Assembly (NCBI GenBank): GCA_017438525.1
Contig: JAFRVI010000023.1
Location: 2,761 to 66,760 of the forward strand
DNA: 64,000 bases
Source: Clostridia bacterium
GTDB taxonomy: Bacteria; Bacillota; Clostridia; Oscillospirales; RGIG8002
Direction of reading: 5' to 3'
Shown: positions 1 to 64,000 of the stretch, in pieces
Numbering within the stretch: the stretch's first letter is position 1
How the letters are laid out: each line of letters begins with the position of its first letter
Notes under the pieces: generated by a model
Seen by the model: only the letters and a program-made list of their open reading frames with translations
Told to the model about the DNA's origin: nothing
The model's database searches: none
Translations under genes and position numbers: made by a program

Positions 1-1
1 C

Positions 2-646
2 CCGAACGCTTATCTGATCCTCTCCGGCGATCTGATCAACAACGCGACGCGCTCTTCCGTTTCCAACGTCTTCGAAGAGACGCTGCGGCCTATGGATCAG
101 AAGCGTCTGATGACGGAAATGCTGGAGCCGCTGCGGGACCGGATCCTCTGCGCCGTGCCCGGCAACCACGAGGCGCGCAGCGGCAAGGACGCGGACGATG
201 ATCCGATCTATGACATTATGGCGAAGCTCGATCTCGAGGAGCTCTACCGGCCCAACCTCGCCGTTGTCAAGATCCAGTGCGGCGACGTTTACAGCAACAG
301 CAACCTTAACCCCACATACACCATAGCCACGGTGCACGGAGCCGGCGGCGGTATCTACACCGGCGCGACGGTCAACCGCGCCGAACGCTTCGGCAACGTG
401 CTCGAAGGCGCGGACGTTCTGATCACCGGCCATTCGCACAAGGCGTTTATGACGAAGCCGGGCAAGCTCGTGATCAATAAGCAGAAGAATATCGTCACGC
501 AGCGCCCTTACTTCGTCGTCGGGCTGACGAGCTGGATGGACTACGGCGGCTACGCAATGCGCAAAATGCTGCTGCCGGGATCGCATATGGCGCAGGTCGT
601 TCACCTCGGCGGTCAGCGCTTCTCCGTTTCCGTCGAGGCGGCCTGA
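2..646 (+). CDS. Calcineurin-like metallophosphoesterase (5'-truncated by window edge)
   Basis: The frame is open from position 2. Motifs GNHE and GHSH are typical of the metallophosphoesterase fold. Confidence 0.7.
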   Translation, partial: PNAYLILSGDLINNATRSSVSNVFEETLRPMDQKRLMTEMLEPLRDRILCAVPGNHEARSGKDADDDPIYDIMAKLDLEELYRPNLAVVKIQCGDVYSNSNLNPTYTIATVHGAGGGIYTGATVNRAERFGNVLEGADVLITGHSHKAFMTKPGKLVINKQKNIVTQRPYFVVGLTSWMDYGGYAMRKMLLPGSHMAQVVHLGGQRFSVSVEAA

Positions 647-692
647 CCGAAACCCCTTTCTTCCTCGTCCGCTCCGCACGGCGGCGGGGGCC

Positions 693-728
693 GACTTCCT
701 TCATAAATGGGTTTGACTTCCTTCATAA
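693..728. repeat. Two 14-bp direct repeats GACTTCCTTCATAA (693-706, 715-728) in the intergenic region upstream of the recombination module
   Basis: Exact repeats read directly, 22 bp centre to centre. GC-rich hairpin at 761-782 and palindrome GTGAC-N4-GTCAC at 804-817 lie nearby. Confidence 0.5.
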
Positions 729-843
729 TTTGATTTCCTATACTGTCTTTTTGCTTATGAGCCCGCCGGTGCGGCGGCGGGCGCCTCTTACGACTCTCAT
801 AACGTGACAACCGTCACAAAAAAACTAAAAGGAGTGAAAACAA

Positions 844-1518
844 GTGTTCGGAGAAAAAACTGAAGAGTATTCCCGCAAACAGCGCACGAACCTGCCGGTC
901 TACAAAACCGCGAAGTATAACGAGGCGCGGAAAGAGGCGGAGGAACTGCTGAAAAAGCACGAGGCGCTCACGGAGGGCGACTTCTGGATCCTGATGCACG
1001 AGACGGCGAACGGCGACAAAATGAGCTATGACGGCCTCATCATCGCGCACACCGCCTGTCTGAAGCTCAACGACGGGCAGCCGGAGGCGCGCCGCTTCCG
1101 TCCGGATTGTATGACGCTCGACAAAGAGGGCTACGGCGGCAGTCTCGTCTATACCTATTCCTGTCCGGAGCAGGGGATATTCGAAGTCGGCGAAGTGAAC
1201 GCGAAAAACTGCACAGTCGCTTACCCTTACGCGATGGCGCTCAAGCGCTGCTTCGACCGCGTCGTGCTGAAGCTGACGAAGATCGCATACCACGGCGTCC
1301 TGTCGGACAGCGAAGCCGAGGAGCTGAAGGGCGACGAGGAGCGCGAGCCGATCCCGGAAGATCTTCTGAGGGCGTGCGAGGAGCTCGACCTCGACCTTGA
1401 CAAGCTCGCTGCGTATCTGAAGAAGACCGTCGACAAGCTGACGCCGGCGGAGGTCGAGAGCGCCGTCAGACGCAAGCGCGCCGCCCTCGAGAAGATGAAG
1501 GCAAAGGAGGGCAAGTGA
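844..1518 (+). CDS. Phage protein, possible Rad52/Sak-like single-strand annealing protein
   Basis: GTG start 8 nt after AAGGAG. The C-terminal core motif AYPYAMALKRCFDRVVLKL resembles Rad52-type annealing proteins. It sits beside an exonuclease, a NinB-like protein and SSB. The function is tentative. Confidence 0.35.
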   Translation: MFGEKTEEYSRKQRTNLPVYKTAKYNEARKEAEELLKKHEALTEGDFWILMHETANGDKMSYDGLIIAHTACLKLNDGQPEARRFRPDCMTLDKEGYGGSLVYTYSCPEQGIFEVGEVNAKNCTVAYPYAMALKRCFDRVVLKLTKIAYHGVLSDSEAEELKGDEEREPIPEDLLRACEELDLDLDKLAAYLKKTVDKLTPAEVESAVRRKRAALEKMKAKEGK

Positions 1519-2090
1519 TGACTGATAATTTATTCGTGATGGATCCGCACGAGATCGAATACGCCTACCGCCACGCGACGAACAAGCGCCAGCAGATAAG
1601 CATACTCGCGGATCTCAATTCCTGCTCGAATCAGAAGATAATCGACTTCCTCAAGGAGCGCGGGATCGAAGTGGAAAAACGCCCGTATAAGAAACACGAA
1701 AAGCCCGCGCCCTTCACGCTCGCCGAGGCCGTGCCGGCGCCCGCTGAAGCGCCGCAGCCGGTCGCGGAAACCCCGCAGGTCTGTCATCCGGAGCGAGCGA
1801 AGGATCCCGCACCTCTCTCTGTCATCCCGAGGGCGAAACCCGAGGGATCCCCCGCCGAAACCGGCGGCGCGGAAGAGGCCATCCCTATCCATACGCTCGA
1901 CGTCTCCGCCGAAGAGGCGCGGATCATCGCTACCGTGCTGGAGCACACCGCCGCCCGCTGCTCGCAGGAGATCTTCCGGATCAAGCGCGAGATAAAGGAG
2001 AAGGAGGAAGCTCTTTCGGAGCAGGAGACGCTTTCCCGGCAGCTTTCCGCGCTGCTCGGCAAATTCGGGGTGGTGTCGGATGTACGTTGA
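1518..2090 (+). CDS. Hypothetical phage protein (Pro/Ala-rich linker, C-terminal coiled coil)
   Basis: ATG lies 7 nt after AAAGGAGGG and overlaps the upstream stop. No recognisable domain. Confidence 0.6.
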   Translation: MTDNLFVMDPHEIEYAYRHATNKRQQISILADLNSCSNQKIIDFLKERGIEVEKRPYKKHEKPAPFTLAEAVPAPAEAPQPVAETPQVCHPERAKDPAPLSVIPRAKPEGSPAETGGAEEAIPIHTLDVSAEEARIIATVLEHTAARCSQEIFRIKREIKEKEEALSEQETLSRQLSALLGKFGVVSDVR

Positions 2091-2931
2091 GTTTATTCCG
2101 GAAAACCACACATATTACTGCGACGGCGAGCCCGTCCCGTCGGTAACGCAGATACTGCACCGGCAGGGGATAGCGCCGGAGTATTCCGACGTCGCGCCCG
2201 GCGTGCTTGAGAAGGCGGCGGCGCGCGGCACGCTGATCCACGAGGAGATACAGCGGTATATCGAGGACGGCGAGATCGGAATGACCGAGGAGTTCGCGCT
2301 TTTCGTCGAGCTGTGCGAAAAGGAGGGGCTGGAGTTCTACGCCAGCGAGGAGGTGCTGTGCGACGGATCCGTCGCCGGCACCGCCGACCTGATCGGCACG
2401 CACGACAAAAAGCGTCTGCTTGCCGATCTGAAGACGACCGCGACCGAAGACCGCGAATACTGGCGCTGGCAGCTCGGCGTCTATAACTACATCGGCAAGC
2501 TGAACGCCGAGGAGTTCGCCGTCATCCACCTGCGGCCGGAGAAGGCGTCGTTTATCCAGCTGACGCCGCCTTCGGAGGACGAGATCGCGGAAATGCTGGA
2601 GGCGGAGGCGCAGAGCGTGCTTTACGCGCCGCCGGAGGTGATCTCTCCGGAGCTGATACTGAAGGCGGCGAAGACGCAGCACGAGCTGCAGGCGGCGAAG
2701 GACGCCTTCGAGGTCGTAAAACGGGAGCTGCACGACCTTTTCGTCAAGTCCGGCTCCGGCGTCGCCTCCCACGGCGACGTGAAGATAACCTTCACGCCGC
2801 CCCGCAAGACCGAGCGTATCGATACGGCGAAGCTGAAAAAGGAGCAGCCGGAGCTGGCGAAACAGTACACGGTCGAATCGATCACCGCCGGCACGGTGCG
2901 TATATCGGTCAAGGGTGAAAGGAGCGAGTGA
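2080..2931 (+). CDS. PD-(D/E)XK family exonuclease (phage RecB/YqaJ-like)
   Basis: N-terminal H-x-Y..PSVTQIL, then GTADLIG...LADLKTT (D...D-x-K nuclease motif). Translationally coupled to its neighbours. Confidence 0.6.
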   Translation: MYVEFIPENHTYYCDGEPVPSVTQILHRQGIAPEYSDVAPGVLEKAAARGTLIHEEIQRYIEDGEIGMTEEFALFVELCEKEGLEFYASEEVLCDGSVAGTADLIGTHDKKRLLADLKTTATEDREYWRWQLGVYNYIGKLNAEEFAVIHLRPEKASFIQLTPPSEDEIAEMLEAEAQSVLYAPPEVISPELILKAAKTQHELQAAKDAFEVVKRELHDLFVKSGSGVASHGDVKITFTPPRKTERIDTAKLKKEQPELAKQYTVESITAGTVRISVKGERSE

Positions 2932-3482
2932 TGTTTGTCGGAACACTTGAGCGCGTGAGCTTCGACGACGAGGGGAACACGATCGTTTCCTTCCTCTCGA
3001 AAGACCGCAGCGCCGCGCGTCAGACCGCGCAGGCGGCGAAGGAAATAGGCGCCTGCAGGATAAGCGTCGCGAAGGCGCAGGAAACGCCGCGCTCGCTGAA
3101 CGCAAATTCGTATTTTCATCTGCTCGTCAACAGGATCGCGGCTAAGGTGCGCGGTTCTGACGACGACGTAAAGCGCGATATGGTGCTCAAATACGGCGCC
3201 GTCCTGACCGAGAACGGCGGACCCGTCGGTCTGAAGCTGCCGGTGGCGAACGATCCTACGCTCATATATCCATACTGCAAGCTGTTCGATACCCGCACGG
3301 ATAACGGTGTCGAGTTCAACTGCTGGCTGCTCTACAAGCGCACGCATACGCTGAACACGGCTGAAATGTCCCGCCTCATCGACGGCGTCGTCTATGAGGC
3401 GAAGGAGCTGGGGATCGAAACGGAAACGCCCGAGGCGCTCGCCCGGATGAAATCGTTATGGAAGGAGAGAGAAAGCGAATGA
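2931..3482 (+). CDS. NinB/Orf-like recombination mediator (tentative)
   Basis: The segment PRSLNANSYFHLLVNRIA parallels the lambda NinB segment NRSLDQNRKLWACLGDVS. It lies in a recombination-module context. Confidence 0.4.
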   Translation: MFVGTLERVSFDDEGNTIVSFLSKDRSAARQTAQAAKEIGACRISVAKAQETPRSLNANSYFHLLVNRIAAKVRGSDDDVKRDMVLKYGAVLTENGGPVGLKLPVANDPTLIYPYCKLFDTRTDNGVEFNCWLLYKRTHTLNTAEMSRLIDGVVYEAKELGIETETPEALARMKSLWKERESE

Positions 3483-3769
3483 TAATGATATGCAACAACT
3501 GCGGCGCAACGTTCGAGGACGACGAGTTCGTCACCGAAACACAGTGCGTCGGCGAATGCTGGGGACAGCCCGCGTACGAGAGCTTCAGCGTCGCGCCCTG
3601 CTGCGGCGAGTACGACTGCAGGGAGGCGCACTGCGAGGATTGCGCGCACGCCGTGCCGTACAAGCCCGAGGAATACGACGACGCCTACACCTGCGATCTC
3701 GATAACAACCGCGTGGACCAATACGACGAGGCGTGCTCCTCATTCGAGCTGAAGGAGGCGGAAGAATGA
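3479..3769 (+). CDS. Small Cys-rich (zinc-ribbon-like) phage protein
   Basis: ATGA overlap with the upstream stop. CNNCG ... C..C..C pattern. Confidence 0.55.
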   Translation: MIMICNNCGATFEDDEFVTETQCVGECWGQPAYESFSVAPCCGEYDCREAHCEDCAHAVPYKPEEYDDAYTCDLDNNRVDQYDEACSSFELKEAEE

Positions 3770-4023
3770 TACACGATTTGAAAATATCGCCCGTATGCTT
3801 TGACGCGGTCGCGCAGGGTATCAAACCGTTCGAGGTGCGCAAAATCGATAGGTTGTTCAGTGTAGGCGATGTGCTGCGGTTGCGCGAATGGTACGGCAAT
3901 GTGTATACGCTGCGAACCACGCGTAAGGTAATTACCTACATACTCAACGATCCCGACTACTGCAAGGAGGGCTACGTCATTCTCGGACTCGCCCCGGCAA
4001 CGCGAGAGGAGAAAGAAGTATGA
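3766..4023 (+). CDS. DUF3850 / ASCH-like domain protein
   Basis: HDLKISPVCFDAVAQGIKPFEVRKIDRLFSVGDVLRLREW matches the DUF3850 signature. ATGA overlap at both ends. Confidence 0.7.
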   Translation: MIHDLKISPVCFDAVAQGIKPFEVRKIDRLFSVGDVLRLREWYGNVYTLRTTRKVITYILNDPDYCKEGYVILGLAPATREEKEV

Positions 4024-4289
4024 TACACGATCCAGTCAACCATCCGTCGCACTACTGTGACGGCGGAATTGAGACCATCGATTTCATCGAAGCCAAACAA
4101 CTGCCCTATCATCTCGGGAACGCGGTGAAGTACATAAGCCGCGCCGGTAAGAAGGATGACGAGCTTCAGGATCTCCGCAAGGCGCGGTGGTATCTCGACA
4201 GATATATACAGCTGCGCGAACACGAAATACTCGATTATAAGAAGGAGCAACCTGAAAATTACCTGTTAAACGAAGGAGGACAAAAATGA
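4020..4289 (+). CDS. DUF3310 family phage protein
   Basis: HY..GGIETIDFIEA...GNAVKYISRAGKK...DLRKARWYL is the typical DUF3310 pattern. Confidence 0.7.
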   Translation: MIHDPVNHPSHYCDGGIETIDFIEAKQLPYHLGNAVKYISRAGKKDDELQDLRKARWYLDRYIQLREHEILDYKKEQPENYLLNEGGQK

Positions 4290-4546
4290 CAAGCGTAAAC
4301 GTACCCGTGAAGCCGAACGGCACGGTATATACCATCGAGCAGCTCCACGGCAGGCCCTGCGTCGTCGGTCACGACGTAACGCAGTTGACGATCAACTCCG
4401 CCGGCGCGGTGAGTATAACTTACGACGCGTTCGGCAGTGTGAAAACGGCTATGCCCTCACAGCTCGGCGTTTCCGTCTTTACCGACGCGATCGACGCGAT
4501 GAACGAGCTGGTAAAGCGCGTGAAGCGGGGAGGCGGCGAAGCGTGA
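4286..4546 (+). CDS. Hypothetical phage protein
   Basis: Coupled ORF with an SD (GAAGGAGG) upstream. No domain recognised. Confidence 0.55.
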   Translation: MTSVNVPVKPNGTVYTIEQLHGRPCVVGHDVTQLTINSAGAVSITYDAFGSVKTAMPSQLGVSVFTDAIDAMNELVKRVKRGGGEA

Positions 4547-4872
4547 GGAAGATCCACGTTGCGATAAAGGAGCTCGGCAGGGCGCCGCGCTCCGTCTGGA
4601 TCTCGCCGACGAGGGAAAACCTCGAAAAGCACGTCGGCGGTATGGTGGTGAACACTTTTCTTGCGAAGGATCTTATCCTGATCTCCCGCGCTGACGCGGA
4701 GTTCGCCGGCGAGGGGCTGACGGCGCAGATAGCGCACCGCAGATACTTCGGCACGCTCATTTTCGCGGGCGCGGACGGGAAGGGATATACAGACCTGCCC
4801 TGCAGCTGGAGTGAGCTCAGAACCCTTTTTCCGCAGCTCTGGGAGGACGTTCCGGAGCAGGTGAGATCGTGA
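4543..4872 (+). CDS. DUF3846-like phage protein
   Basis: GTGA overlap start. The pattern ...LEKHVGG...GTLIFAG... resembles DUF3846. Confidence 0.45.
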   Translation: MRKIHVAIKELGRAPRSVWISPTRENLEKHVGGMVVNTFLAKDLILISRADAEFAGEGLTAQIAHRRYFGTLIFAGADGKGYTDLPCSWSELRTLFPQLWEDVPEQVRS

Positions 4873-4880
4873 GGTAATCA

Positions 4881-5180
4881 ATGAACAGACGGACTAAGGC
4901 CCTGATGATCCCGCCGCGCGTCAAAGCGGCGGTTATGGAGCGCGACGGCGGCCGCTGTATCTTCTGCGGCCGCCCCGGGCTCCCGGAGGCGCATTATATC
5001 CCGCGTTCGCAGGGAGGGCTCGGGATAAAGGAGAACGTCGTGACTGTCTGCCGCGAGTGTCACGACCTGCTTGATAATTCAACGAAGCGCCGGGGAATGC
5101 TGCGCTTTGTCCGGCGCTATCTGAATGCGATCTATCCGGGCTTTCCGGACAGTTCGAGAACTTATAAAAAGGAAGTGTAA
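4881..5180 (+). CDS. HNH endonuclease
   Basis: CIFCG...EAHYIPRSQGG...NVVTVCRECHDLLDN (HNH beta-beta-alpha metal finger). Confidence 0.85.
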   Translation: MNRRTKALMIPPRVKAAVMERDGGRCIFCGRPGLPEAHYIPRSQGGLGIKENVVTVCRECHDLLDNSTKRRGMLRFVRRYLNAIYPGFPDSSRTYKKEV

Positions 5181-5182
5181 AA

Positions 5183-5647
5183 ATGCTGAATAAAGTCGTG
5201 ATAATGGGGCGCCTGACCGCCGTCCCCGAATTAAAGAAGACGCCGGGCGATATTTCCGTCTGCTCCTTCACAGTAGCGGTCGACCGCGACTTCAAAAACG
5301 ACGCCGGCGAACGCAAGGCGGATTTCATCCCCTGCGTCGCCTGGCGCGAAAAAGCCGATTTCATATGTAAATACTTCGGCAAAGGCGCGATGGTCGCCGT
5401 CTGCGGCCGGCTCGAGAGCCGGCAGTACGAAACGAAGGAGGGGCAGAAGCGCACCGCTTACGAGGTCGTCTGCGAACAGATCTCTTTCACCGGCGAGAAA
5501 AAAGAGGAGGGGAAGCGTTCCGGAGAGCCGGCGCCGTCTTATCCGGGGTTCGAACCGCCGGCGGGACGTCGGCGTGAACCGGAGCCGCCGGAGCCCTCGG
5601 ACGAAGATTTCGCCTCTTATGATCCGGAAGACGATCTCCCGTTCTGA
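5183..5647 (+). CDS. ssb: Single-stranded DNA-binding protein
   Basis: OB-fold N-terminus MLNKVVIMGRLT..PELK, then a Gly/Pro/Glu-rich tail ending in the acidic tip DDLPF. Confidence 0.95.
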   Translation: MLNKVVIMGRLTAVPELKKTPGDISVCSFTVAVDRDFKNDAGERKADFIPCVAWREKADFICKYFGKGAMVAVCGRLESRQYETKEGQKRTAYEVVCEQISFTGEKKEEGKRSGEPAPSYPGFEPPAGRRREPEPPEPSDEDFASYDPEDDLPF

Positions 5648-5691
5648 GCTTACTATCTGCCGTCAGTATAAATAAAGTGTAAGGAGAAAGT

Positions 5692-6546
5692 ATGGAACGT
5701 AATTCATTCGTATTATACTGCGATTATGCGGAATATCTCAACGAGCTGACCGATGAAGAAGTCGGTCAGCTCACCCGCGCTATATTTCAATACGCCGCCA
5801 CGGGCGAAGAGCCGGCCTTCAGAGGCGTACTGAAGCTCGCCTGGATCGCGATAAGACAGGGGATGGACCGCAACAGCGACCGGTACGAGCGCCGCGCCTC
5901 GGCGGGCCGAAGAGGCGGCAGACCGAAAAAGGACGAAGATCCCGCGGAGCCGGCCGATGAGCCCTCCGAAGAGGAAAGCGCGCCGGAAACGCCTCCGAAA
6001 AAAACAAAAAAAGCAAACGAAAGCAAAGATACAAATGCTTTTGAGAAAAAAAGCAAAGAAACAAATGCTTTTGAATGCTTTTCCGACGAAAAAGCAAACG
6101 AAAGCAAAGATACAAATGCTTTTGAGTCGGACGGTGTACGTGTACGTGAACGTGAACGTGTTCGTGATCCTGTACGTGTTCGTGATCGTGAACGTGAGCG
6201 TGAGCGTGAACGTGCTCCCGCGGCCGCGGGGGCCGATCCGCGCACGCCCCGGGGAAAATACGGCCACGTTTTGCTTTCGGAATCTGAACTGAAGGAGCTC
6301 TGCGCGCTTTGCGGCAAGGAGCTTTCCTTCACCACGCCCGACGAGCTTATCCGGACGCTCGACGAATACATCGAGGCGAAGCCGGAGTATAAAAGCGCGA
6401 ACCACCTTATCACGCTGAAGGGCTGGGTGGCGGACAAAGTCGCGGAGCAGCATAAAAAGGATCGGCCGAAGGAGCGTTCCTTTTCCGCTTCAGACGTCAG
6501 CGCTTATGAGGAGTGGGGAAAGAAGAAGGTGCGGGGTGAAACGTGA
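5692..6546 (+). CDS. Phage replication initiator / replisome organiser (DUF6291/DnaD-like)
   Basis: N-terminus NSFVLYCDYAEYLNELTDEEVGQLTRAIFQYA is typical of the phage replisome-organiser N-domain. The central part of the ORF carries the repeat block. Confidence 0.6.
   Translation: MERNSFVLYCDYAEYLNELTDEEVGQLTRAIFQYAATGEEPAFRGVLKLAWIAIRQGMDRNSDRYERRASAGRRGGRPKKDEDPAEPADEPSEEESAPETPPKKTKKANESKDTNAFEKKSKETNAFECFSDEKANESKDTNAFESDGVRVRERERVRDPVRVRDRERERERERAPAAAGADPRTPRGKYGHVLLSESELKELCALCGKELSFTTPDELIRTLDEYIEAKPEYKSANHLITLKGWVADKVAEQHKKDRPKERSFSASDVSAYEEWGKKKVRGET
6010..6213. repeat. AT-rich iteron-like direct repeats (6010-6045 and 6091-6126 identical; degenerate copy 6052-6074) followed by 13 tandem hexamers GNNCGT (6136-6213), all inside the organiser gene
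   Basis: Read directly. AAAGCAAACGAAAGCAAAGATACAAATGCTTTTGAG occurs twice. The hexamers encode a (V/E/D)R dipeptide run. Local GC is visibly far below that of the flanks. Confidence 0.9.
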
Positions 6547-6944
6547 GATCTTACACCTTCAGCGCCCCGATCAAGCTGCCGGGGCTGAATGAGTATACAT
6601 ACGCCTGCAGGTCGCACGCTCAGGTCGGCGCCGCGCTGAAGCGCGATACCGAGGACGCGCTGCGGTGGTTCATCCGCGCGCAGCTCGGCAAGCTCGTGAA
6701 GGATAAAAAGCTGCCGGCGCGTGCTCCGGTGAAGGTGTATTTCCGCTGGACTGAGGCAGGGAAGCGCCCGAGGGATAAGGACAACATCGCGTTCGCCAAA
6801 AAGTTCGTCCTTGACGCGCTCGTCGCCGAGAAGGTGCTGCTCTCGGACGCCTGGGACTACGTCGACAGCTTCGAAGACAGCTTCTTCCGCGGCCCGCGCT
6901 ACGGCGTGACCGTGGATATAACCGTGCTGGAAAAGGAGAGGTGA
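6543..6944 (+). CDS. rusA: RusA-like Holliday junction resolvase
   Basis: LPGLNEY...RPRDKDNIAFAKKFVLDALV...LSDAW parallels RusA RRRDLDNL.K...DAL...DD. Confidence 0.6.
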   Translation: MRSYTFSAPIKLPGLNEYTYACRSHAQVGAALKRDTEDALRWFIRAQLGKLVKDKKLPARAPVKVYFRWTEAGKRPRDKDNIAFAKKFVLDALVAEKVLLSDAWDYVDSFEDSFFRGPRYGVTVDITVLEKER

Positions 6945-6948
6945 GAAA

Positions 6949-7170
6949 ATGAACTATTGGTGTACAACGAAGGGGTGCGAGTGTCCTCACGCGACGTATG
7001 ACGGACGCTGCACGATCACGGCTTGTACGAAGGGGCCTGCTGTGAGAGTGTATGTGGAGACGAATATCTACGACGAGGTCGAGGAGATCCCGAACTGCAC
7101 GGTGCAGATCTTGCGTAATTCGGTGACCGGCGAGATTTCAGTCGGATGGTACAGATCGACGGAGGAGTAA
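6949..7170 (+). CDS. Small Cys-rich hypothetical phage protein
   Basis: SD GGAGAGG upstream. The 73-aa ORF has 6 Cys. Confidence 0.5.
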   Translation: MNYWCTTKGCECPHATYDGRCTITACTKGPAVRVYVETNIYDEVEEIPNCTVQILRNSVTGEISVGWYRSTEE

Positions 7171-7391
7171 TGGGATACCGGCATATTTACTGGCGCTGTC
7201 CGTATTTCACGGACGACCGGAAGGAAGAGATCCTGTGCGAGGGCGGGTACAGGTTAATTTTCCCGAACGATAAAAAGCTGAAAAAATATGCCGCCGCATA
7301 CTGCTGCAGCGTCGACGGGTACCGTCAGTGCCCGATCGCGGCCCAGCTGGAGCAGGAGTACGACGAGTTTTTCCGGAAACGGGAAAAGTAA
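7170..7391 (+). CDS. Small Cys-rich hypothetical phage protein
   Basis: TAATG overlap with the upstream stop. Pattern CPYF...C.....CC.....C. Confidence 0.5.
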   Translation: MGYRHIYWRCPYFTDDRKEEILCEGGYRLIFPNDKKLKKYAAAYCCSVDGYRQCPIAAQLEQEYDEFFRKREK

Positions 7392-7407
7392 ATAATGGGA
7401 GGTAAAG

Positions 7408-7860
7408 ATGTCAAACAATAAACAGACGGCGGATTTCTACCGCCGTAAATGCCGCGCGCTGATGAAGGAGAAGGAGGAGCTGCTGAGGGGAACGGGGCAG
7501 CTCAGCGCGATCCTTGACGGGACGCTCGTGCAGATCTGCAAGAAGTACGGAGTGCCGGTTTATGAGGATGATCCGGAAAGCCGGGAGCTTACGGAAGGGA
7601 ACGGTCGCGCTCCGGTGACAGAGGGGAAGCTCGTCAGCACCGGCAGGGAGTTCGAGCCGATCGGCTGGCGGATAGAGATCCCGGAGCCGGCGCTCGACGG
7701 CTGCCGGATCAAGGCGACAAAGCGCGACGGGAAGTATATAATCGGCGCCGTGGTCACGGCAGATTTTGAAAAAATGCAAAAATCTGCCGAAAAAACCTCC
7801 GGAAATGTGCAGGATATACCCGATCGGGGGCAAAATATGCCCGAAGTGAAGGGCTCGTGA
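7408..7860 (+). CDS. Hypothetical phage protein (last early-module gene)
   Basis: SD GGGAGG 7 nt upstream of the ATG. Followed by a strong terminator. Confidence 0.55.
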   Translation: MSNNKQTADFYRRKCRALMKEKEELLRGTGQLSAILDGTLVQICKKYGVPVYEDDPESRELTEGNGRAPVTEGKLVSTGREFEPIGWRIEIPEPALDGCRIKATKRDGKYIIGAVVTADFEKMQKSAEKTSGNVQDIPDRGQNMPEVKGS

Positions 7861-7874
7861 GGGAAAACAGGCAA

Positions 7875-7908
7875 ACAAAAAAAGGACGGTTGAGCCGTCC
7901 TTTTTTTA
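7875..7908. terminator. Bidirectional rho-independent terminator
   Basis: A-run, stem GGACGG/CCGTCC, then a T-run, between convergent genes 7408-7860 (+) and hicB (-). Confidence 0.8.
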
Positions 7909-7930
7909 TTACACACTTATTATACGCGCA

Positions 7931-8338
7931 TTATCTGCCCGATACTTTCAATTCAGAACGAAGTGCCTTCTGAAGAACCGCGGAGACGTTTATCCCGCTC
8001 TCGGACGCGGCCGTATCAAGCCACATCGGAAGCGTTACGTTGCGGCGCACGGTGCGATTATCATGCCTGCGTCTGTAGTCGGCGAGATCGACGTCGACAA
8101 GAGTTATGATATCTTTCTTTTTTGCCGCGACGTTTTCGATGGGCGTAGACGAGGGAAGTGCGCGCCCTTCGTCTTCATAAACGATGCCGAGCAGTCCGAT
8201 GGCGTCTCTCGCCATAAGCATGGCGTCTGCTTCGTCTTTGCCCTCGGTATTGACGTCAAAATCCGGAATGTAGACGAGATATCCGCCTTCTATCGGCGTC
8301 AGCGTAATGGGATACACCACTTTTTTGGGGTTGGTCAT
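7931..8338 (-). CDS. hicB: HicB-family antitoxin with C-terminal RHH/CopG-like DNA-binding tail
   Basis: YPITLTPIEGGYLVYIPDFDVNTEGKDEADAMLMARDAI is the HicB N-domain. The C-terminus VTLPMWLDTAASESGINVSAVLQKAL is ribbon-helix-helix-like. Confidence 0.85.
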   Translation of the reverse strand: MTNPKKVVYPITLTPIEGGYLVYIPDFDVNTEGKDEADAMLMARDAIGLLGIVYEDEGRALPSSTPIENVAAKKKDIITLVDVDLADYRRRHDNRTVRRNVTLPMWLDTAASESGINVSAVLQKALRSELKVSGR

Positions 8339-8376
8339 AATGTTTCCTCCTGTAGGTCGTAACTCCTCTTTATCGG

Positions 8377-8604
8377 TTACAGCTTTCTCCTCCTGATGAT
8401 CGCTTTCGCGAGTTGCTCGTTTATTTCTTTGTGCCGGGGGATGATCTCGAATTCTTTGCCGTCGGTATACACGTCATGGCTTCCGCCGCTCCGGAGAAAC
8501 CGCCAGCTTTTCTTTTCAAGGAGCTTGATAAGATCTCTTCGCTTCGTAAAGCTCACCTCCGCAGGTTTATTTTTCCCTCTCACAATCATATTATACACAC
8601 TCAA
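8377..8604 (-). CDS. hicA: HicA-family mRNA interferase toxin (start codon uncertain)
   Basis: LIKLLEKKSWRFLRSGGSHDVYTDGK..IIPRHKEINEQLAKAIIRR is the HicA dsRBD-like signature. The ORF's first two ATGs (8604, 8589) lie upstream of or inside a consensus promoter. Confidence 0.8.
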   Translation of the reverse strand: MSVYNMIVRGKNKPAEVSFTKRRDLIKLLEKKSWRFLRSGGSHDVYTDGKEFEIIPRHKEINEQLAKAIIRRRKL

Positions 8605-8618
8605 TGTGTGTTTGTCAA
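8590..8618 (-). promoter_or_regulatory. Consensus sigma-A promoter for hicAB (TTGACA-17-TATAAT on the minus strand) with a 6-bp-arm palindrome ACACAC-N5-GTGTGT in the spacer
   Basis: Plus strand shows ATTATA at 8590-8595 and TGTCAA at 8613-8618. The palindrome at 8595-8611 is a candidate HicB operator. Confidence 0.5.
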
Positions 8619-8631
8619 CACCAAAATGCGT

Positions 8632-8665
8632 TTGAGGCGAAAAAATATTGCGGAGATGTTATATT
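8632..8665 (+). promoter_or_regulatory. Late-promoter-like bipartite motif copy 1: TTGAGGCGAAAA, then TGTTATATT at fixed spacing
   Basis: The same TTGAGGCGAAAA box and an extended -10-like TGnTAnnnT, 18 nt plus 1 downstream, recur at 12908 and 30367. Confidence 0.5.
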
Positions 8666-8676
8666 GAGCGCGTGAG

Positions 8677-9111
8677 GTGATACTTGTGATTGATTGGGAC
8701 AAGATCAAGGCCGAGTACATCCGCGGTAACACGAGCTACCGAAGGCTCGCGGAGAAGTACGGAATATCAGGGAGCGCCGTCAAGGCGCATATGGCCCGGG
8801 AAAAATGGACGCAGGCGCGAGAGGAGCGCCGCCGGAAGGCGACGGGGAAGATCATCGCCGCCGCTGCCGAGCGGGACAAGGAGCGCGCGGACAGGATATA
8901 TGACGCCGCCGACGTACTGATCCGCAAGATCGCGGCTCAGATCGAGGCCGCGGAGCGGCTGTGCGCTACCGACGCTTCCGCCTACGCCACGGCGCTGGAG
9001 AAGTGCAAGCGCGTGTGCGAGATCAGAGGCGCAGCCGACGGCGAAGAGCTCGAGGGCAGGGTGGTCGTTATTCCCGCGCGGGTGCCGGTGGAGGATGAGG
9101 ATAATGAATGA
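8677..9111 (+). CDS. Terminase small subunit (alternative GTG start 8686)
   Basis: HTH-like N-terminus YIRGNTSYRRLAEKYGISGSAVKAHMAREKW. Lies immediately upstream of and overlapping TerL. Confidence 0.7.
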   Translation: MILVIDWDKIKAEYIRGNTSYRRLAEKYGISGSAVKAHMAREKWTQAREERRRKATGKIIAAAAERDKERADRIYDAADVLIRKIAAQIEAAERLCATDASAYATALEKCKRVCEIRGAADGEELEGRVVVIPARVPVEDEDNE

Positions 9112-10564
9112 TTCCTCCCGGGGAGAAGGCGCGACCGTGTGGACGCCGCAGCCGAGGCAGACGGCGTTTATGCAGCGCGGAGAGTTCGAAGCGCTCTACG
9201 GAGGAGCTGCCGGAGGCGGCAAGAGCGACGCGCTCGTCATCGAGGCGCTGCGCCAGGTGCATATACCGCATTATAAGGCGCTGATCCTCCGCAAGACCTA
9301 TCCGCAGCTCTCCGAGCTGATAGATAAATCTCAAAAATACTACACGGCGCTTTTTCCGGCGGCGAAGTATAACGGGTCCAGCCATACCTGGACCTTTCCG
9401 AGCGGCGCGAAGATCGTCTTCGGCGCGATGCAGTACACGAAGGACCGCGTTAAGTATCAGGGCCAGGCCTATGACTTCATCGCCTTCGACGAGCTGACGC
9501 ACTTTACTTATGAGGAGTACAGCTACCTCTTTTCCCGCTGCCGACCGAACGGGCCCGGGACGGAGTGCTACATCAGGGCGACCGCCAACCCAGGCGGAGT
9601 CGGGCACGGCTGGGTCAAGGAGCGTTTCATCACGCCGGCGCCGCCGATGACGACGATCTGGGAGGAGCAGAGCTGGACGGATCCGGAGGGGAACGAGCAT
9701 ACCGCGCGCCAGAGCCGCGTTTTCGTCCCCTCGACGGTCTTCGATAATCCCGCGCTGCTGCAGAACGATCCGCTCTACGTGCAGCGGCTGGCGTCCCTGC
9801 CGGCGGCGGAGAGACAGGCGCTCCTTTACGGCGACTGGGACACTTTTTCGGGGCAGGTCTTCACCGAGTGGCGCAATGTACCCTCGGAGTACAAAACGCG
9901 GCGCAACACGCACGTTATTTCGCCCTTTGAGATCCCGGGAGACTGGGGGGTATGGTGCGGCTTCGACTGGGGTTACTCGCGGCCGTTTTCCGTCGGGTGG
10001 TACGCCGTGGATCATTCGCGGCGTCTTTACCGCATACGCGAGCTTTACGGCTGCACCGGCGCGCCCAACGTCGGCGTCAAGTGGGAGCCGACGGAGCTCG
10101 CGCGGAAGATCAAGGAGATCGAACGCGAGGATCCGAACCTCAAGGGGCGGAAGATCCACCGCGTGGGCGATCCGGCGATCTGGGGCAGCGACGGCACCGA
10201 GAGTATCGGCGCGCTGATGGAGCGCGAGCGCGTTTATTTCGAGCGCGGCGATCACGCCAGGATCGACGGGAAGATGCAGATCCATCACCGGCTCGCGTTC
10301 GATGAGGCGGGAGTTCCGATGCTTTACGTTTTCAGCACGTGCAAGCACTTTATCCGTACAGTTCCGGCACTCGTGTATGACGAAAGTAACGTCGAGGATA
10401 TCGATACGGACGGCGAGGACCACATCTACGACGAGCTGCGCTACGTCTGTATGAAGAACCCGATCGCGCCGCCGAAGCGCACGGAGCCGCCGGCGAAGCG
10501 TTACGATCCGCTTTCAACGGACGATGCGCAGCCCGGGAGGTACGACTGGTATATCAGATATTAA
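9095..10564 (+). CDS. Terminase large subunit
   Basis: Walker A YGGAAGGGKSDA, Walker B-like YDFIAFDELTHF, and a C-terminal RNaseH-like nuclease region with acidic residues. Confidence 0.9.
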   Translation: MRIMNDSSRGEGATVWTPQPRQTAFMQRGEFEALYGGAAGGGKSDALVIEALRQVHIPHYKALILRKTYPQLSELIDKSQKYYTALFPAAKYNGSSHTWTFPSGAKIVFGAMQYTKDRVKYQGQAYDFIAFDELTHFTYEEYSYLFSRCRPNGPGTECYIRATANPGGVGHGWVKERFITPAPPMTTIWEEQSWTDPEGNEHTARQSRVFVPSTVFDNPALLQNDPLYVQRLASLPAAERQALLYGDWDTFSGQVFTEWRNVPSEYKTRRNTHVISPFEIPGDWGVWCGFDWGYSRPFSVGWYAVDHSRRLYRIRELYGCTGAPNVGVKWEPTELARKIKEIEREDPNLKGRKIHRVGDPAIWGSDGTESIGALMERERVYFERGDHARIDGKMQIHHRLAFDEAGVPMLYVFSTCKHFIRTVPALVYDESNVEDIDTDGEDHIYDELRYVCMKNPIAPPKRTEPPAKRYDPLSTDDAQPGRYDWYIRY

Positions 10565-10626
10565 CGTGCATCTATTTGCGGAATATGCAGATTAACTGCT
10601 AACAACTACTAATAACGGAGGTTATT

Positions 10627-12603
10627 ATGGCAGATGTATTTTACGGAAAAAGACCGGCGGAAGCTTCAGAGCTTGAAAGGCAGCCGGTGCCGGAGCTGAC
10701 GGAGGAGCAGTCCGCCGCGATGCTCACCGGCGGGATGCAGCAGATCATCGGTAAGGAGGAGCTCGACAAGGCGTGCGAGATCCTGCGCAGGTACAAATCC
10801 GGCAAGAGTGCGCTCGAGACGCGCGTTGTGCAGGATGAGATGTGGTGGGAGCTCCGTCACTGGCAGGCGATCGGCGGCGGCAAGAAGTCGGATAATAAGG
10901 AACCGCGCGTCGAGCCGACGAGCGCGTGGCTCTTCAACGGTATTCTGAACAAGCACGCCGACGCTATGGATAATTACCCCGAGCCGATCGTGCTGCCGCG
11001 CGAGCGCAGCGACGAGGAGAGCGCAAAGATGCTCTCGGAGGTCCTGCCGGTCATTATGGAGTACAACAGCTTCGAACAGACCTATGACCGCGGCTGGTGG
11101 GAGAAGCTCAAGCACGGGACCGCCGTTTACGGCGTATTCTGGGATCCGCGCAAGGAGAACGGGCTCGGCGATGTCGATATCCGGCAGATAGACCTGCTGA
11201 ATATCTTCTGGGAGCCCGGGATAACCGATATCCAGGAAAGTCGCAACCTTTTCATCACGCAGCTGGTCGACAACGACGTGCTTACCGAGATGTATCCGCA
11301 ACTGGAAGGGAAGAGCCTCGGGGACGCAATCGACGTGACGAAGTATATCTATGACGACAATGTGGATACGAGCGATAAGTCCGTTGTCGTGGACTGGTAT
11401 TACAAGGTGAAGCGTCCGGACGGGCGCACCGTGCTGCAGTACGTAAAGTTCGTCGCCGACGAGCTGCTTTACGCCAGCGAGAATACCGACGAATACCGTG
11501 ACGACGGGTATTATAACCACGGCAAATACCCCGTCGTCTTCGACGTGATGTTCCCGGAGAAGGGGACGCCCGTCGGCTTCGGCTATGTTGCGATCAGCAA
11601 GGATCCGCAGATCTATATCGACAAGCTTTCCGCAAATATTATGGAAGCGGCGATGATGGATACGAAGAAACGGTTTTTCGTGTCCAGCAACACCGCGATC
11701 GATGATGCGGAGTTCCTCGACTGGAGCCGTCCGCTCGTCAGGGTAGAGGGCGAGCTCGGCGAGGAGAGGATACGCGAGATACGCACCACGCCGATCGCTC
11801 CGATCTATTACAACGTGATGCAGGGCAAGATCGAAGAGATGAAGGACACGACGGCGAATCGCGACGTCAATTCGGGCGGGCAGTCCGGAGGCGTCACCGC
11901 CGCTGCCGCGATCGCCGCGCTCCAGGAAGCCGGCAACAAGGTCAGCCGCGATATGATCGCCGCATCGTACAGGGCGTTCACCGACGTTTCCGCGCTCGTT
12001 ATCGAGCTAATCAGGCAGTTTTACGACGAGAGCCGCGGCTTCCGCATCACCGGCGAGGACGGCGCGTATGAATTCGTCGACGTCAACAACGCGAAGCTGC
12101 GAGATCAGGTCGTTATCAGCGGGACCGGCGAGCAGCTGTATCGCAAGCCGGTCTTCGATCTGAAGATAAAGGCGCAAAAAACGAGCCCGTTTTCCCGTAT
12201 GGAGATGAACGAGCGCGCGAAGGAGCTCTATCAGATGGGTTTCTTCGCGCCGGAACACGCGCAGGAGGCGCTCGGCGCGATAGATATGATGGACTTCGAG
12301 GGGATCGATAAGATCCGGGAGTACATACGCCAGGGCGATACGTTGCTGAAGCTGTGCGAGCAGCAGGCGGCTCAGCTTCAGCAGATGGCGGCACTGCTCG
12401 GGATAGGCGGCGAAAACGCTCCTCCTGCGGCGACGGGGGTAATGGCTCCCGTACAAAGCTCCTCGGGCGACAGCGCGGACGGCTTGGGAGCAGCGGTTAT
12501 GAAGGCGCAGACGCCGATGACGGGCTACGGCCAGCGTCTCGCAAAACGCAGCGCCCCGGATATGAACGTTTCCGGAAACGGCGCAAACCCGGGAGGGCTC
12601 TGA
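10627..12603 (+). CDS. Portal protein
   Basis: 658-aa ORF directly after TerL and before the protease/scaffold/capsid genes. Call made from position and size. Confidence 0.75.
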   Translation: MADVFYGKRPAEASELERQPVPELTEEQSAAMLTGGMQQIIGKEELDKACEILRRYKSGKSALETRVVQDEMWWELRHWQAIGGGKKSDNKEPRVEPTSAWLFNGILNKHADAMDNYPEPIVLPRERSDEESAKMLSEVLPVIMEYNSFEQTYDRGWWEKLKHGTAVYGVFWDPRKENGLGDVDIRQIDLLNIFWEPGITDIQESRNLFITQLVDNDVLTEMYPQLEGKSLGDAIDVTKYIYDDNVDTSDKSVVVDWYYKVKRPDGRTVLQYVKFVADELLYASENTDEYRDDGYYNHGKYPVVFDVMFPEKGTPVGFGYVAISKDPQIYIDKLSANIMEAAMMDTKKRFFVSSNTAIDDAEFLDWSRPLVRVEGELGEERIREIRTTPIAPIYYNVMQGKIEEMKDTTANRDVNSGGQSGGVTAAAAIAALQEAGNKVSRDMIAASYRAFTDVSALVIELIRQFYDESRGFRITGEDGAYEFVDVNNAKLRDQVVISGTGEQLYRKPVFDLKIKAQKTSPFSRMEMNERAKELYQMGFFAPEHAQEALGAIDMMDFEGIDKIREYIRQGDTLLKLCEQQAAQLQQMAALLGIGGENAPPAATGVMAPVQSSSGDSADGLGAAVMKAQTPMTGYGQRLAKRSAPDMNVSGNGANPGGL

Positions 12604-12604
12604 T

Positions 12605-12901
12605 ATGATCGACGTTTACGCGGAGAAGGACGGCGATCTGTTTACCCTTGCCGTCAGGGGACACGCGACGGGCAGCGAGGAGGTCTGCGCCGGCGTGAGC
12701 GCGATTGTCTACGCGCTCGCCGGCTGGGCGGAGAATTACGCGGAGGCCGACGTGCGCACGGAGCTCGAATCCGGAGACGCGCTCGTTACCTTCCGCGGCG
12801 GAAGCGAGGCAGAGGCCGCTTTTGATATGGCCGTGATCGGTCTGAAACAAATAGAGGCGGGACACGGCCGATATATCAGCGTGAGAAATGCGGAAATATA
12901 G
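12605..12901 (+). CDS. Prp-family (DUF464) cysteine protease, phage-encoded
   Basis: RGHATGSEEVCAGVSAIVYAL matches the His/Cys dyad context GHA....D.VCAAVSA of ribosomal-processing protease Prp. Confidence 0.7.
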   Translation: MIDVYAEKDGDLFTLAVRGHATGSEEVCAGVSAIVYALAGWAENYAEADVRTELESGDALVTFRGGSEAEAAFDMAVIGLKQIEAGHGRYISVRNAEI

Positions 12902-12907
12902 CTGTTT

Positions 12908-12941
12908 TTGAGGCGAAAAGAGAAAGAGCGCCTGATAAGAT
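12908..12941 (+). promoter_or_regulatory. Late-promoter-like bipartite motif copy 2: TTGAGGCGAAAA ... TGATAAGAT
   Basis: Identical box and identical spacing to copies 1 and 3. Lies in the intergenic gap before the scaffold gene. Confidence 0.5.
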
Positions 12942-12993
12942 TTAAGAGTAAGGCACACGGGAGCGACTATCCCGCGATATTCAGGAGGTTTTT

Positions 12994-13923
12994 ATGACCG
13001 GTATTTACGAAGCTGACCTGCGTCTGTTCGACGGCGCCGGAGACGGAGCGGGTACGGCTGCATCGGGCGAAGGCAACACACCTGCGGCCGCCGCGCAGGA
13101 TGAAAAGGTGCAGGTCGTTTACGGCAAGCAGCCGGAGGCTGCTCCGGAGACGAACGTGCAGGGTGAGACCGAAGAAAAGCAGGCGACGCCGGAAGAGCGC
13201 CGCAAGGCGTATAACGATCTCATCAATTCCGCTGAATACAAGGAGTTTTATACCGAGGATACGCAGCGGATAATCAACAAGCGGTTCAAAGAAACAAAAA
13301 GTCTTGAGGAAAAGGTAGCCAAGCAGCAGAGCGTCATCGACGCAGTTGCGAGGCGTTATAATCTCAAGGCCGCCGACGCGGACGCCGTGCTCAGTGCGAT
13401 CGAGAACGACACCTCTTATTATGAGCAGGCGGCATACGAGGCGGGAATGACCGTCGAACAGTATGCGGCAATGGAAAAGCTGAAGCGCGATAACGCTCGG
13501 CTTGCCGCCGAGCAGGCACAGCGCGAGGAGAAGGAGCGCGTGGACTCTCAGGTCAGGCAGTGGGTCGCCGACGCCGAAACGGTGAAGGCACATTATCCGG
13601 ACTTCGACCTCAACGCTCTGCTCCCGCAGGAACCGGGCGGTGAAACGCCGTTCACTCGGCTGCTCAAAGCCGGAGTTTCTATGGAGCACGCATACCGCGT
13701 GATCAATATGGACCGCTTGATGGCGGACGCCACGAGGCAGACCGCCGCGCTCACGGAAAAGGCCGTTGTCGACAGCGTTCGCGCTAAGGGCGCGAGGCCC
13801 GCCGAGAACGGCGCGGCTCCGAGAAGCGCATTTGTCGTCAAAAGCGACGTCAATAAACTAACAAAAGAAGATAGGGCGACAATCGCCCTGAAAGCGATGC
13901 GCGGAGAACATATAGAGTTCTGA
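12994..13923 (+). CDS. Scaffolding protein
   Basis: Glu/Ala/Lys-rich, helical-looking 309-aa ORF immediately upstream of the major capsid gene. Confidence 0.65.
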   Translation: MTGIYEADLRLFDGAGDGAGTAASGEGNTPAAAAQDEKVQVVYGKQPEAAPETNVQGETEEKQATPEERRKAYNDLINSAEYKEFYTEDTQRIINKRFKETKSLEEKVAKQQSVIDAVARRYNLKAADADAVLSAIENDTSYYEQAAYEAGMTVEQYAAMEKLKRDNARLAAEQAQREEKERVDSQVRQWVADAETVKAHYPDFDLNALLPQEPGGETPFTRLLKAGVSMEHAYRVINMDRLMADATRQTAALTEKAVVDSVRAKGARPAENGAAPRSAFVVKSDVNKLTKEDRATIALKAMRGEHIEF

Positions 13924-13948
13924 CCGCGCACGCGGAAAGGACAAAGTT

Positions 13949-15214
13949 ATGATTTTCAAGACCATTCTCAACCTCTTCGACAGCTATGCGGTGAACGTCA
14001 ATACCGGCGCATCCGCCGCTGCCGACTACAACGTCAACAGGTCTTCCGACGCTGAACTTTCCAGCGAAATGAAGACCTATTACTCCGCTTATCTGATCGA
14101 TCTCGCCGAGCCCCTGCTCGTGCACGATCAGTTCGGACAGAAGCGCCCCATCCCCGCCAACAACGGCAAGCAGGTGGAGTTCCGTAAGTACAGCACCCTT
14201 CCGAAGCTGACCACGCCTCTGACCGAGGGCGTTACTCCCGACGGCCAGAAGCTCTCCGTGAGCGTAATCACCTCCGAGGTGCATCAGTACGGCGGTTACA
14301 TCGCGCTTTCCGACGTACTGCTGCTGACCGCGATCGACAAGAACCTCGTGGAAGCCACGAAGCTCCTCGCTTCCCAGGCCGGCAGAACGCTCGACACAAT
14401 CACCAGAGAGGTCGTCAACGGCGGTACGCAGGTCGTTTACGCCGGCGGCGGACTTGACCGTTCCGCGCTCGTGGGCGGCGCCGGTTCCGGCAACAACTAC
14501 ATCACCGTCGTCGACGTCCGCAAGGCCGTCCGTGCGCTGAAGGTAATGAACGCGCCCAAGATCGACGGCCGGTACGTTGGTATCATCCATCCCGACGTCG
14601 CCTTCGATCTTATGAACGATCCCGACTGGAAGTATCCGCACCAGTACAAGGACACGACCAACATCTACACCGACGAGATCGGCGAGATCGGCGGCGTCCG
14701 CTTCGTCGAGACGACCGAGGCGAAGATCTTCAAGGGCAAGAACCTTGCCGGCGAGACCAGAAACCTTGCTGTCAACGGCGCGGTCACCGCGAACACGCAG
14801 AAGACGATCACCTTCGACGGCGGCACCGTCGCCTCGAACGCGCTCAAGGGCAGGCAGATCCTTGTCGACGGTAAGATCTACACCGTCGCGAGCAATACCC
14901 CGACGGTTATCACCGTTTCCGGATCCGCCAATCTGCCCGCCATCGCGGACAACACCGTCATCTATCCCGCAGAAGGCGGTGCCGCCGGCAGAGCGGTCTA
15001 TTCCACTCTGATCATCGGCGAGAACGCTTACGGCGTTACCGAGATCGAAGGCGGCGGCCTGCAGCACATCGTTAAGCAGCTCGGCGCCGGTGAGGATCCG
15101 CTCAACCAGCGCGCCACCGCGGGCTGGAAGGCGATCAAGACCGCAGTGATCCTCGTCGACGAGTATCTCTGCAGGATCGAATCCACCAGCACCTACGACG
15201 AGGACGACAAGTAA
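13949..15214 (+). CDS. Major capsid protein (N4-gp56-like / HK97 fold)
   Basis: 421 aa. Segments such as GIIHPDVAFDLMNDPDWKY and the C-terminal AGWKAIKTAVILVDEYL resemble the N4-gp56 capsid family. Position after the scaffold gene supports the call. Confidence 0.75.
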   Translation: MIFKTILNLFDSYAVNVNTGASAAADYNVNRSSDAELSSEMKTYYSAYLIDLAEPLLVHDQFGQKRPIPANNGKQVEFRKYSTLPKLTTPLTEGVTPDGQKLSVSVITSEVHQYGGYIALSDVLLLTAIDKNLVEATKLLASQAGRTLDTITREVVNGGTQVVYAGGGLDRSALVGGAGSGNNYITVVDVRKAVRALKVMNAPKIDGRYVGIIHPDVAFDLMNDPDWKYPHQYKDTTNIYTDEIGEIGGVRFVETTEAKIFKGKNLAGETRNLAVNGAVTANTQKTITFDGGTVASNALKGRQILVDGKIYTVASNTPTVITVSGSANLPAIADNTVIYPAEGGAAGRAVYSTLIIGENAYGVTEIEGGGLQHIVKQLGAGEDPLNQRATAGWKAIKTAVILVDEYLCRIESTSTYDEDDK

Positions 15215-15226
15215 TCCCGTCATAAT

Positions 15227-15255
15227 GTCGGGGCTGTCACATCGGCAGCCCCGAC
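15227..15255 (+). other. GC-rich 10-bp hairpin just after the capsid gene (no T-run)
   Basis: GTCGGGGCTG-N9-CAGCCCCGAC. Possible attenuator or mRNA-stability element. Confidence 0.5.
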
Positions 15256-15277
15256 GTAAAAATAAGGAGGATATTTT

Positions 15278-15559
15278 ATGGCTACCGAAAAGAAGAACGC
15301 CGAACAGGAAACAACGAAAGTTGAACAGGAAAGGTATTTCAACGAGCCCGTGGAGATCGAGCTTTTTAAGGATGAGGACCGCTACAAGGACGACGTCTTC
15401 GTCGCGGTCAACGGCAAGAGGTTCAGGATCCAGCGCGGAGTCAGGGTGACTGTGCCGCGTTATATCGCACTCGAAGTCGAGCGTAGTCTTGCACAGAAAA
15501 AGGCTGCCGCAGCAGTCATAACCTACTACTCCGGCAAACAGCAGGTCATAGGGGAATAA
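15278..15559 (+). CDS. Small virion-associated hypothetical protein
   Basis: SD AAGGAGG 8 nt upstream. Lies between the capsid and fibre-like genes. Confidence 0.5.
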   Translation: MATEKKNAEQETTKVEQERYFNEPVEIELFKDEDRYKDDVFVAVNGKRFRIQRGVRVTVPRYIALEVERSLAQKKAAAAVITYYSGKQQVIGE

Positions 15560-15666
15560 AACAGAATACCCGCGATACCGAAATATCGCTGTGACACGGC
15601 GCAGCATCGACCGGCTTTCCTCCGGCCGGTGCCGCGCTGTTTCAGACAAGGAAGGAGAATTATATT

Positions 15667-17763
15667 ATGAGCGTGATAATTCCCGCGAAAGTAAGCGGTT
15701 CTTATATCAGTGCAGACAACCACGTCGCCGGAGCGCAGAGCAGCTTCAACGACGTCATCATACGCGCGGTCCTGGAGGGGGATTGGGCAGTCGGGGAAGG
15801 CGAGATAAAATCTCTTATCGCCACCTTTACCGACGCCAGGGGCGAGACCGCCTCGACGGTGCTGCTCCTGCCGAGTATGCTGGACGGCGAGGACAACGCA
15901 TATCTTATACCGATCCCGGTGGGAGCAAAAAAATACGAGGGCGATCTCTCGCTCGTGCTGACAGAGTACGAGCAGGAGCCGGGAACCGACGGCACCGCCT
16001 CTTTCACCGGAGACGGCAGCGGGAAGCAGTTCGTTATCGATACGATGCCCGTTGTGCTGACCGGTGTAACGGTGGGCGGCGCGGAGCTTGCTCCGACTCA
16101 GTGGGCGTATGAGTATACTACCGGTACGTTGACTTTCGCCGTCGCGCCGGCGAGCGGAGCGGTGATCGAAGTCGGATACAAACAGACGGTGACGGCGCGA
16201 ATCAGACGCACCGTGAACTGTTTTTTGCGCGTCCTTCCGGCAGATTATTCCGTAGTGACCGACGACGAGCTTGACAGTACGGTCGTCGAGCAGCTCCTTG
16301 CGGAGCTTTATATCACGCGAAACGCGAGGAACGAGGCCGTTGCCGCCAGGGATGACGCGGAAGCGGCGAAAGACGTTGCCGTGAACGCGAAGGAAGACGC
16401 GGTCGCCGCGAAAAACGACGCAATCGAGGCGAAGGATACGGCTGTAGCGGCGAAACTCGCCGCGCAAAGCGCGGAAACAAACGCGCGGCAGAGCTCAACA
16501 CAAGCGCTCAACTATAAAGAGGCGGCGCTGAGCGCGAAGACGGCCGCTGAGACGGCGCAGGCCGCCGCCGAAGCTGCGAAGGATATGGCTGTAAGCGCGA
16601 AAAACACCGCCGTTAGTGCGAAAAGCGACGCCCAGATCAGCGCAACGCAGGCGTTAAACTATGCAACGCAGGCGTTCAACAGCAAAGAAGCGGCGCTTAC
16701 CGCGAAAAGCAGAGCGGAAGCGGCTCAGACGGCTTCCGAGAGCGCAAAGGACGCAGCTGTCGCTGCGAAAAATGACGCAGTAAGCGCAAAGGACGCAGCT
16801 GTCGCTGCGAAAAATGACGCGGTGAGCGCAAAGGACGCGGCTGTTTCCGCCAAGACGGCCGCTGAGACGGCGCAGGCCGCCGCCGAAGCTGCAGCGATCG
16901 ACGCGAGCGAGAAGGCGGAGGTCATTCTCCCGATCGACTACATTCAGGATGAAATGCCGACGAATTATGACGAGAACGAGTACTGGTTCGCGCCGAGCGA
17001 GGGTAAGCTCTATTTCTCCACTTATACCGACGGCAGCGGCTACGCCTGGAACGACGTGACTGACGCAAAACTGAAAATGGGCAATATTTATGTCACCGGC
17101 AACGGACAGATCTACTGGTGTCCGTACGACGATCTGTGGGAGGCGAAGGCCGTTCCGGTCACGCATACGCATACCGTTTCGCAGATCACTGATTTCACGA
17201 GCGGCATCACGCGCAAGGCTGACAAGGTATCCGGTGCTGTAAGCGGTCATCTTGCGGGGCTCAACAGCAACGGCAACCTCACCGACAGCGGAAAAGCGAT
17301 AGCGGATTTTGCCGCAGCGTCGCATACGCATACCGTTTCACAGATTACCGATTTTCCGACGGTGCCCGGCTTGCCGGCGCCGACGGCAGCAGACGCCGGG
17401 AAGAGTTTGATGGTTAACGCGCAGGGTGAATACTTCCTTTCGTCCGGTGTGAATCATACGGTGAATATCGATATTGACGAGAATTACAGCCCGTCAGCGA
17501 TTTATATTGAGGAACCTGACGGGACAAAGCACCACGGCGCAGACTCAAGCGAGGTCGTGACCGTTCTCGATGGTGAAACGCTCAAGTGCTATGTAAGTTA
17601 CTCTGCGGATAATAACACCGTAAAGCTTAACGGCGATATCGTGGCGGGCGGCTATCCTTCGGAAGGGCCGGCGGAATACTTACTGAAGGTAACTGCCAAC
17701 GCGAGAATAACCGCGACCGGGAGTCCGGGTTCGTATGGGCTTATCTCGATAACGATGCAGTAA
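15667..17763 (+). CDS. Fibre-like structural protein with an Ala-rich repeat shaft and a C-terminal domain paralogous to that of 32342-33193
   Basis: The Ala/Lys/Asp repeat shaft resembles the lambda Stf N-region. HTHTVSQITDF occurs twice. The C-terminus GKSLMVNAQGEY...GSPGSYGLISI parallels GKVLMVNANGQYY...GSPGDYGHIFI. Confidence 0.6.
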   Translation: MSVIIPAKVSGSYISADNHVAGAQSSFNDVIIRAVLEGDWAVGEGEIKSLIATFTDARGETASTVLLLPSMLDGEDNAYLIPIPVGAKKYEGDLSLVLTEYEQEPGTDGTASFTGDGSGKQFVIDTMPVVLTGVTVGGAELAPTQWAYEYTTGTLTFAVAPASGAVIEVGYKQTVTARIRRTVNCFLRVLPADYSVVTDDELDSTVVEQLLAELYITRNARNEAVAARDDAEAAKDVAVNAKEDAVAAKNDAIEAKDTAVAAKLAAQSAETNARQSSTQALNYKEAALSAKTAAETAQAAAEAAKDMAVSAKNTAVSAKSDAQISATQALNYATQAFNSKEAALTAKSRAEAAQTASESAKDAAVAAKNDAVSAKDAAVAAKNDAVSAKDAAVSAKTAAETAQAAAEAAAIDASEKAEVILPIDYIQDEMPTNYDENEYWFAPSEGKLYFSTYTDGSGYAWNDVTDAKLKMGNIYVTGNGQIYWCPYDDLWEAKAVPVTHTHTVSQITDFTSGITRKADKVSGAVSGHLAGLNSNGNLTDSGKAIADFAAASHTHTVSQITDFPTVPGLPAPTAADAGKSLMVNAQGEYFLSSGVNHTVNIDIDENYSPSAIYIEEPDGTKHHGADSSEVVTVLDGETLKCYVSYSADNNTVKLNGDIVAGGYPSEGPAEYLLKVTANARITATGSPGSYGLISITMQ
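16741..16892 (+). repeat. In-frame 42-bp tandem repeats (16741-16782, 16783-16824, partial third copy) plus a 41-bp exact direct repeat (16537-16577 and 16852-16892)
   Basis: Read directly. They encode SAKDAAVAAKNDAV units and AKTAAETAQAAAEAA twice. Confidence 0.85.
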
Positions 17764-17773
17764 GGAGGCGCCT

Positions 17774-18124
17774 ATGAAACTACTTGACGCTATAGCGAAA
17801 GCGAACGAGCTGCGGCCGAATACGATCCGGGATGAGTTTAAGGCGCAATGGGTGAGAGAGCTTGAATGCGAAGTTGCCGAAATGATCGGCGCCGAAATGC
17901 CGGTTTTTGACTATCCGAAGGATACGGAGCTGCTTATGCCGGCGCCGCACGAATATATTTACGTTTACCGCCTCTGCGCGATGATCGACCAGGCGAACGA
18001 GGATACGTCGCTTTATGCCAACGATATGACGGTCGCCAACAACGCGTTCGTCGCCGCCTGCGCGTGGTGGAGGCGCGGTCATACTCCGCCCGACGTAAAG
18101 AGGATAAGGGGGCTTTGGGATTGA
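17774..18124 (+). CDS. Hypothetical virion protein (possible connector/adaptor)
   Basis: SD AAGGAGG upstream. Function inferred from position only. Confidence 0.45.
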   Translation: MKLLDAIAKANELRPNTIRDEFKAQWVRELECEVAEMIGAEMPVFDYPKDTELLMPAPHEYIYVYRLCAMIDQANEDTSLYANDMTVANNAFVAACAWWRRGHTPPDVKRIRGLWD

Positions 18125-19731
18125 GATATTTGCCGAAGCTGCCGTATCAGACGCAGCAGAAAGAAAGTCAGATCCTGCAGTTCCGAGGATTGGATCTGAC
18201 GGATAACTATTCCGCGGGGAGCATTGTTGAGTCCGAAAACATCTCCTCGAGGCGCTATCCGTATATCACAAGCCGTAACGCAAGGGAACTCGTTGAGGGT
18301 TACAACGTGGCGTTCTCTCTGACCGAGTGGGACGACCTCGTGGTCGTCGAACGCGGCAATCCGCTGACGAGCGAGGTACGGATAAAGATCGGAGATGAGG
18401 TCGTGCGGAGCGGCGGTATTTTACTTACCACGCAGCCGAAGCAGTTCGCCGTCGTCAACACCAAGCTCGTCATATGGCCGGACAAGGTCTATATCGATAT
18501 GAGCGAGCAGACGAGGACGCTGCGCCCGCTCGGACACAAGGTCACGGGCGTCGCCGGAACTTTCGACGCGGACGCCAACACGCTGACCGTTACAAGCGGC
18601 GACGTCAGCGGCTTCAAACTCAACGACGTCATCCTTGTCAGCGGCTGCGTGAATACCGACAACAACATCTACCTGCGTATATACTCCGTGGCAGGCAACG
18701 TCATCACCTTCGACGACGCCTATACCTCGCTCGTCCTCGAGAGCGGCAGCGAGACGGATATGACGCTCGACCGCGATATTCCCGATATGGACTACATCTG
18801 CGCGAGCGAGAACCGCCTCTGGGGCTGCTCCAGCGCGACGCAGACCATATGGGCGTCAGCACTCGGCGATCCGACGAACTTCTATACCTATTCCGGCCTC
18901 ACTACCGACTCCTACGTCATCCCCGTCGGCACAGACGACGCTTTTACCGGCTGCGCGGCGTATTCATCCTCCGTCCTTTTCTGGAAAGAGGAGCGGCTGC
19001 ACAAGGTCCTTGGAAGCAATCCTACGGAGTATCAGATATACACCTATACAATGGAAGGCGTTAAGGACGGATGCTACAAGAGCATCACGAACGTCAACGA
19101 TACGCTCTTCTACGTCGGCCTGCACGGGGTGTACGCGTATTCCGGGGGTTCCGCGCGACTCATCAGCGAGGCGCTGGGTGAGACGGCGTTTGATGACGCG
19201 GTCGCGGGGAGCGACGGGGAGAACTACTACCTATCCGCAAGGACGGCGGGCGAGTGGAATATGTGGGCTTTTTCTCTGAAGACGGGACTCTGGGTACGCG
19301 AGGACAACTCACGCGTTATCGACTTTGCCCGTGACGGCGTCGATCTTTATGCTATTATAGGCGGCTTTGTACGCAAGGTCAACGGCAGCGGGCAGATAGA
19401 CGGCGACACGCCGTGGTCGCTGACGTTCGCGCCGTTCTTCGAAACGACGACCGGAAACTACGGCGCGGCGCGTGCGGTTTTCACCAAGAAACGATACGGG
19501 AAGATACATATACGTGCGGAGCTGCCTGCAGGGAGCTTCCTCGTCGCTTCGGTCCGTCAGGACAGCGGCAGATGGACGGAAGCAGGCAGGATCGTCGGTG
19601 CCGCGAGCGGTGTGCACACTATGGTCGTTCCGATAAAAACGTGCGATAAGTTCGAGTTAAAGCTCTCCGGAGAGGGACCGTTCACGGTGCTGGGTCTGGA
19701 GCGGCTTTATAGGATAGGGAGTGAGAGATAA
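18121..19731 (+). CDS. Virion structural protein (start probably TTG 18121 overlapping the upstream TGA; ORF-track ATG 18064 less likely)
   Basis: Roughly 536-aa ORF with beta-rich repeats (YVGLHGVYAYSGG, YYLSART..WNMWAFS). No confident family assignment. Confidence 0.5.
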   Translation: MRYLPKLPYQTQQKESQILQFRGLDLTDNYSAGSIVESENISSRRYPYITSRNARELVEGYNVAFSLTEWDDLVVVERGNPLTSEVRIKIGDEVVRSGGILLTTQPKQFAVVNTKLVIWPDKVYIDMSEQTRTLRPLGHKVTGVAGTFDADANTLTVTSGDVSGFKLNDVILVSGCVNTDNNIYLRIYSVAGNVITFDDAYTSLVLESGSETDMTLDRDIPDMDYICASENRLWGCSSATQTIWASALGDPTNFYTYSGLTTDSYVIPVGTDDAFTGCAAYSSSVLFWKEERLHKVLGSNPTEYQIYTYTMEGVKDGCYKSITNVNDTLFYVGLHGVYAYSGGSARLISEALGETAFDDAVAGSDGENYYLSARTAGEWNMWAFSLKTGLWVREDNSRVIDFARDGVDLYAIIGGFVRKVNGSGQIDGDTPWSLTFAPFFETTTGNYGAARAVFTKKRYGKIHIRAELPAGSFLVASVRQDSGRWTEAGRIVGAASGVHTMVVPIKTCDKFELKLSGEGPFTVLGLERLYRIGSER

Positions 19732-20063
19732 TGGCCGACGTCTATCCGGAGGCACTGAACCCCGTTGATACCAGAGACACCAGGGAAGCGATACGGCAGC
19801 TCGAAAGCTACCTGAGGTACGTATGCGAACGTTCCGACTTTGCGATCCGGAGCATAGGCGGAGGCGTAAGCGTCGGGCTTGAGCAGCGGATAAAAAACGC
19901 GGAGATGAAGATCTCCGCAGACGAGAGCCGGATAACCATTCTCGAAGCACGTAAGGAGCTGCCGGACGTGACGAGCGCCGACTCCGGAAAGTTCTTGAGG
20001 GTAAACGCAGGCGGCGAGTGGGCTGCACAAGCCGTGCCGCCGGCAAATCAATACAGCTTTTAA
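19731..20063 (+). CDS. Small structural protein carrying a fibre-type motif (DSGKFLRVNAGGEW)
   Basis: TAATG overlap start. The motif is shared with the two fibre C-domains. Confidence 0.45.
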   Translation: MADVYPEALNPVDTRDTREAIRQLESYLRYVCERSDFAIRSIGGGVSVGLEQRIKNAEMKISADESRITILEARKELPDVTSADSGKFLRVNAGGEWAAQAVPPANQYSF

Positions 20064-20076
20064 GAGGTGAAGGGAT

Positions 20077-21333
20077 ATGGCTTACAATATGAACAGCGCG
20101 ATGGACGTGCATAAGTATTACGGCGGCAGCGGTACTTTTGCCGACCGACGCCGCACCTGGGAGGAGCTCGGACTTGGCAGCGCCGCAGAATACCAGGGCA
20201 CAGCTACGCAGAACGCGCAGCTTGTTTCGGCAATGAATCAGTACAGCGGCTTGACGAGACCGGCCGCACAGCCGGCGGCGGCGAGTTCGCCTGCGACGGC
20301 AGGAGCTGCGCCGTCTTCCTCCTCGGCGCAGCCGGCCGCCGCAACGTATAAATCGCAGAGTGACGAGCTGCAGCAGAAGCTGGCGGCGATCGCGCCGCAG
20401 CTTACGCCTTACACGGGCGACCCCGAGGCGATATACCGGGAATACCTCTCGCAAAAGGACGCGCTCGGTCCGTTCAATTATGACGCGAAAAATGATCCGA
20501 AATACCAGGCGTATGCGGCACAGTATGAGCGCAACGGGCGCAGAGCGATGGAAGACACGCTCGGTCAGGTCGCCTCAAGAACAGGCGGGCTCGCTTCCTC
20601 CTACGCCGCCGCAGTCGCACAGCAGCAGTATCAGCGGTATATGGCGGATCTGGATAGTATCATCCCGCAGCTCGAACAGATAGCATATTCACGATATCGT
20701 GATGAACAGAGCGATCTTGCGACAGAGTACGGTAACAGGATGCAGCAGGAGGCGCTCGGTTACAGCCGCTGGCGTGATCAGTACAGCGACGCGCAGGGGC
20801 TCTATTCGACGGCGAAGGCGGAAGAGGAACAGCAGTATAAATACCTCGCTGATCTGATCGAGAACGGCGGATACACACCCACGGACGACGAACTCCGCGC
20901 CGCGGGGATGACGAGGGACCGCGCAAACGCTTATAAGCAGATATTTACCCTCGCGCAGCAGGCGGCTGCGGCAAAGGCGAAGAACTCGAACAGCGGCGGC
21001 GGAGGCGGCAGCAGTTCCTCGAAGAAAGATACGGCGAAGGATAAGTGGACCATCCTCGACGAAGTCTCGAAGATGAAGGGCAATGATACCGCCAAACAGG
21101 ACAAGCTCGCCGATTATTATAATCAAGGCGTTCTGACGGAAACGGAAGTCGCCGAGATCGCCGGCTATCTCGATCTCGTTGAGGAAGCGGCGGTAGTGCT
21201 GACGGACGAAGAGCGCTTTCTCAAGAATAGTCCGGCACAATTCCTTCAAAAATTCGGCGTGAGCCGCTTCAGGGAAGTTTACGGCGCCAGAGCCGACGAT
21301 TATCTCAAGAAGCTCATTAACGTGCATCTTTGA
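20077..21333 (+). CDS. Hypothetical virion/internal protein
   Basis: 418-aa Gln/Ala/Tyr-rich ORF with an SD GAGGTGA upstream. No family recognised. Confidence 0.5.
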   Translation: MAYNMNSAMDVHKYYGGSGTFADRRRTWEELGLGSAAEYQGTATQNAQLVSAMNQYSGLTRPAAQPAAASSPATAGAAPSSSSAQPAAATYKSQSDELQQKLAAIAPQLTPYTGDPEAIYREYLSQKDALGPFNYDAKNDPKYQAYAAQYERNGRRAMEDTLGQVASRTGGLASSYAAAVAQQQYQRYMADLDSIIPQLEQIAYSRYRDEQSDLATEYGNRMQQEALGYSRWRDQYSDAQGLYSTAKAEEEQQYKYLADLIENGGYTPTDDELRAAGMTRDRANAYKQIFTLAQQAAAAKAKNSNSGGGGGSSSSKKDTAKDKWTILDEVSKMKGNDTAKQDKLADYYNQGVLTETEVAEIAGYLDLVEEAAVVLTDEERFLKNSPAQFLQKFGVSRFREVYGARADDYLKKLINVHL

Positions 21334-21344
21334 TGCACGTTAAT
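21316..21344 (+). other. Perfect 13-bp hairpin spanning the stop codon of the upstream gene, 25 nt before the giant gene
   Basis: ATTAACGTGCATC-TTT-GATGCACGTTAAT, with no T-run. Confidence 0.6.
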
Positions 21345-21369
21345 ACCTGATGTAATAAAGGAGTATCAT

Positions 21370-24300
21370 ATGGCAACTTTTGACGAAATCATCCGTAAGA
21401 GCCGCGAAAACCAGAGCGAGAGTTCAAACTCCGGCGGCGCGACGTTCGATGAGATCATACAGAAGAGCAGAAGCAGAAACGGGACTGGAACAGCTCCCGT
21501 TTCTTCTGCTACCCCCGCTACGCCTTTTATGCCGCTGAACGTGGGCGAGTTTTACGAAAAAGAGGTAGTGCCGACGGTCACGGCGCTTGAGAGGATCGCG
21601 CGCGAAGCAGAAAAAGCAAAGGCGTACAGCGATACTTCGGACAAGCTGCGCGGGTATACCACACTCCCGGAGGCGCCGATCGGTATGCCGAAGATACCTA
21701 ATCCGGCAGATAAACTCGTTGCTCAAGCGCAAGAAGTGGCTAATCAGCGCGAGAAAGAAATAAGGAAAGCTCTCGGCGGAAGAAATGAATTCGGCTCATA
21801 TGTCGCAGGAGCTACTGACGTTGATTATACCGCTCTTGCAAAAAAGACAAACATATCAGAAGATGAGTTGCGAAATTATGCTGCAGAAAACAGGAAAGGC
21901 GCGTACAGACAGGCGTACGAAATGCTTTCGCGTACAGACAGGGCTGATATAAACAGCTTTATTTACGATTCCAAGCGGTTTAATCTTACGGAGGATGAGG
22001 CGCGCGGTATTTTCGCAACGTACCAAAACAGCGATCTCAAAAAGATGCTTACCTCCAGCGATGGCTCAAATCAAGATGAAATCGTAAAGTATATCGACGG
22101 ACAAATACGCGATACAGGTGTGGGAGACCGTTATGGATACGGACCGAAAGCTATCTACAGATGGACTCCCGATTATGCGCTCGCTGTACTCAAAAACACC
22201 TCCGCGCCAGCGGAGGGTTACACAAAGGAAAACATAATGCGATATAAGGCGAGGGCGATAGCTCTTACCTGCATAGATCCTTCCTCTAACAAAAAATGGG
22301 AAAAAGAAGCAGAGGATATGTACGACGTCCTCTTTAACAATTTCTTCAGCGCGGATGAGGATCTGCTGAAGGCCGGCGACGGTTGGGGAAGGATTGCTGC
22401 GGATATTCGCACCGTGACACATCCGACTGCGGAGGCGATAATGCTCGGCCTTTCAAAAGGGATCGGGGCGGAGAGCGTAGCGACGCTTATAAACAGCGAC
22501 GTCAAAGAACAGAGCGACAGAGCGTTCGCGAAGGCTGCCGCTTTATCTCCGACCGCTGCGGAAATATCGAGCACAGCGGGATCTGTTGCGCTTTATACAG
22601 CCCTGGCATATGTTAGCGGCGGCGCAGCGGGAAGCATAGGAGGCGCGGCGGGTTCTCTTCTTAACATACCTGCGGCAAGCAGTGGACTCCGTCTCGCTAC
22701 GTCGGCTCTTAGTGGCGCTATGGCGCTCGGAGGAATGAGCGCCGTTCAAAACCTCGGAGGATATGTTACAGGCGATATTTCGCTTGGAGAATACGGCAAA
22801 AGGATAGGCGAGGCTGAAGTAACGGGCGCGGCGTCAGCGCTCGCCAGCGGGCTCGTCAGCTTGCGGTTCGACAAAGCTCTGACAGGGAAACTGAAAAGTG
22901 AGATAGGAACAAAAGCCGGGGTGAACTATACCACGGCCGTTCCTGATAATGCCTATGATGTTTTGTACGGCGGAAACAGAATGCCACTCGTGGCATCGGT
23001 AAAGAACCCGCAAACACCGTTTTATATCTTTACCAGAAATATGGCATCAGGGCTTGCAGGAACCGGTGCGTATATAGCCGCGAACGCGGCGGTTGCCGAT
23101 GAGAAGCAGAGCGAAGAGGAGATGGCGCGTCAGCTTATTTTCGGTTTTGTTACATCTCTTTTGCATTCCTTTATTTCCGCACACAGCTTTTCTGCCGGTC
23201 AGCGTGAATATGCACGCAGTATTGAAGGGAAAATAGCGGAAATCAACAAAAGTATAGATTCATTTAAGGGGGCTGCCGCGAATACCGAAGCCCGTGGCTA
23301 TGATCTATCCGAAGCGGCATCGAAACTCGTTCTGGAAATAGAAAGACTGCGCAGGGGACTGGTAGAAAACTTCATCGCGTCAGATCCGAACACGTTGAAC
23401 GATCTCGCTGTCACAGATTATTATCTCGTTGCGCTTCAGGAAACCCTCGGCGAATATGTCAAAATCGGAACTTATGGAGCTTCTGAAGCGTATATGACCG
23501 GTCTGCCCGAAGCTTCAGCTGTTGCTCCGATCACTGATCTGGTGGCGTATTCTATGGAGAGCGGGATCAATGACGGCGCGATCGGGGCAACGGAAGCAGC
23601 GGAGATCAACAGCGAATATATACCGGGCGCCGCTGCTGCCGCCTCGGAATCCGTGTCTGCTCTCACCACTACCGAGCAGCACCCTGCGCAGAATGCCGCC
23701 GCGCAAATTGCAATAGACCTTTCGCCCGCGCAAGCGCAGGCGGAAGGAGTTTTGCCGTCCGCAGAAATAAACGCGAGAAACGCGCAAATAACGCCTCCTG
23801 CGAGAAACGAGCAGGAGGCAGCGGCGCGCACCGAGAGCGCGAAGAGCTGGGAGATCATCGGGCGCGACTTCGGCGAGAACGGGCAGAAGGCGTTCGCGGA
23901 CGTTTTTGATCCGGAGCTTACGAAGGGAGAGCTCGGCACGCTCGCGGAGACATTCACGGCGTTTTATAACGCCGGCAAAAACAATACGGGACTTGACTCC
24001 ATTTCGCGCGAGCTGATGCAGGCGGCGCTCGAGGTATACGGAAACGATACGGACGCGGCGTTTGAAATGGAGCGTGCGGCCGTTCTTGCCGGCCGCGCCG
24101 ATGCTGAAATGAAAAGCAGCCTTGTCGAGGACAGGGCTGCTGACGATGGGGTTATTGATCTTTCGGACGATACCGAACTCGCGAAGAGAATTGCGGGGAA
24201 AAGTGGCTCTGAAAAGTATAACGCGATACGTGATTATATACTCGAAGAACTCAGCGGCATTGATGTTGTATTAAGCGATGGCAATAATGCGATTGTCGAC

Positions 24301-27300
24301 AGAAAAGACGCGCAGCATATTGCGCACAAAGCGGGGGATAAAAAGAGAAGGGCGATATCAGAGATTAAACGACTTGTCGAGCACGCGAAGCTTGTTGCAA
24401 CGGAAAAAAGTGTTGACAATAACAAATTTAGGGACTTCAGATACTATGAGGCCTCAGTGCGCTATCACGATAATACTTTCCCTGTATACATAAACGTCGG
24501 AATAGCGAAAAATGACGGTTCTTATCACATATACGATATTACGCATAAATTAAGAGCTACCGCCCACCGACTTAACGGTGTGGGGCGCGTCACTCAGACT
24601 TACGCCCTGGAAGCAGTACCTCTTACACCTGATATTATACCCGACAACACCGAAAAAGTCAATACCGTTTCTGAAAAATCTGATAATCCTGCGAATACCG
24701 CTATGACAATGGTTGAAGCGCGGCGTATGATCGAGACAGCTTACCGCGTCGGCGAGATCAAGGAGTGGTATGCTGATGAGGGCACCAACCAGACCGTTGA
24801 CGAATGGCTGAAGAACGTCGGCAGCGATGATATCGCAATGATTATTGAGAACGACTTCGATCTGCAGCGTAAGTATATTAACAGCAACACGGCTATCCTT
24901 GATGATGAATACCAGATAGAAGATGTCATAGACGCTTATAAAGCCGGCACGCTTGTGGGAAAGGAAAAGAAAAAGGCACAGCGGCTCGACATCAAGAAAG
25001 AGACCGGTCTGAAGGACGATCGCTTCTACGCGCCGCGAGAGATCGAGAACGCGAAGGAAAGGTTCGAGCTCGCGCAGCAGCGTATAACGAATGCGAATAA
25101 ACAGCAGGTTATCCAGGCGCGCGCGGATATCGTGCTATTCGCGCATAACCGCAACGCCGCCGAGCTGCTCGGGATTTCGCAGGCGGAGCTGAATAAGAAG
25201 CTGCGCAGTTGGACGCGCTACTCCGCTTCCGCAAGAGAGATCAGTGAACGCATCAACGCCGGCGTGCCGCTCGAGAACAGATGGACCGGCATTGAGAACA
25301 GCTCTTTTGTCAATCAGGCGTCTATATCGCAGAAGGATATCGATATGCTCGTCAAGAGCGTTACCGGTGATCCGAACGGCGCGGAGCGCAAATACATCGC
25401 CCGCGTGATGCTCGCGCTCGATACGCATATCGACTACAAAGGACTCAACTTCATATTTGAGTCAAAGGCGGAGCTGAATAAAAAGCACGGCTTTTCCGGC
25501 AGGACGAACGGCGTTTATAACGGATATGACACGATAGCTTGTAAGTATATGGCGCCCAACACCGTCGCACACGAGATGGGGCACTATCTCGATACGCGCT
25601 TTGCGCGTGATCTTGTCGGAGGAAGAGAAGACTCGAGGCATTATCTCACGAGGGGCGTCAATAAGGATATAGTCCGTGAAAGATACGGCGAAGACGGGGT
25701 AAGGTTTGTCGATAACTTCAATGTGTTTATGGACGGGCTGACGGACGTCAACGACGCATACAGCAGTTATTCCAACGACCGCGCCGAGGTATTCGCCCGT
25801 TTCGTCGCGCGCTTTGTGGAGTGGACGGAGAATGTTGCTGCGGGATACCGTATGAGCAACTATGAGTATAACAGCTACGACGATCATTTCACCACGGCAC
25901 AATACGTAGAGTTCGCGCGTTTGCTGCAGGAGAAGTCGTTGCTTGACGGGATGAGGGCGAATGGGGCTGTTACCACGGCCGAAGGAGCGAACACTTCGGA
26001 GATTAAACAAAGTATATCCAAGATCGTTGACGTGGACGGAAAAGACTACGGAATAGGCGTATACCTCGATTCCATTCTACTCGAAGGTCTTACCGACGCC
26101 GAGCGCAGCGATATGGTCAAGGAATATGTGAAGACGGAACTTGCCGGAAGCCATCTCCTCGCCTACAACAGCAACGGTGCACCTGTTGATGTCGCCATCG
26201 CCGAATACGGAGAAAGATTCACAGACGAAAACGGCAAAAAGAAAAAGGTTCTTAAAGAGCTCTATGGTAAGAATAACAAGTTTAAAGCAAAACAAGAATC
26301 CGTTGTCCTCGCCGACGAGCTGCTTCTCACAGCGAAGCAGGGTGAACCGGAAAAGTCGAGGAAAGCGCACGACTGGCTTGATAATAACGGGCAAAATGAT
26401 TGGGATTACTGGACGACATACATACAGGATAAAAACAAAACCGTCTGGCTTGCGACACTTAATATCGCGAACGCAACAGACGGAAGAAAAATCCTTTATG
26501 ACATTAACCCAATAAAAATGGTGGCGGAGGGCCTGTCATGGCCCTCAACAACCACCAACAAGTATACTACCACACCTTCTGCGAAAAGTCAAGAGGAAAT
26601 TAAAAAATATTTTCACGACGATGAACCGGCTGCCGTCGCCGACGCATACGCGGACCTGTGGAAGCAGCTCGCCGAGGCGAACCGCAAGCTGGCGAACGAG
26701 ATGGGCGACCTCAACTTCTCGAACCGCGAGCTGCTCGCAAACGCTCTCGAAACCGTCACCAAGGACAGCGCGGAGGCGCAGTTTATCGAAAGATACCGCG
26801 ATGAGATAAAAACGCTCAACGAGACGGAAGCAGAACTCAAAGAGGTGCGCGCCGAGTTGCGCAAAAAGATCTTCAGCGGAACCCGCGACGATGCAAGGAT
26901 CGAAGAGCTCACTGCACAAAGGAAGCATCTCGAAAACAAGCTCAACTACTGGGATAAGAAACTGATGACTGCGATCGAGGCGAGCAAGCCCCTGCAGCGT
27001 GTCGTTGAGCGCGAACGCGCGAAAGCGTATAAACGCGCAAGGGAGCAGGAACGCGCGAAGGTGGACGCGCTCCGCGAAGGCAGAGAGCTCCGCGAGGCGC
27101 AGGATCGCCTCCTGAAGATGCTCCGCCGCATCAACAATAAGAAGCTGTCGACCCCGAACAAAGCATGGCTCGAACAGCACTTCGGCGACATCTACACGCT
27201 TTCAAAGACTCTGACGGGCAAGAAGCTCGCAGCAGCGGAGGATATCAAGAACAGGATCGCCGCACTCACGGACGAGAACAGCCCGGATTATGATCCGAAC

Positions 27301-30300
27301 TACGCTCCGTCGCCGCGTCTCCTCGCGAGGCTTCAGGAGATAACGGGAAAGAAGACGGATATCGCTTCGATGGAGCTTGACGAGGTATACGACCGCACAG
27401 CGCTGCTAATGGAGTTCGCGCAAACGATCGAGAACAGCAAAAAGCTCGCGGGCGTTATGGAAAAGCGCGAGATACACGATCTCGCTTACCATACCATAAC
27501 GGATATAGCGACCACGAAGGGGAACGAAAGCGATCCCGCGGAGGGCTTCAAGAGAATGCTGCGGCCTTTCGTCCGCGCGGGAGAAGCCGCCGCCGACTTT
27601 GTCAATACCGAGGTGCTGTCTCCGATCGCATCGATACAGCGCTACACGGGGTTCAACGATAACGATCCGCTCTATCAGCGCGCGGAGGAGCTCGCGAAAG
27701 CCGAGGGTGTATACGATAAGTACACGACCGACGCGAACGCCCTCTTCGACGAGCTGCTGAACGATAAGCAGTTCGTGAAGTTTTTCCGCGGCGACGCCGG
27801 CAAGCCCATCGTCTTCAAGGCGAGAGGAGTCGGGGGAGACGGTATGCCCGGCGGCGAGATCGAAGTGCAGATAACCCCGGCGCTCCGCACCTGGCTTTAT
27901 CTCAACAGCCTCAACGCGGATAACCTCAACCATATCAAGACCGGCGGCGCGATATTCCCTGATCTCAACCTCCTGAGAAAAGGCAAATACGCCGACGCGT
28001 TCAGCGAGAAGAACTCGAAGAGAGTCCTTCTCTCTCCGGAGGAGATAAAAAGGATCACCGCCGGCATGACCGCAAAGGAGCTGCAGTTCGCCCGCGCCTG
28101 GGCGAAGTATGAGTCCGAAATGGCACAGCCGGGGATAGCACAGGTCCACGAGGAGCAGTACGGAACTCCGCCGAAGATGGTTGACGAGGGCTATTTTATG
28201 ATACGTACCAAGATGCCGAGCAGCTCCGCCATCGACGGGCTTGAGCAGATGCAGATAGACGGCACGACCGATATCGGCAGTCCCGGATGGCTCAAGGAAC
28301 GCAAGGATTCCAAACTGCCGATATACGCCTACCCCGCGGATATGATGATCAAGAGAGCGATAGACGATCACGCGCGTTTCGTCGCTTACTCGATCCCCGT
28401 CAGCAACTTCAATAAGATATGGAACGCGAATATGTGGGGCAAGGACAGTATCTATAACCCGGTAACGCGAACGGACGAAACGATGTTCCGTCTCGGGACG
28501 AGCGTGAAGGATACGCTCAAGGCGAAGTGGGGGCAAAACTCCGTCGACGTCGTGCAGCAGATGCTTGACGAATACGTCGGCAAGCCGAGAGGAAAGAACA
28601 GCAAAGCGGAGCGCGCCCTCAATAAGATCCGCGGCAACTACGCACAGGCGAGGCTTGCCGCAGGGCTCGGAACGGCGCTGAAGCAGATGCCGTCCGGCAT
28701 TGCCGCGGCTCCCGTTATCGATTTCCGCTCGCTTGCAAAAGCCGCGAATCCGGGATACAGTATCGATACGTCCTTCATCGACGAATATACCGCATCCTAT
28801 GCGATCCGCAAGAAGGGTTATTCTTCCACGGAACTCGGGGATCTCGCCAAGCAGGGCAAAAAGCTCCCCAAATGGCTTATATGGTATCAGACCGCAGACC
28901 TCGTGACGACAGGCCCGCTTCTCAAGCGCGCGGCAGCGTTCTACGTCCGCCGTAACTTCAAAACGCTGGAGGTCGGGTCGGAAGCATACAAGCAGAAGGT
29001 CGCCGAGGTATACGATAAGATCATCAACGAGACGCAGCCGACCTATGACGTTATGTACCGCGCCAACGCTTTGCGCAATCCCAGCCCGATATGGCGCGCT
29101 CTGAATATGTTCAAGACGCAGCCGTATAAGAACTACACGATACTGTATACCGCGCTCGGCAATCTCCGGGCAAAGGGCAACGCTCTGAACGACGCGGAGC
29201 AGTTCCGCTATACGGACGAGCAAGGCAAGGCCGAATACGAGCAGGCAAGGAGCGAGTATACCGAGGCGAAGAAACGCGTCGTAAGAGCGTTCGTTTCGCA
29301 GATACTGTCGGGTTTGGCAATATCGGCGATCATGGTGCTCAACGATTTCCTCGTCACGGGCAACAAAAAGAAGTATCAGGATGAGGACGGCGACGTCACT
29401 CTCTTATCCTTCCTCAAGGGGCTCGGGCTCAATTTTGCCTCGACCGGCGCCGGAATGTTCCCGCTCGGCGGTGCGATACTTGAAACTGTGGAGAATACGG
29501 CGAACATTATTTCCGGGAATAAACTGTTCGACACTTATTCCTACGGATTGAAGGTGCCGGAGGTCGAAACGCTGAACAATGTGCAGAGCACTATTGATAA
29601 GCTGGTTGAAGCTCTGGCCGCCGTCGCAGACGCAGAGGACGCATCCGACTGGGAAAAGATAGGCAGAGCGTTATGGAAGACGGCTGTCGACACCGGAGAG
29701 ATCTTCGGTATACCGAGCGGCAATTTGAACAAAACGCTGAAAGCCGCCCTGCGGCAGGTGTTCCGCACTCAAGGCAAATACGTCGGAGAATACTTGACGC
29801 TGCGCGTCATGGGGACCGTGGAGGCTCACAAAAAAGCTCACTACGACAACCTCTATAAGGCTTACAAGTACGACCAGGAGCAATACAAGACTATATACGA
29901 AGATCTCATCGAAGATGGGTTGACCGAGTCGCAGATCAAGAACGCGATGGAACAGAGGATGAAGGCCGAACAGAAAGTCGACAGAGTTGACGAACTTGAC
30001 AGCCGATACCTTCCTCCGGCGCAGGATAAACAGTATGACAGTATCGTCGAGAGCGTCGAGAAGAGCAGTATATACTCCAAATTGAGCGCTACCGCAAAGA
30101 TAGAAATAAGCGATCTCGCCTACGACGTCGTTGCGTCGGATAAGTGGAGGGATTACGCCGTCACGAAGGAAAACAACCTCACCGCGACGCAATACGTTCT
30201 TTACAAACTCGCTCTCGATATCGTAGACGAGCCCAATAAAGACGGGAAATACGGTACGTACACAGATAAAGAAAAAGCGGCAGCTGTAAAAATAGCGAAG

Positions 30301-30309
30301 GGGAATTAA
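21370..30309 (+). CDS. Giant (2979-aa) polyvalent virion protein with an HExxH zincin motif, Gly/Ala-rich hydrophobic segments and a long coiled coil
   Basis: Uninterrupted 8.9-kb ORF with an SD. HEMGH at 25570-25584. Hydrophobic G/A-rich stretch at about 22530-22870. Two barnase/EndoU-like (PBECR-type) looking segments at about 24160-24580 and 26350-26520. E/R/K coiled coil at about 26650-27140. Confidence 0.6.
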   Translation: MATFDEIIRKSRENQSESSNSGGATFDEIIQKSRSRNGTGTAPVSSATPATPFMPLNVGEFYEKEVVPTVTALERIAREAEKAKAYSDTSDKLRGYTTLPEAPIGMPKIPNPADKLVAQAQEVANQREKEIRKALGGRNEFGSYVAGATDVDYTALAKKTNISEDELRNYAAENRKGAYRQAYEMLSRTDRADINSFIYDSKRFNLTEDEARGIFATYQNSDLKKMLTSSDGSNQDEIVKYIDGQIRDTGVGDRYGYGPKAIYRWTPDYALAVLKNTSAPAEGYTKENIMRYKARAIALTCIDPSSNKKWEKEAEDMYDVLFNNFFSADEDLLKAGDGWGRIAADIRTVTHPTAEAIMLGLSKGIGAESVATLINSDVKEQSDRAFAKAAALSPTAAEISSTAGSVALYTALAYVSGGAAGSIGGAAGSLLNIPAASSGLRLATSALSGAMALGGMSAVQNLGGYVTGDISLGEYGKRIGEAEVTGAASALASGLVSLRFDKALTGKLKSEIGTKAGVNYTTAVPDNAYDVLYGGNRMPLVASVKNPQTPFYIFTRNMASGLAGTGAYIAANAAVADEKQSEEEMARQLIFGFVTSLLHSFISAHSFSAGQREYARSIEGKIAEINKSIDSFKGAAANTEARGYDLSEAASKLVLEIERLRRGLVENFIASDPNTLNDLAVTDYYLVALQETLGEYVKIGTYGASEAYMTGLPEASAVAPITDLVAYSMESGINDGAIGATEAAEINSEYIPGAAAAASESVSALTTTEQHPAQNAAAQIAIDLSPAQAQAEGVLPSAEINARNAQITPPARNEQEAAARTESAKSWEIIGRDFGENGQKAFADVFDPELTKGELGTLAETFTAFYNAGKNNTGLDSISRELMQAALEVYGNDTDAAFEMERAAVLAGRADAEMKSSLVEDRAADDGVIDLSDDTELAKRIAGKSGSEKYNAIRDYILEELSGIDVVLSDGNNAIVDRKDAQHIAHKAGDKKRRAISEIKRLVEHAKLVATEKSVDNNKFRDFRYYEASVRYHDNTFPVYINVGIAKNDGSYHIYDITHKLRATAHRLNGVGRVTQTYALEAVPLTPDIIPDNTEKVNTVSEKSDNPANTAMTMVEARRMIETAYRVGEIKEWYADEGTNQTVDEWLKNVGSDDIAMIIENDFDLQRKYINSNTAILDDEYQIEDVIDAYKAGTLVGKEKKKAQRLDIKKETGLKDDRFYAPREIENAKERFELAQQRITNANKQQVIQARADIVLFAHNRNAAELLGISQAELNKKLRSWTRYSASAREISERINAGVPLENRWTGIENSSFVNQASISQKDIDMLVKSVTGDPNGAERKYIARVMLALDTHIDYKGLNFIFESKAELNKKHGFSGRTNGVYNGYDTIACKYMAPNTVAHEMGHYLDTRFARDLVGGREDSRHYLTRGVNKDIVRERYGEDGVRFVDNFNVFMDGLTDVNDAYSSYSNDRAEVFARFVARFVEWTENVAAGYRMSNYEYNSYDDHFTTAQYVEFARLLQEKSLLDGMRANGAVTTAEGANTSEIKQSISKIVDVDGKDYGIGVYLDSILLEGLTDAERSDMVKEYVKTELAGSHLLAYNSNGAPVDVAIAEYGERFTDENGKKKKVLKELYGKNNKFKAKQESVVLADELLLTAKQGEPEKSRKAHDWLDNNGQNDWDYWTTYIQDKNKTVWLATLNIANATDGRKILYDINPIKMVAEGLSWPSTTTNKYTTTPSAKSQEEIKKYFHDDEPAAVADAYADLWKQLAEANRKLANEMGDLNFSNRELLANALETVTKDSAEAQFIERYRDEIKTLNETEAELKEVRAELRKKIFSGTRDDARIEELTAQRKHLENKLNYWDKKLMTAIEASKPLQRVVERERAKAYKRAREQERAKVDALREGRELREAQDRLLKMLRRINNKKLSTPNKAWLEQHFGDIYTLSKTLTGKKLAAAEDIKNRIAALTDENSPDYDPNYAPSPRLLARLQEITGKKTDIASMELDEVYDRTALLMEFAQTIENSKKLAGVMEKREIHDLAYHTITDIATTKGNESDPAEGFKRMLRPFVRAGEAAADFVNTEVLSPIASIQRYTGFNDNDPLYQRAEELAKAEGVYDKYTTDANALFDELLNDKQFVKFFRGDAGKPIVFKARGVGGDGMPGGEIEVQITPALRTWLYLNSLNADNLNHIKTGGAIFPDLNLLRKGKYADAFSEKNSKRVLLSPEEIKRITAGMTAKELQFARAWAKYESEMAQPGIAQVHEEQYGTPPKMVDEGYFMIRTKMPSSSAIDGLEQMQIDGTTDIGSPGWLKERKDSKLPIYAYPADMMIKRAIDDHARFVAYSIPVSNFNKIWNANMWGKDSIYNPVTRTDETMFRLGTSVKDTLKAKWGQNSVDVVQQMLDEYVGKPRGKNSKAERALNKIRGNYAQARLAAGLGTALKQMPSGIAAAPVIDFRSLAKAANPGYSIDTSFIDEYTASYAIRKKGYSSTELGDLAKQGKKLPKWLIWYQTADLVTTGPLLKRAAAFYVRRNFKTLEVGSEAYKQKVAEVYDKIINETQPTYDVMYRANALRNPSPIWRALNMFKTQPYKNYTILYTALGNLRAKGNALNDAEQFRYTDEQGKAEYEQARSEYTEAKKRVVRAFVSQILSGLAISAIMVLNDFLVTGNKKKYQDEDGDVTLLSFLKGLGLNFASTGAGMFPLGGAILETVENTANIISGNKLFDTYSYGLKVPEVETLNNVQSTIDKLVEALAAVADAEDASDWEKIGRALWKTAVDTGEIFGIPSGNLNKTLKAALRQVFRTQGKYVGEYLTLRVMGTVEAHKKAHYDNLYKAYKYDQEQYKTIYEDLIEDGLTESQIKNAMEQRMKAEQKVDRVDELDSRYLPPAQDKQYDSIVESVEKSSIYSKLSATAKIEISDLAYDVVASDKWRDYAVTKENNLTATQYVLYKLALDIVDEPNKDGKYGTYTDKEKAAAVKIAKGN

Positions 30310-30325
30310 CTGCGCAAACAGTACG

Positions 30326-30356
30326 AAAAAGAGGAGGGTAAAACCTCCTCTTTTTT
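30326..30356 (+). terminator. Rho-independent terminator after the giant gene
   Basis: AAAAAGAGGAGG-GTAAAA-CCTCCTCTTTTTT. Confidence 0.8.
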
Positions 30357-30366
30357 CTTTGCTGTT

Positions 30367-30400
30367 TTGAGGCGAAAAAGCAGAGACGACTTGTTATGAT
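30367..30400 (+). promoter_or_regulatory. Late-promoter-like bipartite motif copy 3: TTGAGGCGAAAA ... TGTTATGAT
   Basis: Directly follows the terminator and precedes the fibre/lysis genes. Same box and same spacing as copies 1 and 2. Confidence 0.5.
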
Positions 30401-30420
30401 AAAGAAAAGGAGGCGGCGCA

Positions 30421-30954
30421 ATGGCGGACGAGTATATGGCATTCGGCAGCGAGTTCGAGAGCGTCGCCGATGAACTTCGCGAAAAGTTTAATACCGCAGC
30501 AAAGCTCGGGTGGCCCGAGGATTATATCGCGCGGATCCGTGAGCTTACAAATACTGCCGATACTACCGCGACGCCGGCTTCGGTCGCGAGCGGCGAGGTG
30601 TTTTATGACGCGCTGGGAATAAGGCGGGTAGGGACGTTGTCTTTTACAGCTGTGCAGTTCAACACTACGGCCGGGTGGGACGCCACACCTGAGCTCGTCG
30701 GGGCAGAGAACACGTTGTACGTTTATACGGATCACGAAGAGGATGCGGATGGGCGGAACATACCCGGTTTCAAAATCGGCGACGGAAACGCTTATCTGAT
30801 CGATATGCCGTTTTCGGATCATTTTTTCGCTGCACACATCAATAATACCGACGTCCATATCACGCCCGAGGAGAGGGCGTTTTGGAATAATAAAGAACGG
30901 TGTTACGTAACTCCTCTGGGGGATCCCGAGGAGTTGATATTCACCAAAAATTGA
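30421..30954 (+). CDS. Fibre-associated protein
   Basis: GFKIGDGNAYLIDMPF is a motif common in phage fibre/hyaluronidase-type proteins. It is the first gene of the fibre cluster. Confidence 0.45.
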   Translation: MADEYMAFGSEFESVADELREKFNTAAKLGWPEDYIARIRELTNTADTTATPASVASGEVFYDALGIRRVGTLSFTAVQFNTTAGWDATPELVGAENTLYVYTDHEEDADGRNIPGFKIGDGNAYLIDMPFSDHFFAAHINNTDVHITPEERAFWNNKERCYVTPLGDPEELIFTKN

Positions 30955-30964
30955 GGAGGCTTTT

Positions 30965-32329
30965 ATGGCTGATGTATCAAAAGTAAAAACCACAAACGGG
31001 ACCACTTACAACATCAAGGACGCGACCGCGAGACAGCAGATCGCCGATATGCAGAGCAGTCTGACCGGCGCGATGCACTATATCGGGATCACGACCACCG
31101 CTATTTCGGATGGCAGCACTACGGCGACGATCTCGATCGACGGCGCGAGCAAAACCTTGACGGCGAGCGACGCCGGTTCAGTCGTCATTTACGGAGAAAA
31201 AGAGTTCGTCTGGAATGGCACGAAATGGCAAGAGTTCGGCTCGACCGGATCGCTGAAGGCGCTCGCTTTCAAGGATACCGCTTCCGGACCGCTTACTCCA
31301 AGCGGCTCAGTGAGCAAGCCGACGTTTACCGGAACAAACGCGACGATCACCGTAAAGAATAATGCGGCTGTATCGTTCACTGTATCAAAGGCTTCGTCCG
31401 GAACTGCGACGTATACCCCGGAGGGCAGCGTTTCGCAGCCGACGTTCACAGGCACACAGGGAACTGTCGAAGTGGGCGGAACGATAACAGGAGACGTTCA
31501 AATATACGCAGGACAAGACACCGGACCGAACTACACTCCCGAGGGAACGGTTTCCGCTCCGACCTTTACCGGCACATCTAAAAGCATAAAAGGATCCTTC
31601 AGCGGAACGGCGGGGAATGTCAGTGTCTCCGGAACGTCTGCGGGATCCGTGTCGCTAAGCACCGGCACCGGTACGGGTTTCACGGCTATTACGCCAGCCG
31701 GCTCGGTTTCTGTGGGCGCGGACAACGCCAACGGCGCGGTCGTAAAATCGGTTACGCCGACGACCGGGACTGTCAAGCCCATCTCCGGAGTGGGAACACT
31801 GCCGACGCTTACTACTTCAGTATTGGACGAAACACTGCAGTTCTCCTTCAGCCAGGGAACGCTGCCGACGGCGGGTGCCGACGTAACAGTTGTAACAGGA
31901 GTAAGCTCGACAAAGGGCAATCTTTCGTTCTCCGGAACAGCAGCAGGTATAAAAGCAACATTTACCGGAGGATCTACGACGTCGACCGGCAGCTTCACTC
32001 CTTCCGGATCCGTGAGCCTTTCTTCTGGGACCGGAACGGGCTCCGTGGATGTTACTCCCGCGGGCACTGTTTCGGCGCCGACGTTTACTGGCGAGGAAAC
32101 ACAGTTCAGTGCCGTGATCGGACTTGCCGGCGAAGGCGTCCACGCGGAGCTCGTCGGCCCGTTTACTCCGGCGGGAACGGTGTCTCAGCCCAGCTTTACC
32201 GGTACGGGCGCAAGACTCACCGGCAGCATCGCGAAGGACGGGATCACTTCGACTGGAAGCTACACGCCCGCGGGTTCGGTTTCGCAGCCGACGTTCACCG
32301 GCAACGAGGGCACTGTCACAGTGTCTTAA
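30965..32329 (+). CDS. Tail fibre protein with eight TP-x-G-(S/T)-VS repeats
   Basis: Fibre-type N-terminus MADVSKVKTTNGTTYNIKDATAR. Repeats such as YTPEGSVSQPTFTGT run from about 31292 to the C-terminus. Confidence 0.65.
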   Translation: MADVSKVKTTNGTTYNIKDATARQQIADMQSSLTGAMHYIGITTTAISDGSTTATISIDGASKTLTASDAGSVVIYGEKEFVWNGTKWQEFGSTGSLKALAFKDTASGPLTPSGSVSKPTFTGTNATITVKNNAAVSFTVSKASSGTATYTPEGSVSQPTFTGTQGTVEVGGTITGDVQIYAGQDTGPNYTPEGTVSAPTFTGTSKSIKGSFSGTAGNVSVSGTSAGSVSLSTGTGTGFTAITPAGSVSVGADNANGAVVKSVTPTTGTVKPISGVGTLPTLTTSVLDETLQFSFSQGTLPTAGADVTVVTGVSSTKGNLSFSGTAAGIKATFTGGSTTSTGSFTPSGSVSLSSGTGTGSVDVTPAGTVSAPTFTGEETQFSAVIGLAGEGVHAELVGPFTPAGTVSQPSFTGTGARLTGSIAKDGITSTGSYTPAGSVSQPTFTGNEGTVTVS

Positions 32330-32341
32330 GGCGGTGATTAT

Positions 32342-33193
32342 ATGGCGGAGTACGCAGTAAGCAAAATCGCATATGAAGATGACACCTTCAAGTTGAAGGA
32401 TTACCGTAACGCAGGCGTCTATTACGGCACCTGCGCGACAGCGGCGGCCACGCAGGCAAAGGCCGTTACCTGCGCGAATTTCACGCTCGCCACGGGAGCG
32501 ATCATCTTCGTCAAGTTCACATATGGTCAGTCATACAATGGGGCGCCGACGCTGAACGTCAATAGCGCCGGTGCGAAATCGGTCAAGTCAGTAGGAACGA
32601 CTAATTCTGTGCGCTATGCCTGGCTCGCCGGCGAAGTCGTTGGGTTCGTCTACGACGGCACCAATTTCATCATACTCGACGGCGGGATCGCATCGACAAC
32701 GTATTACGGTGTGACGAAGCTCTCTTCAGAGACTAACTCGACCTCTACAACGCTCGCTGCGACTCCTTCAGCGGTCAAAGCCGCCTATGATCTGGCGGCG
32801 ACTGCCAACAACAAAGTGCCGACGCCGACGGCTTCGGATGTCGGTAAGGTCCTGATGGTTAATGCCAACGGGCAGTATTATCTCGGTACGCCTTCTTCCG
32901 GAACGCAGCATACTGTCACTGTAGTGCTCGATGGTTTGTCAAGTCCGACGGCCTTGTATGTGCAATACGGTACTACCGTCATAGAAGATGACGCCGTGTT
33001 TTCCGTTTCTGACGGCGATACAATCCATTGCTACGCCTGGTTCTCTGCAGCCGACAATAAAGTTTATCTAAACGGGACGGTCGTCAGCAACGATAGCCCC
33101 GCAGAGTATGATTACATCGTTCACGGCGATGTCACGATAACCATAAGCGGAAGCCCGGGGGATTACGGTCACATCTTTATTGTAGAAGATTGA
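32342..33193 (+). CDS. Tail fibre / receptor-binding protein
   Basis: YGVTKLSSETNSTSTTLAATPSAVKAAYDLA matches the conserved fibre motif seen in lambda Stf (GIVQLSSATNSTSETLAATPKAVK). Confidence 0.7.
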   Translation: MAEYAVSKIAYEDDTFKLKDYRNAGVYYGTCATAAATQAKAVTCANFTLATGAIIFVKFTYGQSYNGAPTLNVNSAGAKSVKSVGTTNSVRYAWLAGEVVGFVYDGTNFIILDGGIASTTYYGVTKLSSETNSTSTTLAATPSAVKAAYDLAATANNKVPTPTASDVGKVLMVNANGQYYLGTPSSGTQHTVTVVLDGLSSPTALYVQYGTTVIEDDAVFSVSDGDTIHCYAWFSAADNKVYLNGTVVSNDSPAEYDYIVHGDVTITISGSPGDYGHIFIVED

Positions 33194-33202
33194 GGTGCAC
33201 AT

Positions 33203-33445
33203 ATGGAATTCTCAAAGAAGATATTGTACGTCGCGGCGTTTATTAACGTCGTTGTCATCGGGTTCACGCTCTGGTATGTTCAGGCCACGCAGGACGGTTC
33301 GCCGCTCGCTTATCTGATCCCCGCGGTCGCGGCCGAAACCGCGACCGGCACAGGATGGTATTATGCCAAGGCTAAAGCAGAGAACCGCATTAAACTTATG
33401 AAGGATAATAATATCAAGCCGAAACGGGAGGATTTCCACGAATGA
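33203..33445 (+). CDS. Holin-like small membrane protein (2 TM)
   Basis: 80 aa with two hydrophobic helices and a charged C-terminus. Lies upstream of the second holin and the endolysin. Confidence 0.5.
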   Translation: MEFSKKILYVAAFINVVVIGFTLWYVQATQDGSPLAYLIPAVAAETATGTGWYYAKAKAENRIKLMKDNNIKPKREDFHE

Positions 33446-33723
33446 GTAAGATAGACTGGAAACGCAAACTGTCCTCACGCAAGTTTTGGGCGGCGATCGC
33501 CGGCGCGGTCGCGAGCTTCGGTGCGGCGTTCGGAATAGCTGATAGTATCGTAACACAGGTCGTCGGCATTCTCGGCGGAATAGGCAGCATTTGCTTCTAC
33601 ATTTTCACAGAGGGCAAGTCTGACGTCGCCGGCATCGAGGCGAACAAGACGATAATCGTTGATGTACCGAAGGAGAGCGAGGTGGTCGGCGATGGCGAAG
33701 ATGCCGAGTCCATTCAGGGCTGA
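33442..33723 (+). CDS. Holin (LL-H/phi-LC3-like)
   Basis: SRKFWAAIAGAVASFGAAFG... is a typical N-region of this holin family. ATGA overlap start. Confidence 0.6.
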   Translation: MSKIDWKRKLSSRKFWAAIAGAVASFGAAFGIADSIVTQVVGILGGIGSICFYIFTEGKSDVAGIEANKTIIVDVPKESEVVGDGEDAESIQG

Positions 33724-34414
33724 AGTTCGCTGCACCGGCGGCTTCCCTTACTATGGCAGCCCGCCCGGCCCCTCGACCGCGAGCCACAGCGTCCATCACG
33801 GCGAGGATTACGTTCTGAAGAATAAGAGCATCGAAACGAATTGGTGCTTATTCGCTGTCGCCGAAGGCACGGTCATCCGCTCCGACAATTACGACGACTA
33901 CGGAAACTGCGTCGTAATTGCGCGCGATGACGGATATTGGATTTTGTACGCTCACCTTCAGATACGCGATGTCAAACTCGGCCAGCGTGTACTTGTCGGT
34001 CAGCGCGTCGGCATTGCAGGCAGCACGGGTAATTCGCAAGGACGACACCTGCACATTGAAGTCATCGATATGCGCGGTTTCCCTCCGAAGTGGTGCGGTT
34101 ACCAGGAGCATCTCAAGCATCTTGTCAAGCCGAGCGACTGCATCGACTTCGGAAATTACAATCCGCAGCCTGCACCCGGGCCGGATGAAGGAGGTTTCGA
34201 GGTGAAAACATGGACTAACGGCAGTACGAAGGAGCTGGTCTTTCAGACGACGTCGGACTGCAAGGCGCAGAAGAATCATATAGGATCGCTCGCTCCGAGA
34301 GAAGTGTGCGAGTGTTTCGGCGTCGTAGACGGTTGCTACCTCGTGGTCTATACCGTCAACGGCACTACTGCGAAGAAAACCGGCTTTGTTCGCTACGCTG
34401 GGGGTGTGAAGTGA
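33692..34414 (+). CDS. Endolysin: M23 (LytM-type) peptidase with a C-terminal SH3-like domain
   Basis: HHGEDY (HxxxD) and GRHLHIEV (HxH) zinc ligands. The start was chosen at the ATG after GAGGTGG. The ORF-track start 33659 is also possible. Confidence 0.8.
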   Translation: MAKMPSPFRAEVRCTGGFPYYGSPPGPSTASHSVHHGEDYVLKNKSIETNWCLFAVAEGTVIRSDNYDDYGNCVVIARDDGYWILYAHLQIRDVKLGQRVLVGQRVGIAGSTGNSQGRHLHIEVIDMRGFPPKWCGYQEHLKHLVKPSDCIDFGNYNPQPAPGPDEGGFEVKTWTNGSTKELVFQTTSDCKAQKNHIGSLAPREVCECFGVVDGCYLVVYTVNGTTAKKTGFVRYAGGVK

Positions 34415-34415
34415 A

Positions 34416-34724
34416 ATGAGTGACGCTATCATTGTCGCCATTATCGGCGCGATTTTCACGTTTGCCGGCGTCGTTCTGACGACGTGGGCGTCGCTTCGTA
34501 AGGCAAATAGGGAAGCTTTTGCACAGCGCGAAAAGGCCGCCGCCGAGAATAAGGCGCAGACGAATTTGATCTTATACCGCATCGATGAGCTCGAGAAAAA
34601 GCAAGATAAGCACAACGAGGTCATCGAGCGCACGTTCCGGATCGAAGAGCGGCTGGAGCTCCACGAAGAGAAAATTAAAGTCGCCAACCACAGGATTGAC
34701 GACCTTGAAAGGAAAACAGCATAA
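34416..34724 (+). CDS. BhlA/UviB-like holin-family protein (N-terminal TM plus coiled coil)
   Basis: AIIVAIIGAIFTFAGVVLTTW followed by a heptad-like Glu/Lys/Arg region. Lies in the lysis cassette. Confidence 0.5.
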   Translation: MSDAIIVAIIGAIFTFAGVVLTTWASLRKANREAFAQREKAAAENKAQTNLILYRIDELEKKQDKHNEVIERTFRIEERLELHEEKIKVANHRIDDLERKTA

Positions 34725-34873
34725 TGAAAACAGCACAAACGGAAACGGGTGTAGGTAGGGGCATGAAGTTTGAGAGGATCCGTCGTATCACGGGATACCT
34801 CGTTGGAGATCTTCAGCGATTCAACGACGGAAAATTCGCGGAACAAAAGGACAGAGTTAAGCACAGTGTTTGA
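34724..34873 (+). CDS. Stand-alone NrdD-type glycyl-radical peptide (49 aa), phage-encoded
   Basis: Not in the ORF track (<60 aa). The ATG overlaps the upstream TAA (TAATG). It encodes MKTAQTETGVGRGMKFERIRRITGYLVGDLQRFNDGKFAEQKDRVKHSV. RRITGYL plus N..K..E..DRVKH is the class III RNR C-terminal radical domain. Confidence 0.7.
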   Translation: MKTAQTETGVGRGMKFERIRRITGYLVGDLQRFNDGKFAEQKDRVKHSV

Positions 34874-34901
34874 GTCTGCAGAAAAAGCCGCATATTTTTT
34901 G

Positions 34902-34940
34902 AAAAAAAGAGAGAGCTCCGAGGAACTCTCTCTTTTTTTT
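34902..34940. terminator. Rho-independent terminator closing the late/lysis operon (A-run, stem, T-run)
   Basis: AAAAAAAGAGAGAGCTCC-GAG-GAACTCTCTCTTTTTTTT, with one mismatch in the stem. Confidence 0.75.
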
Positions 34941-35012
34941 ACCGGTCAATCCGGCACGTCAACCCGAACACCCCGCTGCAGAAAAACAACACGAGTTCGC
35001 ATTGACCGTATC

Positions 35013-35089
35013 TGGTCCGCCCGAAGGGATTCGAACCCCCGACCCCCAGAATCGGAATCTGATGCGCTATCCAACTGCGCCACGGGCGG
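35013..35089 (-). tRNA. tRNA-Arg (anticodon CCG), CCA encoded
   Basis: Manual cloverleaf: 7-bp acceptor, U8, A14, GG in the D-loop, anticodon loop TTCCGAT, T-loop TTCGAAT, 77 nt. The first pair is C1-G72. Confidence 0.8.
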
Positions 35090-35178
35090 ATTTTCAACTT
35101 TTTCAAAAAATTTTCTCCCGGAGTCGAGAGCGTTTTCAACAGGATTTCAACATGCGCGCCCTCGCCGGAATCTTAATC

Positions 35179-35207
35179 ATTATACCACATTTGACAAGCG
35201 TTGTAAA
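35179..35207 (-). promoter_or_regulatory. Promoter for tRNA-Arg (TTTACA-17-TATAAT with TG extension, minus strand)
   Basis: Plus strand shows ATTATA at 35179-35184 and TGTAAA at 35202-35207. Confidence 0.6.
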
Positions 35208-35292
35208 CTGTTTTTTGCCCTTCAGGTATACAATTTTTCAACATCACAAAGCTTTAACAATTAGCATATTTAGTTGAAAAACAGGGAGACGA

Positions 35293-35308
35293 ACACAAGA
35301 TATTGTGG
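35293..35308. promoter_or_regulatory. Candidate NrdR box
   Basis: ACACAAGATATTGTGG matches 14 of 16 positions of the NrdR palindrome consensus acaCwAtATaTwGtgt. It lies just upstream of the nrdD -35. No convincing second box was seen. Confidence 0.45.
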
Positions 35309-35326
35309 ATTTTTTGAAAAAAGTAC

Positions 35327-35355
35327 TTGACAAAGCCGGCGAAGGATGATAGTAT
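35327..35355 (+). promoter_or_regulatory. nrdD promoter (TTGACA-17-TAGTAT)
   Basis: Read directly. A roughly 100-nt leader follows. Confidence 0.55.
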
Positions 35356-35462
35356 ATAAAGCACAACGGCTCCGCGAGGGGAGATTTCTGCCCGCCGGCC
35401 GTTCCCAAAAAAATAGTGAGTCCAGGGTTTTATAAAATATTATTAATGAAAGGGTGCTGTTC

Positions 35463-37733
35463 ATGATTTGGAAAATCAGAAAGAGAAGCGGCGACATCGT
35501 TCCGTTCGACGCGCTTAAAATAAGAGAGGCCATCAAGAAGGCGGCGGACGCTTCCGACCCCAGCGGTCTGAGCGACGCGGAGCTCGATAACCTTACCGAA
35601 AAGGTCATACTCGCGATCCCGTCCTCGGGCATCCCCACCGTCGAAGAGGTGCAGGACCTCGTCGAAGAGAAGCTCATCGAGCACGGCTACTCCAAGATCG
35701 CGAAGGCGTACATACTCTACCGCGCCGAGCACGCGAAGATCCGCCAGACTGAGTCCGACCTTATGGATATATATAAGGAACTGACCTTCTCCTCCGCGGC
35801 TGACGCCGACATCAAGCGCGAGAACGCCAACATAGACGCCGACACCTCCATGGGCACGATGCTGAAATACGGCTCCGAGGGCGGCAAGTACTTCGTCGAC
35901 AACTACATCCTGCCCAAGGACATCGCGGCCGCGCACATCCACGGCGACATCCATATCCACGACAAGGATTTCTATATGCTGACAGAGACCTGCTGCCAGA
36001 TCAACCTGCTGGAGCTCTTCAAGGGCGGTTTCTCCACCGGCCACGGCTACCTGCGCGAGCCCAACGGCATCTCCAGCTACTCCGCGCTGGCGTGCATCGC
36101 CATCCAGGCGAACCAGAACGAAATGCACGGCGGCCAGAGCGTGCCGAACTTCGACTACTGCATGGCTCCCGGCGTCGCCAAGACCTTCAAAAAGGAATAC
36201 TTCAAGGCGCTGACCCAGTACTACTTCTACGCGGACGGCGACGATCTTCAGGACGCCGATAACTTCATCGCCGAGCTGAAAAAGGCCGTCGGCGACGACG
36301 TCAGAATGGCGAACACCGACGAGTTCGGCGCGAAGGTCGTCGACTACATCGTCTCCAAGGGTTTCAAGCGCGAGAACGCCGAGAAGGCGCACAGGAAGTC
36401 CGTCGAGACCGCGACGAGAATGACCGACAGAGCGACCTATCAGGCGATGGAGGCGTTCATCCACAACCTCAACACGATGAACTCCCGCGCCGGCGCTCAG
36501 GTCCCCTTCAGCTCCGTCAACTACGGCACCGACACCTCGCCGGAAGCGCGCATGGTTATTAAAAACCTGCTGCTCGCGACCGACGCCGGCCTCGGAAACG
36601 GCGAAACGCCTATCTTCCCGGTGCAGATATTCAAGGTAAAGGAAGGCGTCAGCTACAACAAGGAGGATCCCAACTACGACCTCTTCAAGCTCGCGATGAA
36701 GACCTCTGCCAAGCGTCTCTTCCCGAACTTCTCCTTCCTCGACGCGCCGTATAACCTCGCGTACTATAAGCCCGGCGATTTCAACTGCGAGGTCGCGTAC
36801 ATGGGCTGCCGCACGAGAGTTATCGCCAACGTCCACGATCCGAGCCGCCAGATCACCTGCGGCAGAGGCAACCTGAGCTTCACCTCAATCAACCTGCCGA
36901 GGATCGCGCTCGAATCCGACGGCAATATCGACAAGTTCTATTCGATACTCGACAGACGCATGGAGCTCGTCTTCCGTCAGTTGCTCCACCGCTTCGGCAT
37001 CCAGTGCACGAAGAAGGCGCGCAACTACCCCTTCCTCATGGGGCAGGGCGTGTGGATCGACTCTCAGAAGCTCGCCGACGACGACAGCGTCGCGGAGGTG
37101 CTGAAGCACGGCACGCTCAGCGTCGGCTTCATCGGCCTTGCCGAAACGCTCGTCGCGCTGACCGGCAAGCACCACGGCGAAAGCCCCGAGAGCCAGAAGC
37201 TGGGCCTTGAGATCATCGGCCATATGCGCAAGATGTGCGACGACAAGGCGAAGGCCGAGGGCCTGAACTTCACCCTGCTCGCCACTCCCGCCGAAGGCCT
37301 CAGCGGCCGCTTCGTCCGCATCGATCGCCAGAAGTTCGGCAAGCTGCCGGGCATCACCGACAGGGAGTATTACACCAACTCCTTCCACGTGCCGGTCTAC
37401 TACAACATCGGCGCATACGACAAAATTTCGCTCGAAGCCCCGTATCACGCGCTGACCAACGCCGGACACATCAGCTACGTCGAGCTTGACGGCGACACCT
37501 GCAAGAACCTCGACGCGTTCGAGTCCGTCATCCGCTGCATGAAGGAAAAGGGCGTCGGCTACGGCTCCGTCAACCACCCCGTCGACCGCGATCCCGTCTG
37601 CGGCTACACCGGCGTCATCGGCGACACCTGCCCGCGCTGCGGCAGACATGAAGGCGAAGAGGTCAGCTACGAAAAGCTCGCCGAGCTTCGCAAAAAGTAC
37701 CCCAACATGCCCAAGTTTTACGGAGTAAAATAA
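35463..37733 (+). CDS. nrdD: Anaerobic (class III) ribonucleoside-triphosphate reductase catalytic protein, lacking the glycyl-radical C-terminus
   Basis: ATP-cone N-terminus IRKRSGDIVPFDALKIREAI. Core motifs are present. Zn-ribbon CGYTGVIGDTCPRCG near the C-terminus. The ORF ends with TAA at 37731 and a second in-frame TAA at 37740. Alternative GTG start at 35454. Confidence 0.9.
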   Translation: MIWKIRKRSGDIVPFDALKIREAIKKAADASDPSGLSDAELDNLTEKVILAIPSSGIPTVEEVQDLVEEKLIEHGYSKIAKAYILYRAEHAKIRQTESDLMDIYKELTFSSAADADIKRENANIDADTSMGTMLKYGSEGGKYFVDNYILPKDIAAAHIHGDIHIHDKDFYMLTETCCQINLLELFKGGFSTGHGYLREPNGISSYSALACIAIQANQNEMHGGQSVPNFDYCMAPGVAKTFKKEYFKALTQYYFYADGDDLQDADNFIAELKKAVGDDVRMANTDEFGAKVVDYIVSKGFKRENAEKAHRKSVETATRMTDRATYQAMEAFIHNLNTMNSRAGAQVPFSSVNYGTDTSPEARMVIKNLLLATDAGLGNGETPIFPVQIFKVKEGVSYNKEDPNYDLFKLAMKTSAKRLFPNFSFLDAPYNLAYYKPGDFNCEVAYMGCRTRVIANVHDPSRQITCGRGNLSFTSINLPRIALESDGNIDKFYSILDRRMELVFRQLLHRFGIQCTKKARNYPFLMGQGVWIDSQKLADDDSVAEVLKHGTLSVGFIGLAETLVALTGKHHGESPESQKLGLEIIGHMRKMCDDKAKAEGLNFTLLATPAEGLSGRFVRIDRQKFGKLPGITDREYYTNSFHVPVYYNIGAYDKISLEAPYHALTNAGHISYVELDGDTCKNLDAFESVIRCMKEKGVGYGSVNHPVDRDPVCGYTGVIGDTCPRCGRHEGEEVSYEKLAELRKKYPNMPKFYGVK

Positions 37734-37769
37734 TTAACATAACCAAACTTTTCACAGGAGGGAAAGAAA

Positions 37770-37928
37770 ATGACCAAGAGCATAGTTACCACCGAGACCG
37801 GAATCGGCGAGGGCGTCGGCTTCGAGAGAATCCGCAGAATCACCGGTTACCTCGTAGGCACCACCGACCGCTTCAACAACGCCAAGCGCGCCGAGGAAAA
37901 AGACAGAGTCAAGCACAGTCTTGCGTAA
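37770..37928 (+). CDS. Stand-alone NrdD glycyl-radical subunit (52 aa), host copy
   Basis: Not in the ORF track. SD AGGAGGG 7 nt upstream. Encodes MTKSIVTTETGIGEGVGFERIRRITGYLVGTTDRFNNAKRAEEKDRVKHSLA. Same reading frame as nrdD but separated by two stop codons. Confidence 0.75.
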   Translation: MTKSIVTTETGIGEGVGFERIRRITGYLVGTTDRFNNAKRAEEKDRVKHSLA

Positions 37929-37942
37929 TTGAACGCAAACGC

Positions 37943-37980
37943 GGGTCCGGCGGGAAAGCTTCCGCCGGATCCGTTCTTTT
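37943..37980 (+). terminator. Rho-independent terminator of the nrdD operon
   Basis: GGGTCCGGCGG-loop-CCGCCGGATCC followed by GTTCTTTT. Confidence 0.7.
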
Positions 37981-37992
37981 CGGGAGGGGAGT

Positions 37993-38397
37993 ATGCCTGA
38001 TAAAGACAAGCGGGAAGAGGGGCGCGACGCCGCTCCCGCCGAAGCGCGGAAAACGAAGCTGCGCCTGAGGCCCGCCGAAGTGATTGCCTTCGCGCTTGCC
38101 GCGGTGTTCATCGCCGCCGCGGTCTTTCTTGCCGTACATAGATTTTCAAACGACGATCTGATATTCAAGCCGACGTCGTCAACCACCAAAACAGTCGAAA
38201 CCAAGTGGGTTGTCAACATCAATACCGCCTCCGCCGAGGAGCTTATGATGCTCGACGGGATAGGCGAGGCGCTCGCCGAGCGGATAATCGATTACCGCGA
38301 CGAGCACGGCGATTTCGAGACGGTATGGGACGTCGTGAACGTCAGCGGCATCTCCCGAAATTTGTTCAACAAGATCTACGAGCACATCACCGTGTGA
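37993..38397 (+). CDS. comEA: ComEA-family helix-hairpin-helix DNA-binding protein
   Basis: N-terminal TM helix, then NINTASAEELMMLDGIGEALAERIIDYRDEHGDF..VNVSGIS (HhH motifs). Confidence 0.85.
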   Translation: MPDKDKREEGRDAAPAEARKTKLRLRPAEVIAFALAAVFIAAAVFLAVHRFSNDDLIFKPTSSTTKTVETKWVVNINTASAEELMMLDGIGEALAERIIDYRDEHGDFETVWDVVNVSGISRNLFNKIYEHITV

Positions 38398-38425
38398 GCC
38401 GCAAAAGGCGGAAAAAACAGTCCGG

Positions 38426-38450
38426 AGGCCGCAGATGCGTTCTGCGGCCT
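38426..38450 (+). terminator. Hairpin terminator after comEA
   Basis: AGGCCGCAGA-TGCGT-TCTGCGGCCT. The T-run is weak. Confidence 0.5.
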
Positions 38451-38493
38451 TGAATTATATCCACAGGATTATAATATTTAACAAAAATAACTA

Positions 38494-38522
38494 TTTACAA
38501 AGCGACGCGAGAGGTGTAAAAT
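38494..38522 (+). promoter_or_regulatory. iorAB promoter (TTTACA-17-TAAAAT)
   Basis: Read directly in the AT-rich spacer upstream of iorA. Confidence 0.55.
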
Positions 38523-38557
38523 ACTTTTATTATACACTTCGTCAAGGGAAAGAAGGA

Positions 38558-40306
38558 ATGACGATGAAAAAAATCATGATCGGCAACGAAGCCGTTGCCA
38601 GAGGCCTCTACGAGGCCGGAGTAAAACTCGTATCCAGCTATCCGGGCACGCCGTCGACGGAAATAACCGAATTCGCGGCGAAGTTCCCGGAGGTTTACGC
38701 GGAGTGGGCGCCGAACGAAAAGGTCGCGCTCGAAACCGCCATAGGCGCCTGCATCGGCGGCGCGAGAGCGTTCACCGGCATGAAGCACGTCGGCCTGAAC
38801 GTCGCGGCCGACCCGCTTTTCACGGCGTCGTACACCGGCGTCAACGCCGGACTCGTCATCGGCGTCGCGGACGACCCGGGTATGCACTCCTCGCAGAACG
38901 AGCAGGACTCCCGCAACTACGCCATCGCCGCGAAGGTGCCGATGCTTGAGCCGTCCGACTCGGGCGAATGCCTCGCCTTCGTCAAGGAGGCGTACGAGCT
39001 CTCCGAGAAGTACGACACGCCCGTGATCCTGCGCCTCTGCACCCGAGTCGCGCATTCGCAGAGCGCGGTGGAGCTTTCCGACCGCGCCGAGCTGCCGCTT
39101 AAAGAATATGAGAAGAACGCCGCGAAGTTCGTCATGGTGCCCGCCAACGCAAAGGGAAGACACCCCTTCGTCGAGGAGCGCATGGCGAAGCTCGCGGAAG
39201 AGGCGAACTCCGCGTGGTTCAACCGCGCCGAATACCACGATACGAAGCTCGGCGTCATCACCGCCGGCGATTGCTACCAGTACGCGCGCGAAGCGCTCGG
39301 CGACAACGCCTCCTACCTGAAGCTCGGCATGGTCAACCCGCTGCCGGAGAAACTGATACGCGACTTCGCCGCAAAGGTCGACCGCCTCGTCGTGATCGAG
39401 GAGCTCGATCCCGTGATCGAGCGCTTCGTCAGAACGCTCGGCATCGAGGTCGAGGGCAAGAGCTTGTTCCCGACGTGCGGTGAGTTTTCGCAGGTGACAG
39501 TCAGAAACGCGCTCGGCGTCGCTTCCGAAAAGGGCTGCGAATGCGCCGAAAAAGCGCCGGTGCGTCCTCCGGTGATGTGCCCCGGATGCCCGCACAGAGG
39601 CCTTTTCTACGTGCTGAAAAAGCTCGGTGTCTACGTCAGCGGCGATATCGGCTGCTACACGCTCGGCGCGGGCGCGCCGCTTAACGCCATCGACACGACC
39701 GTCTGCATGGGCGCGAGCGTCTCGGCGCTGCACGGCTACAACAAGGCGAGGGGAGCGGAGAGCGCGAAGAAGAGCGTCGCGGTCATCGGCGACAGCACCT
39801 TCATGCACTCCGGCATCACCGGCCTTGTCAATATCGCTTATAATATGGGCAATTCCAACGTGATACTGCTCGATAACTCCATCACCGGCATGACCGGCCA
39901 CCAGCAGAACCCGACCACCGGGCAGACGCTGAAGGGTGACATCGTCGCCGCCGTGGACGTCCCCGCGCTCGTGAAGGCGATCGGCATCAAGCGCGTCGTC
40001 ACCGTAGATCCCTACGACGTGGACGAAACGGAACGCGTCATCCGCGAGGAGCTCGCGGCGGACGAGCCCAGCTTCATCATCAGCAAGCGCCCCTGCGCGC
40101 TGCTCAAATACGTCAAGTTCCCGAACATCTGCTCCGTAGACCGCGAGAAGTGCAAAAGCTGCAAGGCGTGCATGCGCATCGGCTGTCCGGCGATAAGCAT
40201 TATCGACGGCAAGGCGCAGATCGACCGCGAGCTCTGCGTCGGCTGCGGCGTCTGCGAAAAACTCTGCAAGTTCGGAGCCATATCGACTTCTGCGAGGGAG
40301 GGCTGA
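38558..40306 (+). CDS. iorA: Indolepyruvate:ferredoxin oxidoreductase alpha subunit
   Basis: N-terminus KIMIGNEAVARGLYEAGV..SYPGTPSTEI, a TPP-binding region, and a C-terminal 2x[4Fe-4S] motif CKSCKAC...CVGCGVCEKLC. The start was set at the internal ATG after GAAGGA. Confidence 0.9.
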   Translation: MTMKKIMIGNEAVARGLYEAGVKLVSSYPGTPSTEITEFAAKFPEVYAEWAPNEKVALETAIGACIGGARAFTGMKHVGLNVAADPLFTASYTGVNAGLVIGVADDPGMHSSQNEQDSRNYAIAAKVPMLEPSDSGECLAFVKEAYELSEKYDTPVILRLCTRVAHSQSAVELSDRAELPLKEYEKNAAKFVMVPANAKGRHPFVEERMAKLAEEANSAWFNRAEYHDTKLGVITAGDCYQYAREALGDNASYLKLGMVNPLPEKLIRDFAAKVDRLVVIEELDPVIERFVRTLGIEVEGKSLFPTCGEFSQVTVRNALGVASEKGCECAEKAPVRPPVMCPGCPHRGLFYVLKKLGVYVSGDIGCYTLGAGAPLNAIDTTVCMGASVSALHGYNKARGAESAKKSVAVIGDSTFMHSGITGLVNIAYNMGNSNVILLDNSITGMTGHQQNPTTGQTLKGDIVAAVDVPALVKAIGIKRVVTVDPYDVDETERVIREELAADEPSFIISKRPCALLKYVKFPNICSVDREKCKSCKACMRIGCPAISIIDGKAQIDRELCVGCGVCEKLCKFGAISTSAREG

Positions 40307-40308
40307 AA

Positions 40309-40881
40309 ATGACTGAAAACATACTTATCGTCGGCGTCGGCGGGCAGGGAACGCTGCTCGCGAGCCGCGTGCTCGGCGCGCTCTATACCGCGATGGGCGA
40401 AAACGTCAAAATATCAGAGGTGCACGGAATGAGCCAGCGCGGCGGCTCCGTCGTCACCTACGTTCGCCACGGCGACGAGGTCGCCTCCCCGATAATCTGC
40501 GAGGGAGAAGCGGACGTCGTGCTCGCCTTCGAGCAGCTCGAAGCCCTTCGCTTTGTCACGAGCTTGAAAAAGGGCGGCAGGATAATCGTCAACACGCAGA
40601 AGATAATGCCGATGCCTGTCGTCACCGGCGCGGCGGAGTACCCCGCGGACGTTATCGAAAAGCTGAACGCGACCGGCGCGCGGGTCACCGCCGTCGACGC
40701 GCTCGCGATAGCGGAAAAGGCGGGCTCCGCGAAGGCGGTCAACATCGCGCTGCTCGGCGTTATGGCGAAGATCACCGGCGCGGATAAGGCGCTCTTCGAG
40801 CGTACGATCGAAGCCACCGTCCCGCCGAAGTTCCTCGACCTCAACAAACGCGCCTTCGCTCTCGGTTATGAGTTTGAGTAA
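40309..40881 (+). CDS. iorB: Indolepyruvate:ferredoxin oxidoreductase beta subunit
   Basis: ILIVGVGGQGTLLASRVLG...HGMSQRGGSV. The start lies 2 nt after the iorA stop. Confidence 0.85.
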   Translation: MTENILIVGVGGQGTLLASRVLGALYTAMGENVKISEVHGMSQRGGSVVTYVRHGDEVASPIICEGEADVVLAFEQLEALRFVTSLKKGGRIIVNTQKIMPMPVVTGAAEYPADVIEKLNATGARVTAVDALAIAEKAGSAKAVNIALLGVMAKITGADKALFERTIEATVPPKFLDLNKRAFALGYEFE

Positions 40882-40916
40882 CTGCCAAAAAAATCTCAAA
40901 ATCGCAAAAATAATTC

Positions 40917-40945
40917 TTTACAAAATCGATTTCTTGTGGTATCAT
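40917..40945 (+). promoter_or_regulatory. rpsO promoter (TTTACA-17-TATCAT with TG extension) followed by a ~100-nt structured leader
   Basis: Read directly. The leader contains GCCGG-TAAA-CCGGC nested in GGGG...CCCC, which is compatible with an S15 autoregulatory leader. Confidence 0.5.
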
Positions 40946-41049
40946 ATACAAAGTTGCGGTTGCTTCGTTAGGGGACAAAGCCGGTAAACCGGCGTTCACC
41001 GACCCCTTACGCAGCTTCACGCGGACAAAATACTACGGAGGTGAACCAA

Positions 41050-41316
41050 ATGCTGCTGAAGGAAGAAAAGATGGCGATCATCGAGAAGTACCGCCTGAGC
41101 GAGACCGATACCGGTTCTCCCGAGGTGCAGATAGCGCTTCTCACGACCCGCATCAACCAGCTTACCGAGCACCTTAAGGTGCACAAGCACGATAAGCATT
41201 CGCTTCGCGGACTTCAGAAGATGGTCGGTCAGAGAAGAAACATGCTCGGCTACCTGAAGGATAAAGACATCAACCGCTATCGCGAAATCATCGAAAAGCT
41301 TTCCATCAGAAAGTAA
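41050..41316 (+). CDS. rpsO: 30S ribosomal protein S15
   Basis: [58 protein letters not shown] lies 6 nt after GGAGGTG. Confidence 0.95.
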
Positions 41317-41324
41317 AAGTCACG

Positions 41325-41355
41325 GGGCAGTCGGAACTCAGCGTTCCGGCTGCCC
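41325..41355 (+). terminator. rpsO-pnp intergenic hairpin (terminator/processing site)
   Basis: GGGCAGTCGGAAC-N5-GTTCCGGCTGCCC, 13 bp with one G-U pair. Confidence 0.55.
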
Positions 41356-41478
41356 AGTTGTCGTTAATTACCGGTATTGCGGTGTTTTAGCGGTAAAGCG
41401 GGCGCCCGTTAAACGGACTTCGGCTTTATTGCTAAACGCTGTACATACCGGAGAAAATAAACGGAGGTATGTAAAAGA

Positions 41479-43695
41479 ATGTTTGAAAAAATGAGAGTGT
41501 TCGAGACCGAGATCGCCGGCCGCAAGCTCAAGGTCGAAACCGGCCGTCTCGCGCAGCTCGCCAACGCGTCCGCGCTGGTAACTTACGGCGACACCGTCGT
41601 CCTTTCCACCGCGACCGCGTCAAAGACGCCCCGCGAAGGCATCGATTATTTCCCGCTTTCCGTCGACTACGAAGAGAAGCTTTACTCCGTGGGCAAGATC
41701 CCCGGCAGCTTCCTGCGCAGAGAGGGAAGACCCAGCGAGAAGGCGATCCTCGCCTCCCGCGTCATCGATCGCCCCGTCCGTCCGCTGTTCCCGAAGGATA
41801 TGCGCAACGACGTCAGCGTGGTCAACACCGTTATGTGCGTGGACCCCGACTGCCAGCCCGAGCAGGTAGCCATGGTCGGTTCCTCAATCGCCATCACCAT
41901 CTCCGATATTCCGTGGAACGGACCTATCGGAGCCGTTATCGTCGGCTATGTTGACGGCGAATACGTCATCAACCCCACCGCCGAACAGCGCAAGGTCAGC
42001 CAGATGGCCGTTACCGTCGCCGCCACCGACAAGAAGGTCGTTATGATCGAAGCCGGCGCGAAGATGGTTCCAGACGAGGTCATGATCGAGGGCATCAACC
42101 GCGGATTTGAAGAATGCAGAAAGATCGTCGCCTTCATCAACGAGATCAAGGCCGCGGTCGGCAAAGAGAAGTTCGCGTTCGAGAGCAAGGACGTCGACCC
42201 CGAGATGTTCGAGGCGGTCAAGGCGTTCGCCATCGACAGCGTACGCGCCGCCATGGACACCGACGACAAGAACGTCCGCGACGCGAATCTCCAGATCGTT
42301 TACGACGCCGTCTACGCCGAGTTCGAGGAAAAGTACCCCGACTCTAAGGCGCAGCTTGACGAGTGCATGTATAAGCTTCAGAAGTACGTCGTCCGCCGCT
42401 GGCTGCTTGACGACGGTAAGCGCGTTGACGGCAGAGGCATCGATCAGATGCGTCCGCTGAACGCGCAGGTCGGCATCCTGCCGAGAACCCACGGCTCCGG
42501 ACTCTTCACCAGAGGTCAGACCCAGGTCCTCACCGTCTGCACACTCGGCACCATCAGCGACGCTCAGCTGCTCGACGGCATCGACGAAGAGACCGAGCGC
42601 AGATATATGCACCACTATAACTTCCCGTCCTACTCGGTAGGCGAGACGAAGCCCTCCAGAGGCCCCGGACGCCGCGAGATCGGCCACGGCGCGCTTGCGC
42701 AGAGAGCTCTCGAGCCCGTTATTCCGAGCGAGGAAGAGTTCCCCTACGTTATCCGCCTCGTTTCCGAGGTTCTTTCCTCCAACGGCTCCACCTCGCAGGC
42801 CTCCATCTGCGGCTCCACTCTGGCGCTGATGGACGCGGGCGTTCCGATCAAGGAGCCCGTCGCCGGTATCTCCTGCGGCCTCATCACCGAGGGCGACCGC
42901 TGGATGACGATGGTTGATATCCAGGGCGTTGAGGATTTCTTCGGCGATATGGACTTCAAAGTCGCCGGCACTCACGACGGTATCACCGCGATCCAGATGG
43001 ACCTCAAGATCGACGGACTTACTCCCGAGATCATCCGTTCCGCAATCGAGAAGACCCACAAGGCGAGAAACTACATCCTTGACGAAGTCATGCTGCCGGT
43101 CATCCCCGCGCCGCGCGCCGAGCTTTCGAAGTACGCGCCCAAGATGATCACCATGCAGATCGACGTCGACAAGATCCGCGAAGTCATCGGCTCCGGCGGC
43201 AAGGTCATCCAGAAGATCGTCGCCGACACCGGCGCTAAGATCGATATCGAGGACGACGGCCGTATCTTCATCACCGCCGTCGACTCCATGGCCGCCGAGG
43301 CCGCCAAGGGCATCATCGAGGGCATCGTCAACGATCCCGAGATCGGCGGACTTTACAGCGGCAAGGTCACGCGCCTTATGGACTTCGGCGCCTTCGTCGA
43401 GATCGCTCCCGGCAAGGAGGGCATGGTCCACATTTCGCAGTATGACCGCGACCGCGTCGAGAAGATGGAAGACGTCGCCACCGTCGGCGACGAGATCATG
43501 GTCAAGGTCGTCGAGATCGACAGCCAGGGCCGCATAAACCTCTCCCGCAAGGCCGTGCTCGACGAGATGGACGGCATCGAGAAGCCCATCGAGGCCTACG
43601 TCAGCAGACCGAAGACCTCCGGCGGAGACCGCGGACACGGCGACCGCGGCCGCGGAGGACGCGATCGCGGCGGCGACCGCAACAGAAGAAGATAA
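41479..43695 (+). CDS. pnp: Polyribonucleotide nucleotidyltransferase (PNPase)
   Basis: Two RNase PH domains, KH and S1 domains (GKVTRLMDFGAFVEI), and a C-terminal RGD-rich tail. Confidence 0.95.
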   Translation: MFEKMRVFETEIAGRKLKVETGRLAQLANASALVTYGDTVVLSTATASKTPREGIDYFPLSVDYEEKLYSVGKIPGSFLRREGRPSEKAILASRVIDRPVRPLFPKDMRNDVSVVNTVMCVDPDCQPEQVAMVGSSIAITISDIPWNGPIGAVIVGYVDGEYVINPTAEQRKVSQMAVTVAATDKKVVMIEAGAKMVPDEVMIEGINRGFEECRKIVAFINEIKAAVGKEKFAFESKDVDPEMFEAVKAFAIDSVRAAMDTDDKNVRDANLQIVYDAVYAEFEEKYPDSKAQLDECMYKLQKYVVRRWLLDDGKRVDGRGIDQMRPLNAQVGILPRTHGSGLFTRGQTQVLTVCTLGTISDAQLLDGIDEETERRYMHHYNFPSYSVGETKPSRGPGRREIGHGALAQRALEPVIPSEEEFPYVIRLVSEVLSSNGSTSQASICGSTLALMDAGVPIKEPVAGISCGLITEGDRWMTMVDIQGVEDFFGDMDFKVAGTHDGITAIQMDLKIDGLTPEIIRSAIEKTHKARNYILDEVMLPVIPAPRAELSKYAPKMITMQIDVDKIREVIGSGGKVIQKIVADTGAKIDIEDDGRIFITAVDSMAAEAAKGIIEGIVNDPEIGGLYSGKVTRLMDFGAFVEIAPGKEGMVHISQYDRDRVEKMEDVATVGDEIMVKVVEIDSQGRINLSRKAVLDEMDGIEKPIEAYVSRPKTSGGDRGHGDRGRGGRDRGGDRNRRR

Positions 43696-43710
43696 GCTTC
43701 TTGAATAATC

Positions 43711-43740
43711 AAAACGCACGCCCTTTGGGCGTGCGTTTTT
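43711..43740. terminator. Bidirectional terminator between pnp and tspO
   Basis: AAAACGCACGCCC-TTT-GGGCGTGCGTTTT. Confidence 0.8.
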
Positions 43741-43751
43741 GTATGCGCTTT

Positions 43752-44225
43752 TCAGTTGAGCACCGCCACTCCGACGTTCAGATACGCGGCGAACGCGAGC
43801 CACGCTATATACGGGACTATCAGCCAAAACGCCGCCTTGCTTACGCGTCTGAAGAATACTGCCGTCGCTATGACGGCCGCGAGCAGCGCGATCAGCCACG
43901 CGAATGCGAACCAATATTCCTTCGCGCTGAAAAACACGAGCGGCCAGAAGAAGTTAAGAACGAGCTGCAGGCCGTAGTATATCAGCCCGTTCTGCCGGTC
44001 GTCGTCGCGGTAACTCTTCCATACCAGCGCGGAGGCGATCCCCATCATAACGTAGAGTATCGACCACGCGACAGGGAAGACTGTCGCGGGCGGCGAAAGC
44101 GGCGGCTGCGGGATATCGCCGTACGCCTTCATATCGTTCATAGTCAGCAGGGCGGACAGCCCACCGAGCGCGAGCGGTTTCGTGATGCAGATTATGAACG
44201 GCAGCGCTTTTTTGAATTTAGACAT
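43752..44225 (-). CDS. tspO: TspO/MBR tryptophan-rich sensory protein
   Basis: Five TM helices. Contains PPATVFPVAWSILYVMMGIA and FFWPLVFF. Confidence 0.85.
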   Translation of the reverse strand: MSKFKKALPFIICITKPLALGGLSALLTMNDMKAYGDIPQPPLSPPATVFPVAWSILYVMMGIASALVWKSYRDDDRQNGLIYYGLQLVLNFFWPLVFFSAKEYWFAFAWLIALLAAVIATAVFFRRVSKAAFWLIVPYIAWLAFAAYLNVGVAVLN

Positions 44226-44298
44226 AAAAAATCACTCCCCGTATAGTCTATACGGGGAGCGGCTTTTATATTCCTGTTATCGACTTGCCGTCAGAGGA

Positions 44299-45270
44299 TT
44301 ACGCCTCAAGGGAGGACTGGTCAGCGAGCTTAGCGGCAACGCGGAGGATCGCGAGGGCATCGTCAACTTCGATTAGGCCGTTGTTGTTGATGTCGCCGAT
44401 GAGGAGATTTCTCTCGGTGGCCTCAGCGAGCTTAGCGGCGATGCGGAGTGCCGAGAGGGCATCGTCAACTTCGATCTTGCCGTTTTCAACCATATCGCCC
44501 TTCATATAATCGAGAGCCGCAGCTTTGACGGTGATCGGCAGGGTGGCGAAAATCTCGCCGTTGGTAATCGTAATGTTCGCGGTGCCTTCTCTGATAGCGG
44601 TTATCTTACCATCCTCGTCAACGGTTGCGACCTCTTCGTTATCGGAGGTCCAGGTGGGATTGAAGGCATCGGTGTAGCCGTCGGGATTGACGGTGTATTC
44701 GGGGGTGTACTCTTCGCCGATCTCGAGCTCTTTGGATTCGTCGGTGAACGTGATGGATTCGATGTGGACGACGTTGATGGTCACGCCGCCGTTGGTGACT
44801 TCGCTCTCAAGGGGCTCATCCAGCTCGGTGCGGAGTCTGTCGACGGTGATGGCGACCTCGGTGTTGGCGGTCTCGCTGACGTCCGCGGCCTTGAAGATCA
44901 GGTCGAGGGGGGCGACGGTGAAGGTCGCGCCGACTGTGATGGCGCCGCCGATAATCAGCTTGCCGGTATCCTTGTCGTTGTCGTTGACGAGGAAAACGCC
45001 GCCTTCTTCGGTGAGAATGGCGCCGAACTCTTCAGAGGTCTCGCAGCCGATATACTGCAGTTTCTCAGCGTCGAAGGTGACGGTAAGGGCGAAAGCGCCG
45101 ATCTTGGCGCCGTCGAGATTGATGTGGACAACGGCTTCTCCGCCGGGAGTGGTCTCGGCGCCGCCGCCTATGACCTGAACGGCGCTTTCGGCAAACGCGG
45201 CGAACGGAACTGCGACAGCCATAAGCATAACGCAGGCGATGATAGCGGAAAGGAATCTCTTGAATTTCAT
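44299..45270 (-). CDS. Secreted cohesin - Big_2 - dockerin protein
   Basis: Signal peptide, a cohesin-like beta-domain, a Big_2 segment (TWTSDNEEVATVDEDGKITAIREGTANITIT), and two dockerin EF-hand-like repeats (GDMVENGKIEVDDALSALR; GDINNNGLIEVDDALAILR). Confidence 0.7.
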   Translation of the reverse strand: MKFKRFLSAIIACVMLMAVAVPFAAFAESAVQVIGGGAETTPGGEAVVHINLDGAKIGAFALTVTFDAEKLQYIGCETSEEFGAILTEEGGVFLVNDNDKDTGKLIIGGAITVGATFTVAPLDLIFKAADVSETANTEVAITVDRLRTELDEPLESEVTNGGVTINVVHIESITFTDESKELEIGEEYTPEYTVNPDGYTDAFNPTWTSDNEEVATVDEDGKITAIREGTANITITNGEIFATLPITVKAAALDYMKGDMVENGKIEVDDALSALRIAAKLAEATERNLLIGDINNNGLIEVDDALAILRVAAKLADQSSLEA

Positions 45271-45370
45271 ATTAGTATCTCCTTTGCTTATAATACTGAC
45301 TATATTCTATCAAATATAAACGCGGTTGTCAAGAAGAAAAAACAATAAATCGCTCTTTTTTATAATATGG

Positions 45371-45407
45371 TTATAAAAAGGGAAAAGCCGTCTCGAAACG
45401 AGGCGGC
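45371..45407 (-). terminator. Terminator of the DUF11 gene (minus strand)
   Basis: GCCGCCTCG-TTT-CGAGACGGC followed by a T-rich run on the minus strand. Confidence 0.7.
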
Positions 45408-45450
45408 TTGCAAAGGTTATTTAATATCAGGACAGCTTTCTTGCTCTGCG

Positions 45451-46302
45451 TTACACGGTTCCGGCAACGGTGAGGATCGCGGCCCCGGGAGTTACAGTCC
45501 AAGCGCCGGTGGCTGCCGTCTGCGCGTAGGTCGCGGCGGGGACGGTGATAACGCCGGGGACGGTGCGGAACGTCCCGCCGGAGTAGGTGTAACCCGTGCC
45601 TGCGGAAAGCGGGACGCCGTCAAGCGTAACTGTGAGAGCGGAAAGCTCCGGAGTGAAAGCGTCGGTCACGGTGACATTATCCGTAGCGTCTGCGGCGGTG
45701 TTTCCGGTGTTGTTGATAGTGAAGGTGTAGGTCAGCGTTCCGTCGGAGGTGACGGAAGTGGGATTGACGGCTTTGCCGATCGAAAGCATAGGTTCGTTTT
45801 CCACAGTGATTGTCGCGCTTGCGGTCGCCGGGGCTGTAAGTCCGTCGCCGGTGACGGTAACGGTGTTGGTTATTGAGCCGCCGACGTCGAGCGGTGCGAA
45901 CTCGTTAACGGTCGCTTGATAAACGATGGCGGCATTTTCACCCGCGGGTACGTTGATTCCGGTGAATATGAGGGGAGGTCCCGCAGTCGCGGTGGGTTCC
46001 GTCTGCAGAACGCCGCCAACGAAATACTGCGCGGTACCTTCAGCATAAGTCAAAGGCGTCGCATTTCCGGTTTCAAGAGTATAAGTGCCAAGGTCATCGG
46101 TAACGGTAAGGCCGTTAAGCGCGGTCTGTCCGGTATTGACGAGGTTTATCACGAAGGTCTTTTCGGCACCGGCGGTGTATCCGTCCGTCAACGCGGTCTT
46201 CGCGACCGTGAGGTTGTCGGCGATCTCGCCCGTGACGGTATTCGACGTTGTCGTAACGCCGTTATAGGACAATGTTGCCGTATTATAAAAGGTAGTTGCC
46301 AT
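45451..46302 (-). CDS. DUF11 (conserved repeat domain) protein without an obvious signal peptide
   Basis: Two repeats of the type L.V.KTA......G....F.I.L.NTG...L..L.VTD. Confidence 0.7.
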   Translation of the reverse strand: MATTFYNTATLSYNGVTTTSNTVTGEIADNLTVAKTALTDGYTAGAEKTFVINLVNTGQTALNGLTVTDDLGTYTLETGNATPLTYAEGTAQYFVGGVLQTEPTATAGPPLIFTGINVPAGENAAIVYQATVNEFAPLDVGGSITNTVTVTGDGLTAPATASATITVENEPMLSIGKAVNPTSVTSDGTLTYTFTINNTGNTAADATDNVTVTDAFTPELSALTVTLDGVPLSAGTGYTYSGGTFRTVPGVITVPAATYAQTAATGAWTVTPGAAILTVAGTV

Positions 46303-46431
46303 TTGTTATCCTCCCGAATAGTTCTGAAAGGATACATTCCTTTCACGGCATTATATGCAGTTGAATCCTGATTGGCGCCGATGGAAGAAAACAAACAGGC
46401 GCGAAGGAGGCAAGAAAAAAAACCTCTGCTA

Positions 46432-46460
46432 TTGACTTTTAGAGCAAAAGATGATATACT
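46432..46460 (+). promoter_or_regulatory. Promoter of the DAK2-DegV-plsX operon (TTGACT-17-TATACT)
   Basis: Read directly. Confidence 0.55.
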
Positions 46461-46490
46461 TCACAAGTTAATATGATATACTTCACAAGT
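46451..46490. repeat. 18-bp exact direct repeat ATGATATACTTCACAAGT (46451-46468 and 46473-46490)
   Basis: Read directly. The first copy contains the -10 element. The period is 22 bp. Confidence 0.9.
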
Positions 46491-46609
46491 AGACGTTATA
46501 ATACGCCGATTGCGCACGTCGGCGAAATATCGCCGCTTGAGGCGAATTCGGATTCCGACTGCGTCTACTATAACAACGGCGCTGCTTGCCGTAAAGGAAG
46601 GTAATCTCG

Positions 46610-48268
46610 ATGAATACCGTATGTATGACCGGCCTGCTTTTTGCCGAAATGGTAAAAAGCGGAGCCGCGAATCTGTACGCTAACAGAACAATCGTAAACG
46701 ATCTTAATGTTTTCCCGATCCCTGACGGTGACACGGGGGACAATATGTATATGACTGTGGATTCCGGGGCTTCAGCCGTCGGCGGTGAAGGGAAGCTTTG
46801 CGAAGCAGCTTCGAAGGCGGCGCGCGGTATGCTCATGGGCGCGCGCGGAAACTCGGGAGTCATCCTTTCCAGAATATTCGCGGGTTTGGCAAAGGGCTTC
46901 GACGGTAAGGAAGAAGCAGGCGTCACTGAAGTCGGCGCGGCGTTCTACGCCGCTGTAAAAGAGGCCTACGGCGCGGTGGCCGTGCCCGTTGAAGGCACCA
47001 TACTCACCGTGATCAAGGATGCCGCCAATTATGCCGGAGAGCGTATTTCAGCGTACAAAACGCTGGAAGAATACTTTGACGATTTCACGGCGGAACTGCG
47101 CCGTTCGCTTGACAGAACGCCGGACCTGCTCGATGTGCTGAAAGAAGCAGGCGTTGTCGACAGCGGCGGAGCCGGCCTCGTTTACATAGTCGAGGGTATG
47201 CGCGATGTTCTCTACGGCGAAGGAGGCAGCGTTTCCGGAACGGGTTCAGCGCCGTCGGCATCTGCGGCGAAAAATATTGACATCGCCACATTCACCAGCG
47301 ATATGCAGCTCGAATTCGGCTATTGCACGGAGTTCCTGCTCCGCCTGCAGCAGTCCAAGTGCGACGTTGACGCCTTCGACGTCGACGCCTTCACCGCGAA
47401 GCTCAACGAGCTCGGCAACTCTGTCGTCTGCTTCCGCGACGACACCGTTGTCAAGGTGCATGTGCACACGATGACTCCCGGCGAGATCCTCGATTTCGGC
47501 CAGCAGTACGGCGAATTCCTGACGCTGAAAATCGAAAACATGATGCTCCAGCATCATGAGGCAACGATCCGGAACCGCTTTACCGTATCCGCGCCGAAAC
47601 CGAAGAAGGCGTACGGCATCGTCGCCGTTGCTTCCGGAGATGGTATAAAGCAGGTTTTCACATCGCTCGGTACCGACGTTGTCGTTGACGGCGGACAGAG
47701 CATGAATCCGTCCGCAAAAGATTTTATCGAAGCGTTCGAGGAGATCAACGCATCCACGATCCTCGTATATCCAAATAACAGCAATGTTATTTTGACCGCG
47801 CGTCAGGCGGCGGAGCTTTACAAAGACGCCGACGTCCGCGTCATACCGAGCCGCACGATAGGCGAGGGCTACGCATCGCTTTCGATGCTCGATACGACTT
47901 CCGGCGACACCGACAGCATACTCGAAAACGTAGATAGTATAATCGACAGCGTCGTTACCGGAATGGTCTCCCGCGCGAGCCGCGACGCCGAAATGGACGG
48001 CGTTGCCGTCCGCAAGGATGACTACATCGGCTTCGCCGACGATAAGATCTACGTCGACAGTCCCGACAAGTGCGAGGCGCTCCTCGGGCTCGCCGAAAAG
48101 CTCGACAGCGCGAGCCGCGACGTTATGCTGCTCATATGCGGCCGCGACACGACCGAAGAAGAGGCGCAGAGCGTCTACGCGACGCTTACCGAGCGCTACA
48201 AGCGCACCGAAGTCATTATGATAGACGGCGGCCAGCCGATACACGACTTCGTGCTTATCCTGGAGTAG
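46610..48268 (+). CDS. DAK2 domain fusion protein (YloV-like)
   Basis: INDLNVFPIPDGDTGDNM...RGNSGVILS, followed by the C-terminal YloV-type domain. Confidence 0.85.
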   Translation: MNTVCMTGLLFAEMVKSGAANLYANRTIVNDLNVFPIPDGDTGDNMYMTVDSGASAVGGEGKLCEAASKAARGMLMGARGNSGVILSRIFAGLAKGFDGKEEAGVTEVGAAFYAAVKEAYGAVAVPVEGTILTVIKDAANYAGERISAYKTLEEYFDDFTAELRRSLDRTPDLLDVLKEAGVVDSGGAGLVYIVEGMRDVLYGEGGSVSGTGSAPSASAAKNIDIATFTSDMQLEFGYCTEFLLRLQQSKCDVDAFDVDAFTAKLNELGNSVVCFRDDTVVKVHVHTMTPGEILDFGQQYGEFLTLKIENMMLQHHEATIRNRFTVSAPKPKKAYGIVAVASGDGIKQVFTSLGTDVVVDGGQSMNPSAKDFIEAFEEINASTILVYPNNSNVILTARQAAELYKDADVRVIPSRTIGEGYASLSMLDTTSGDTDSILENVDSIIDSVVTGMVSRASRDAEMDGVAVRKDDYIGFADDKIYVDSPDKCEALLGLAEKLDSASRDVMLLICGRDTTEEEAQSVYATLTERYKRTEVIMIDGGQPIHDFVLILE

Positions 48269-48291
48269 AAAGAAAAGGGAAGGTTGCGAAA

Positions 48292-49176
48292 ATGCTCAGA
48301 CTGTTTGTTGATACCGACTGCGACGTCGATCTCAAGACCGCTAAGGAATACGGGCTTGAGCTTATCAGCATGCCTTACACCGTCGACGGCAAGCTGATCT
48401 GCCCTTATGAAGATTACGAAGAATTTGATTCAAAAGAGTTTTACGATATGCTCCGTCAGCGCGCCGCGTCGGGCGGCGAGCTCCCGACCACGAGTTCGGT
48501 GAACGCCGAGCGCTATAAGCAGTATTTCGAGCCCTTCTTCGCGCAGGGTGACGAAATACTCTACATTCACTTTTCCGAGCTGATGAGCCAGACGTTCGTG
48601 AATATGCGAGCCGCCGTAGCGGAGCTGAAGGAAAAGTATCCCGACGCCGTCTTCCGCGAATACGACACGAAGGCCATCACGGCGCTGGGTTATACGCTCG
48701 CTGTTGAAGCGGCCGAGCTTTACAAGGCCGGCAAGAGCGCGGACGAGATAATCGCGCACCTCGATAGAGAGAGAGATCACTTTACCATATACTTCTTCGC
48801 CGATAACCTCAAGTTCTTCAAGCGCAGCGGCAGAGTCGGAGGGCTCGCCGCCACTATGGGAACGCTGCTCGGAGTACGCCCGCTGATACACATCAACGAG
48901 GAAGGGCAGATGCTCAGCATCGGCAAGGAGCGCGGCAGAGCGAACGCCATTGACGCGCTGTTCAGATACGCTGACGAGCTCGGCGACGACGTTGCCGGTC
49001 ACCGCATCATCATCGCTCACACCGGTGCGCCCGATATCGTCGAGCAGGTCGAGGAGATGCTCCGCGAGAAGTACGGACCCGACGTCGAGATCGTCAAGTT
49101 CCCCGTCAACCCGACCGCGGGCGCGCACTGCGGCCCCGACTCCGTCGGGCTCTGTTTCCACTCGAAGCGCCGCTGA
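48292..49176 (+). CDS. DegV-family fatty-acid-binding protein
   Basis: Internal ATG after GGGAAGG. N-terminus LFVDTDCDVDLKTAKEYGLELISMPY and the DegV fold signature. Confidence 0.85.
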   Translation: MLRLFVDTDCDVDLKTAKEYGLELISMPYTVDGKLICPYEDYEEFDSKEFYDMLRQRAASGGELPTTSSVNAERYKQYFEPFFAQGDEILYIHFSELMSQTFVNMRAAVAELKEKYPDAVFREYDTKAITALGYTLAVEAAELYKAGKSADEIIAHLDRERDHFTIYFFADNLKFFKRSGRVGGLAATMGTLLGVRPLIHINEEGQMLSIGKERGRANAIDALFRYADELGDDVAGHRIIIAHTGAPDIVEQVEEMLREKYGPDVEIVKFPVNPTAGAHCGPDSVGLCFHSKRR

Positions 49177-49207
49177 ACCGCGTTTTTACCTCGAAGGAGG
49201 GTTCTTT

Positions 49208-50233
49208 ATGATAAAAATAATCGTTGACTGCTTCGGAGGGGACAAGGGCGTTTCCGCGACCGTCGGCGGCGCCAAAATGGCGATCGAAAGCTTCTACGAC
49301 CTCGAGGTCGTTCTTACCGGCGCCGAAGCGATCATCAAAGACGAAATGAAGCGCATCGGCCTGAAGGAACGCTGTACCGTCGTTCACGCGCCCGACGTCA
49401 TCGACTGCAACGACAAGCCGACGGACGTCGTCCGCCACAGGCCCGACAGTTCGATGATGAAGGCGATAGAGATGCTGCGCGCGGGCGAAGCGGACGGCAT
49501 GGTCAGCACCGGCTCCACCGGCGCGCTCGTAGCCGCCGCGACAATGCGTGTCGGACGCCTCAAGGGCGTCAGCCGCCCGACCTTCTGCCCGATAATGCCC
49601 ACTATGAACGGCAGGATCGTCGGCGTCTGCGACAGCGGAGCGAACGTCGAATGCACCGCGCCGCGTCTCTGCCAGTTTGCCGTTATGGGCAGCATCTATA
49701 TGAAGAGCGTCTTCGGCGTCAAGAATCCGCGCGTCGCGCTTCTCAACGTCGGCGTCGAAGAGGAGAAGGGTGACCTGCTCCGCAGGACGACCTACCAGAT
49801 GCTGAAATCCGCCGAAGGGCTGAACTTCGTCGGCAATATGGAGAGCCGCGACCTTATGTCCGGCAACTACGATCTCGTCGTCTGCGACGGCTTCTCCGGC
49901 AACGTGCTCGTCAAGAGCGCCGAAGGCACCGCGCTGCTGATGCTCAAAAAGATCAAGAAGGACATCTCCTCCCGTATGCGCAACAAGGTCGGCGCGCTGT
50001 TTATGAAGAAGATGTTCAAGGAACAGAAAGAGTTCATGGACTACCGCAACTACGGCGGAAGCGTCATCCTCGGCACGAAAAAGGTCATCATCAAGGGGCA
50101 CGGCAGCAGCAACGCCGTCTCCGTCGCCAAGTGTATCGAGCAGGCCTACCGTATGGAAGCGAACGACATCAACTCGCAGATAGAAGCCGCCGTCGCCGCC
50201 TTCGCGGAAGAGAAGGAGCGCGCCGCGGAATAA
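49208..50233 (+). CDS. plsX: Phosphate acyltransferase PlsX
   Basis: MIKIIVDCFGGDKG...GSTGALVAAA...GHGSSNA. Confidence 0.9.
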   Translation: MIKIIVDCFGGDKGVSATVGGAKMAIESFYDLEVVLTGAEAIIKDEMKRIGLKERCTVVHAPDVIDCNDKPTDVVRHRPDSSMMKAIEMLRAGEADGMVSTGSTGALVAAATMRVGRLKGVSRPTFCPIMPTMNGRIVGVCDSGANVECTAPRLCQFAVMGSIYMKSVFGVKNPRVALLNVGVEEEKGDLLRRTTYQMLKSAEGLNFVGNMESRDLMSGNYDLVVCDGFSGNVLVKSAEGTALLMLKKIKKDISSRMRNKVGALFMKKMFKEQKEFMDYRNYGGSVILGTKKVIIKGHGSSNAVSVAKCIEQAYRMEANDINSQIEAAVAAFAEEKERAAE

Positions 50234-50255
50234 CCGCGAAAAAAGCGTAATAAAA

Positions 50256-50287
50256 CAGACCGCAGTCGCTGACTGCGGCCTTTTATT
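50256..50287. terminator. Bidirectional terminator between plsX and mnmA
   Basis: CCGCAGTC-GCT-GACTGCGG flanked by A-rich and T-rich runs. Confidence 0.7.
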
Positions 50288-50297
50288 ATGAGTATAT

Positions 50298-51326
50298 TCA
50301 GATTATTATCCCGCCGCCCACAATGTCGTCGCCGTCGTAAAAGACAGCGGACTGTCCGGGCGCGGGCGCGCGCACCGGCGAGTCGAAAACCAGCGCCGCG
50401 CCGTCTCCGTCGGGGGAGAGGAGCGCGGGGGTTTCGCGCTGACCGTACCGCGTTTTCGCGGTCACGCGGACGGGGGAGTCGAGCGCGGCGAGCTTCTGCA
50501 GTTTCAGCTCGCGTACGCGGACGGTGTTGACGAACAGATCCTCGTTTTTGCCGAGCGTAACAGTATTGTCAACCGCGTTCTTCGCGACGACGTAGCGCGG
50601 TTCGCCGAAGGTCACGCCGAGTCCCTTGCGCTGTCCGACGGTGTAATAAATCACTCCGTCGTGCCTTCCGAGCGTGTTTCCGTCCGCGTCGACGAAGTCG
50701 CCGGGAACGGGAACGACGCCCTGCTTTTCGCGCAGGTAACCGGCGTAGTCGCCGTCCTTGATGAAGCAGATATCCTGGCTGTCGCGGCGCAAGGCGGCGT
50801 TCAGCCCCGCCTCGGCGGCGAGCGCGCGGATCTCCTCCTTCGTCATATCCGCGAGCGGGAAGACGACATGCGCGAGCTGCTCCTGCGTGAGCCCGTAGAG
50901 CACGTAGCTCTGATCCTTCTTCGCGTCGGAGGCGCGCCTGATGAAATACCTGCCTTTTTCGCGGCAGACGCGCGCGTAATGGCCGGTGGCGAGCGTGCCG
51001 TAACCGAGCTCCGCCGCCATCCGCGCCATCGCGCCGAACTTGACGAACATATTGCACTGCACGCAGGGGTTGGGCGTCCTGCCGCGGACGTATTCGGCGC
51101 AGAAGTTCCCTATGACCTTCTCCGCGAAGACGTCCTTTAGTTCGAAGACGTAATGCGGTATGCCGATGGCGGCCGCCGCGGCGGCGGCGTCCTCGATATC
51201 GCGCTTATTTCCGTTTTCGGGGAGCAGGTCGAGCGTGGCTCCGGCGACGTCGTGCCCCTGCCGTTTCAGCAGGAGCGCGGCCGCGGTGCTGTCAACGCCG
51301 CCGCTCATGGCGACAAGTATCTTCAT
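50298..51326 (-). CDS. mnmA: tRNA 2-thiouridine(34) synthase MnmA
   Basis: MKILVAMSGGVDSTAAA (PP-loop), CVQCN. The start was set at the internal ATG. Confidence 0.9.
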   Translation of the reverse strand: MKILVAMSGGVDSTAAALLLKRQGHDVAGATLDLLPENGNKRDIEDAAAAAAAIGIPHYVFELKDVFAEKVIGNFCAEYVRGRTPNPCVQCNMFVKFGAMARMAAELGYGTLATGHYARVCREKGRYFIRRASDAKKDQSYVLYGLTQEQLAHVVFPLADMTKEEIRALAAEAGLNAALRRDSQDICFIKDGDYAGYLREKQGVVPVPGDFVDADGNTLGRHDGVIYYTVGQRKGLGVTFGEPRYVVAKNAVDNTVTLGKNEDLFVNTVRVRELKLQKLAALDSPVRVTAKTRYGQRETPALLSPDGDGAALVFDSPVRAPAPGQSAVFYDGDDIVGGGIII

Positions 51327-51424
51327 ACCGCTATTGTAGCAAACGGCGGCGCGTATGTCAAACAATAATTCATAAAACCCCGTTTTCGCGGCAAAATACA
51401 GAAAAAGCGAAAAGGGATGATTCT

Positions 51425-52777
51425 ATGAATAAGATGAAGCGCCGGACGCTCGTCCGCATTATCAGCTACGCTTCCGCGGCGTTGTTGGTCGCGGTCGGTT
51501 TCGCGGTCTCCGGATATTCGCTCGCGTGGGACTACCGCGAACAGCTCGAGAACGGCTACCGCCGCGCGCTGACAGACCTTTCCTCCAGCGTCAGCAGTAT
51601 GGATACGCTGCTGCAGAAGAGCAAATACGCCTCCACGCCGGCGATGCTCGGCACGATCGCCTCCGGCATATGGCGCGACGCGGGTGCGGCGAAGGCGAAC
51701 CTCGGTATGCTTCCGGTCACGGAGGCCTCGCTCGACAACGTAAATAAGTTTCTGTCGCAGGCGGGGGAATACGCGCTTTACGTTTCCGAACGCGTCGCCG
51801 CGGGCGAAAGGATGACCGCCGAGGAAACGGCGGCGCTTGCGCGGCTTTCAGAGCTCGCGTCGAAGGTCAACGCCGGACTTAACGAGCTCGTCGCCTCCGT
51901 CTCGGACAAGACCGTGATGCTGACCGAGGTGAGTAAAAAGGCCAACGGCTTCCTCGCCGGCATAAACAACGACGGGATCGCGATCTCCGGCGGCTTCGCG
52001 GACGTCGAGAACGGCTTCGAGAACTACCCGACGCTGATCTACGACGGCCCTTACTCCGACTTCGCGCTTAACAAGGAGAGCGCGATGCTGAAGCGCGAGA
52101 CCGAGGTAACGCCCGAGCGCGCGAAAAAGCTCGCCGCCTCCGCGATGGGAGCCGACGTTTCCGCCGTGACCGCCGGCGGCGAGAATACCGGCAAACTGCC
52201 GGCGTACTACTTCTACTGCGGCGAGAAGTCCGCGGAGATCACGAAAGCCGGCGGGCACCTGCTTACGATGACGGACGGCGCGGAGCCGCAGGAGGAGCGC
52301 CTTACCGTTGAAGCGGCTACCGCCGCGGCGTCCGCGTTCCTCGATAAGTTTGGCTACGGGGATATGACGAGCACCTACTACGTCGTCGAATACGGCGTCT
52401 GCACGATGAACTTCGCATACGAAAGCGGCGGCGTGATCTGCTATCCCGACCTGATAAAAGTCGGCGTCTCCATGGCGGACGGCAGCGTCGTGACCTTCGA
52501 CGCGCGCGCCTATATCACGAACCACGTCGCCCGCGACCTGCCGGAGCCGAAGACGACCGCCGCGGAGGCGAGGGCGAAGCTGCGCGAGGGCCTGTCCGCG
52601 CTGAAGGAACGCCTCGCGGTGATCCCCACCGACGGCGGCGGTGAAAAATACTGCCGCGAAATACTCTGCAAAGCCGCGGACGGCACGGAGGTCCTCGAAT
52701 ACTTCAACGCCGACAGTCTCCTGGAGGAGGACGTTTTGATACTTCTTCACGAGGATAACGGCGTGCTGACGGTATAA
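51425..52777 (+). CDS. ypeB: Germination protein YpeB
   Basis: N-terminal TM. Conserved YpeB N-region (WDYREQLENGYRRALTDLSSSV..LQKS.Y) and C-terminal PepSY-like repeats. Confidence 0.75.
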   Translation: MNKMKRRTLVRIISYASAALLVAVGFAVSGYSLAWDYREQLENGYRRALTDLSSSVSSMDTLLQKSKYASTPAMLGTIASGIWRDAGAAKANLGMLPVTEASLDNVNKFLSQAGEYALYVSERVAAGERMTAEETAALARLSELASKVNAGLNELVASVSDKTVMLTEVSKKANGFLAGINNDGIAISGGFADVENGFENYPTLIYDGPYSDFALNKESAMLKRETEVTPERAKKLAASAMGADVSAVTAGGENTGKLPAYYFYCGEKSAEITKAGGHLLTMTDGAEPQEERLTVEAATAAASAFLDKFGYGDMTSTYYVVEYGVCTMNFAYESGGVICYPDLIKVGVSMADGSVVTFDARAYITNHVARDLPEPKTTAAEARAKLREGLSALKERLAVIPTDGGGEKYCREILCKAADGTEVLEYFNADSLLEEDVLILLHEDNGVLTV

Positions 52778-52937
52778 AGCCGAGGGGAGCGCTGCCTTCG
52801 TCCGCGAAGAGCAGGTAGCCGAGCGCGAAGACCGTGCCGCTTTCGTCGCCCGAGCGCAAAAGTATGAAAATGAGTATCAGCAGCAGGTATGTGTCGAGGT
52901 TGTCTGCGCCGCCGAGCAGCGCGGAAAGACCGTTCAA
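52704..52937 (-). CDS. Possible small membrane protein (TTG start overlapping the upstream TGA); overlaps the ypeB 3' end
   Basis: The N-terminal 45 aa are hydrophobic. The C-terminal part looks like a high-GC read-on. Weak call. Confidence 0.3.
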   Translation of the reverse strand: MNGLSALLGGADNLDTYLLLILIFILLRSGDESGTVFALGYLLFADEGSAPLGFIPSARRYPREEVSKRPPPGDCRR

Positions 52938-53266
52938 AGCAGTCCCTCCTTTTTGATGTAGGGGATGAGCCGCGCCATACGCATGACTGAGAGCGCGTCG
53001 TTGAACTTCGCCTGCCGCCGCGGATTGAGATACGGCTTTATAGCGTAAAGCAGGGAAGAGCCGCCTCCGTCGCCGCCGAGCTGCCCTGCGATACGCATAA
53101 TGCGGGAGAGCTTATCCGGATCTATTCCGGGCTCTCCCGTTTCGCTTTCGGGCGCGGCGGAGCCGCCGCTGCCGCCGGAGCGGAACGCGGCCGCCATTTC
53201 CGTTATCTCGCGCATCGCCTGCGGATCGTTCAGTATGCGGGCGAGCTTGTCGTCGAATTCGCTCAT
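52934..53266 (-). CDS. Hypothetical protein (110 aa)
   Basis: ATGA-coupled to the upstream 68-aa ORF. Has a Gly-rich linker. No family recognised. Confidence 0.55.
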   Translation of the reverse strand: MSEFDDKLARILNDPQAMREITEMAAAFRSGGSGGSAAPESETGEPGIDPDKLSRIMRIAGQLGGDGGGSSLLYAIKPYLNPRRQAKFNDALSVMRMARLIPYIKKEGLL

Positions 53267-53469
53267 TTACCGTCTCCGTCCCTGCGCCCGATTATCCTGC
53301 GGAACTCCGGATCGGAGAATAACTCCCTGACGCTTCCGGCCTTAGCGGCGCATTTCTTTATCGCCTCGATCTCGGCTTCGGAGAAGGAAGAGGCGAGCGC
53401 CTTCGCCTTCTCGGCGGCCGCCGCTTTGTCGCTGTCGCCGATCGAATCGGCATAGTCTTTTATGTCCAT
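53263..53469 (-). CDS. Hypothetical protein (68 aa)
   Basis: SD GGAGGTG 8 nt upstream on the minus strand. Confidence 0.55.
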   Translation of the reverse strand: MDIKDYADSIGDSDKAAAAEKAKALASSFSEAEIEAIKKCAAKAGSVRELFSDPEFRRIIGRRDGDGK

Positions 53470-53530
53470 AATCGCACCTCCATTGGCATTTTATGCTAAA
53501 GGATCCGGGAATACCACGCCGCAGACAAGA

Positions 53531-53570
53531 ATAAAAGAAGAATCCCGCCGATTTCACAGCGGGATTCTTC
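53531..53570 (-). terminator. Terminator of the 53604-54500 gene (minus strand)
   Basis: 12-bp stem GAAGAATCCCGC / GCGGGATTCTTC with a T-run on the minus strand. Confidence 0.7.
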
Positions 53571-53603
53571 GACGCAAACCGTATGGAGTCCACATATTGT
53601 CAT

Positions 53604-54500
53604 TTACCAACGGAATTTCTTTGCAATAACAACACCGTCAACGCTGATATAATTACCGCGGCCTACGCCATAACCGGCTTCGTAGCGATGACCGTCGAGC
53701 TTCGCGTACATCTCGTAGGGAAACTGAACCTTTGAAACAAGAGCGTACTCAGCGTAAACCGCTCCGTCAATCACGAGCTCCTCTCTCGAGCGCGCGACCT
53801 TTCTGAATATTACTTCGTGTCCGAAGACGTTTTCTTTTAAATACTCACGGACTTTTTCGTCCGTCAGCGCGGAACGTATAGGCGTCGACGTTTCCGGCTC
53901 GTCGCTCGCTTCACCTTGCGGATTCGTATTCCTGCTTTCGGCATTCATAAGGGCCTGTTTGGCTTTGACGCCTTTCACCGACGTTATAATGGTTCCTATC
54001 GAACCGATCAAAGCGAAACCCAGACCAAGCAGCAAATCCTTAATATAAGCCGCCGCGATTTCCGGTTCCTTCAGGAAAGTCGGAACCGCTTTTATGCTCT
54101 CGGAAAAAGACAGAGTAAAGTCGATCTCGCCTTCCTTATACCACGCCTGATACGCGTCATATACGTCCTTTCCCAGACACAGATACCACGCAAGCACCAG
54201 GACTGCGAAAGCGATGATCGAAGCGATTATTATCCCCTTTATGCTTTCTTTTTTTGCAAACAGTTTGTAACCTTTGATCGCCAGAACAACGCCTATCAAT
54301 CCGGACACCGCCGCGATAATACCTGCGAGATAAAACAAAAACCACGCAAGTCCGCCGGCAAGAGAAAACAGAAAGGCGCCAACAATTCCGGCAATCACGT
54401 TTTCTTTGTTAGATAGGTCGTTCTGATCGCCGGTAATCATATTATTGATATCTGTTCGGTTTTGACGTAGCATAATATGTAACCATCTCCAAAGTTCCAT
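53604..54500 (-). CDS. Membrane protein (about 4 TM plus a C-terminal soluble domain), lower GC than surroundings; start uncertain (54440 possible)
   Basis: Hydrophobic helices in the N-terminal two thirds. No family recognised. Confidence 0.55.
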   Translation of the reverse strand: MELWRWLHIMLRQNRTDINNMITGDQNDLSNKENVIAGIVGAFLFSLAGGLAWFLFYLAGIIAAVSGLIGVVLAIKGYKLFAKKESIKGIIIASIIAFAVLVLAWYLCLGKDVYDAYQAWYKEGEIDFTLSFSESIKAVPTFLKEPEIAAAYIKDLLLGLGFALIGSIGTIITSVKGVKAKQALMNAESRNTNPQGEASDEPETSTPIRSALTDEKVREYLKENVFGHEVIFRKVARSREELVIDGAVYAEYALVSKVQFPYEMYAKLDGHRYEAGYGVGRGNYISVDGVVIAKKFRW

Positions 54501-54657
54501 ATTTGTTAATTATTATAGCAGTTTTTCAAAACGAATGCAAGAGTTAAAAACATGCCGTTCGCCTGTATAGTTCTTATTATTAAAGGAGGCAGAAGCGCTT
54601 GTCAAAAGGGCTTTCCGGGACTTCGCAAAAAAAATTGCGATTTTCTGAAATTTGTTC

Positions 54658-54686
54658 TTGACATCGGGGGAGTGTTGTAATATAAT
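54658..54686 (+). promoter_or_regulatory. tRNA operon promoter (TTGACA-17-TATAAT)
   Basis: Perfect consensus hexamers read directly. Confidence 0.7.
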
Positions 54687-54731
54687 AGTCAAGCGGCACG
54701 AAAAAAAGGCGGTTTCCGCCTGTGCGATCGC

Positions 54732-54807
54732 GGGAGCATAGCTCAGCTGGGAGAGCACTTGCCTTACAAGCAAGGGGTCACAGGTTCGAGCCCTGTTGTT
54801 CCCACCA
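54732..54807 (+). tRNA. tRNA-Val (TAC)
   Basis: Manual cloverleaf. Anticodon loop CTTACAA, T-loop TTCGAGC, CCA encoded. Confidence 0.85.
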
Positions 54808-54870
54808 GAAATTATGTTGTTGAACCGTTCCGCGATCGGCGTGATCGTAGCCGTTGACAACAGGTAATAC

Positions 54871-54947
54871 GGCGCTGTAGTTCAGCTGGTTAGAACGCTA
54901 GCCTGTCACGCTAGAGGTCACGGGTTCGAGTCCCGTCAGCGTCGCCA
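54871..54947 (+). tRNA. tRNA-Asp (GTC)
   Basis: Manual cloverleaf. Anticodon loop CTGTCAC, CCA encoded. Confidence 0.85.
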
Positions 54948-54952
54948 CATTT

Positions 54953-55028
<76 letters not shown>

Positions 55029-55064
55029 CCTATACCGATTCATTTCGTGGACATATTCATATCT

Positions 55065-55140
55065 GCGGATTTAGCTCATCCGGTAGAGCGCCACCTTGCC
55101 AAGGTGGAGGTAGCGAGTTCGAGTCTCGTAATCCGCTCCA
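55065..55140 (+). tRNA. tRNA-Gly (GCC)
   Basis: Manual cloverleaf. Anticodon loop TTGCCAA, CCA encoded. Confidence 0.85.
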
Positions 55141-55143
55141 AGG

Positions 55144-55178
55144 ACGCTTAAATATTTCGGTATTTAAGCGTTTTGTTT
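55144..55178 (+). terminator. Terminator after tRNA-Gly
   Basis: ACGCTTAAATA-N6-TATTTAAGCGT followed by TTTTGTTT. Confidence 0.75.
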
Positions 55179-55197
55179 CGGGAGATTCCCGAGACGC

Positions 55198-55271
55198 GGC
55201 ACCATAGCCAAGTGGTAAGGCAGAGGCCTGCAAAGCCTTTACCCCCAGTTCGAGTCTGGGTGGTGCCTCCA
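55198..55271 (+). tRNA. tRNA-Cys (GCA)
   Basis: Manual cloverleaf. Anticodon loop CTGCAAA, CCA encoded, 74 nt. Confidence 0.8.
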
Positions 55272-55272
55272 T

Positions 55273-55306
55273 GCAAAAGGCACTTGCGGAAGCAAGTGCC
55301 TTTTGC
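55273..55306 (+). other. Perfect 15-bp hairpin directly after tRNA-Cys
   Basis: GCAAAAGGCACTTGC-GGAA-GCAAGTGCCTTTTGC. Confidence 0.7.
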
Positions 55307-55307
55307 A

Positions 55308-55479
55308 ATGATATCCGTTCCTTGCGGAACGGATGATATATGCTCCGCATATGATATCCGCTTGCGCGGATGATATACGCCTGCGGCGTATTAAGGAACG
55401 GATATTATATCATGTTTGCGCCGGCGCAAACATATCATACGGCGAAGCCGTATATCATATCGCGTCAGCGATATATCAT
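55308..55479. repeat. Array of 4x ATGATAT then 4x ATATCAT (its reverse complement), each interval containing a different short palindromic hairpin
   Basis: Heptamers at 55308, 55333, 55351, 55370 and at 55407, 55432, 55452, 55473. The seven intervals each contain a 4-9-bp-arm palindrome. Confidence 0.85.
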
Positions 55480-55516
55480 TTATTCGCCACTATTGCTTTA
55501 CTATCGTAAGTATTCC

Positions 55517-55546
55517 TTGAAAAAATCCCGATATATCTGCTATAAT
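55517..55546 (+). promoter_or_regulatory. Promoter (TTGAAA-18-TATAAT) of the 55569 gene
   Basis: Read directly. Confidence 0.5.
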
Positions 55547-55568
55547 TATAACAAAAGAGGTGGTAACT

Positions 55569-56033
55569 ATGAAGCGGACATACGTATCCGGCAACAAGTT
55601 TTTGCTGTGGATAGGACTGATTCTCCATCTGGTTTATTATGCGCTCACCGTAACGGCTTTGTTGACTTACGGCGATCATTCGGACTACGGTCTCGGAACG
55701 TCCGGCGGACTGTGGATATACGCGATTATAGTTGCTATACCCGTGATATTGAACTATCTCACAGAGGGAGTTCTGGCGGTCATACGGCGCAGAAGCGCGT
55801 TTAATGTGATCAAACTCATCCTCGTCGTCGCGTTGGTCCCGCTTTGGATATTCTGCGGCAACGCGGGCGGAATTGTTGAATTCATAATCTGGAACGCCGT
55901 CTTCCTCGCGGCGTTCGTTATAGAGATAATCTCACTGTTCAAAACTCCCGCGCCCGAAAACTCCGCCGCGGTCGTGCAGGAGGTTTCTCAAAACTATATG
56001 TCGGATTATCAGACTGATAAAAGGGAATTGTAA
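55569..56033 (+). CDS. Small integral membrane protein (about 5 TM), lower GC
   Basis: ATG lies 8 nt after AAGAGG. Hydrophobic throughout. No family recognised. Confidence 0.55.
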   Translation: MKRTYVSGNKFLLWIGLILHLVYYALTVTALLTYGDHSDYGLGTSGGLWIYAIIVAIPVILNYLTEGVLAVIRRRSAFNVIKLILVVALVPLWIFCGNAGGIVEFIIWNAVFLAAFVIEIISLFKTPAPENSAAVVQEVSQNYMSDYQTDKREL

Positions 56034-56049
56034 AGTTTCATATAACATC

Positions 56050-56077
56050 ACAGCGCGGCAGGAGACTGCCGCGCTGT
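56050..56077 (+). terminator. Palindromic element/terminator, copy A of a 3-member family
   Basis: ACAGCGCGGCAG-GAGA-CTGCCGCGCTGT followed by TCGTTTATT. Related to the elements at 59907-59940 and 60793-60831. Confidence 0.7.
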
Positions 56078-56107
56078 TCGTTTATTATGAGAGATTTATG
56101 CTTCCTG

Positions 56108-56160
56108 TTCCTTATCATACCCCGTCAGATGCAGCGCGCGGGAGGCGACGGCGGCAGGCG
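56108..56160 (-). pseudogene. Relic 3' fragment of a Gx-transporter paralogue
   Basis: 46 of 53 nt are identical to 60847-60899, which encodes the last ~17 codons of the intact gene 60844-61356. In the relic the stop is replaced by CAG. Confidence 0.65.
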
Positions 56161-56226
56161 TTATATCATATCGCGTCGTCAGCACGGCCGAGATAAGCAA
56201 TAATTCAGGTTTTTTACAATCACATA

Positions 56227-56254
56227 TTGACATAGTAGGTTAATATGCTATAAT
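56227..56254 (+). promoter_or_regulatory. Promoter (TTGACA-16-TATAAT) of the MTHFR-like/etf operon, followed by a structured ~105-nt leader
   Basis: Read directly. The leader helix is GTCAGGTTCGTTC (56276-56288) paired with GAACGACCTGAC (56318-56329). Confidence 0.55.
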
Positions 56255-56360
56255 TTTAATTACAGATTTGTATTCGTCAGGTTCGTTCGATCGGCGCTTC
56301 GGATTCGAGCGAATGCGGAACGACCTGACAGATCACAAATGCACAGGAAGAGGAGTAGGT

Positions 56361-57170
56361 ATGTCGGAAGCATATAAAGAAGGGTATCACGTTGAAATAA
56401 TACCGCCGAAACAAGATTCCCTTAAACTCGAAGAAGACCTTGAAACGTTTGCCTCCAAGCTCGCGCGCGTCCGCGAAAGCGGATTCACCGCGTCGCTGAC
56501 GGACAACGCCATGGGGCTGCTCGCGTTTCAGGGGCACGAGTGCATAGAAGAGCTCGGGCTCGATATCGACCCGGAAAAGATACTGATCCATCTTAACACT
56601 TTTCATACGAAGCGCGATCTTGAAGAAATACTTGACGCCTGCGGGCGGCTCGGAATATTCAATCTGCTTGTCGTTTCCGGCGACGGATCGCCGCGGCTTC
56701 CGAAGCTGCTTCCGGAGGACGTTGAGGCGGAGGATACCGCGTCGGTGACGTCGGTGGAGCTGATCCGGTATATATGCAGGCATTATCCCGAATTCACCGT
56801 GGGAGCGGCGTTCAACCCGTACGAGCCGGAGGAGCACGAATTCGATAAACTGAAAAGAAAGCTGAATGCGGGAGCGAGCTTTGTAATAACCCAGCCTATA
56901 ACCGAAAAGAACGCCGTCGTAGACAAAATGCTTGAAACGTATCCGGAGCTTCCGGTGATTATCGAAGCGTGGATGTCCAAAAAGCTGTATCTGCTTTCTG
57001 ACGTCGTCGGGTATCCCATCCCGGAAGACGCCGAATTCGACCCGATCGGCACGCTGAAACGGCTCGAAGAGGATTATCCGCAATGCGGATTCTACCTGTC
57101 GCTGCTCGGTTTCAAGACGCAGTATCCGCTTATAGAGGAGGCGGCGCGGAAACGCGGCGCAGGTGCGTAA
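56361..57170 (+). CDS. Methylenetetrahydrofolate reductase-like protein (MetF family)
   Basis: HVEIIPPK, LLVVSGDGS, GAAFNPYEPE and NAGASFVITQP parallel MetF motifs (FEFFPP, ILALRGD, AAYPE, AGADF.ITQ). The start was set at the ATG after GGAAGAGGAG. Confidence 0.65.
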   Translation: MSEAYKEGYHVEIIPPKQDSLKLEEDLETFASKLARVRESGFTASLTDNAMGLLAFQGHECIEELGLDIDPEKILIHLNTFHTKRDLEEILDACGRLGIFNLLVVSGDGSPRLPKLLPEDVEAEDTASVTSVELIRYICRHYPEFTVGAAFNPYEPEEHEFDKLKRKLNAGASFVITQPITEKNAVVDKMLETYPELPVIIEAWMSKKLYLLSDVVGYPIPEDAEFDPIGTLKRLEEDYPQCGFYLSLLGFKTQYPLIEEAARKRGAGA

Positions 57171-57199
57171 AACGCGGCTCGGAAAGGAAGATAACGCCG

Positions 57200-57988
57200 A
57201 TGAAAACAGTTGTGTGCATAAAACAGGTGCCGTCCGCCGCCGACGCGAAAATCGACCCGGAAACGAAGCGTATCATACGCGAAGGCGGGAAAGCGGTGCT
57301 CAACCCGTTCGATCTCTACGCCGTAGAAGAGGCGATCCGTATAAAAGAACGCGCGGGCGGAGAAGTGATCGCGCTGTCGATGGGGCCGGAAAGCGCCGCA
57401 AACGCGCTGACGGAAGCGCTGTCGATGGGCGCCGACGACGCCGTGCTGCTTTGCGACAGAGCGTTCGCCGGATCCGATACGTGGGCGACGAGTTACGCGC
57501 TCTCGAAAGCGATAGAAAAGATCGGCGGCGTCGATCTCGTCATATGCGGCAAGCAGGCGATCGACGGCGATACGGCGCAGGTCGGTCCGGGGATCGCGTC
57601 GAAACTCGGCATGATGCAGGCCGCAAACGTGTTCTGCGTCGATGACGTTTCGGCGGAGTGCGTGACGGTGAAGCGGATGAATGAGCGCGGATACGACGTG
57701 CTCCGCCTCAAGCTTCCGGCGCTTATAACTGTCGTGAAGGATATCAACTTTCCGAGGATTCCGACGCTCAAAAACGCCAGGGCAGCCAGAAGGAAAGAAA
57801 TACCGCTTCTGAAACCTGCGGATATCGGCGCCGATCCGGATAAGCTGGGGCTTGCCGCGTCTCCGACACGGGTGGTGAAGACCGCTCCTCCGGCGGTCAG
57901 AGAAGGCGAGACGCTGAATATCGCGGGCGACCCGAAGGACGCTGCCGCCGCGCTCGTGACCGAACTGTGCGGGCGGGGACTTCTGTGA
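57200..57988 (+). CDS. etfB: Electron transfer flavoprotein beta subunit
   Basis: MKTVVCIKQVPS...LNPFDLYAVEEAIRIKE...AIDGDTAQVGP. Confidence 0.9.
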   Translation: MKTVVCIKQVPSAADAKIDPETKRIIREGGKAVLNPFDLYAVEEAIRIKERAGGEVIALSMGPESAANALTEALSMGADDAVLLCDRAFAGSDTWATSYALSKAIEKIGGVDLVICGKQAIDGDTAQVGPGIASKLGMMQAANVFCVDDVSAECVTVKRMNERGYDVLRLKLPALITVVKDINFPRIPTLKNARAARRKEIPLLKPADIGADPDKLGLAASPTRVVKTAPPAVREGETLNIAGDPKDAAAALVTELCGRGLL

Positions 57989-58001
57989 GGAGGAGAAACG
58001 G

Positions 58002-59045
58002 ATGAAGCTTACGGATGAATCCGAGAGAAATAATTATAAAAACGTATGGACGCTGTCGGAAATGATCGACGGCGCGGCGCATCCGGTGTCTTACGAGCTG
58101 CTCGGCGCGGCGCGCGCTCTCGCCGAAGCGAGAGGGTGCGAAGTCTGGGCCGTTGCGCTCGGGAACGCCGTCGCGGAAGAAACGGCCGCGGAGCTTATCG
58201 CCCGCGGCGCGGACAAGGTTATAGCTATTGAAGATCCGGCTCTCGCGGCGTTCAACGACGAACTGGAATGCAATATATTAGAGCGCCTCGTGCGCGAATA
58301 CCGGCCGGAAATACTGCTCGGGGCAGCAACGACGCGCGGCCGCGCGCTTATTCCGCGCCTTGCGGGAGCGCTTTATACGGGACTTACGGCGGACTGCACG
58401 CAGCTTGAGATCGATCCCGAAACCGGCGATCTGCTTCAGACGCGCCCGGCGTTCGGCGGCAATATCATGGCGACGATCCGGAGCGGCGGCTTCCGTCCGC
58501 AGATGGCTACCGTGCGGCCGAAGGTGATGAAGGCGCTCCGGTCCGATCCTGACAGACGCGGTACGGTGCTGAGAGAAAACCTCGAAGAGTCGGATTTTCG
58601 CGGCGCGAAGGAAGTGCTTGAATCCGTCAAAACGTATGATAACGCCGTCAATATAAGCGACGCGCGCATAATAGTCGCCGGCGGGCGGGCGATGAACGGA
58701 CCGGACGGCTTCAAGTTTCTGGAGCGCCTCGCGGAGAAGCTGGGCGGCGCCGTGGCGGCGAGCAGGGCAGCGGTTGACAACGGTTGGATCGCATATCCGC
58801 ATCAGGTCGGTCAGACCGGGCAGACCGTTCAGGCCGATCTGTATATTGCCTGCGGCATCTCCGGCCAGATACAGCACCTCGTCGGTATACAATCCTGCAA
58901 AACCATAGTGGCGATCGACGTTGACGATACTACGCCGATGATGAAACTTGCCGATATAGCGATAAAAGGGGATCTGTTTGAGGTGGTCCCCGAAATAATA
59001 AATGAACTCGATAAAAGGAGAGCGGACAATGCTGATCATAGGTGA
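58002..59045 (+). CDS. etfA: Electron transfer flavoprotein alpha subunit
   Basis: C-terminal FAD-binding motif GGRAM...ASRAAVDNGW..HQVGQTGQTV.ADLYIACGISGQIQH. Confidence 0.9.
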   Translation: MKLTDESERNNYKNVWTLSEMIDGAAHPVSYELLGAARALAEARGCEVWAVALGNAVAEETAAELIARGADKVIAIEDPALAAFNDELECNILERLVREYRPEILLGAATTRGRALIPRLAGALYTGLTADCTQLEIDPETGDLLQTRPAFGGNIMATIRSGGFRPQMATVRPKVMKALRSDPDRRGTVLRENLEESDFRGAKEVLESVKTYDNAVNISDARIIVAGGRAMNGPDGFKFLERLAEKLGGAVAASRAAVDNGWIAYPHQVGQTGQTVQADLYIACGISGQIQHLVGIQSCKTIVAIDVDDTTPMMKLADIAIKGDLFEVVPEIINELDKRRADNADHR

Positions 59046-59841
59046 AAAATTAAACGGCGCCATCAAATCCGTCGCGGAGGCGATACGGAACCGCGACGCC
59101 GCGTTTATACGCGATCTGGCAACGAAGCAGCTTGAACGCAGAGCGGATTATATCGACGTATGTTCGGGAGTTCCGGACGGCGACGCGGACGTGCTCAAGT
59201 GGATGATAGAGCTGATCCAGGAGGATCATCCCGACGTGCGCTTCAGTCTTGACAGTCCGAACACGGATACGATCGTTTCGTGTATCCCTCTCTGCAAGAA
59301 CCCGGGATTTATCAATTCGGTCTCGCTTGAGGGCGATAAGATAGACAAAATAGCCGGAGCTCTCGCCGGTCGGGACGACTGGAAAATAATCGCGCTGCTG
59401 CTTGATGAGACCGGTATGCCGGAGACCGTAGGGAAACGTATGGAGAATTTCGGCGGAATAGTGAAGAAAATCGAAGAATACAAGCTCGATATGGACCGCT
59501 TTTATTTCGATCCGCTCGTCTTCAGTATCGGAACTTCGCCGGACAGCTTCGTCAACTTCATCGGAACGGCCAAACTCATACGCGAACAGTACCCGAAGGC
59601 GCATATCGTCAGCGGCCTTTCCAACATATCCTTTGGGCTCCCGAGCCGCAAAACCATCAATCAGGCGTTTCTTGTGGGCGCGATGATGTCCGGCATGGAC
59701 AGCGCGATCATTGACTCGCTGAGCCGTGATATGATGGGCGCGGTCTACGCCGCGGAGGCGCTTCTGGGCGTCGACGAATACTGCGTCGGATACCTCGACG
59801 CGTTCCGGGAAGATATGTTCGGGATTCAGAAGCAAGGGTAG
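59029..59841 (+). CDS. Pterin-binding methyltransferase (methyl-THF:corrinoid MeTr/AcsE-like)
   Basis: MLIIGEKLNGAIKSVAEAI..RD..FIRDLATKQLERRADYIDVCSG is the typical pterin-binding barrel N-terminus. The ATG lies after AAAAGGAGAG and overlaps the etfA end. Confidence 0.7.
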   Translation: MLIIGEKLNGAIKSVAEAIRNRDAAFIRDLATKQLERRADYIDVCSGVPDGDADVLKWMIELIQEDHPDVRFSLDSPNTDTIVSCIPLCKNPGFINSVSLEGDKIDKIAGALAGRDDWKIIALLLDETGMPETVGKRMENFGGIVKKIEEYKLDMDRFYFDPLVFSIGTSPDSFVNFIGTAKLIREQYPKAHIVSGLSNISFGLPSRKTINQAFLVGAMMSGMDSAIIDSLSRDMMGAVYAAEALLGVDEYCVGYLDAFREDMFGIQKQG

Positions 59842-59906
59842 AAATCATTTCGCTATGTGGATTATGAATGATTTGTATTCGATTGGGTTTGATGTCTTAT
59901 AACAAA

Positions 59907-59940
59907 CGAACAGCGCGGCAGGTGTCTGCCGCGCTATTCG
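59907..59940. terminator. Palindromic element/terminator, copy B (bidirectional)
   Basis: CGAACAGCGCGGCAG-GTGT-CTGCCGCGCTATTCG. Confidence 0.7.
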
Positions 59941-60143
59941 CCTTTTATAAGGTAATCTATCGAAACGCCGAAGTAGTCGGAGAGTCTGAGGAGCGTCTGT
60001 ATGTCAGGGGATCGTTTTCCGGTTTCGTAGTGCGAAAGCGCCTCGCGGCTGATGGAGAGATCCATCGCGACTTTGAGCTGGTTGAGCCCCTTTGCCTTGC
60101 GTATTTTCACAAGTCCGCGCAACGGATATCCATTTATTGCCAT
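59934..60143 (-). CDS. XRE-family HTH transcriptional regulator
   Basis: IRKAKGLNQLKVAMDLSISREALSHYETGKRSPDIQTLLRLSDYFGVSIDYL. Confidence 0.85.
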   Translation of the reverse strand: MAINGYPLRGLVKIRKAKGLNQLKVAMDLSISREALSHYETGKRSPDIQTLLRLSDYFGVSIDYLIKGE

Positions 60144-60167
60144 TCACGTCACCGCCAAAAAAAACTC

Positions 60168-60225
60168 TTGACATTAGTGTAACAATTTGTTACACTAATA
60201 ATGTTACAATTTGTAACATTATAAT
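60168..60225. promoter_or_regulatory. Divergent control region: TTGACA (60168), 23-bp palindrome (60175-60197), 19-bp palindrome (60201-60219), TATAAT (60220)
   Basis: TAGTGTAACAA-T-TTGTTACACTA and ATGTTACAA-T-TTGTAACAT are both perfect palindromes. They are likely XRE operators. Confidence 0.65.
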
Positions 60226-60241
60226 ATTTGGAGGGATAAGA

Positions 60242-60763
60242 ATGGAAGAAACAAAAAAGGTTCAGGTTGCACCTGCTGATGAAGAGGCTGTAATAAGACT
60301 TTGGCAGGATTTTGGATGGAAGCTTTTCAGCAGTCAAGAAATTAAGAATACCGATTCACATCTCGAAAGAAAAGGCGATACGATTTACAATGTGACCACG
60401 ACCGAAAACTATGTAAACCTGCTTTTTAAGCGCGAAACGAATATGGCAAATTACAGCACTATCAAAGAACTTGAAAACCAGTATCTTGCAGTTCCGGAGA
60501 ATAGCGGTCCGTATTCCAGCGCACTTAAGAAATTTCTGATAGCTGTTGCTGCAATACTGATTCTTATAGGAATGCTCATAGTTATTGGAGGGGGAGGCGG
60601 ATTCAGCGCTTTCTTCTTTGTTTTGGCTATTGGAGCGATAGTTGGTGTGTTTTTTAAAGCGAAAAGCGATAGAGCAATCAATGATTCCATCGCCTCGAAT
60701 AATGAGCAAAAAGATGCCCAAAGAGCAGCTCTGCGTCGACAGGCTAAGGAACTTATCTGTTGA
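60242..60763 (+). CDS. Low-GC protein: ~110-aa soluble N-domain, two TM helices, charged C-tail
   Basis: SD GGAGGG 6 nt upstream. Visibly AT-rich compared with its neighbours. No family recognised. Confidence 0.6.
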   Translation: MEETKKVQVAPADEEAVIRLWQDFGWKLFSSQEIKNTDSHLERKGDTIYNVTTTENYVNLLFKRETNMANYSTIKELENQYLAVPENSGPYSSALKKFLIAVAAILILIGMLIVIGGGGGFSAFFFVLAIGAIVGVFFKAKSDRAINDSIASNNEQKDAQRAALRRQAKELIC

Positions 60764-60792
60764 ATGATATAAACTAATAATTCTTTAGTAAT

Positions 60793-60831
60793 AAACGAAT
60801 AGCACGGCAGTCGCTGCCGTGCTATTCGTTT
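60793..60831. terminator. Palindromic element/terminator, copy C (18-bp perfect stem, bidirectional)
   Basis: AAACGAATAGCACGGCAG-TCG-CTGCCGTGCTATTCGTTT. Confidence 0.8.
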
Positions 60832-60843
60832 ATTATTTGTCTA

Positions 60844-61356
60844 CTATTCCTTATCATATCCCGTCAGGTGCAGGGCGCGGGAGGTGACTGCGGCGGTGGC
60901 GAGGCCGGTCACGGTTCCGGCGAGAGCGAGCAGCGGCAGGTACGAAAACACCGCCGCCGAGCTCATGAAGACCGACGCCGCGGCGAGCTGCCCGACGTTG
61001 TGCATAACCGCGCCGGCGACGCTGACTCCGAAGACGGAGAGCTTCTCCTTGAACGCCGCCGTCAGCAGCCACATCGCCGTCATAGCGAGCAGTCCGCCCG
61101 TCAGCGAAAACGCGAGCGACGTGACCGAACCGAAAAGCAGCGCCGAGAGCGTGCATTTCAGCGCCGTAACGCCGTAGGCGTAAGCCGGCCCGTACTTCAG
61201 CAGCAGCACCAGCAGCGCGATGTTCGAGAGCCCGAGCTTGATCCCCGGCAGCGGTATCAGCAGCGAGAGGGGAAGCAGGTGCTCTATATATCCGAGTATC
61301 AGACAGAGCGCGGTCATCAGTCCGCAGACCGTCAGTTTCTTAACGCCGTTCTTCAT
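60844..61356 (-). CDS. Gx transporter family protein (heptaprenyl diphosphate synthase component I-like)
   Basis: LTVCGLMTALCLILGYIEHLLP...PGIKLGLSNIALLV. Confidence 0.75.
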   Translation of the reverse strand: MKNGVKKLTVCGLMTALCLILGYIEHLLPLSLLIPLPGIKLGLSNIALLVLLLKYGPAYAYGVTALKCTLSALLFGSVTSLAFSLTGGLLAMTAMWLLTAAFKEKLSVFGVSVAGAVMHNVGQLAAASVFMSSAAVFSYLPLLALAGTVTGLATAAVTSRALHLTGYDKE

Positions 61357-61360
61357 GCCG

Positions 61361-61744
61361 TCACCCCGCTATCGCGTCGACGTCGGCTTCGGCGCCGACG
61401 ATGCGGAGCGTAACTCCGTTCGGCAGGCAGACGGCGAGCTGTCCCGCCTTCGTCAGCCGTCCGGCGTGTACGCAGTCTTCATTGGGGCAGTTTGACGAGC
61501 TGAAAAACGCGCTTCCGTTCGCGATCGTAACCACGTTTTCATAGTCGCCGTTGACGATATATTCCGCGTCCGTGTCGAGCGGAAGCGTTGCGAGAACTTC
61601 GCCCCCGCGGCTGATCTCGGCGTAAAGCCGGTCTCCGCCCGCCTTCGGGAGCGTGAGCAGGAACACCGCCGCCGCGAGAAGCAGCGCCGCGGCGATGACG
61701 ATCGCGTCGTGCCGTTTGAATTTCAAGCTCAGCTTACTTTTCAT
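61361..61744 (-). CDS. NusG domain II-containing protein
   Basis: N-terminal TM, then NCPNEDCVHAGRLTKAGQLAVCLPNGVTLRI, which is typical of NusG_II proteins next to Gx transporters. Confidence 0.7.
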   Translation of the reverse strand: MKSKLSLKFKRHDAIVIAAALLLAAAVFLLTLPKAGGDRLYAEISRGGEVLATLPLDTDAEYIVNGDYENVVTIANGSAFFSSSNCPNEDCVHAGRLTKAGQLAVCLPNGVTLRIVGAEADVDAIAG

Positions 61745-62768
61745 GAGTGTAATCTCCGCTCGTCAGCGTGAAACCGTCGAAGTCCGCGCCGACTGTGTAA
61801 ATGCGCCTGTCCTTCGTGATGAATAGCGCGGAAACTCCCTCGTTCTGACACTTTCGCATCGCGTTCTCGAGCCCCAGGCAGAAGAGCGTCGTGGAGAGGT
61901 AGTCGCCGCGCGTTCCGCTGTCGGTGACGACGGTCACGCTGCGCAGGTCGTTGTCTATCGGGGATCCGAGCGCGGTGTCGAAGATGTGGCAGTAGCGCTT
62001 TCCGTCAAGCTCGAAATAGCGCTCGTAGTCGCCGGAGGAGGTTACGTACTTATCCTTCAGCGCGAGAGTGCCAACGTAGTCGTTCGCGCCGCCCTCGGGA
62101 TCGCGTACGCCGACCGTGTAGGCGCTGCCGTCGGGCTTTTCGCCCATGACGTAGACGCTGCTGCCGACCTGTATCAGCGCGGATGAAACGCCGTCGGTGC
62201 GGAGCAGCTCGACCGCCTTGTCCGCGGCGTAGCCCTTTGCGATGCCGCCGAGGTCGCAGCTCATGCCTTCATAGGCGAATTTCGCCGTATTGCCGTCGAC
62301 CGTCAGATACTTATACCCGACGCAGAGCATCGCGTCCGCGATCTGAGCGGGAGAGGGGAGAGTCGGGCGGCTGCCGCTCACGGTTTTGCCGTTGACGTCC
62401 CAGAGATCCGTTACGGGCGCTATCGTTATATCGAATACGCCGTCGGACTCAGCGCAGCAGGCGAGCGCCTCCTTCAGCAGTTCCGCGGTCTCGGCGCTCA
62501 CCTCGGCGCCCGCCGCGCCGGAGGCGTTTAGCTTTCCGATATCGCTGTCCGCCTTCGTGCGCGAAAGCTTCGCGTCGAGCTCCGTCACGAGCCGCCCGGC
62601 CTTTTCGAGCGTTCCGTCGCCGCAGTAAGCGGTGAAGGTGACGAAGGTGTCCATCGCGAAGACTGTCGCGGTGCGGACTTCGGCCGCGCCGGATGAGCCG
62701 CCTTTTCCGCAGGCGGCGAGTGTGAATATGAGAGTCAGCGCGGAAAGCGCCGCGATTATCCTTTTCAT
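61734..62768 (-). CDS. apbE: FAD:protein FMN transferase (ApbE) lipoprotein
   Basis: Lipobox LAAC, then FAMDT, DPSGIAKGYA-like GGIAKGYAADK, and HIFD. Confidence 0.85.
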   Translation of the reverse strand: MKRIIAALSALTLIFTLAACGKGGSSGAAEVRTATVFAMDTFVTFTAYCGDGTLEKAGRLVTELDAKLSRTKADSDIGKLNASGAAGAEVSAETAELLKEALACCAESDGVFDITIAPVTDLWDVNGKTVSGSRPTLPSPAQIADAMLCVGYKYLTVDGNTAKFAYEGMSCDLGGIAKGYAADKAVELLRTDGVSSALIQVGSSVYVMGEKPDGSAYTVGVRDPEGGANDYVGTLALKDKYVTSSGDYERYFELDGKRYCHIFDTALGSPIDNDLRSVTVVTDSGTRGDYLSTTLFCLGLENAMRKCQNEGVSALFITKDRRIYTVGADFDGFTLTSGDYTHEK

Positions 62769-62845
62769 CGGGAATCCTCCGTGAGAGTTTATACTTATAT
62801 AATAGCACGGTTTGCGATTTTTTCAAGTAAAACGCGCTCGAAATC

Positions 62846-62874
62846 TTGACATATCCGCTTGTTTGTGAGATAAT
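62846..62874 (+). promoter_or_regulatory. valS promoter (TTGACA-17-GATAAT with TG extension)
   Basis: Read directly. Confidence 0.55.
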
Positions 62875-62939
62875 CTCAAACAGAGAAATGCGAAGACGCG
62901 TCAGCGCGTCCGTTTCATACGAAAGGTACGGGAAAGCAA

Positions 62940-64000
62940 ATGAGAAAAGAGCTCGAAAAAACCTACGACCCCGGCAAAGTGGAAGACAGCATATACGACT
63001 TCTGGCTTAAGGGCAACTACTTCTCCGCGAAGGTCGATCCCGCGAAGAAACCCTACACGATCGTCATTCCCCCACCGAACGTGACCGGTCAGCTCCATAT
63101 GGGACACGCCCTCGACGAAACGATGCAGGATATCCTTATCCGCACCCGCCGTATGCAGGGCTATTCCGCGCTGTGGATCCCCGGCACCGACCACGCCGGC
63201 ATCGCCACGCAGATCGTCGTTGAAGCGGACCTCCGCAACAACGAGGGCAAAACGCGCTACGACCTCGGCAGAGAACGTTTCGTCCGCCGCGTCTGGGACT
63301 GGAAGGAGCTTTACGGCAGCCGCATCCTCAAGCAGCTGCGCAAGCTCGGCTCATCCTGCGACTGGAGCAGGGAACGCTTCACGATGGACGAGGGCTGCTC
63401 CGAGGCGGTCAAGGAGGTCTTCATCAACCTCTACAACAAGGGGCTCATCTACCGCGGCAACCGCATAATCAACTGGTGCCCGCGCTGCACGACCGCGCTT
63501 TCCGACGCGGAGGTCGAGTATAAGGAACAGCCCGGCCACTTCTGGCATATCAGATATCCCATCAAGGGCACGTCGAAATCGCTCGTCGTCGCCACCACGC
63601 GTCCCGAAACGATGCTCGGCGACACCGCGATCGCTGTCAACCTGAACGACGAACGCTACAAATCCATCGTCGGCAAGACCGCGATCCTGCCCCTCGTCGG
63701 CAGGGAAATACCCATCATCGCGGACGAATACGTCGATATGGAGTTCGGCACCGGCTGCGTGAAGATCACGCCCTGCCACGATCCCAACGACTTCGAGGTC
63801 GGCAAGCGCCACGGCCTTGAGGAAATACTCATCATGGACGAGAACGCTTGCATCAACGAGAACGGCGGCCGCTACTTCGGGCTCGACAGATACGCCGCCC
63901 GCAAGCAGATCGTTGCGGACCTCGAGAAGGAGGGCTACCTCGTCAAGATCGAGGATCACGTCCACAACGTCGGCGAATGCTACCGCTGCAAGACGACGGT
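62940..64000 (+). CDS. valS: Valine--tRNA ligase (3'-truncated by window edge)
   Basis: The hand translation gives [30 protein letters not shown] (HIGH motif)...[13 protein letters not shown]. The frame stayed open over the part translated by hand. The remainder to the window edge is assumed open because the ORF track reports no stop-terminated ORF here. Confidence 0.9.

Follow-up and report, generated by a model that had tools for sequence, protein, structure and literature searches.

A free-standing NrdD glycine-radical peptide encoded at the end of a prophage lysis cassette

GrcA (YfiD) of E. coli is a small free-standing radical loop of pyruvate formate-lyase (PFL) that is activated by PFL's activase and replaces the loop of the enzyme (PMC13450708). 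A phage-encoded free-standing glycyl radical protein, Y06I of bacteriophage T4, goes back to Wagner et al. (2001), as cited in PMC13450708. According to that review, of June 2026, the formate lyases are the sole glycyl radical enzymes with known spare parts, the question being undetermined for the others. Among ribonucleotide reductases, the split class II enzyme NrdJa/NrdJb, found in Pseudomonas aeruginosa and Thermus phage phiYS40, has its C-terminal module encoded by a separate adjacent gene. Six phage nrdD genes that are interrupted by introns or inteins are catalogued in PMC3653736.

The locus analyzed here lies in a window, i.e., the whole stretch of DNA that was analyzed, of 64 kb, and it resembles each of these systems in part. 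Like GrcA/YfiD, the phage peptide is small, free-standing and essentially a glycine-radical loop. The two differ in length (127 residues for GrcA versus 49 here) and in kinship, as GrcA/YfiD is related to PFL (PF01228) whereas the phage peptide is related to NrdD (PF13597). GrcA, moreover, rescues a full-length enzyme that has been cut by oxygen, whereas the host enzyme here is without a working loop of its own. The phage peptide would act in the manner of GrcA without belonging to its family. Y06I is likewise phage-encoded and free-standing, but it is a GrcA homologue that acts on PFL and is unrelated to ribonucleotide reductase. T4 has a complete nrdD and nrdG of its own, whereas the prophage region has only the 49-residue piece, and the window holds no NrdG-like gene. 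The split NrdD described below shares with NrdJa/NrdJb the placing of a C-terminal functional module in a separate gene; NrdJa/NrdJb, however, is of a different class with a different cofactor, and its separated part is a cysteine-rich reducing/zinc-finger module rather than a radical carrier. The small NrdJa/NrdJb piece is not reported to occur by itself on mobile elements. Phages often carry class III reductase genes, and the present case is akin to these auxiliary genes; phage nrdD and nrdG, in contrast, encode complete enzymes, whole or interrupted, whereas the viral loci here mostly hold the loop region of ~35 residues alone (75 of the best 80).

In E. coli and T4, O2 cleaves activated NrdD at its radical glycine. 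The split core is similar to the large fragment left by such a cut, and the peptide to the piece that is lost. The difference is that the split is genome-encoded, lies ~8 residues upstream of the glycine, and leaves a core with a conserved private tail. To our knowledge, no peptide has been reported to rescue cleaved NrdD.

A preliminary description of this DNA had proposed that the prophage carries a radical peptide without a described NrdD equivalent. Full-text literature searches bear this out, as they turned up neither a split NrdD whose glycine peptide is separate nor a spare part for NrdD, and the review likewise limits spare parts to formate lyases (PMC13450708). Free-standing NrdD radical peptides on phages and plasmid-like elements are apparently undescribed. 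The review's open question on further spare parts becomes directly testable for the anaerobic ribonucleotide reductase, given a defined core, two peptides, and many natural variants.

The phage peptide gene and the prophage boundary

The features of the region are collected in Table 1. The phage gene encodes MKTAQTETGVGRGMKFERIRRITGYLVGDLQRFNDGKFAEQKDRVKHSV, and one base is common to its ATG and the TAA that ends the 102-residue upstream gene (TAATG, 34722–34726). An AGGA lies 10 nt upstream of the ATG. The hairpin that follows the gene has a folding energy of −22.4 kcal/mol (z = −3.1), and 0 of 200 shuffled sequences fold as well. The short ORF, its overlapping start, and the strong terminator are thus as first described.

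Table 1. Features of the lysis cassette, the prophage junction, and the host nrdD locus (positions in the 64-kb window)
Feature	Position	Strand	Evidence or remark
Holin-like gene, start of lysis cassette	33442–33723	+	phrog_297 holin, E = 1.7e-6; position kept in related phages
M23 peptidase, likely endolysin	33692–34414	+	PF01551, E = 5e-20; endolysin and metallo-endopeptidase PHROGs
XhlA-like membrane/coiled-coil lysis-associated gene	34416–34724	+	PF10779 XhlA, weak, E = 5.5e-4; phrog_1863, E = 5e-14
Phage-encoded free-standing NrdD glycyl-radical peptide, 49 aa	34724–34873	+	Gly24 = predicted radical site
Intrinsic terminator closing the late/lysis operon	about 34900–34941	+	Hairpin, U8 tail, 5′ A-run
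Right prophage/host junction, at tRNA 3′ end	35009–35018		Empty-site contigs and divergence of L002
tRNA-Arg(CCG), integration target	35013–35089	−	ARAGORN; Rfam tRNA, 60.7 bits; 3′ end faces the phage
Possible NrdR-box-like site upstream of host nrdD	35293–35308	+	Weak: sole match in window, 0.62 expected by chance
Promoter-like site upstream of host nrdD	35327–35355	+	TTGACA-17-TAGTAT; weak evidence
Host NrdD core, 756 aa: ATP-cone, barrel, zinc ribbon; without glycine loop	35463–37733	+	PF03477; PF13597 positions 1–531 of 562
Degenerate glycine loop at core end, VSYEKLAELRKKYPNMPKFYGVK	37662–37730	+	Alignment with fused homologues; Lys replaces radical Gly
Host radical peptide, 52 aa, separate gene	37770–37928	+	GenBank MBQ6552442.1; own AGGAGGG ribosome-binding site
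Terminator after host nrdD core-peptide pair	37941–37974	+	15-pair stem, then T-run

The peptide matches positions 532–562 of the 562 in PF13597 (NRDD) with 29.7 bits (E = 3.4e-7), which is above the curated gathering score of 26.2. It also matches positions 710–744 of the 746 in NCBIfam PRK07111 (E = 2.2e-11); the whole-protein cut-offs of the NCBIfam NrdD models are out of reach for a 49-mer. The match covers the last ~35 residues of NrdD, i.e., its glycyl-radical domain (the C-terminal part of PF13597/TIGR02487), and ~34 of the 49 residues are loop plus helix. The segment RRITG24Y25 ... R32FN..K..E..DRVKH contains the R-x-x-G-Y context of the radical glycine, the conserved Arg, and the C-terminal helix. 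The closest solved structure is NrdD of P. copri, where chain positions exceed the published residue numbers by 4. The phage peptide aligns to chain positions 707–738 (residues ~703–734), placing Gly24 on Gly711, Tyr25 on Tyr712, and Arg32 on Arg719. In the structure paper, Tyr712 and Arg719 contact the substrate network and the flap, and the glycine-radical domain shows high mobility, moving out of the barrel. Such mobility in solved NrdD structures is compatible with a detachable piece.

Of the profile searches that were suggested at the outset, those with the phage peptide thus give significant matches to the NrdD C-terminus, and neither the phage nor the host peptide matches PF01228 (Gly_radical, the PFL C-terminus) at E ≤ 0.1. 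The phage peptide has an ORF and a start codon to itself and does not form the end of a full-length NrdD chain; 590 bp separate it from the beginning of the nearest nrdD gene. As judged from its sequence, the 49-residue ORF is a real, conserved phage gene and a copy of the glycine-radical loop and C-terminal helix of class III ribonucleotide reductase, i.e., the stand-alone peptide that had been proposed. A family dedicated to the short peptide is found in none of Pfam, NCBIfam, and PHROG. For phage biology, the case adds an auxiliary gene of 40–60 residues that is missed by ordinary gene callers and family libraries.

The genes upstream of the peptide include one for a tail-fibre-repeat protein as well as the lysis genes of Table 1, of which the M23 peptidase is annotated as a 240-residue gene on identical contigs and the XhlA match is found again in a related phage (L095). 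The boundary on the other side is defined by two kinds of contig. Five empty-site contigs of related strains (L179–L181, L183, and L185) lack the prophage and encode an identical host peptide. Their alignment with the window begins at 35009–35013 and runs rightwards only; left of the junction, they carry a Mn-catalase-like gene and an ABC ATPase. Contig L002, on the other hand, matches the window without a difference between 24724 and 35018, beyond which it runs into unrelated DNA with a gene for an HTH protein. The empty sites and the L002 junction together place the end of the element at the tRNA 3′ end, about 140 bp past the peptide gene. The left end of the prophage falls outside the 64-kb window. 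Thus, the peptide gene belongs to the prophage and is the last gene of its lysis cassette, as the preliminary description held.

An Rfam scan of 33000–38600 returns nothing besides the tRNA. A promoter-like site, at 34696–34725, lies inside the upstream gene, and its transcription start would fall downstream of the peptide ATG.

The split NrdD of the host and of other bacteria

The host core matches only positions 1–714 of the 746 in PRK07111, which indicates that the glycine loop is truly missing from it. The core aligns to chain positions 5–708 of P. copri NrdD. Its zinc-ribbon cysteines are kept (...CPRCGRHEGEE) and are followed by VSYEKLAELRKKYPNMPKFYGVK, which, when the core is aligned with fused homologues, occupies the place and register of FERIRRITGYLVG.... 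Tails of this kind, the ELRKKYP type, are conserved in other split cores. The host peptide gene begins 36 nt past the core stop codon. By these features, the host NrdD is a natural two-piece enzyme, i.e., a core and a separate carrier of the radical glycine of 52 residues.

None of the ORFs in the window has a CxxxCxxC motif and could be NrdG; the gene for the activase must therefore lie in another part of the host genome. The window scan finds no NrdR-box-like site near the phage peptide gene. The only NrdD in the window is the one without a glycine loop, and a full-length parent enzyme on which a repair part could act is accordingly not found there. Since the host core has no loop of its own, the phage peptide is better called an alternative small subunit than a repair part. 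Peptides of this class would be an obligate subunit in this host, and the phage copy would be an alternative one.

Relatives of the peptide are encoded in at least 553 stretches of contigs that represent one genome per species. Their gene arrangement was counted in the best 80 of these loci, and the split/fused comparison rests on these genome-contig loci, as follows. A core ORF is directly followed by a short peptide ORF in 56 of the best 80, a fused full-length gene of 770–819 codons is present in 13, and a short peptide ORF without an adjacent core makes up the other 11. Among the taxa with split loci are Oscillospiraceae, Acutalibacteraceae, uncultured Bacilli, Mailhella, Treponemataceae, Peptococcaceae, and Mogibacterium. 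Next after the peptide in most split loci is an NrdG-like gene, recognized by the motif GCPHHCxGCHNP. The tails of the split cores are lineage-specific, recognizably decayed loop copies, some of which retain the G-Y pair, e.g., ...VLNKLKGYSKD.... These decayed tails point to a tandem duplication of the 3′ end of the gene from which the split arose. A neighbor-joining tree of the cores shows split and fused forms intermingled.

By gene arrangement, then, a split NrdD is common in bacteria. The natural split of an essential DNA-synthesis enzyme at its radical site, as seen in many anaerobes of gut and rumen, alters how nrdD is to be annotated. The short peptide genes are now labelled "hypothetical" or are given the name of the full-length enzyme.

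Free-standing copies on mobile elements

A search of metagenome proteins gives 124 matches; the 120 listed are all 42–86 residues long and share FERIRRITGY...RFN..K..E..DRVKH. A phage peptide gene identical to the one in the window is present on at least 14 contigs. Among the closest relatives, complete phage genomes carry a module that runs from tail genes through a holin, an M23 peptidase, and an XhlA-like gene to the peptide, beyond which lie genes for an integrase, an S24 repressor, and a Cro-like protein. A similar lysis-peptide module (L094) has different host genes alongside.

The peptide has relatives encoded in 440 stretches of IMG/VR. The preliminary description had suggested a survey of phages for short RRITGY ORFs next to lysis genes. 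When the best 80 of the 440 stretches are classed, looking for a core within 6 kb, 75 have a short free-standing ORF with no NrdD core in that range. A core is nearby in three, one is a fused gene, and one is unresolved. The neighbors of the viral loci are varied and include holins, endolysins, DNA methylases, tail genes, and a DnaE polymerase. Two viral contigs (L026 and L027) have an NrdG-like radical-SAM gene directly upstream of the peptide, and another (L064) pairs the peptide with a core. Three abundant metagenome variants differ in their setting: the first is flanked by the tail tube and tail chaperone genes of a P2-like phage, another is found within a large phage-like region, and the third is on a plasmid-like element beside ArdC, ParA, ParB, and SSB genes. 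In the GenBank phage records, a free-standing copy is confirmed in no cultured phage; other matches there are to unannotated faecal-metagenome records. In Eggerthella phage EL753P1, the core contains an intein and ends in a split-type tail, and the peptide gene, further on, is frameshifted at RRI|TGY. On these counts, the phage peptide is one member of a very large mobile-element family.

The phage and host peptides of the window share 32 identical residues in a global alignment. At the DNA level, they are 64% identical with a pS of 0.77, which marks the phage gene as an old paralogue of the host gene at 37770–37928, as had been proposed. An att-site duplication, i.e., a repeat made by integration, is ruled out by the 64% nucleotide identity and the saturated synonymous sites. 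For six copies (the phage and host genes of the window and four phage relatives), pS is 0.58–1.07, i.e., saturated, versus a pN of 0.12–0.28, a pattern that indicates purifying selection on the phage copies. Gly24, Tyr25, and Arg32 are kept in the phage copies. When 64 free-standing viral peptides, 54 split peptides of hosts, and 13 fused loops are profiled position by position, the three sets agree wherever residues are conserved, leaving no systematic difference between viral and host peptides at these positions; ERIRRITG was one search pattern, and its invariance in the surveyed sets is partly by construction. As the phage peptide stands apart from any core, it is a mobile small-subunit paralogue rather than part of a split operon.

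The large mobile-element family, the common occurrence of split NrdD, and the description of the peptide as an alternative subunit rather than a repair part were all missed in the preliminary description.

Possible roles of the phage peptide

We propose that the phage peptide is a working alternative, i.e., a replaceable radical subunit that would be activated by the host NrdG and would dock into the host core; we put the probability of this reading at roughly 0.6. The host NrdG would abstract a hydrogen from Gly24 of the phage peptide, which would then insert into the core barrel and pass the radical to the active-site cysteine. What oxygen destroys is this radical-bearing piece, and it can be regarded as a consumable, extra copies of which would sustain the armed enzyme. 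Extra peptide copies from a mobile element may in this way keep up or raise the number of armed reductase molecules. Made in quantity with the late proteins, the peptide would keep the reductase armed during DNA synthesis and packaging, securing the dNTP supply for phage DNA synthesis and possibly aiding recovery of the lysogen after oxygen. We infer the translation of the peptide, its activation by NrdG, its docking into the core, and a benefit to phage or host. The purifying selection, the kept catalytic and contact residues, and the pairing with NrdG or core on some contigs strengthen the idea that the peptide keeps host NrdD armed. Counting against an alternative subunit are the position of the gene, as the end of a late lysis operon is an odd timing for a dNTP boost, and the missing NrdG in the 64-kb window, which makes activation depend on a gene outside it.

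The peptide might instead be a decoy with a dominant-negative effect that occupies the core or ties up NrdG without catalysis and so throttles host dNTP synthesis, with a suggested gain in, for example, stopping host replication or excluding competing phages. Most peptide-carrying elements have no NrdG or core of their own, the putative expression with late genes would come when new dNTPs matter less, and the clade has its own substitutions just past the radical glycine (GDLxR versus GT.DR), all of which would suit a blocker. A blocker would, however, tolerate or favor loss of the radical glycine, whereas this residue and all contact residues are strictly kept. Moreover, these phages lack a reductase, depend on that of the host, and would be starved if it were blocked, and the pairing of the peptide with an NrdG-like gene or a core on some viral contigs points to an active enzyme. 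A decoy is therefore, in our estimate, quite unlikely. It is doubtful, though a reading with some appeal, that an active peptide pays off chiefly in the lysogen, where it would provide spare radical pieces after oxygen pulses as a lysogenic-conversion factor. The gene sits where morons typically do, with the lysis genes on one side and the attachment site/integrase on the other, and has its own terminator, and free-standing copies also occur on the plasmid-like element by ParAB, SSB, and ArdC genes. The promoter-like site inside the upstream gene cuts both ways, as it could serve a separate transcript but would start it past the peptide ATG. Lysogenic conversion is further opposed by the overlap of the start codon with the upstream late gene and by the embedding of the gene in tail operons in other phages.

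The peptide could also be a host fragment without function that was picked up by faulty excision beside nrdD and is merely carried along. The prophage lies ~450 bp upstream of the host nrdD, so that host DNA is within reach, and the N-terminus of the phage peptide resembles that of this host's peptide. Nevertheless, the protein is conserved despite saturated synonymous sites, and its start, length, and stop are conserved across the phage clade. The same phage has a different right junction in L002, the related L094 module lies by different host genes, and unrelated elements carry their own versions of the peptide. A functionless scar is thus highly improbable and, on the selection data and the presence in unrelated elements, close to excluded.

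The reading as an alternative subunit may be extended beyond this host. In many anaerobes, class III ribonucleotide reductase may be a two-piece enzyme with a replaceable "radical cartridge", the gene for which would have been captured alone, and repeatedly, by phages, prophages, and plasmid-like elements to re-arm or take over the host reductase; we consider the chances of this broader proposal to be about even. If true, it would be the first spare-part or exchangeable-radical system outside pyruvate formate-lyase and would add a new, tiny, and very common auxiliary gene to the mobile elements of gut and rumen. A detachable radical peptide, if real, would also be a handy tool for studying NrdG activation and radical transfer.

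The sequences of the phage clade carry marks of their own. Relative to host-type peptides, the clade has VGDLxRFN versus VGT.DRFN and Phe23 and Gln26 versus Arg and Glu; these substitutions could alter affinity or function, a point against the alternative subunit. GDL-type peptides are enriched among the metagenome protein matches, which may partly reflect the ranking of the search. The N-terminal T-E-T-G-x-G is confined to this phage clade and the peptide cluster of this host. Similarly, a C-terminal HCSMxDW is common to the peptide of the P2-like phage and the host peptide of a Mailhella split NrdD. Such shared ends point to a tailoring of the phage peptide to its host, a lineage-specific mimicry that favors the reading as an alternative subunit. 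One metagenome protein (P0007) joins a phage N-terminal half to a host-like C-terminal half, a hybrid make-up that suggests recombination between the phage and host kinds.

Decayed glycine loop in the tail of split NrdD cores

The C-termini of split NrdD cores, i.e., those encoded apart from their short radical peptide, carry a conserved but decayed copy of the glycine loop, both in the window and in the genome contigs L099–L178 (the best 80 of at least 553 one-genome-per-species loci). The register of this copy is that of the real loop. In the clade of the window's host the core tail has an ELRKKYP-type motif, and the G-Y is still present in the tails of other lineages. This pattern suggests that NrdD was split when the 3′ end of the gene duplicated in tandem, and that the decayed tail serves some function in its own right.

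A split-type tail is also found in the nrdD core of the cultured Eggerthella phage EL753P1, where the core has an intein-like insertion. The core is followed by a 102-aa ORF and then by a glycine peptide that is frameshifted precisely at RRI|TGY, the second half of which has no annotation. The frameshift could be a sequencing error, the mark of a pseudogene, or programmed frameshifting.

Sequence types of the free-standing peptide

Among the metagenome relatives of the phage peptide (120 of 124 matches listed, P0001–P0120), 106 of the 120 are of the VGDLxRFN type. The VGT.DRFN type accounts for 96% of the chromosomal peptides adjoining a core, as judged by comparison with the viral, phage and genome loci L013–L178. 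All six GDL-type genes whose context was examined lie on mobile elements. The GDL type may be a mobile-element signature, or its prevalence may reflect bias from the search's ranking of matches.

P0007, a metagenome protein from a 559-bp contig, is chimeric: residues 1–28 match the phage peptide exactly, whereas its C-terminal part is host-like (TTDRFNNAKRAEE...). This junction of a phage-like N-terminus with a host-like C-terminus suggests that phage and host copies have recombined.

Longer forms also occur. A subfamily of ~85 aa has a conserved N-terminal extension of ~50 residues ahead of PFERIRRITGY, and at two viral loci (L035/L037) ~170 residues follow the loop.

Gene order at NrdD loci

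In the same best 80 of at least 553 genome loci, the usual split layout is core, peptide, nrdG; in the window's host, a ComEA-like gene, not nrdG, follows the core and peptide. On each of two viral contigs, an NrdG-like radical-SAM gene immediately precedes a free-standing peptide, and the flanks contain no core. In a third, the order is DnaE, peptide, core, opposite to the usual order of peptide and core.

A Mn-catalase/rubrerythrin-like gene lies shortly upstream of nrdD in all five prophage-free contigs of related strains, in some of them with one to three intervening genes. The NrdR-box-like palindrome near the host nrdD is the sole such match in the window and is statistically indistinguishable from chance. 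Most of these prophage-free contigs (L179, L180, L181 and L183), and also L184, have an additional metallophosphatase/dockerin gene of ~875 aa that separates the ComEA-like gene from the indolepyruvate oxidoreductase genes; it is missing in the window (38400–38480 compared) and in prophage-free L185.

Features of the window and of related loci
Feature	Source	Position	Remark
Decayed loop copy	window	37662–37730	core C-terminus
NrdR-box-like palindrome	window	35293–35308	ACACAAGATATTGTGG; just upstream of host nrdD promoter-like site
Five-tRNA cluster	window	54732–55271	Val, Asp, Phe, Gly, Cys; low-GC stretch
Tail-region ORF	window	21370–30309	2979 aa
RVT_1 gene	L095–L098	5774–6811 (L098: 172–1209)	between tail genes and holin
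EL753P1 nrdD region	L011	2689–6150	
NrdG-like gene, peptide	L026	262–970	
NrdG-like gene, peptide	L027	5469–6153	
DnaE, peptide, core	L064	2275–8365	
~85-aa subfamily	P0096, P0102, P0106–P0110, P0113–P0118; L046, L061, L086, L159, L173		

Other genes of the prophage and its relatives

The prophage tail region holds a single very long ORF, the sole domain match of which is a weak one to LPD3 (on identical contigs). In related phages (L095–L098) there is a gene for a reverse transcriptase (RVT_1), likely a diversity-generating retroelement, which is absent from the corresponding place in the window's phage.
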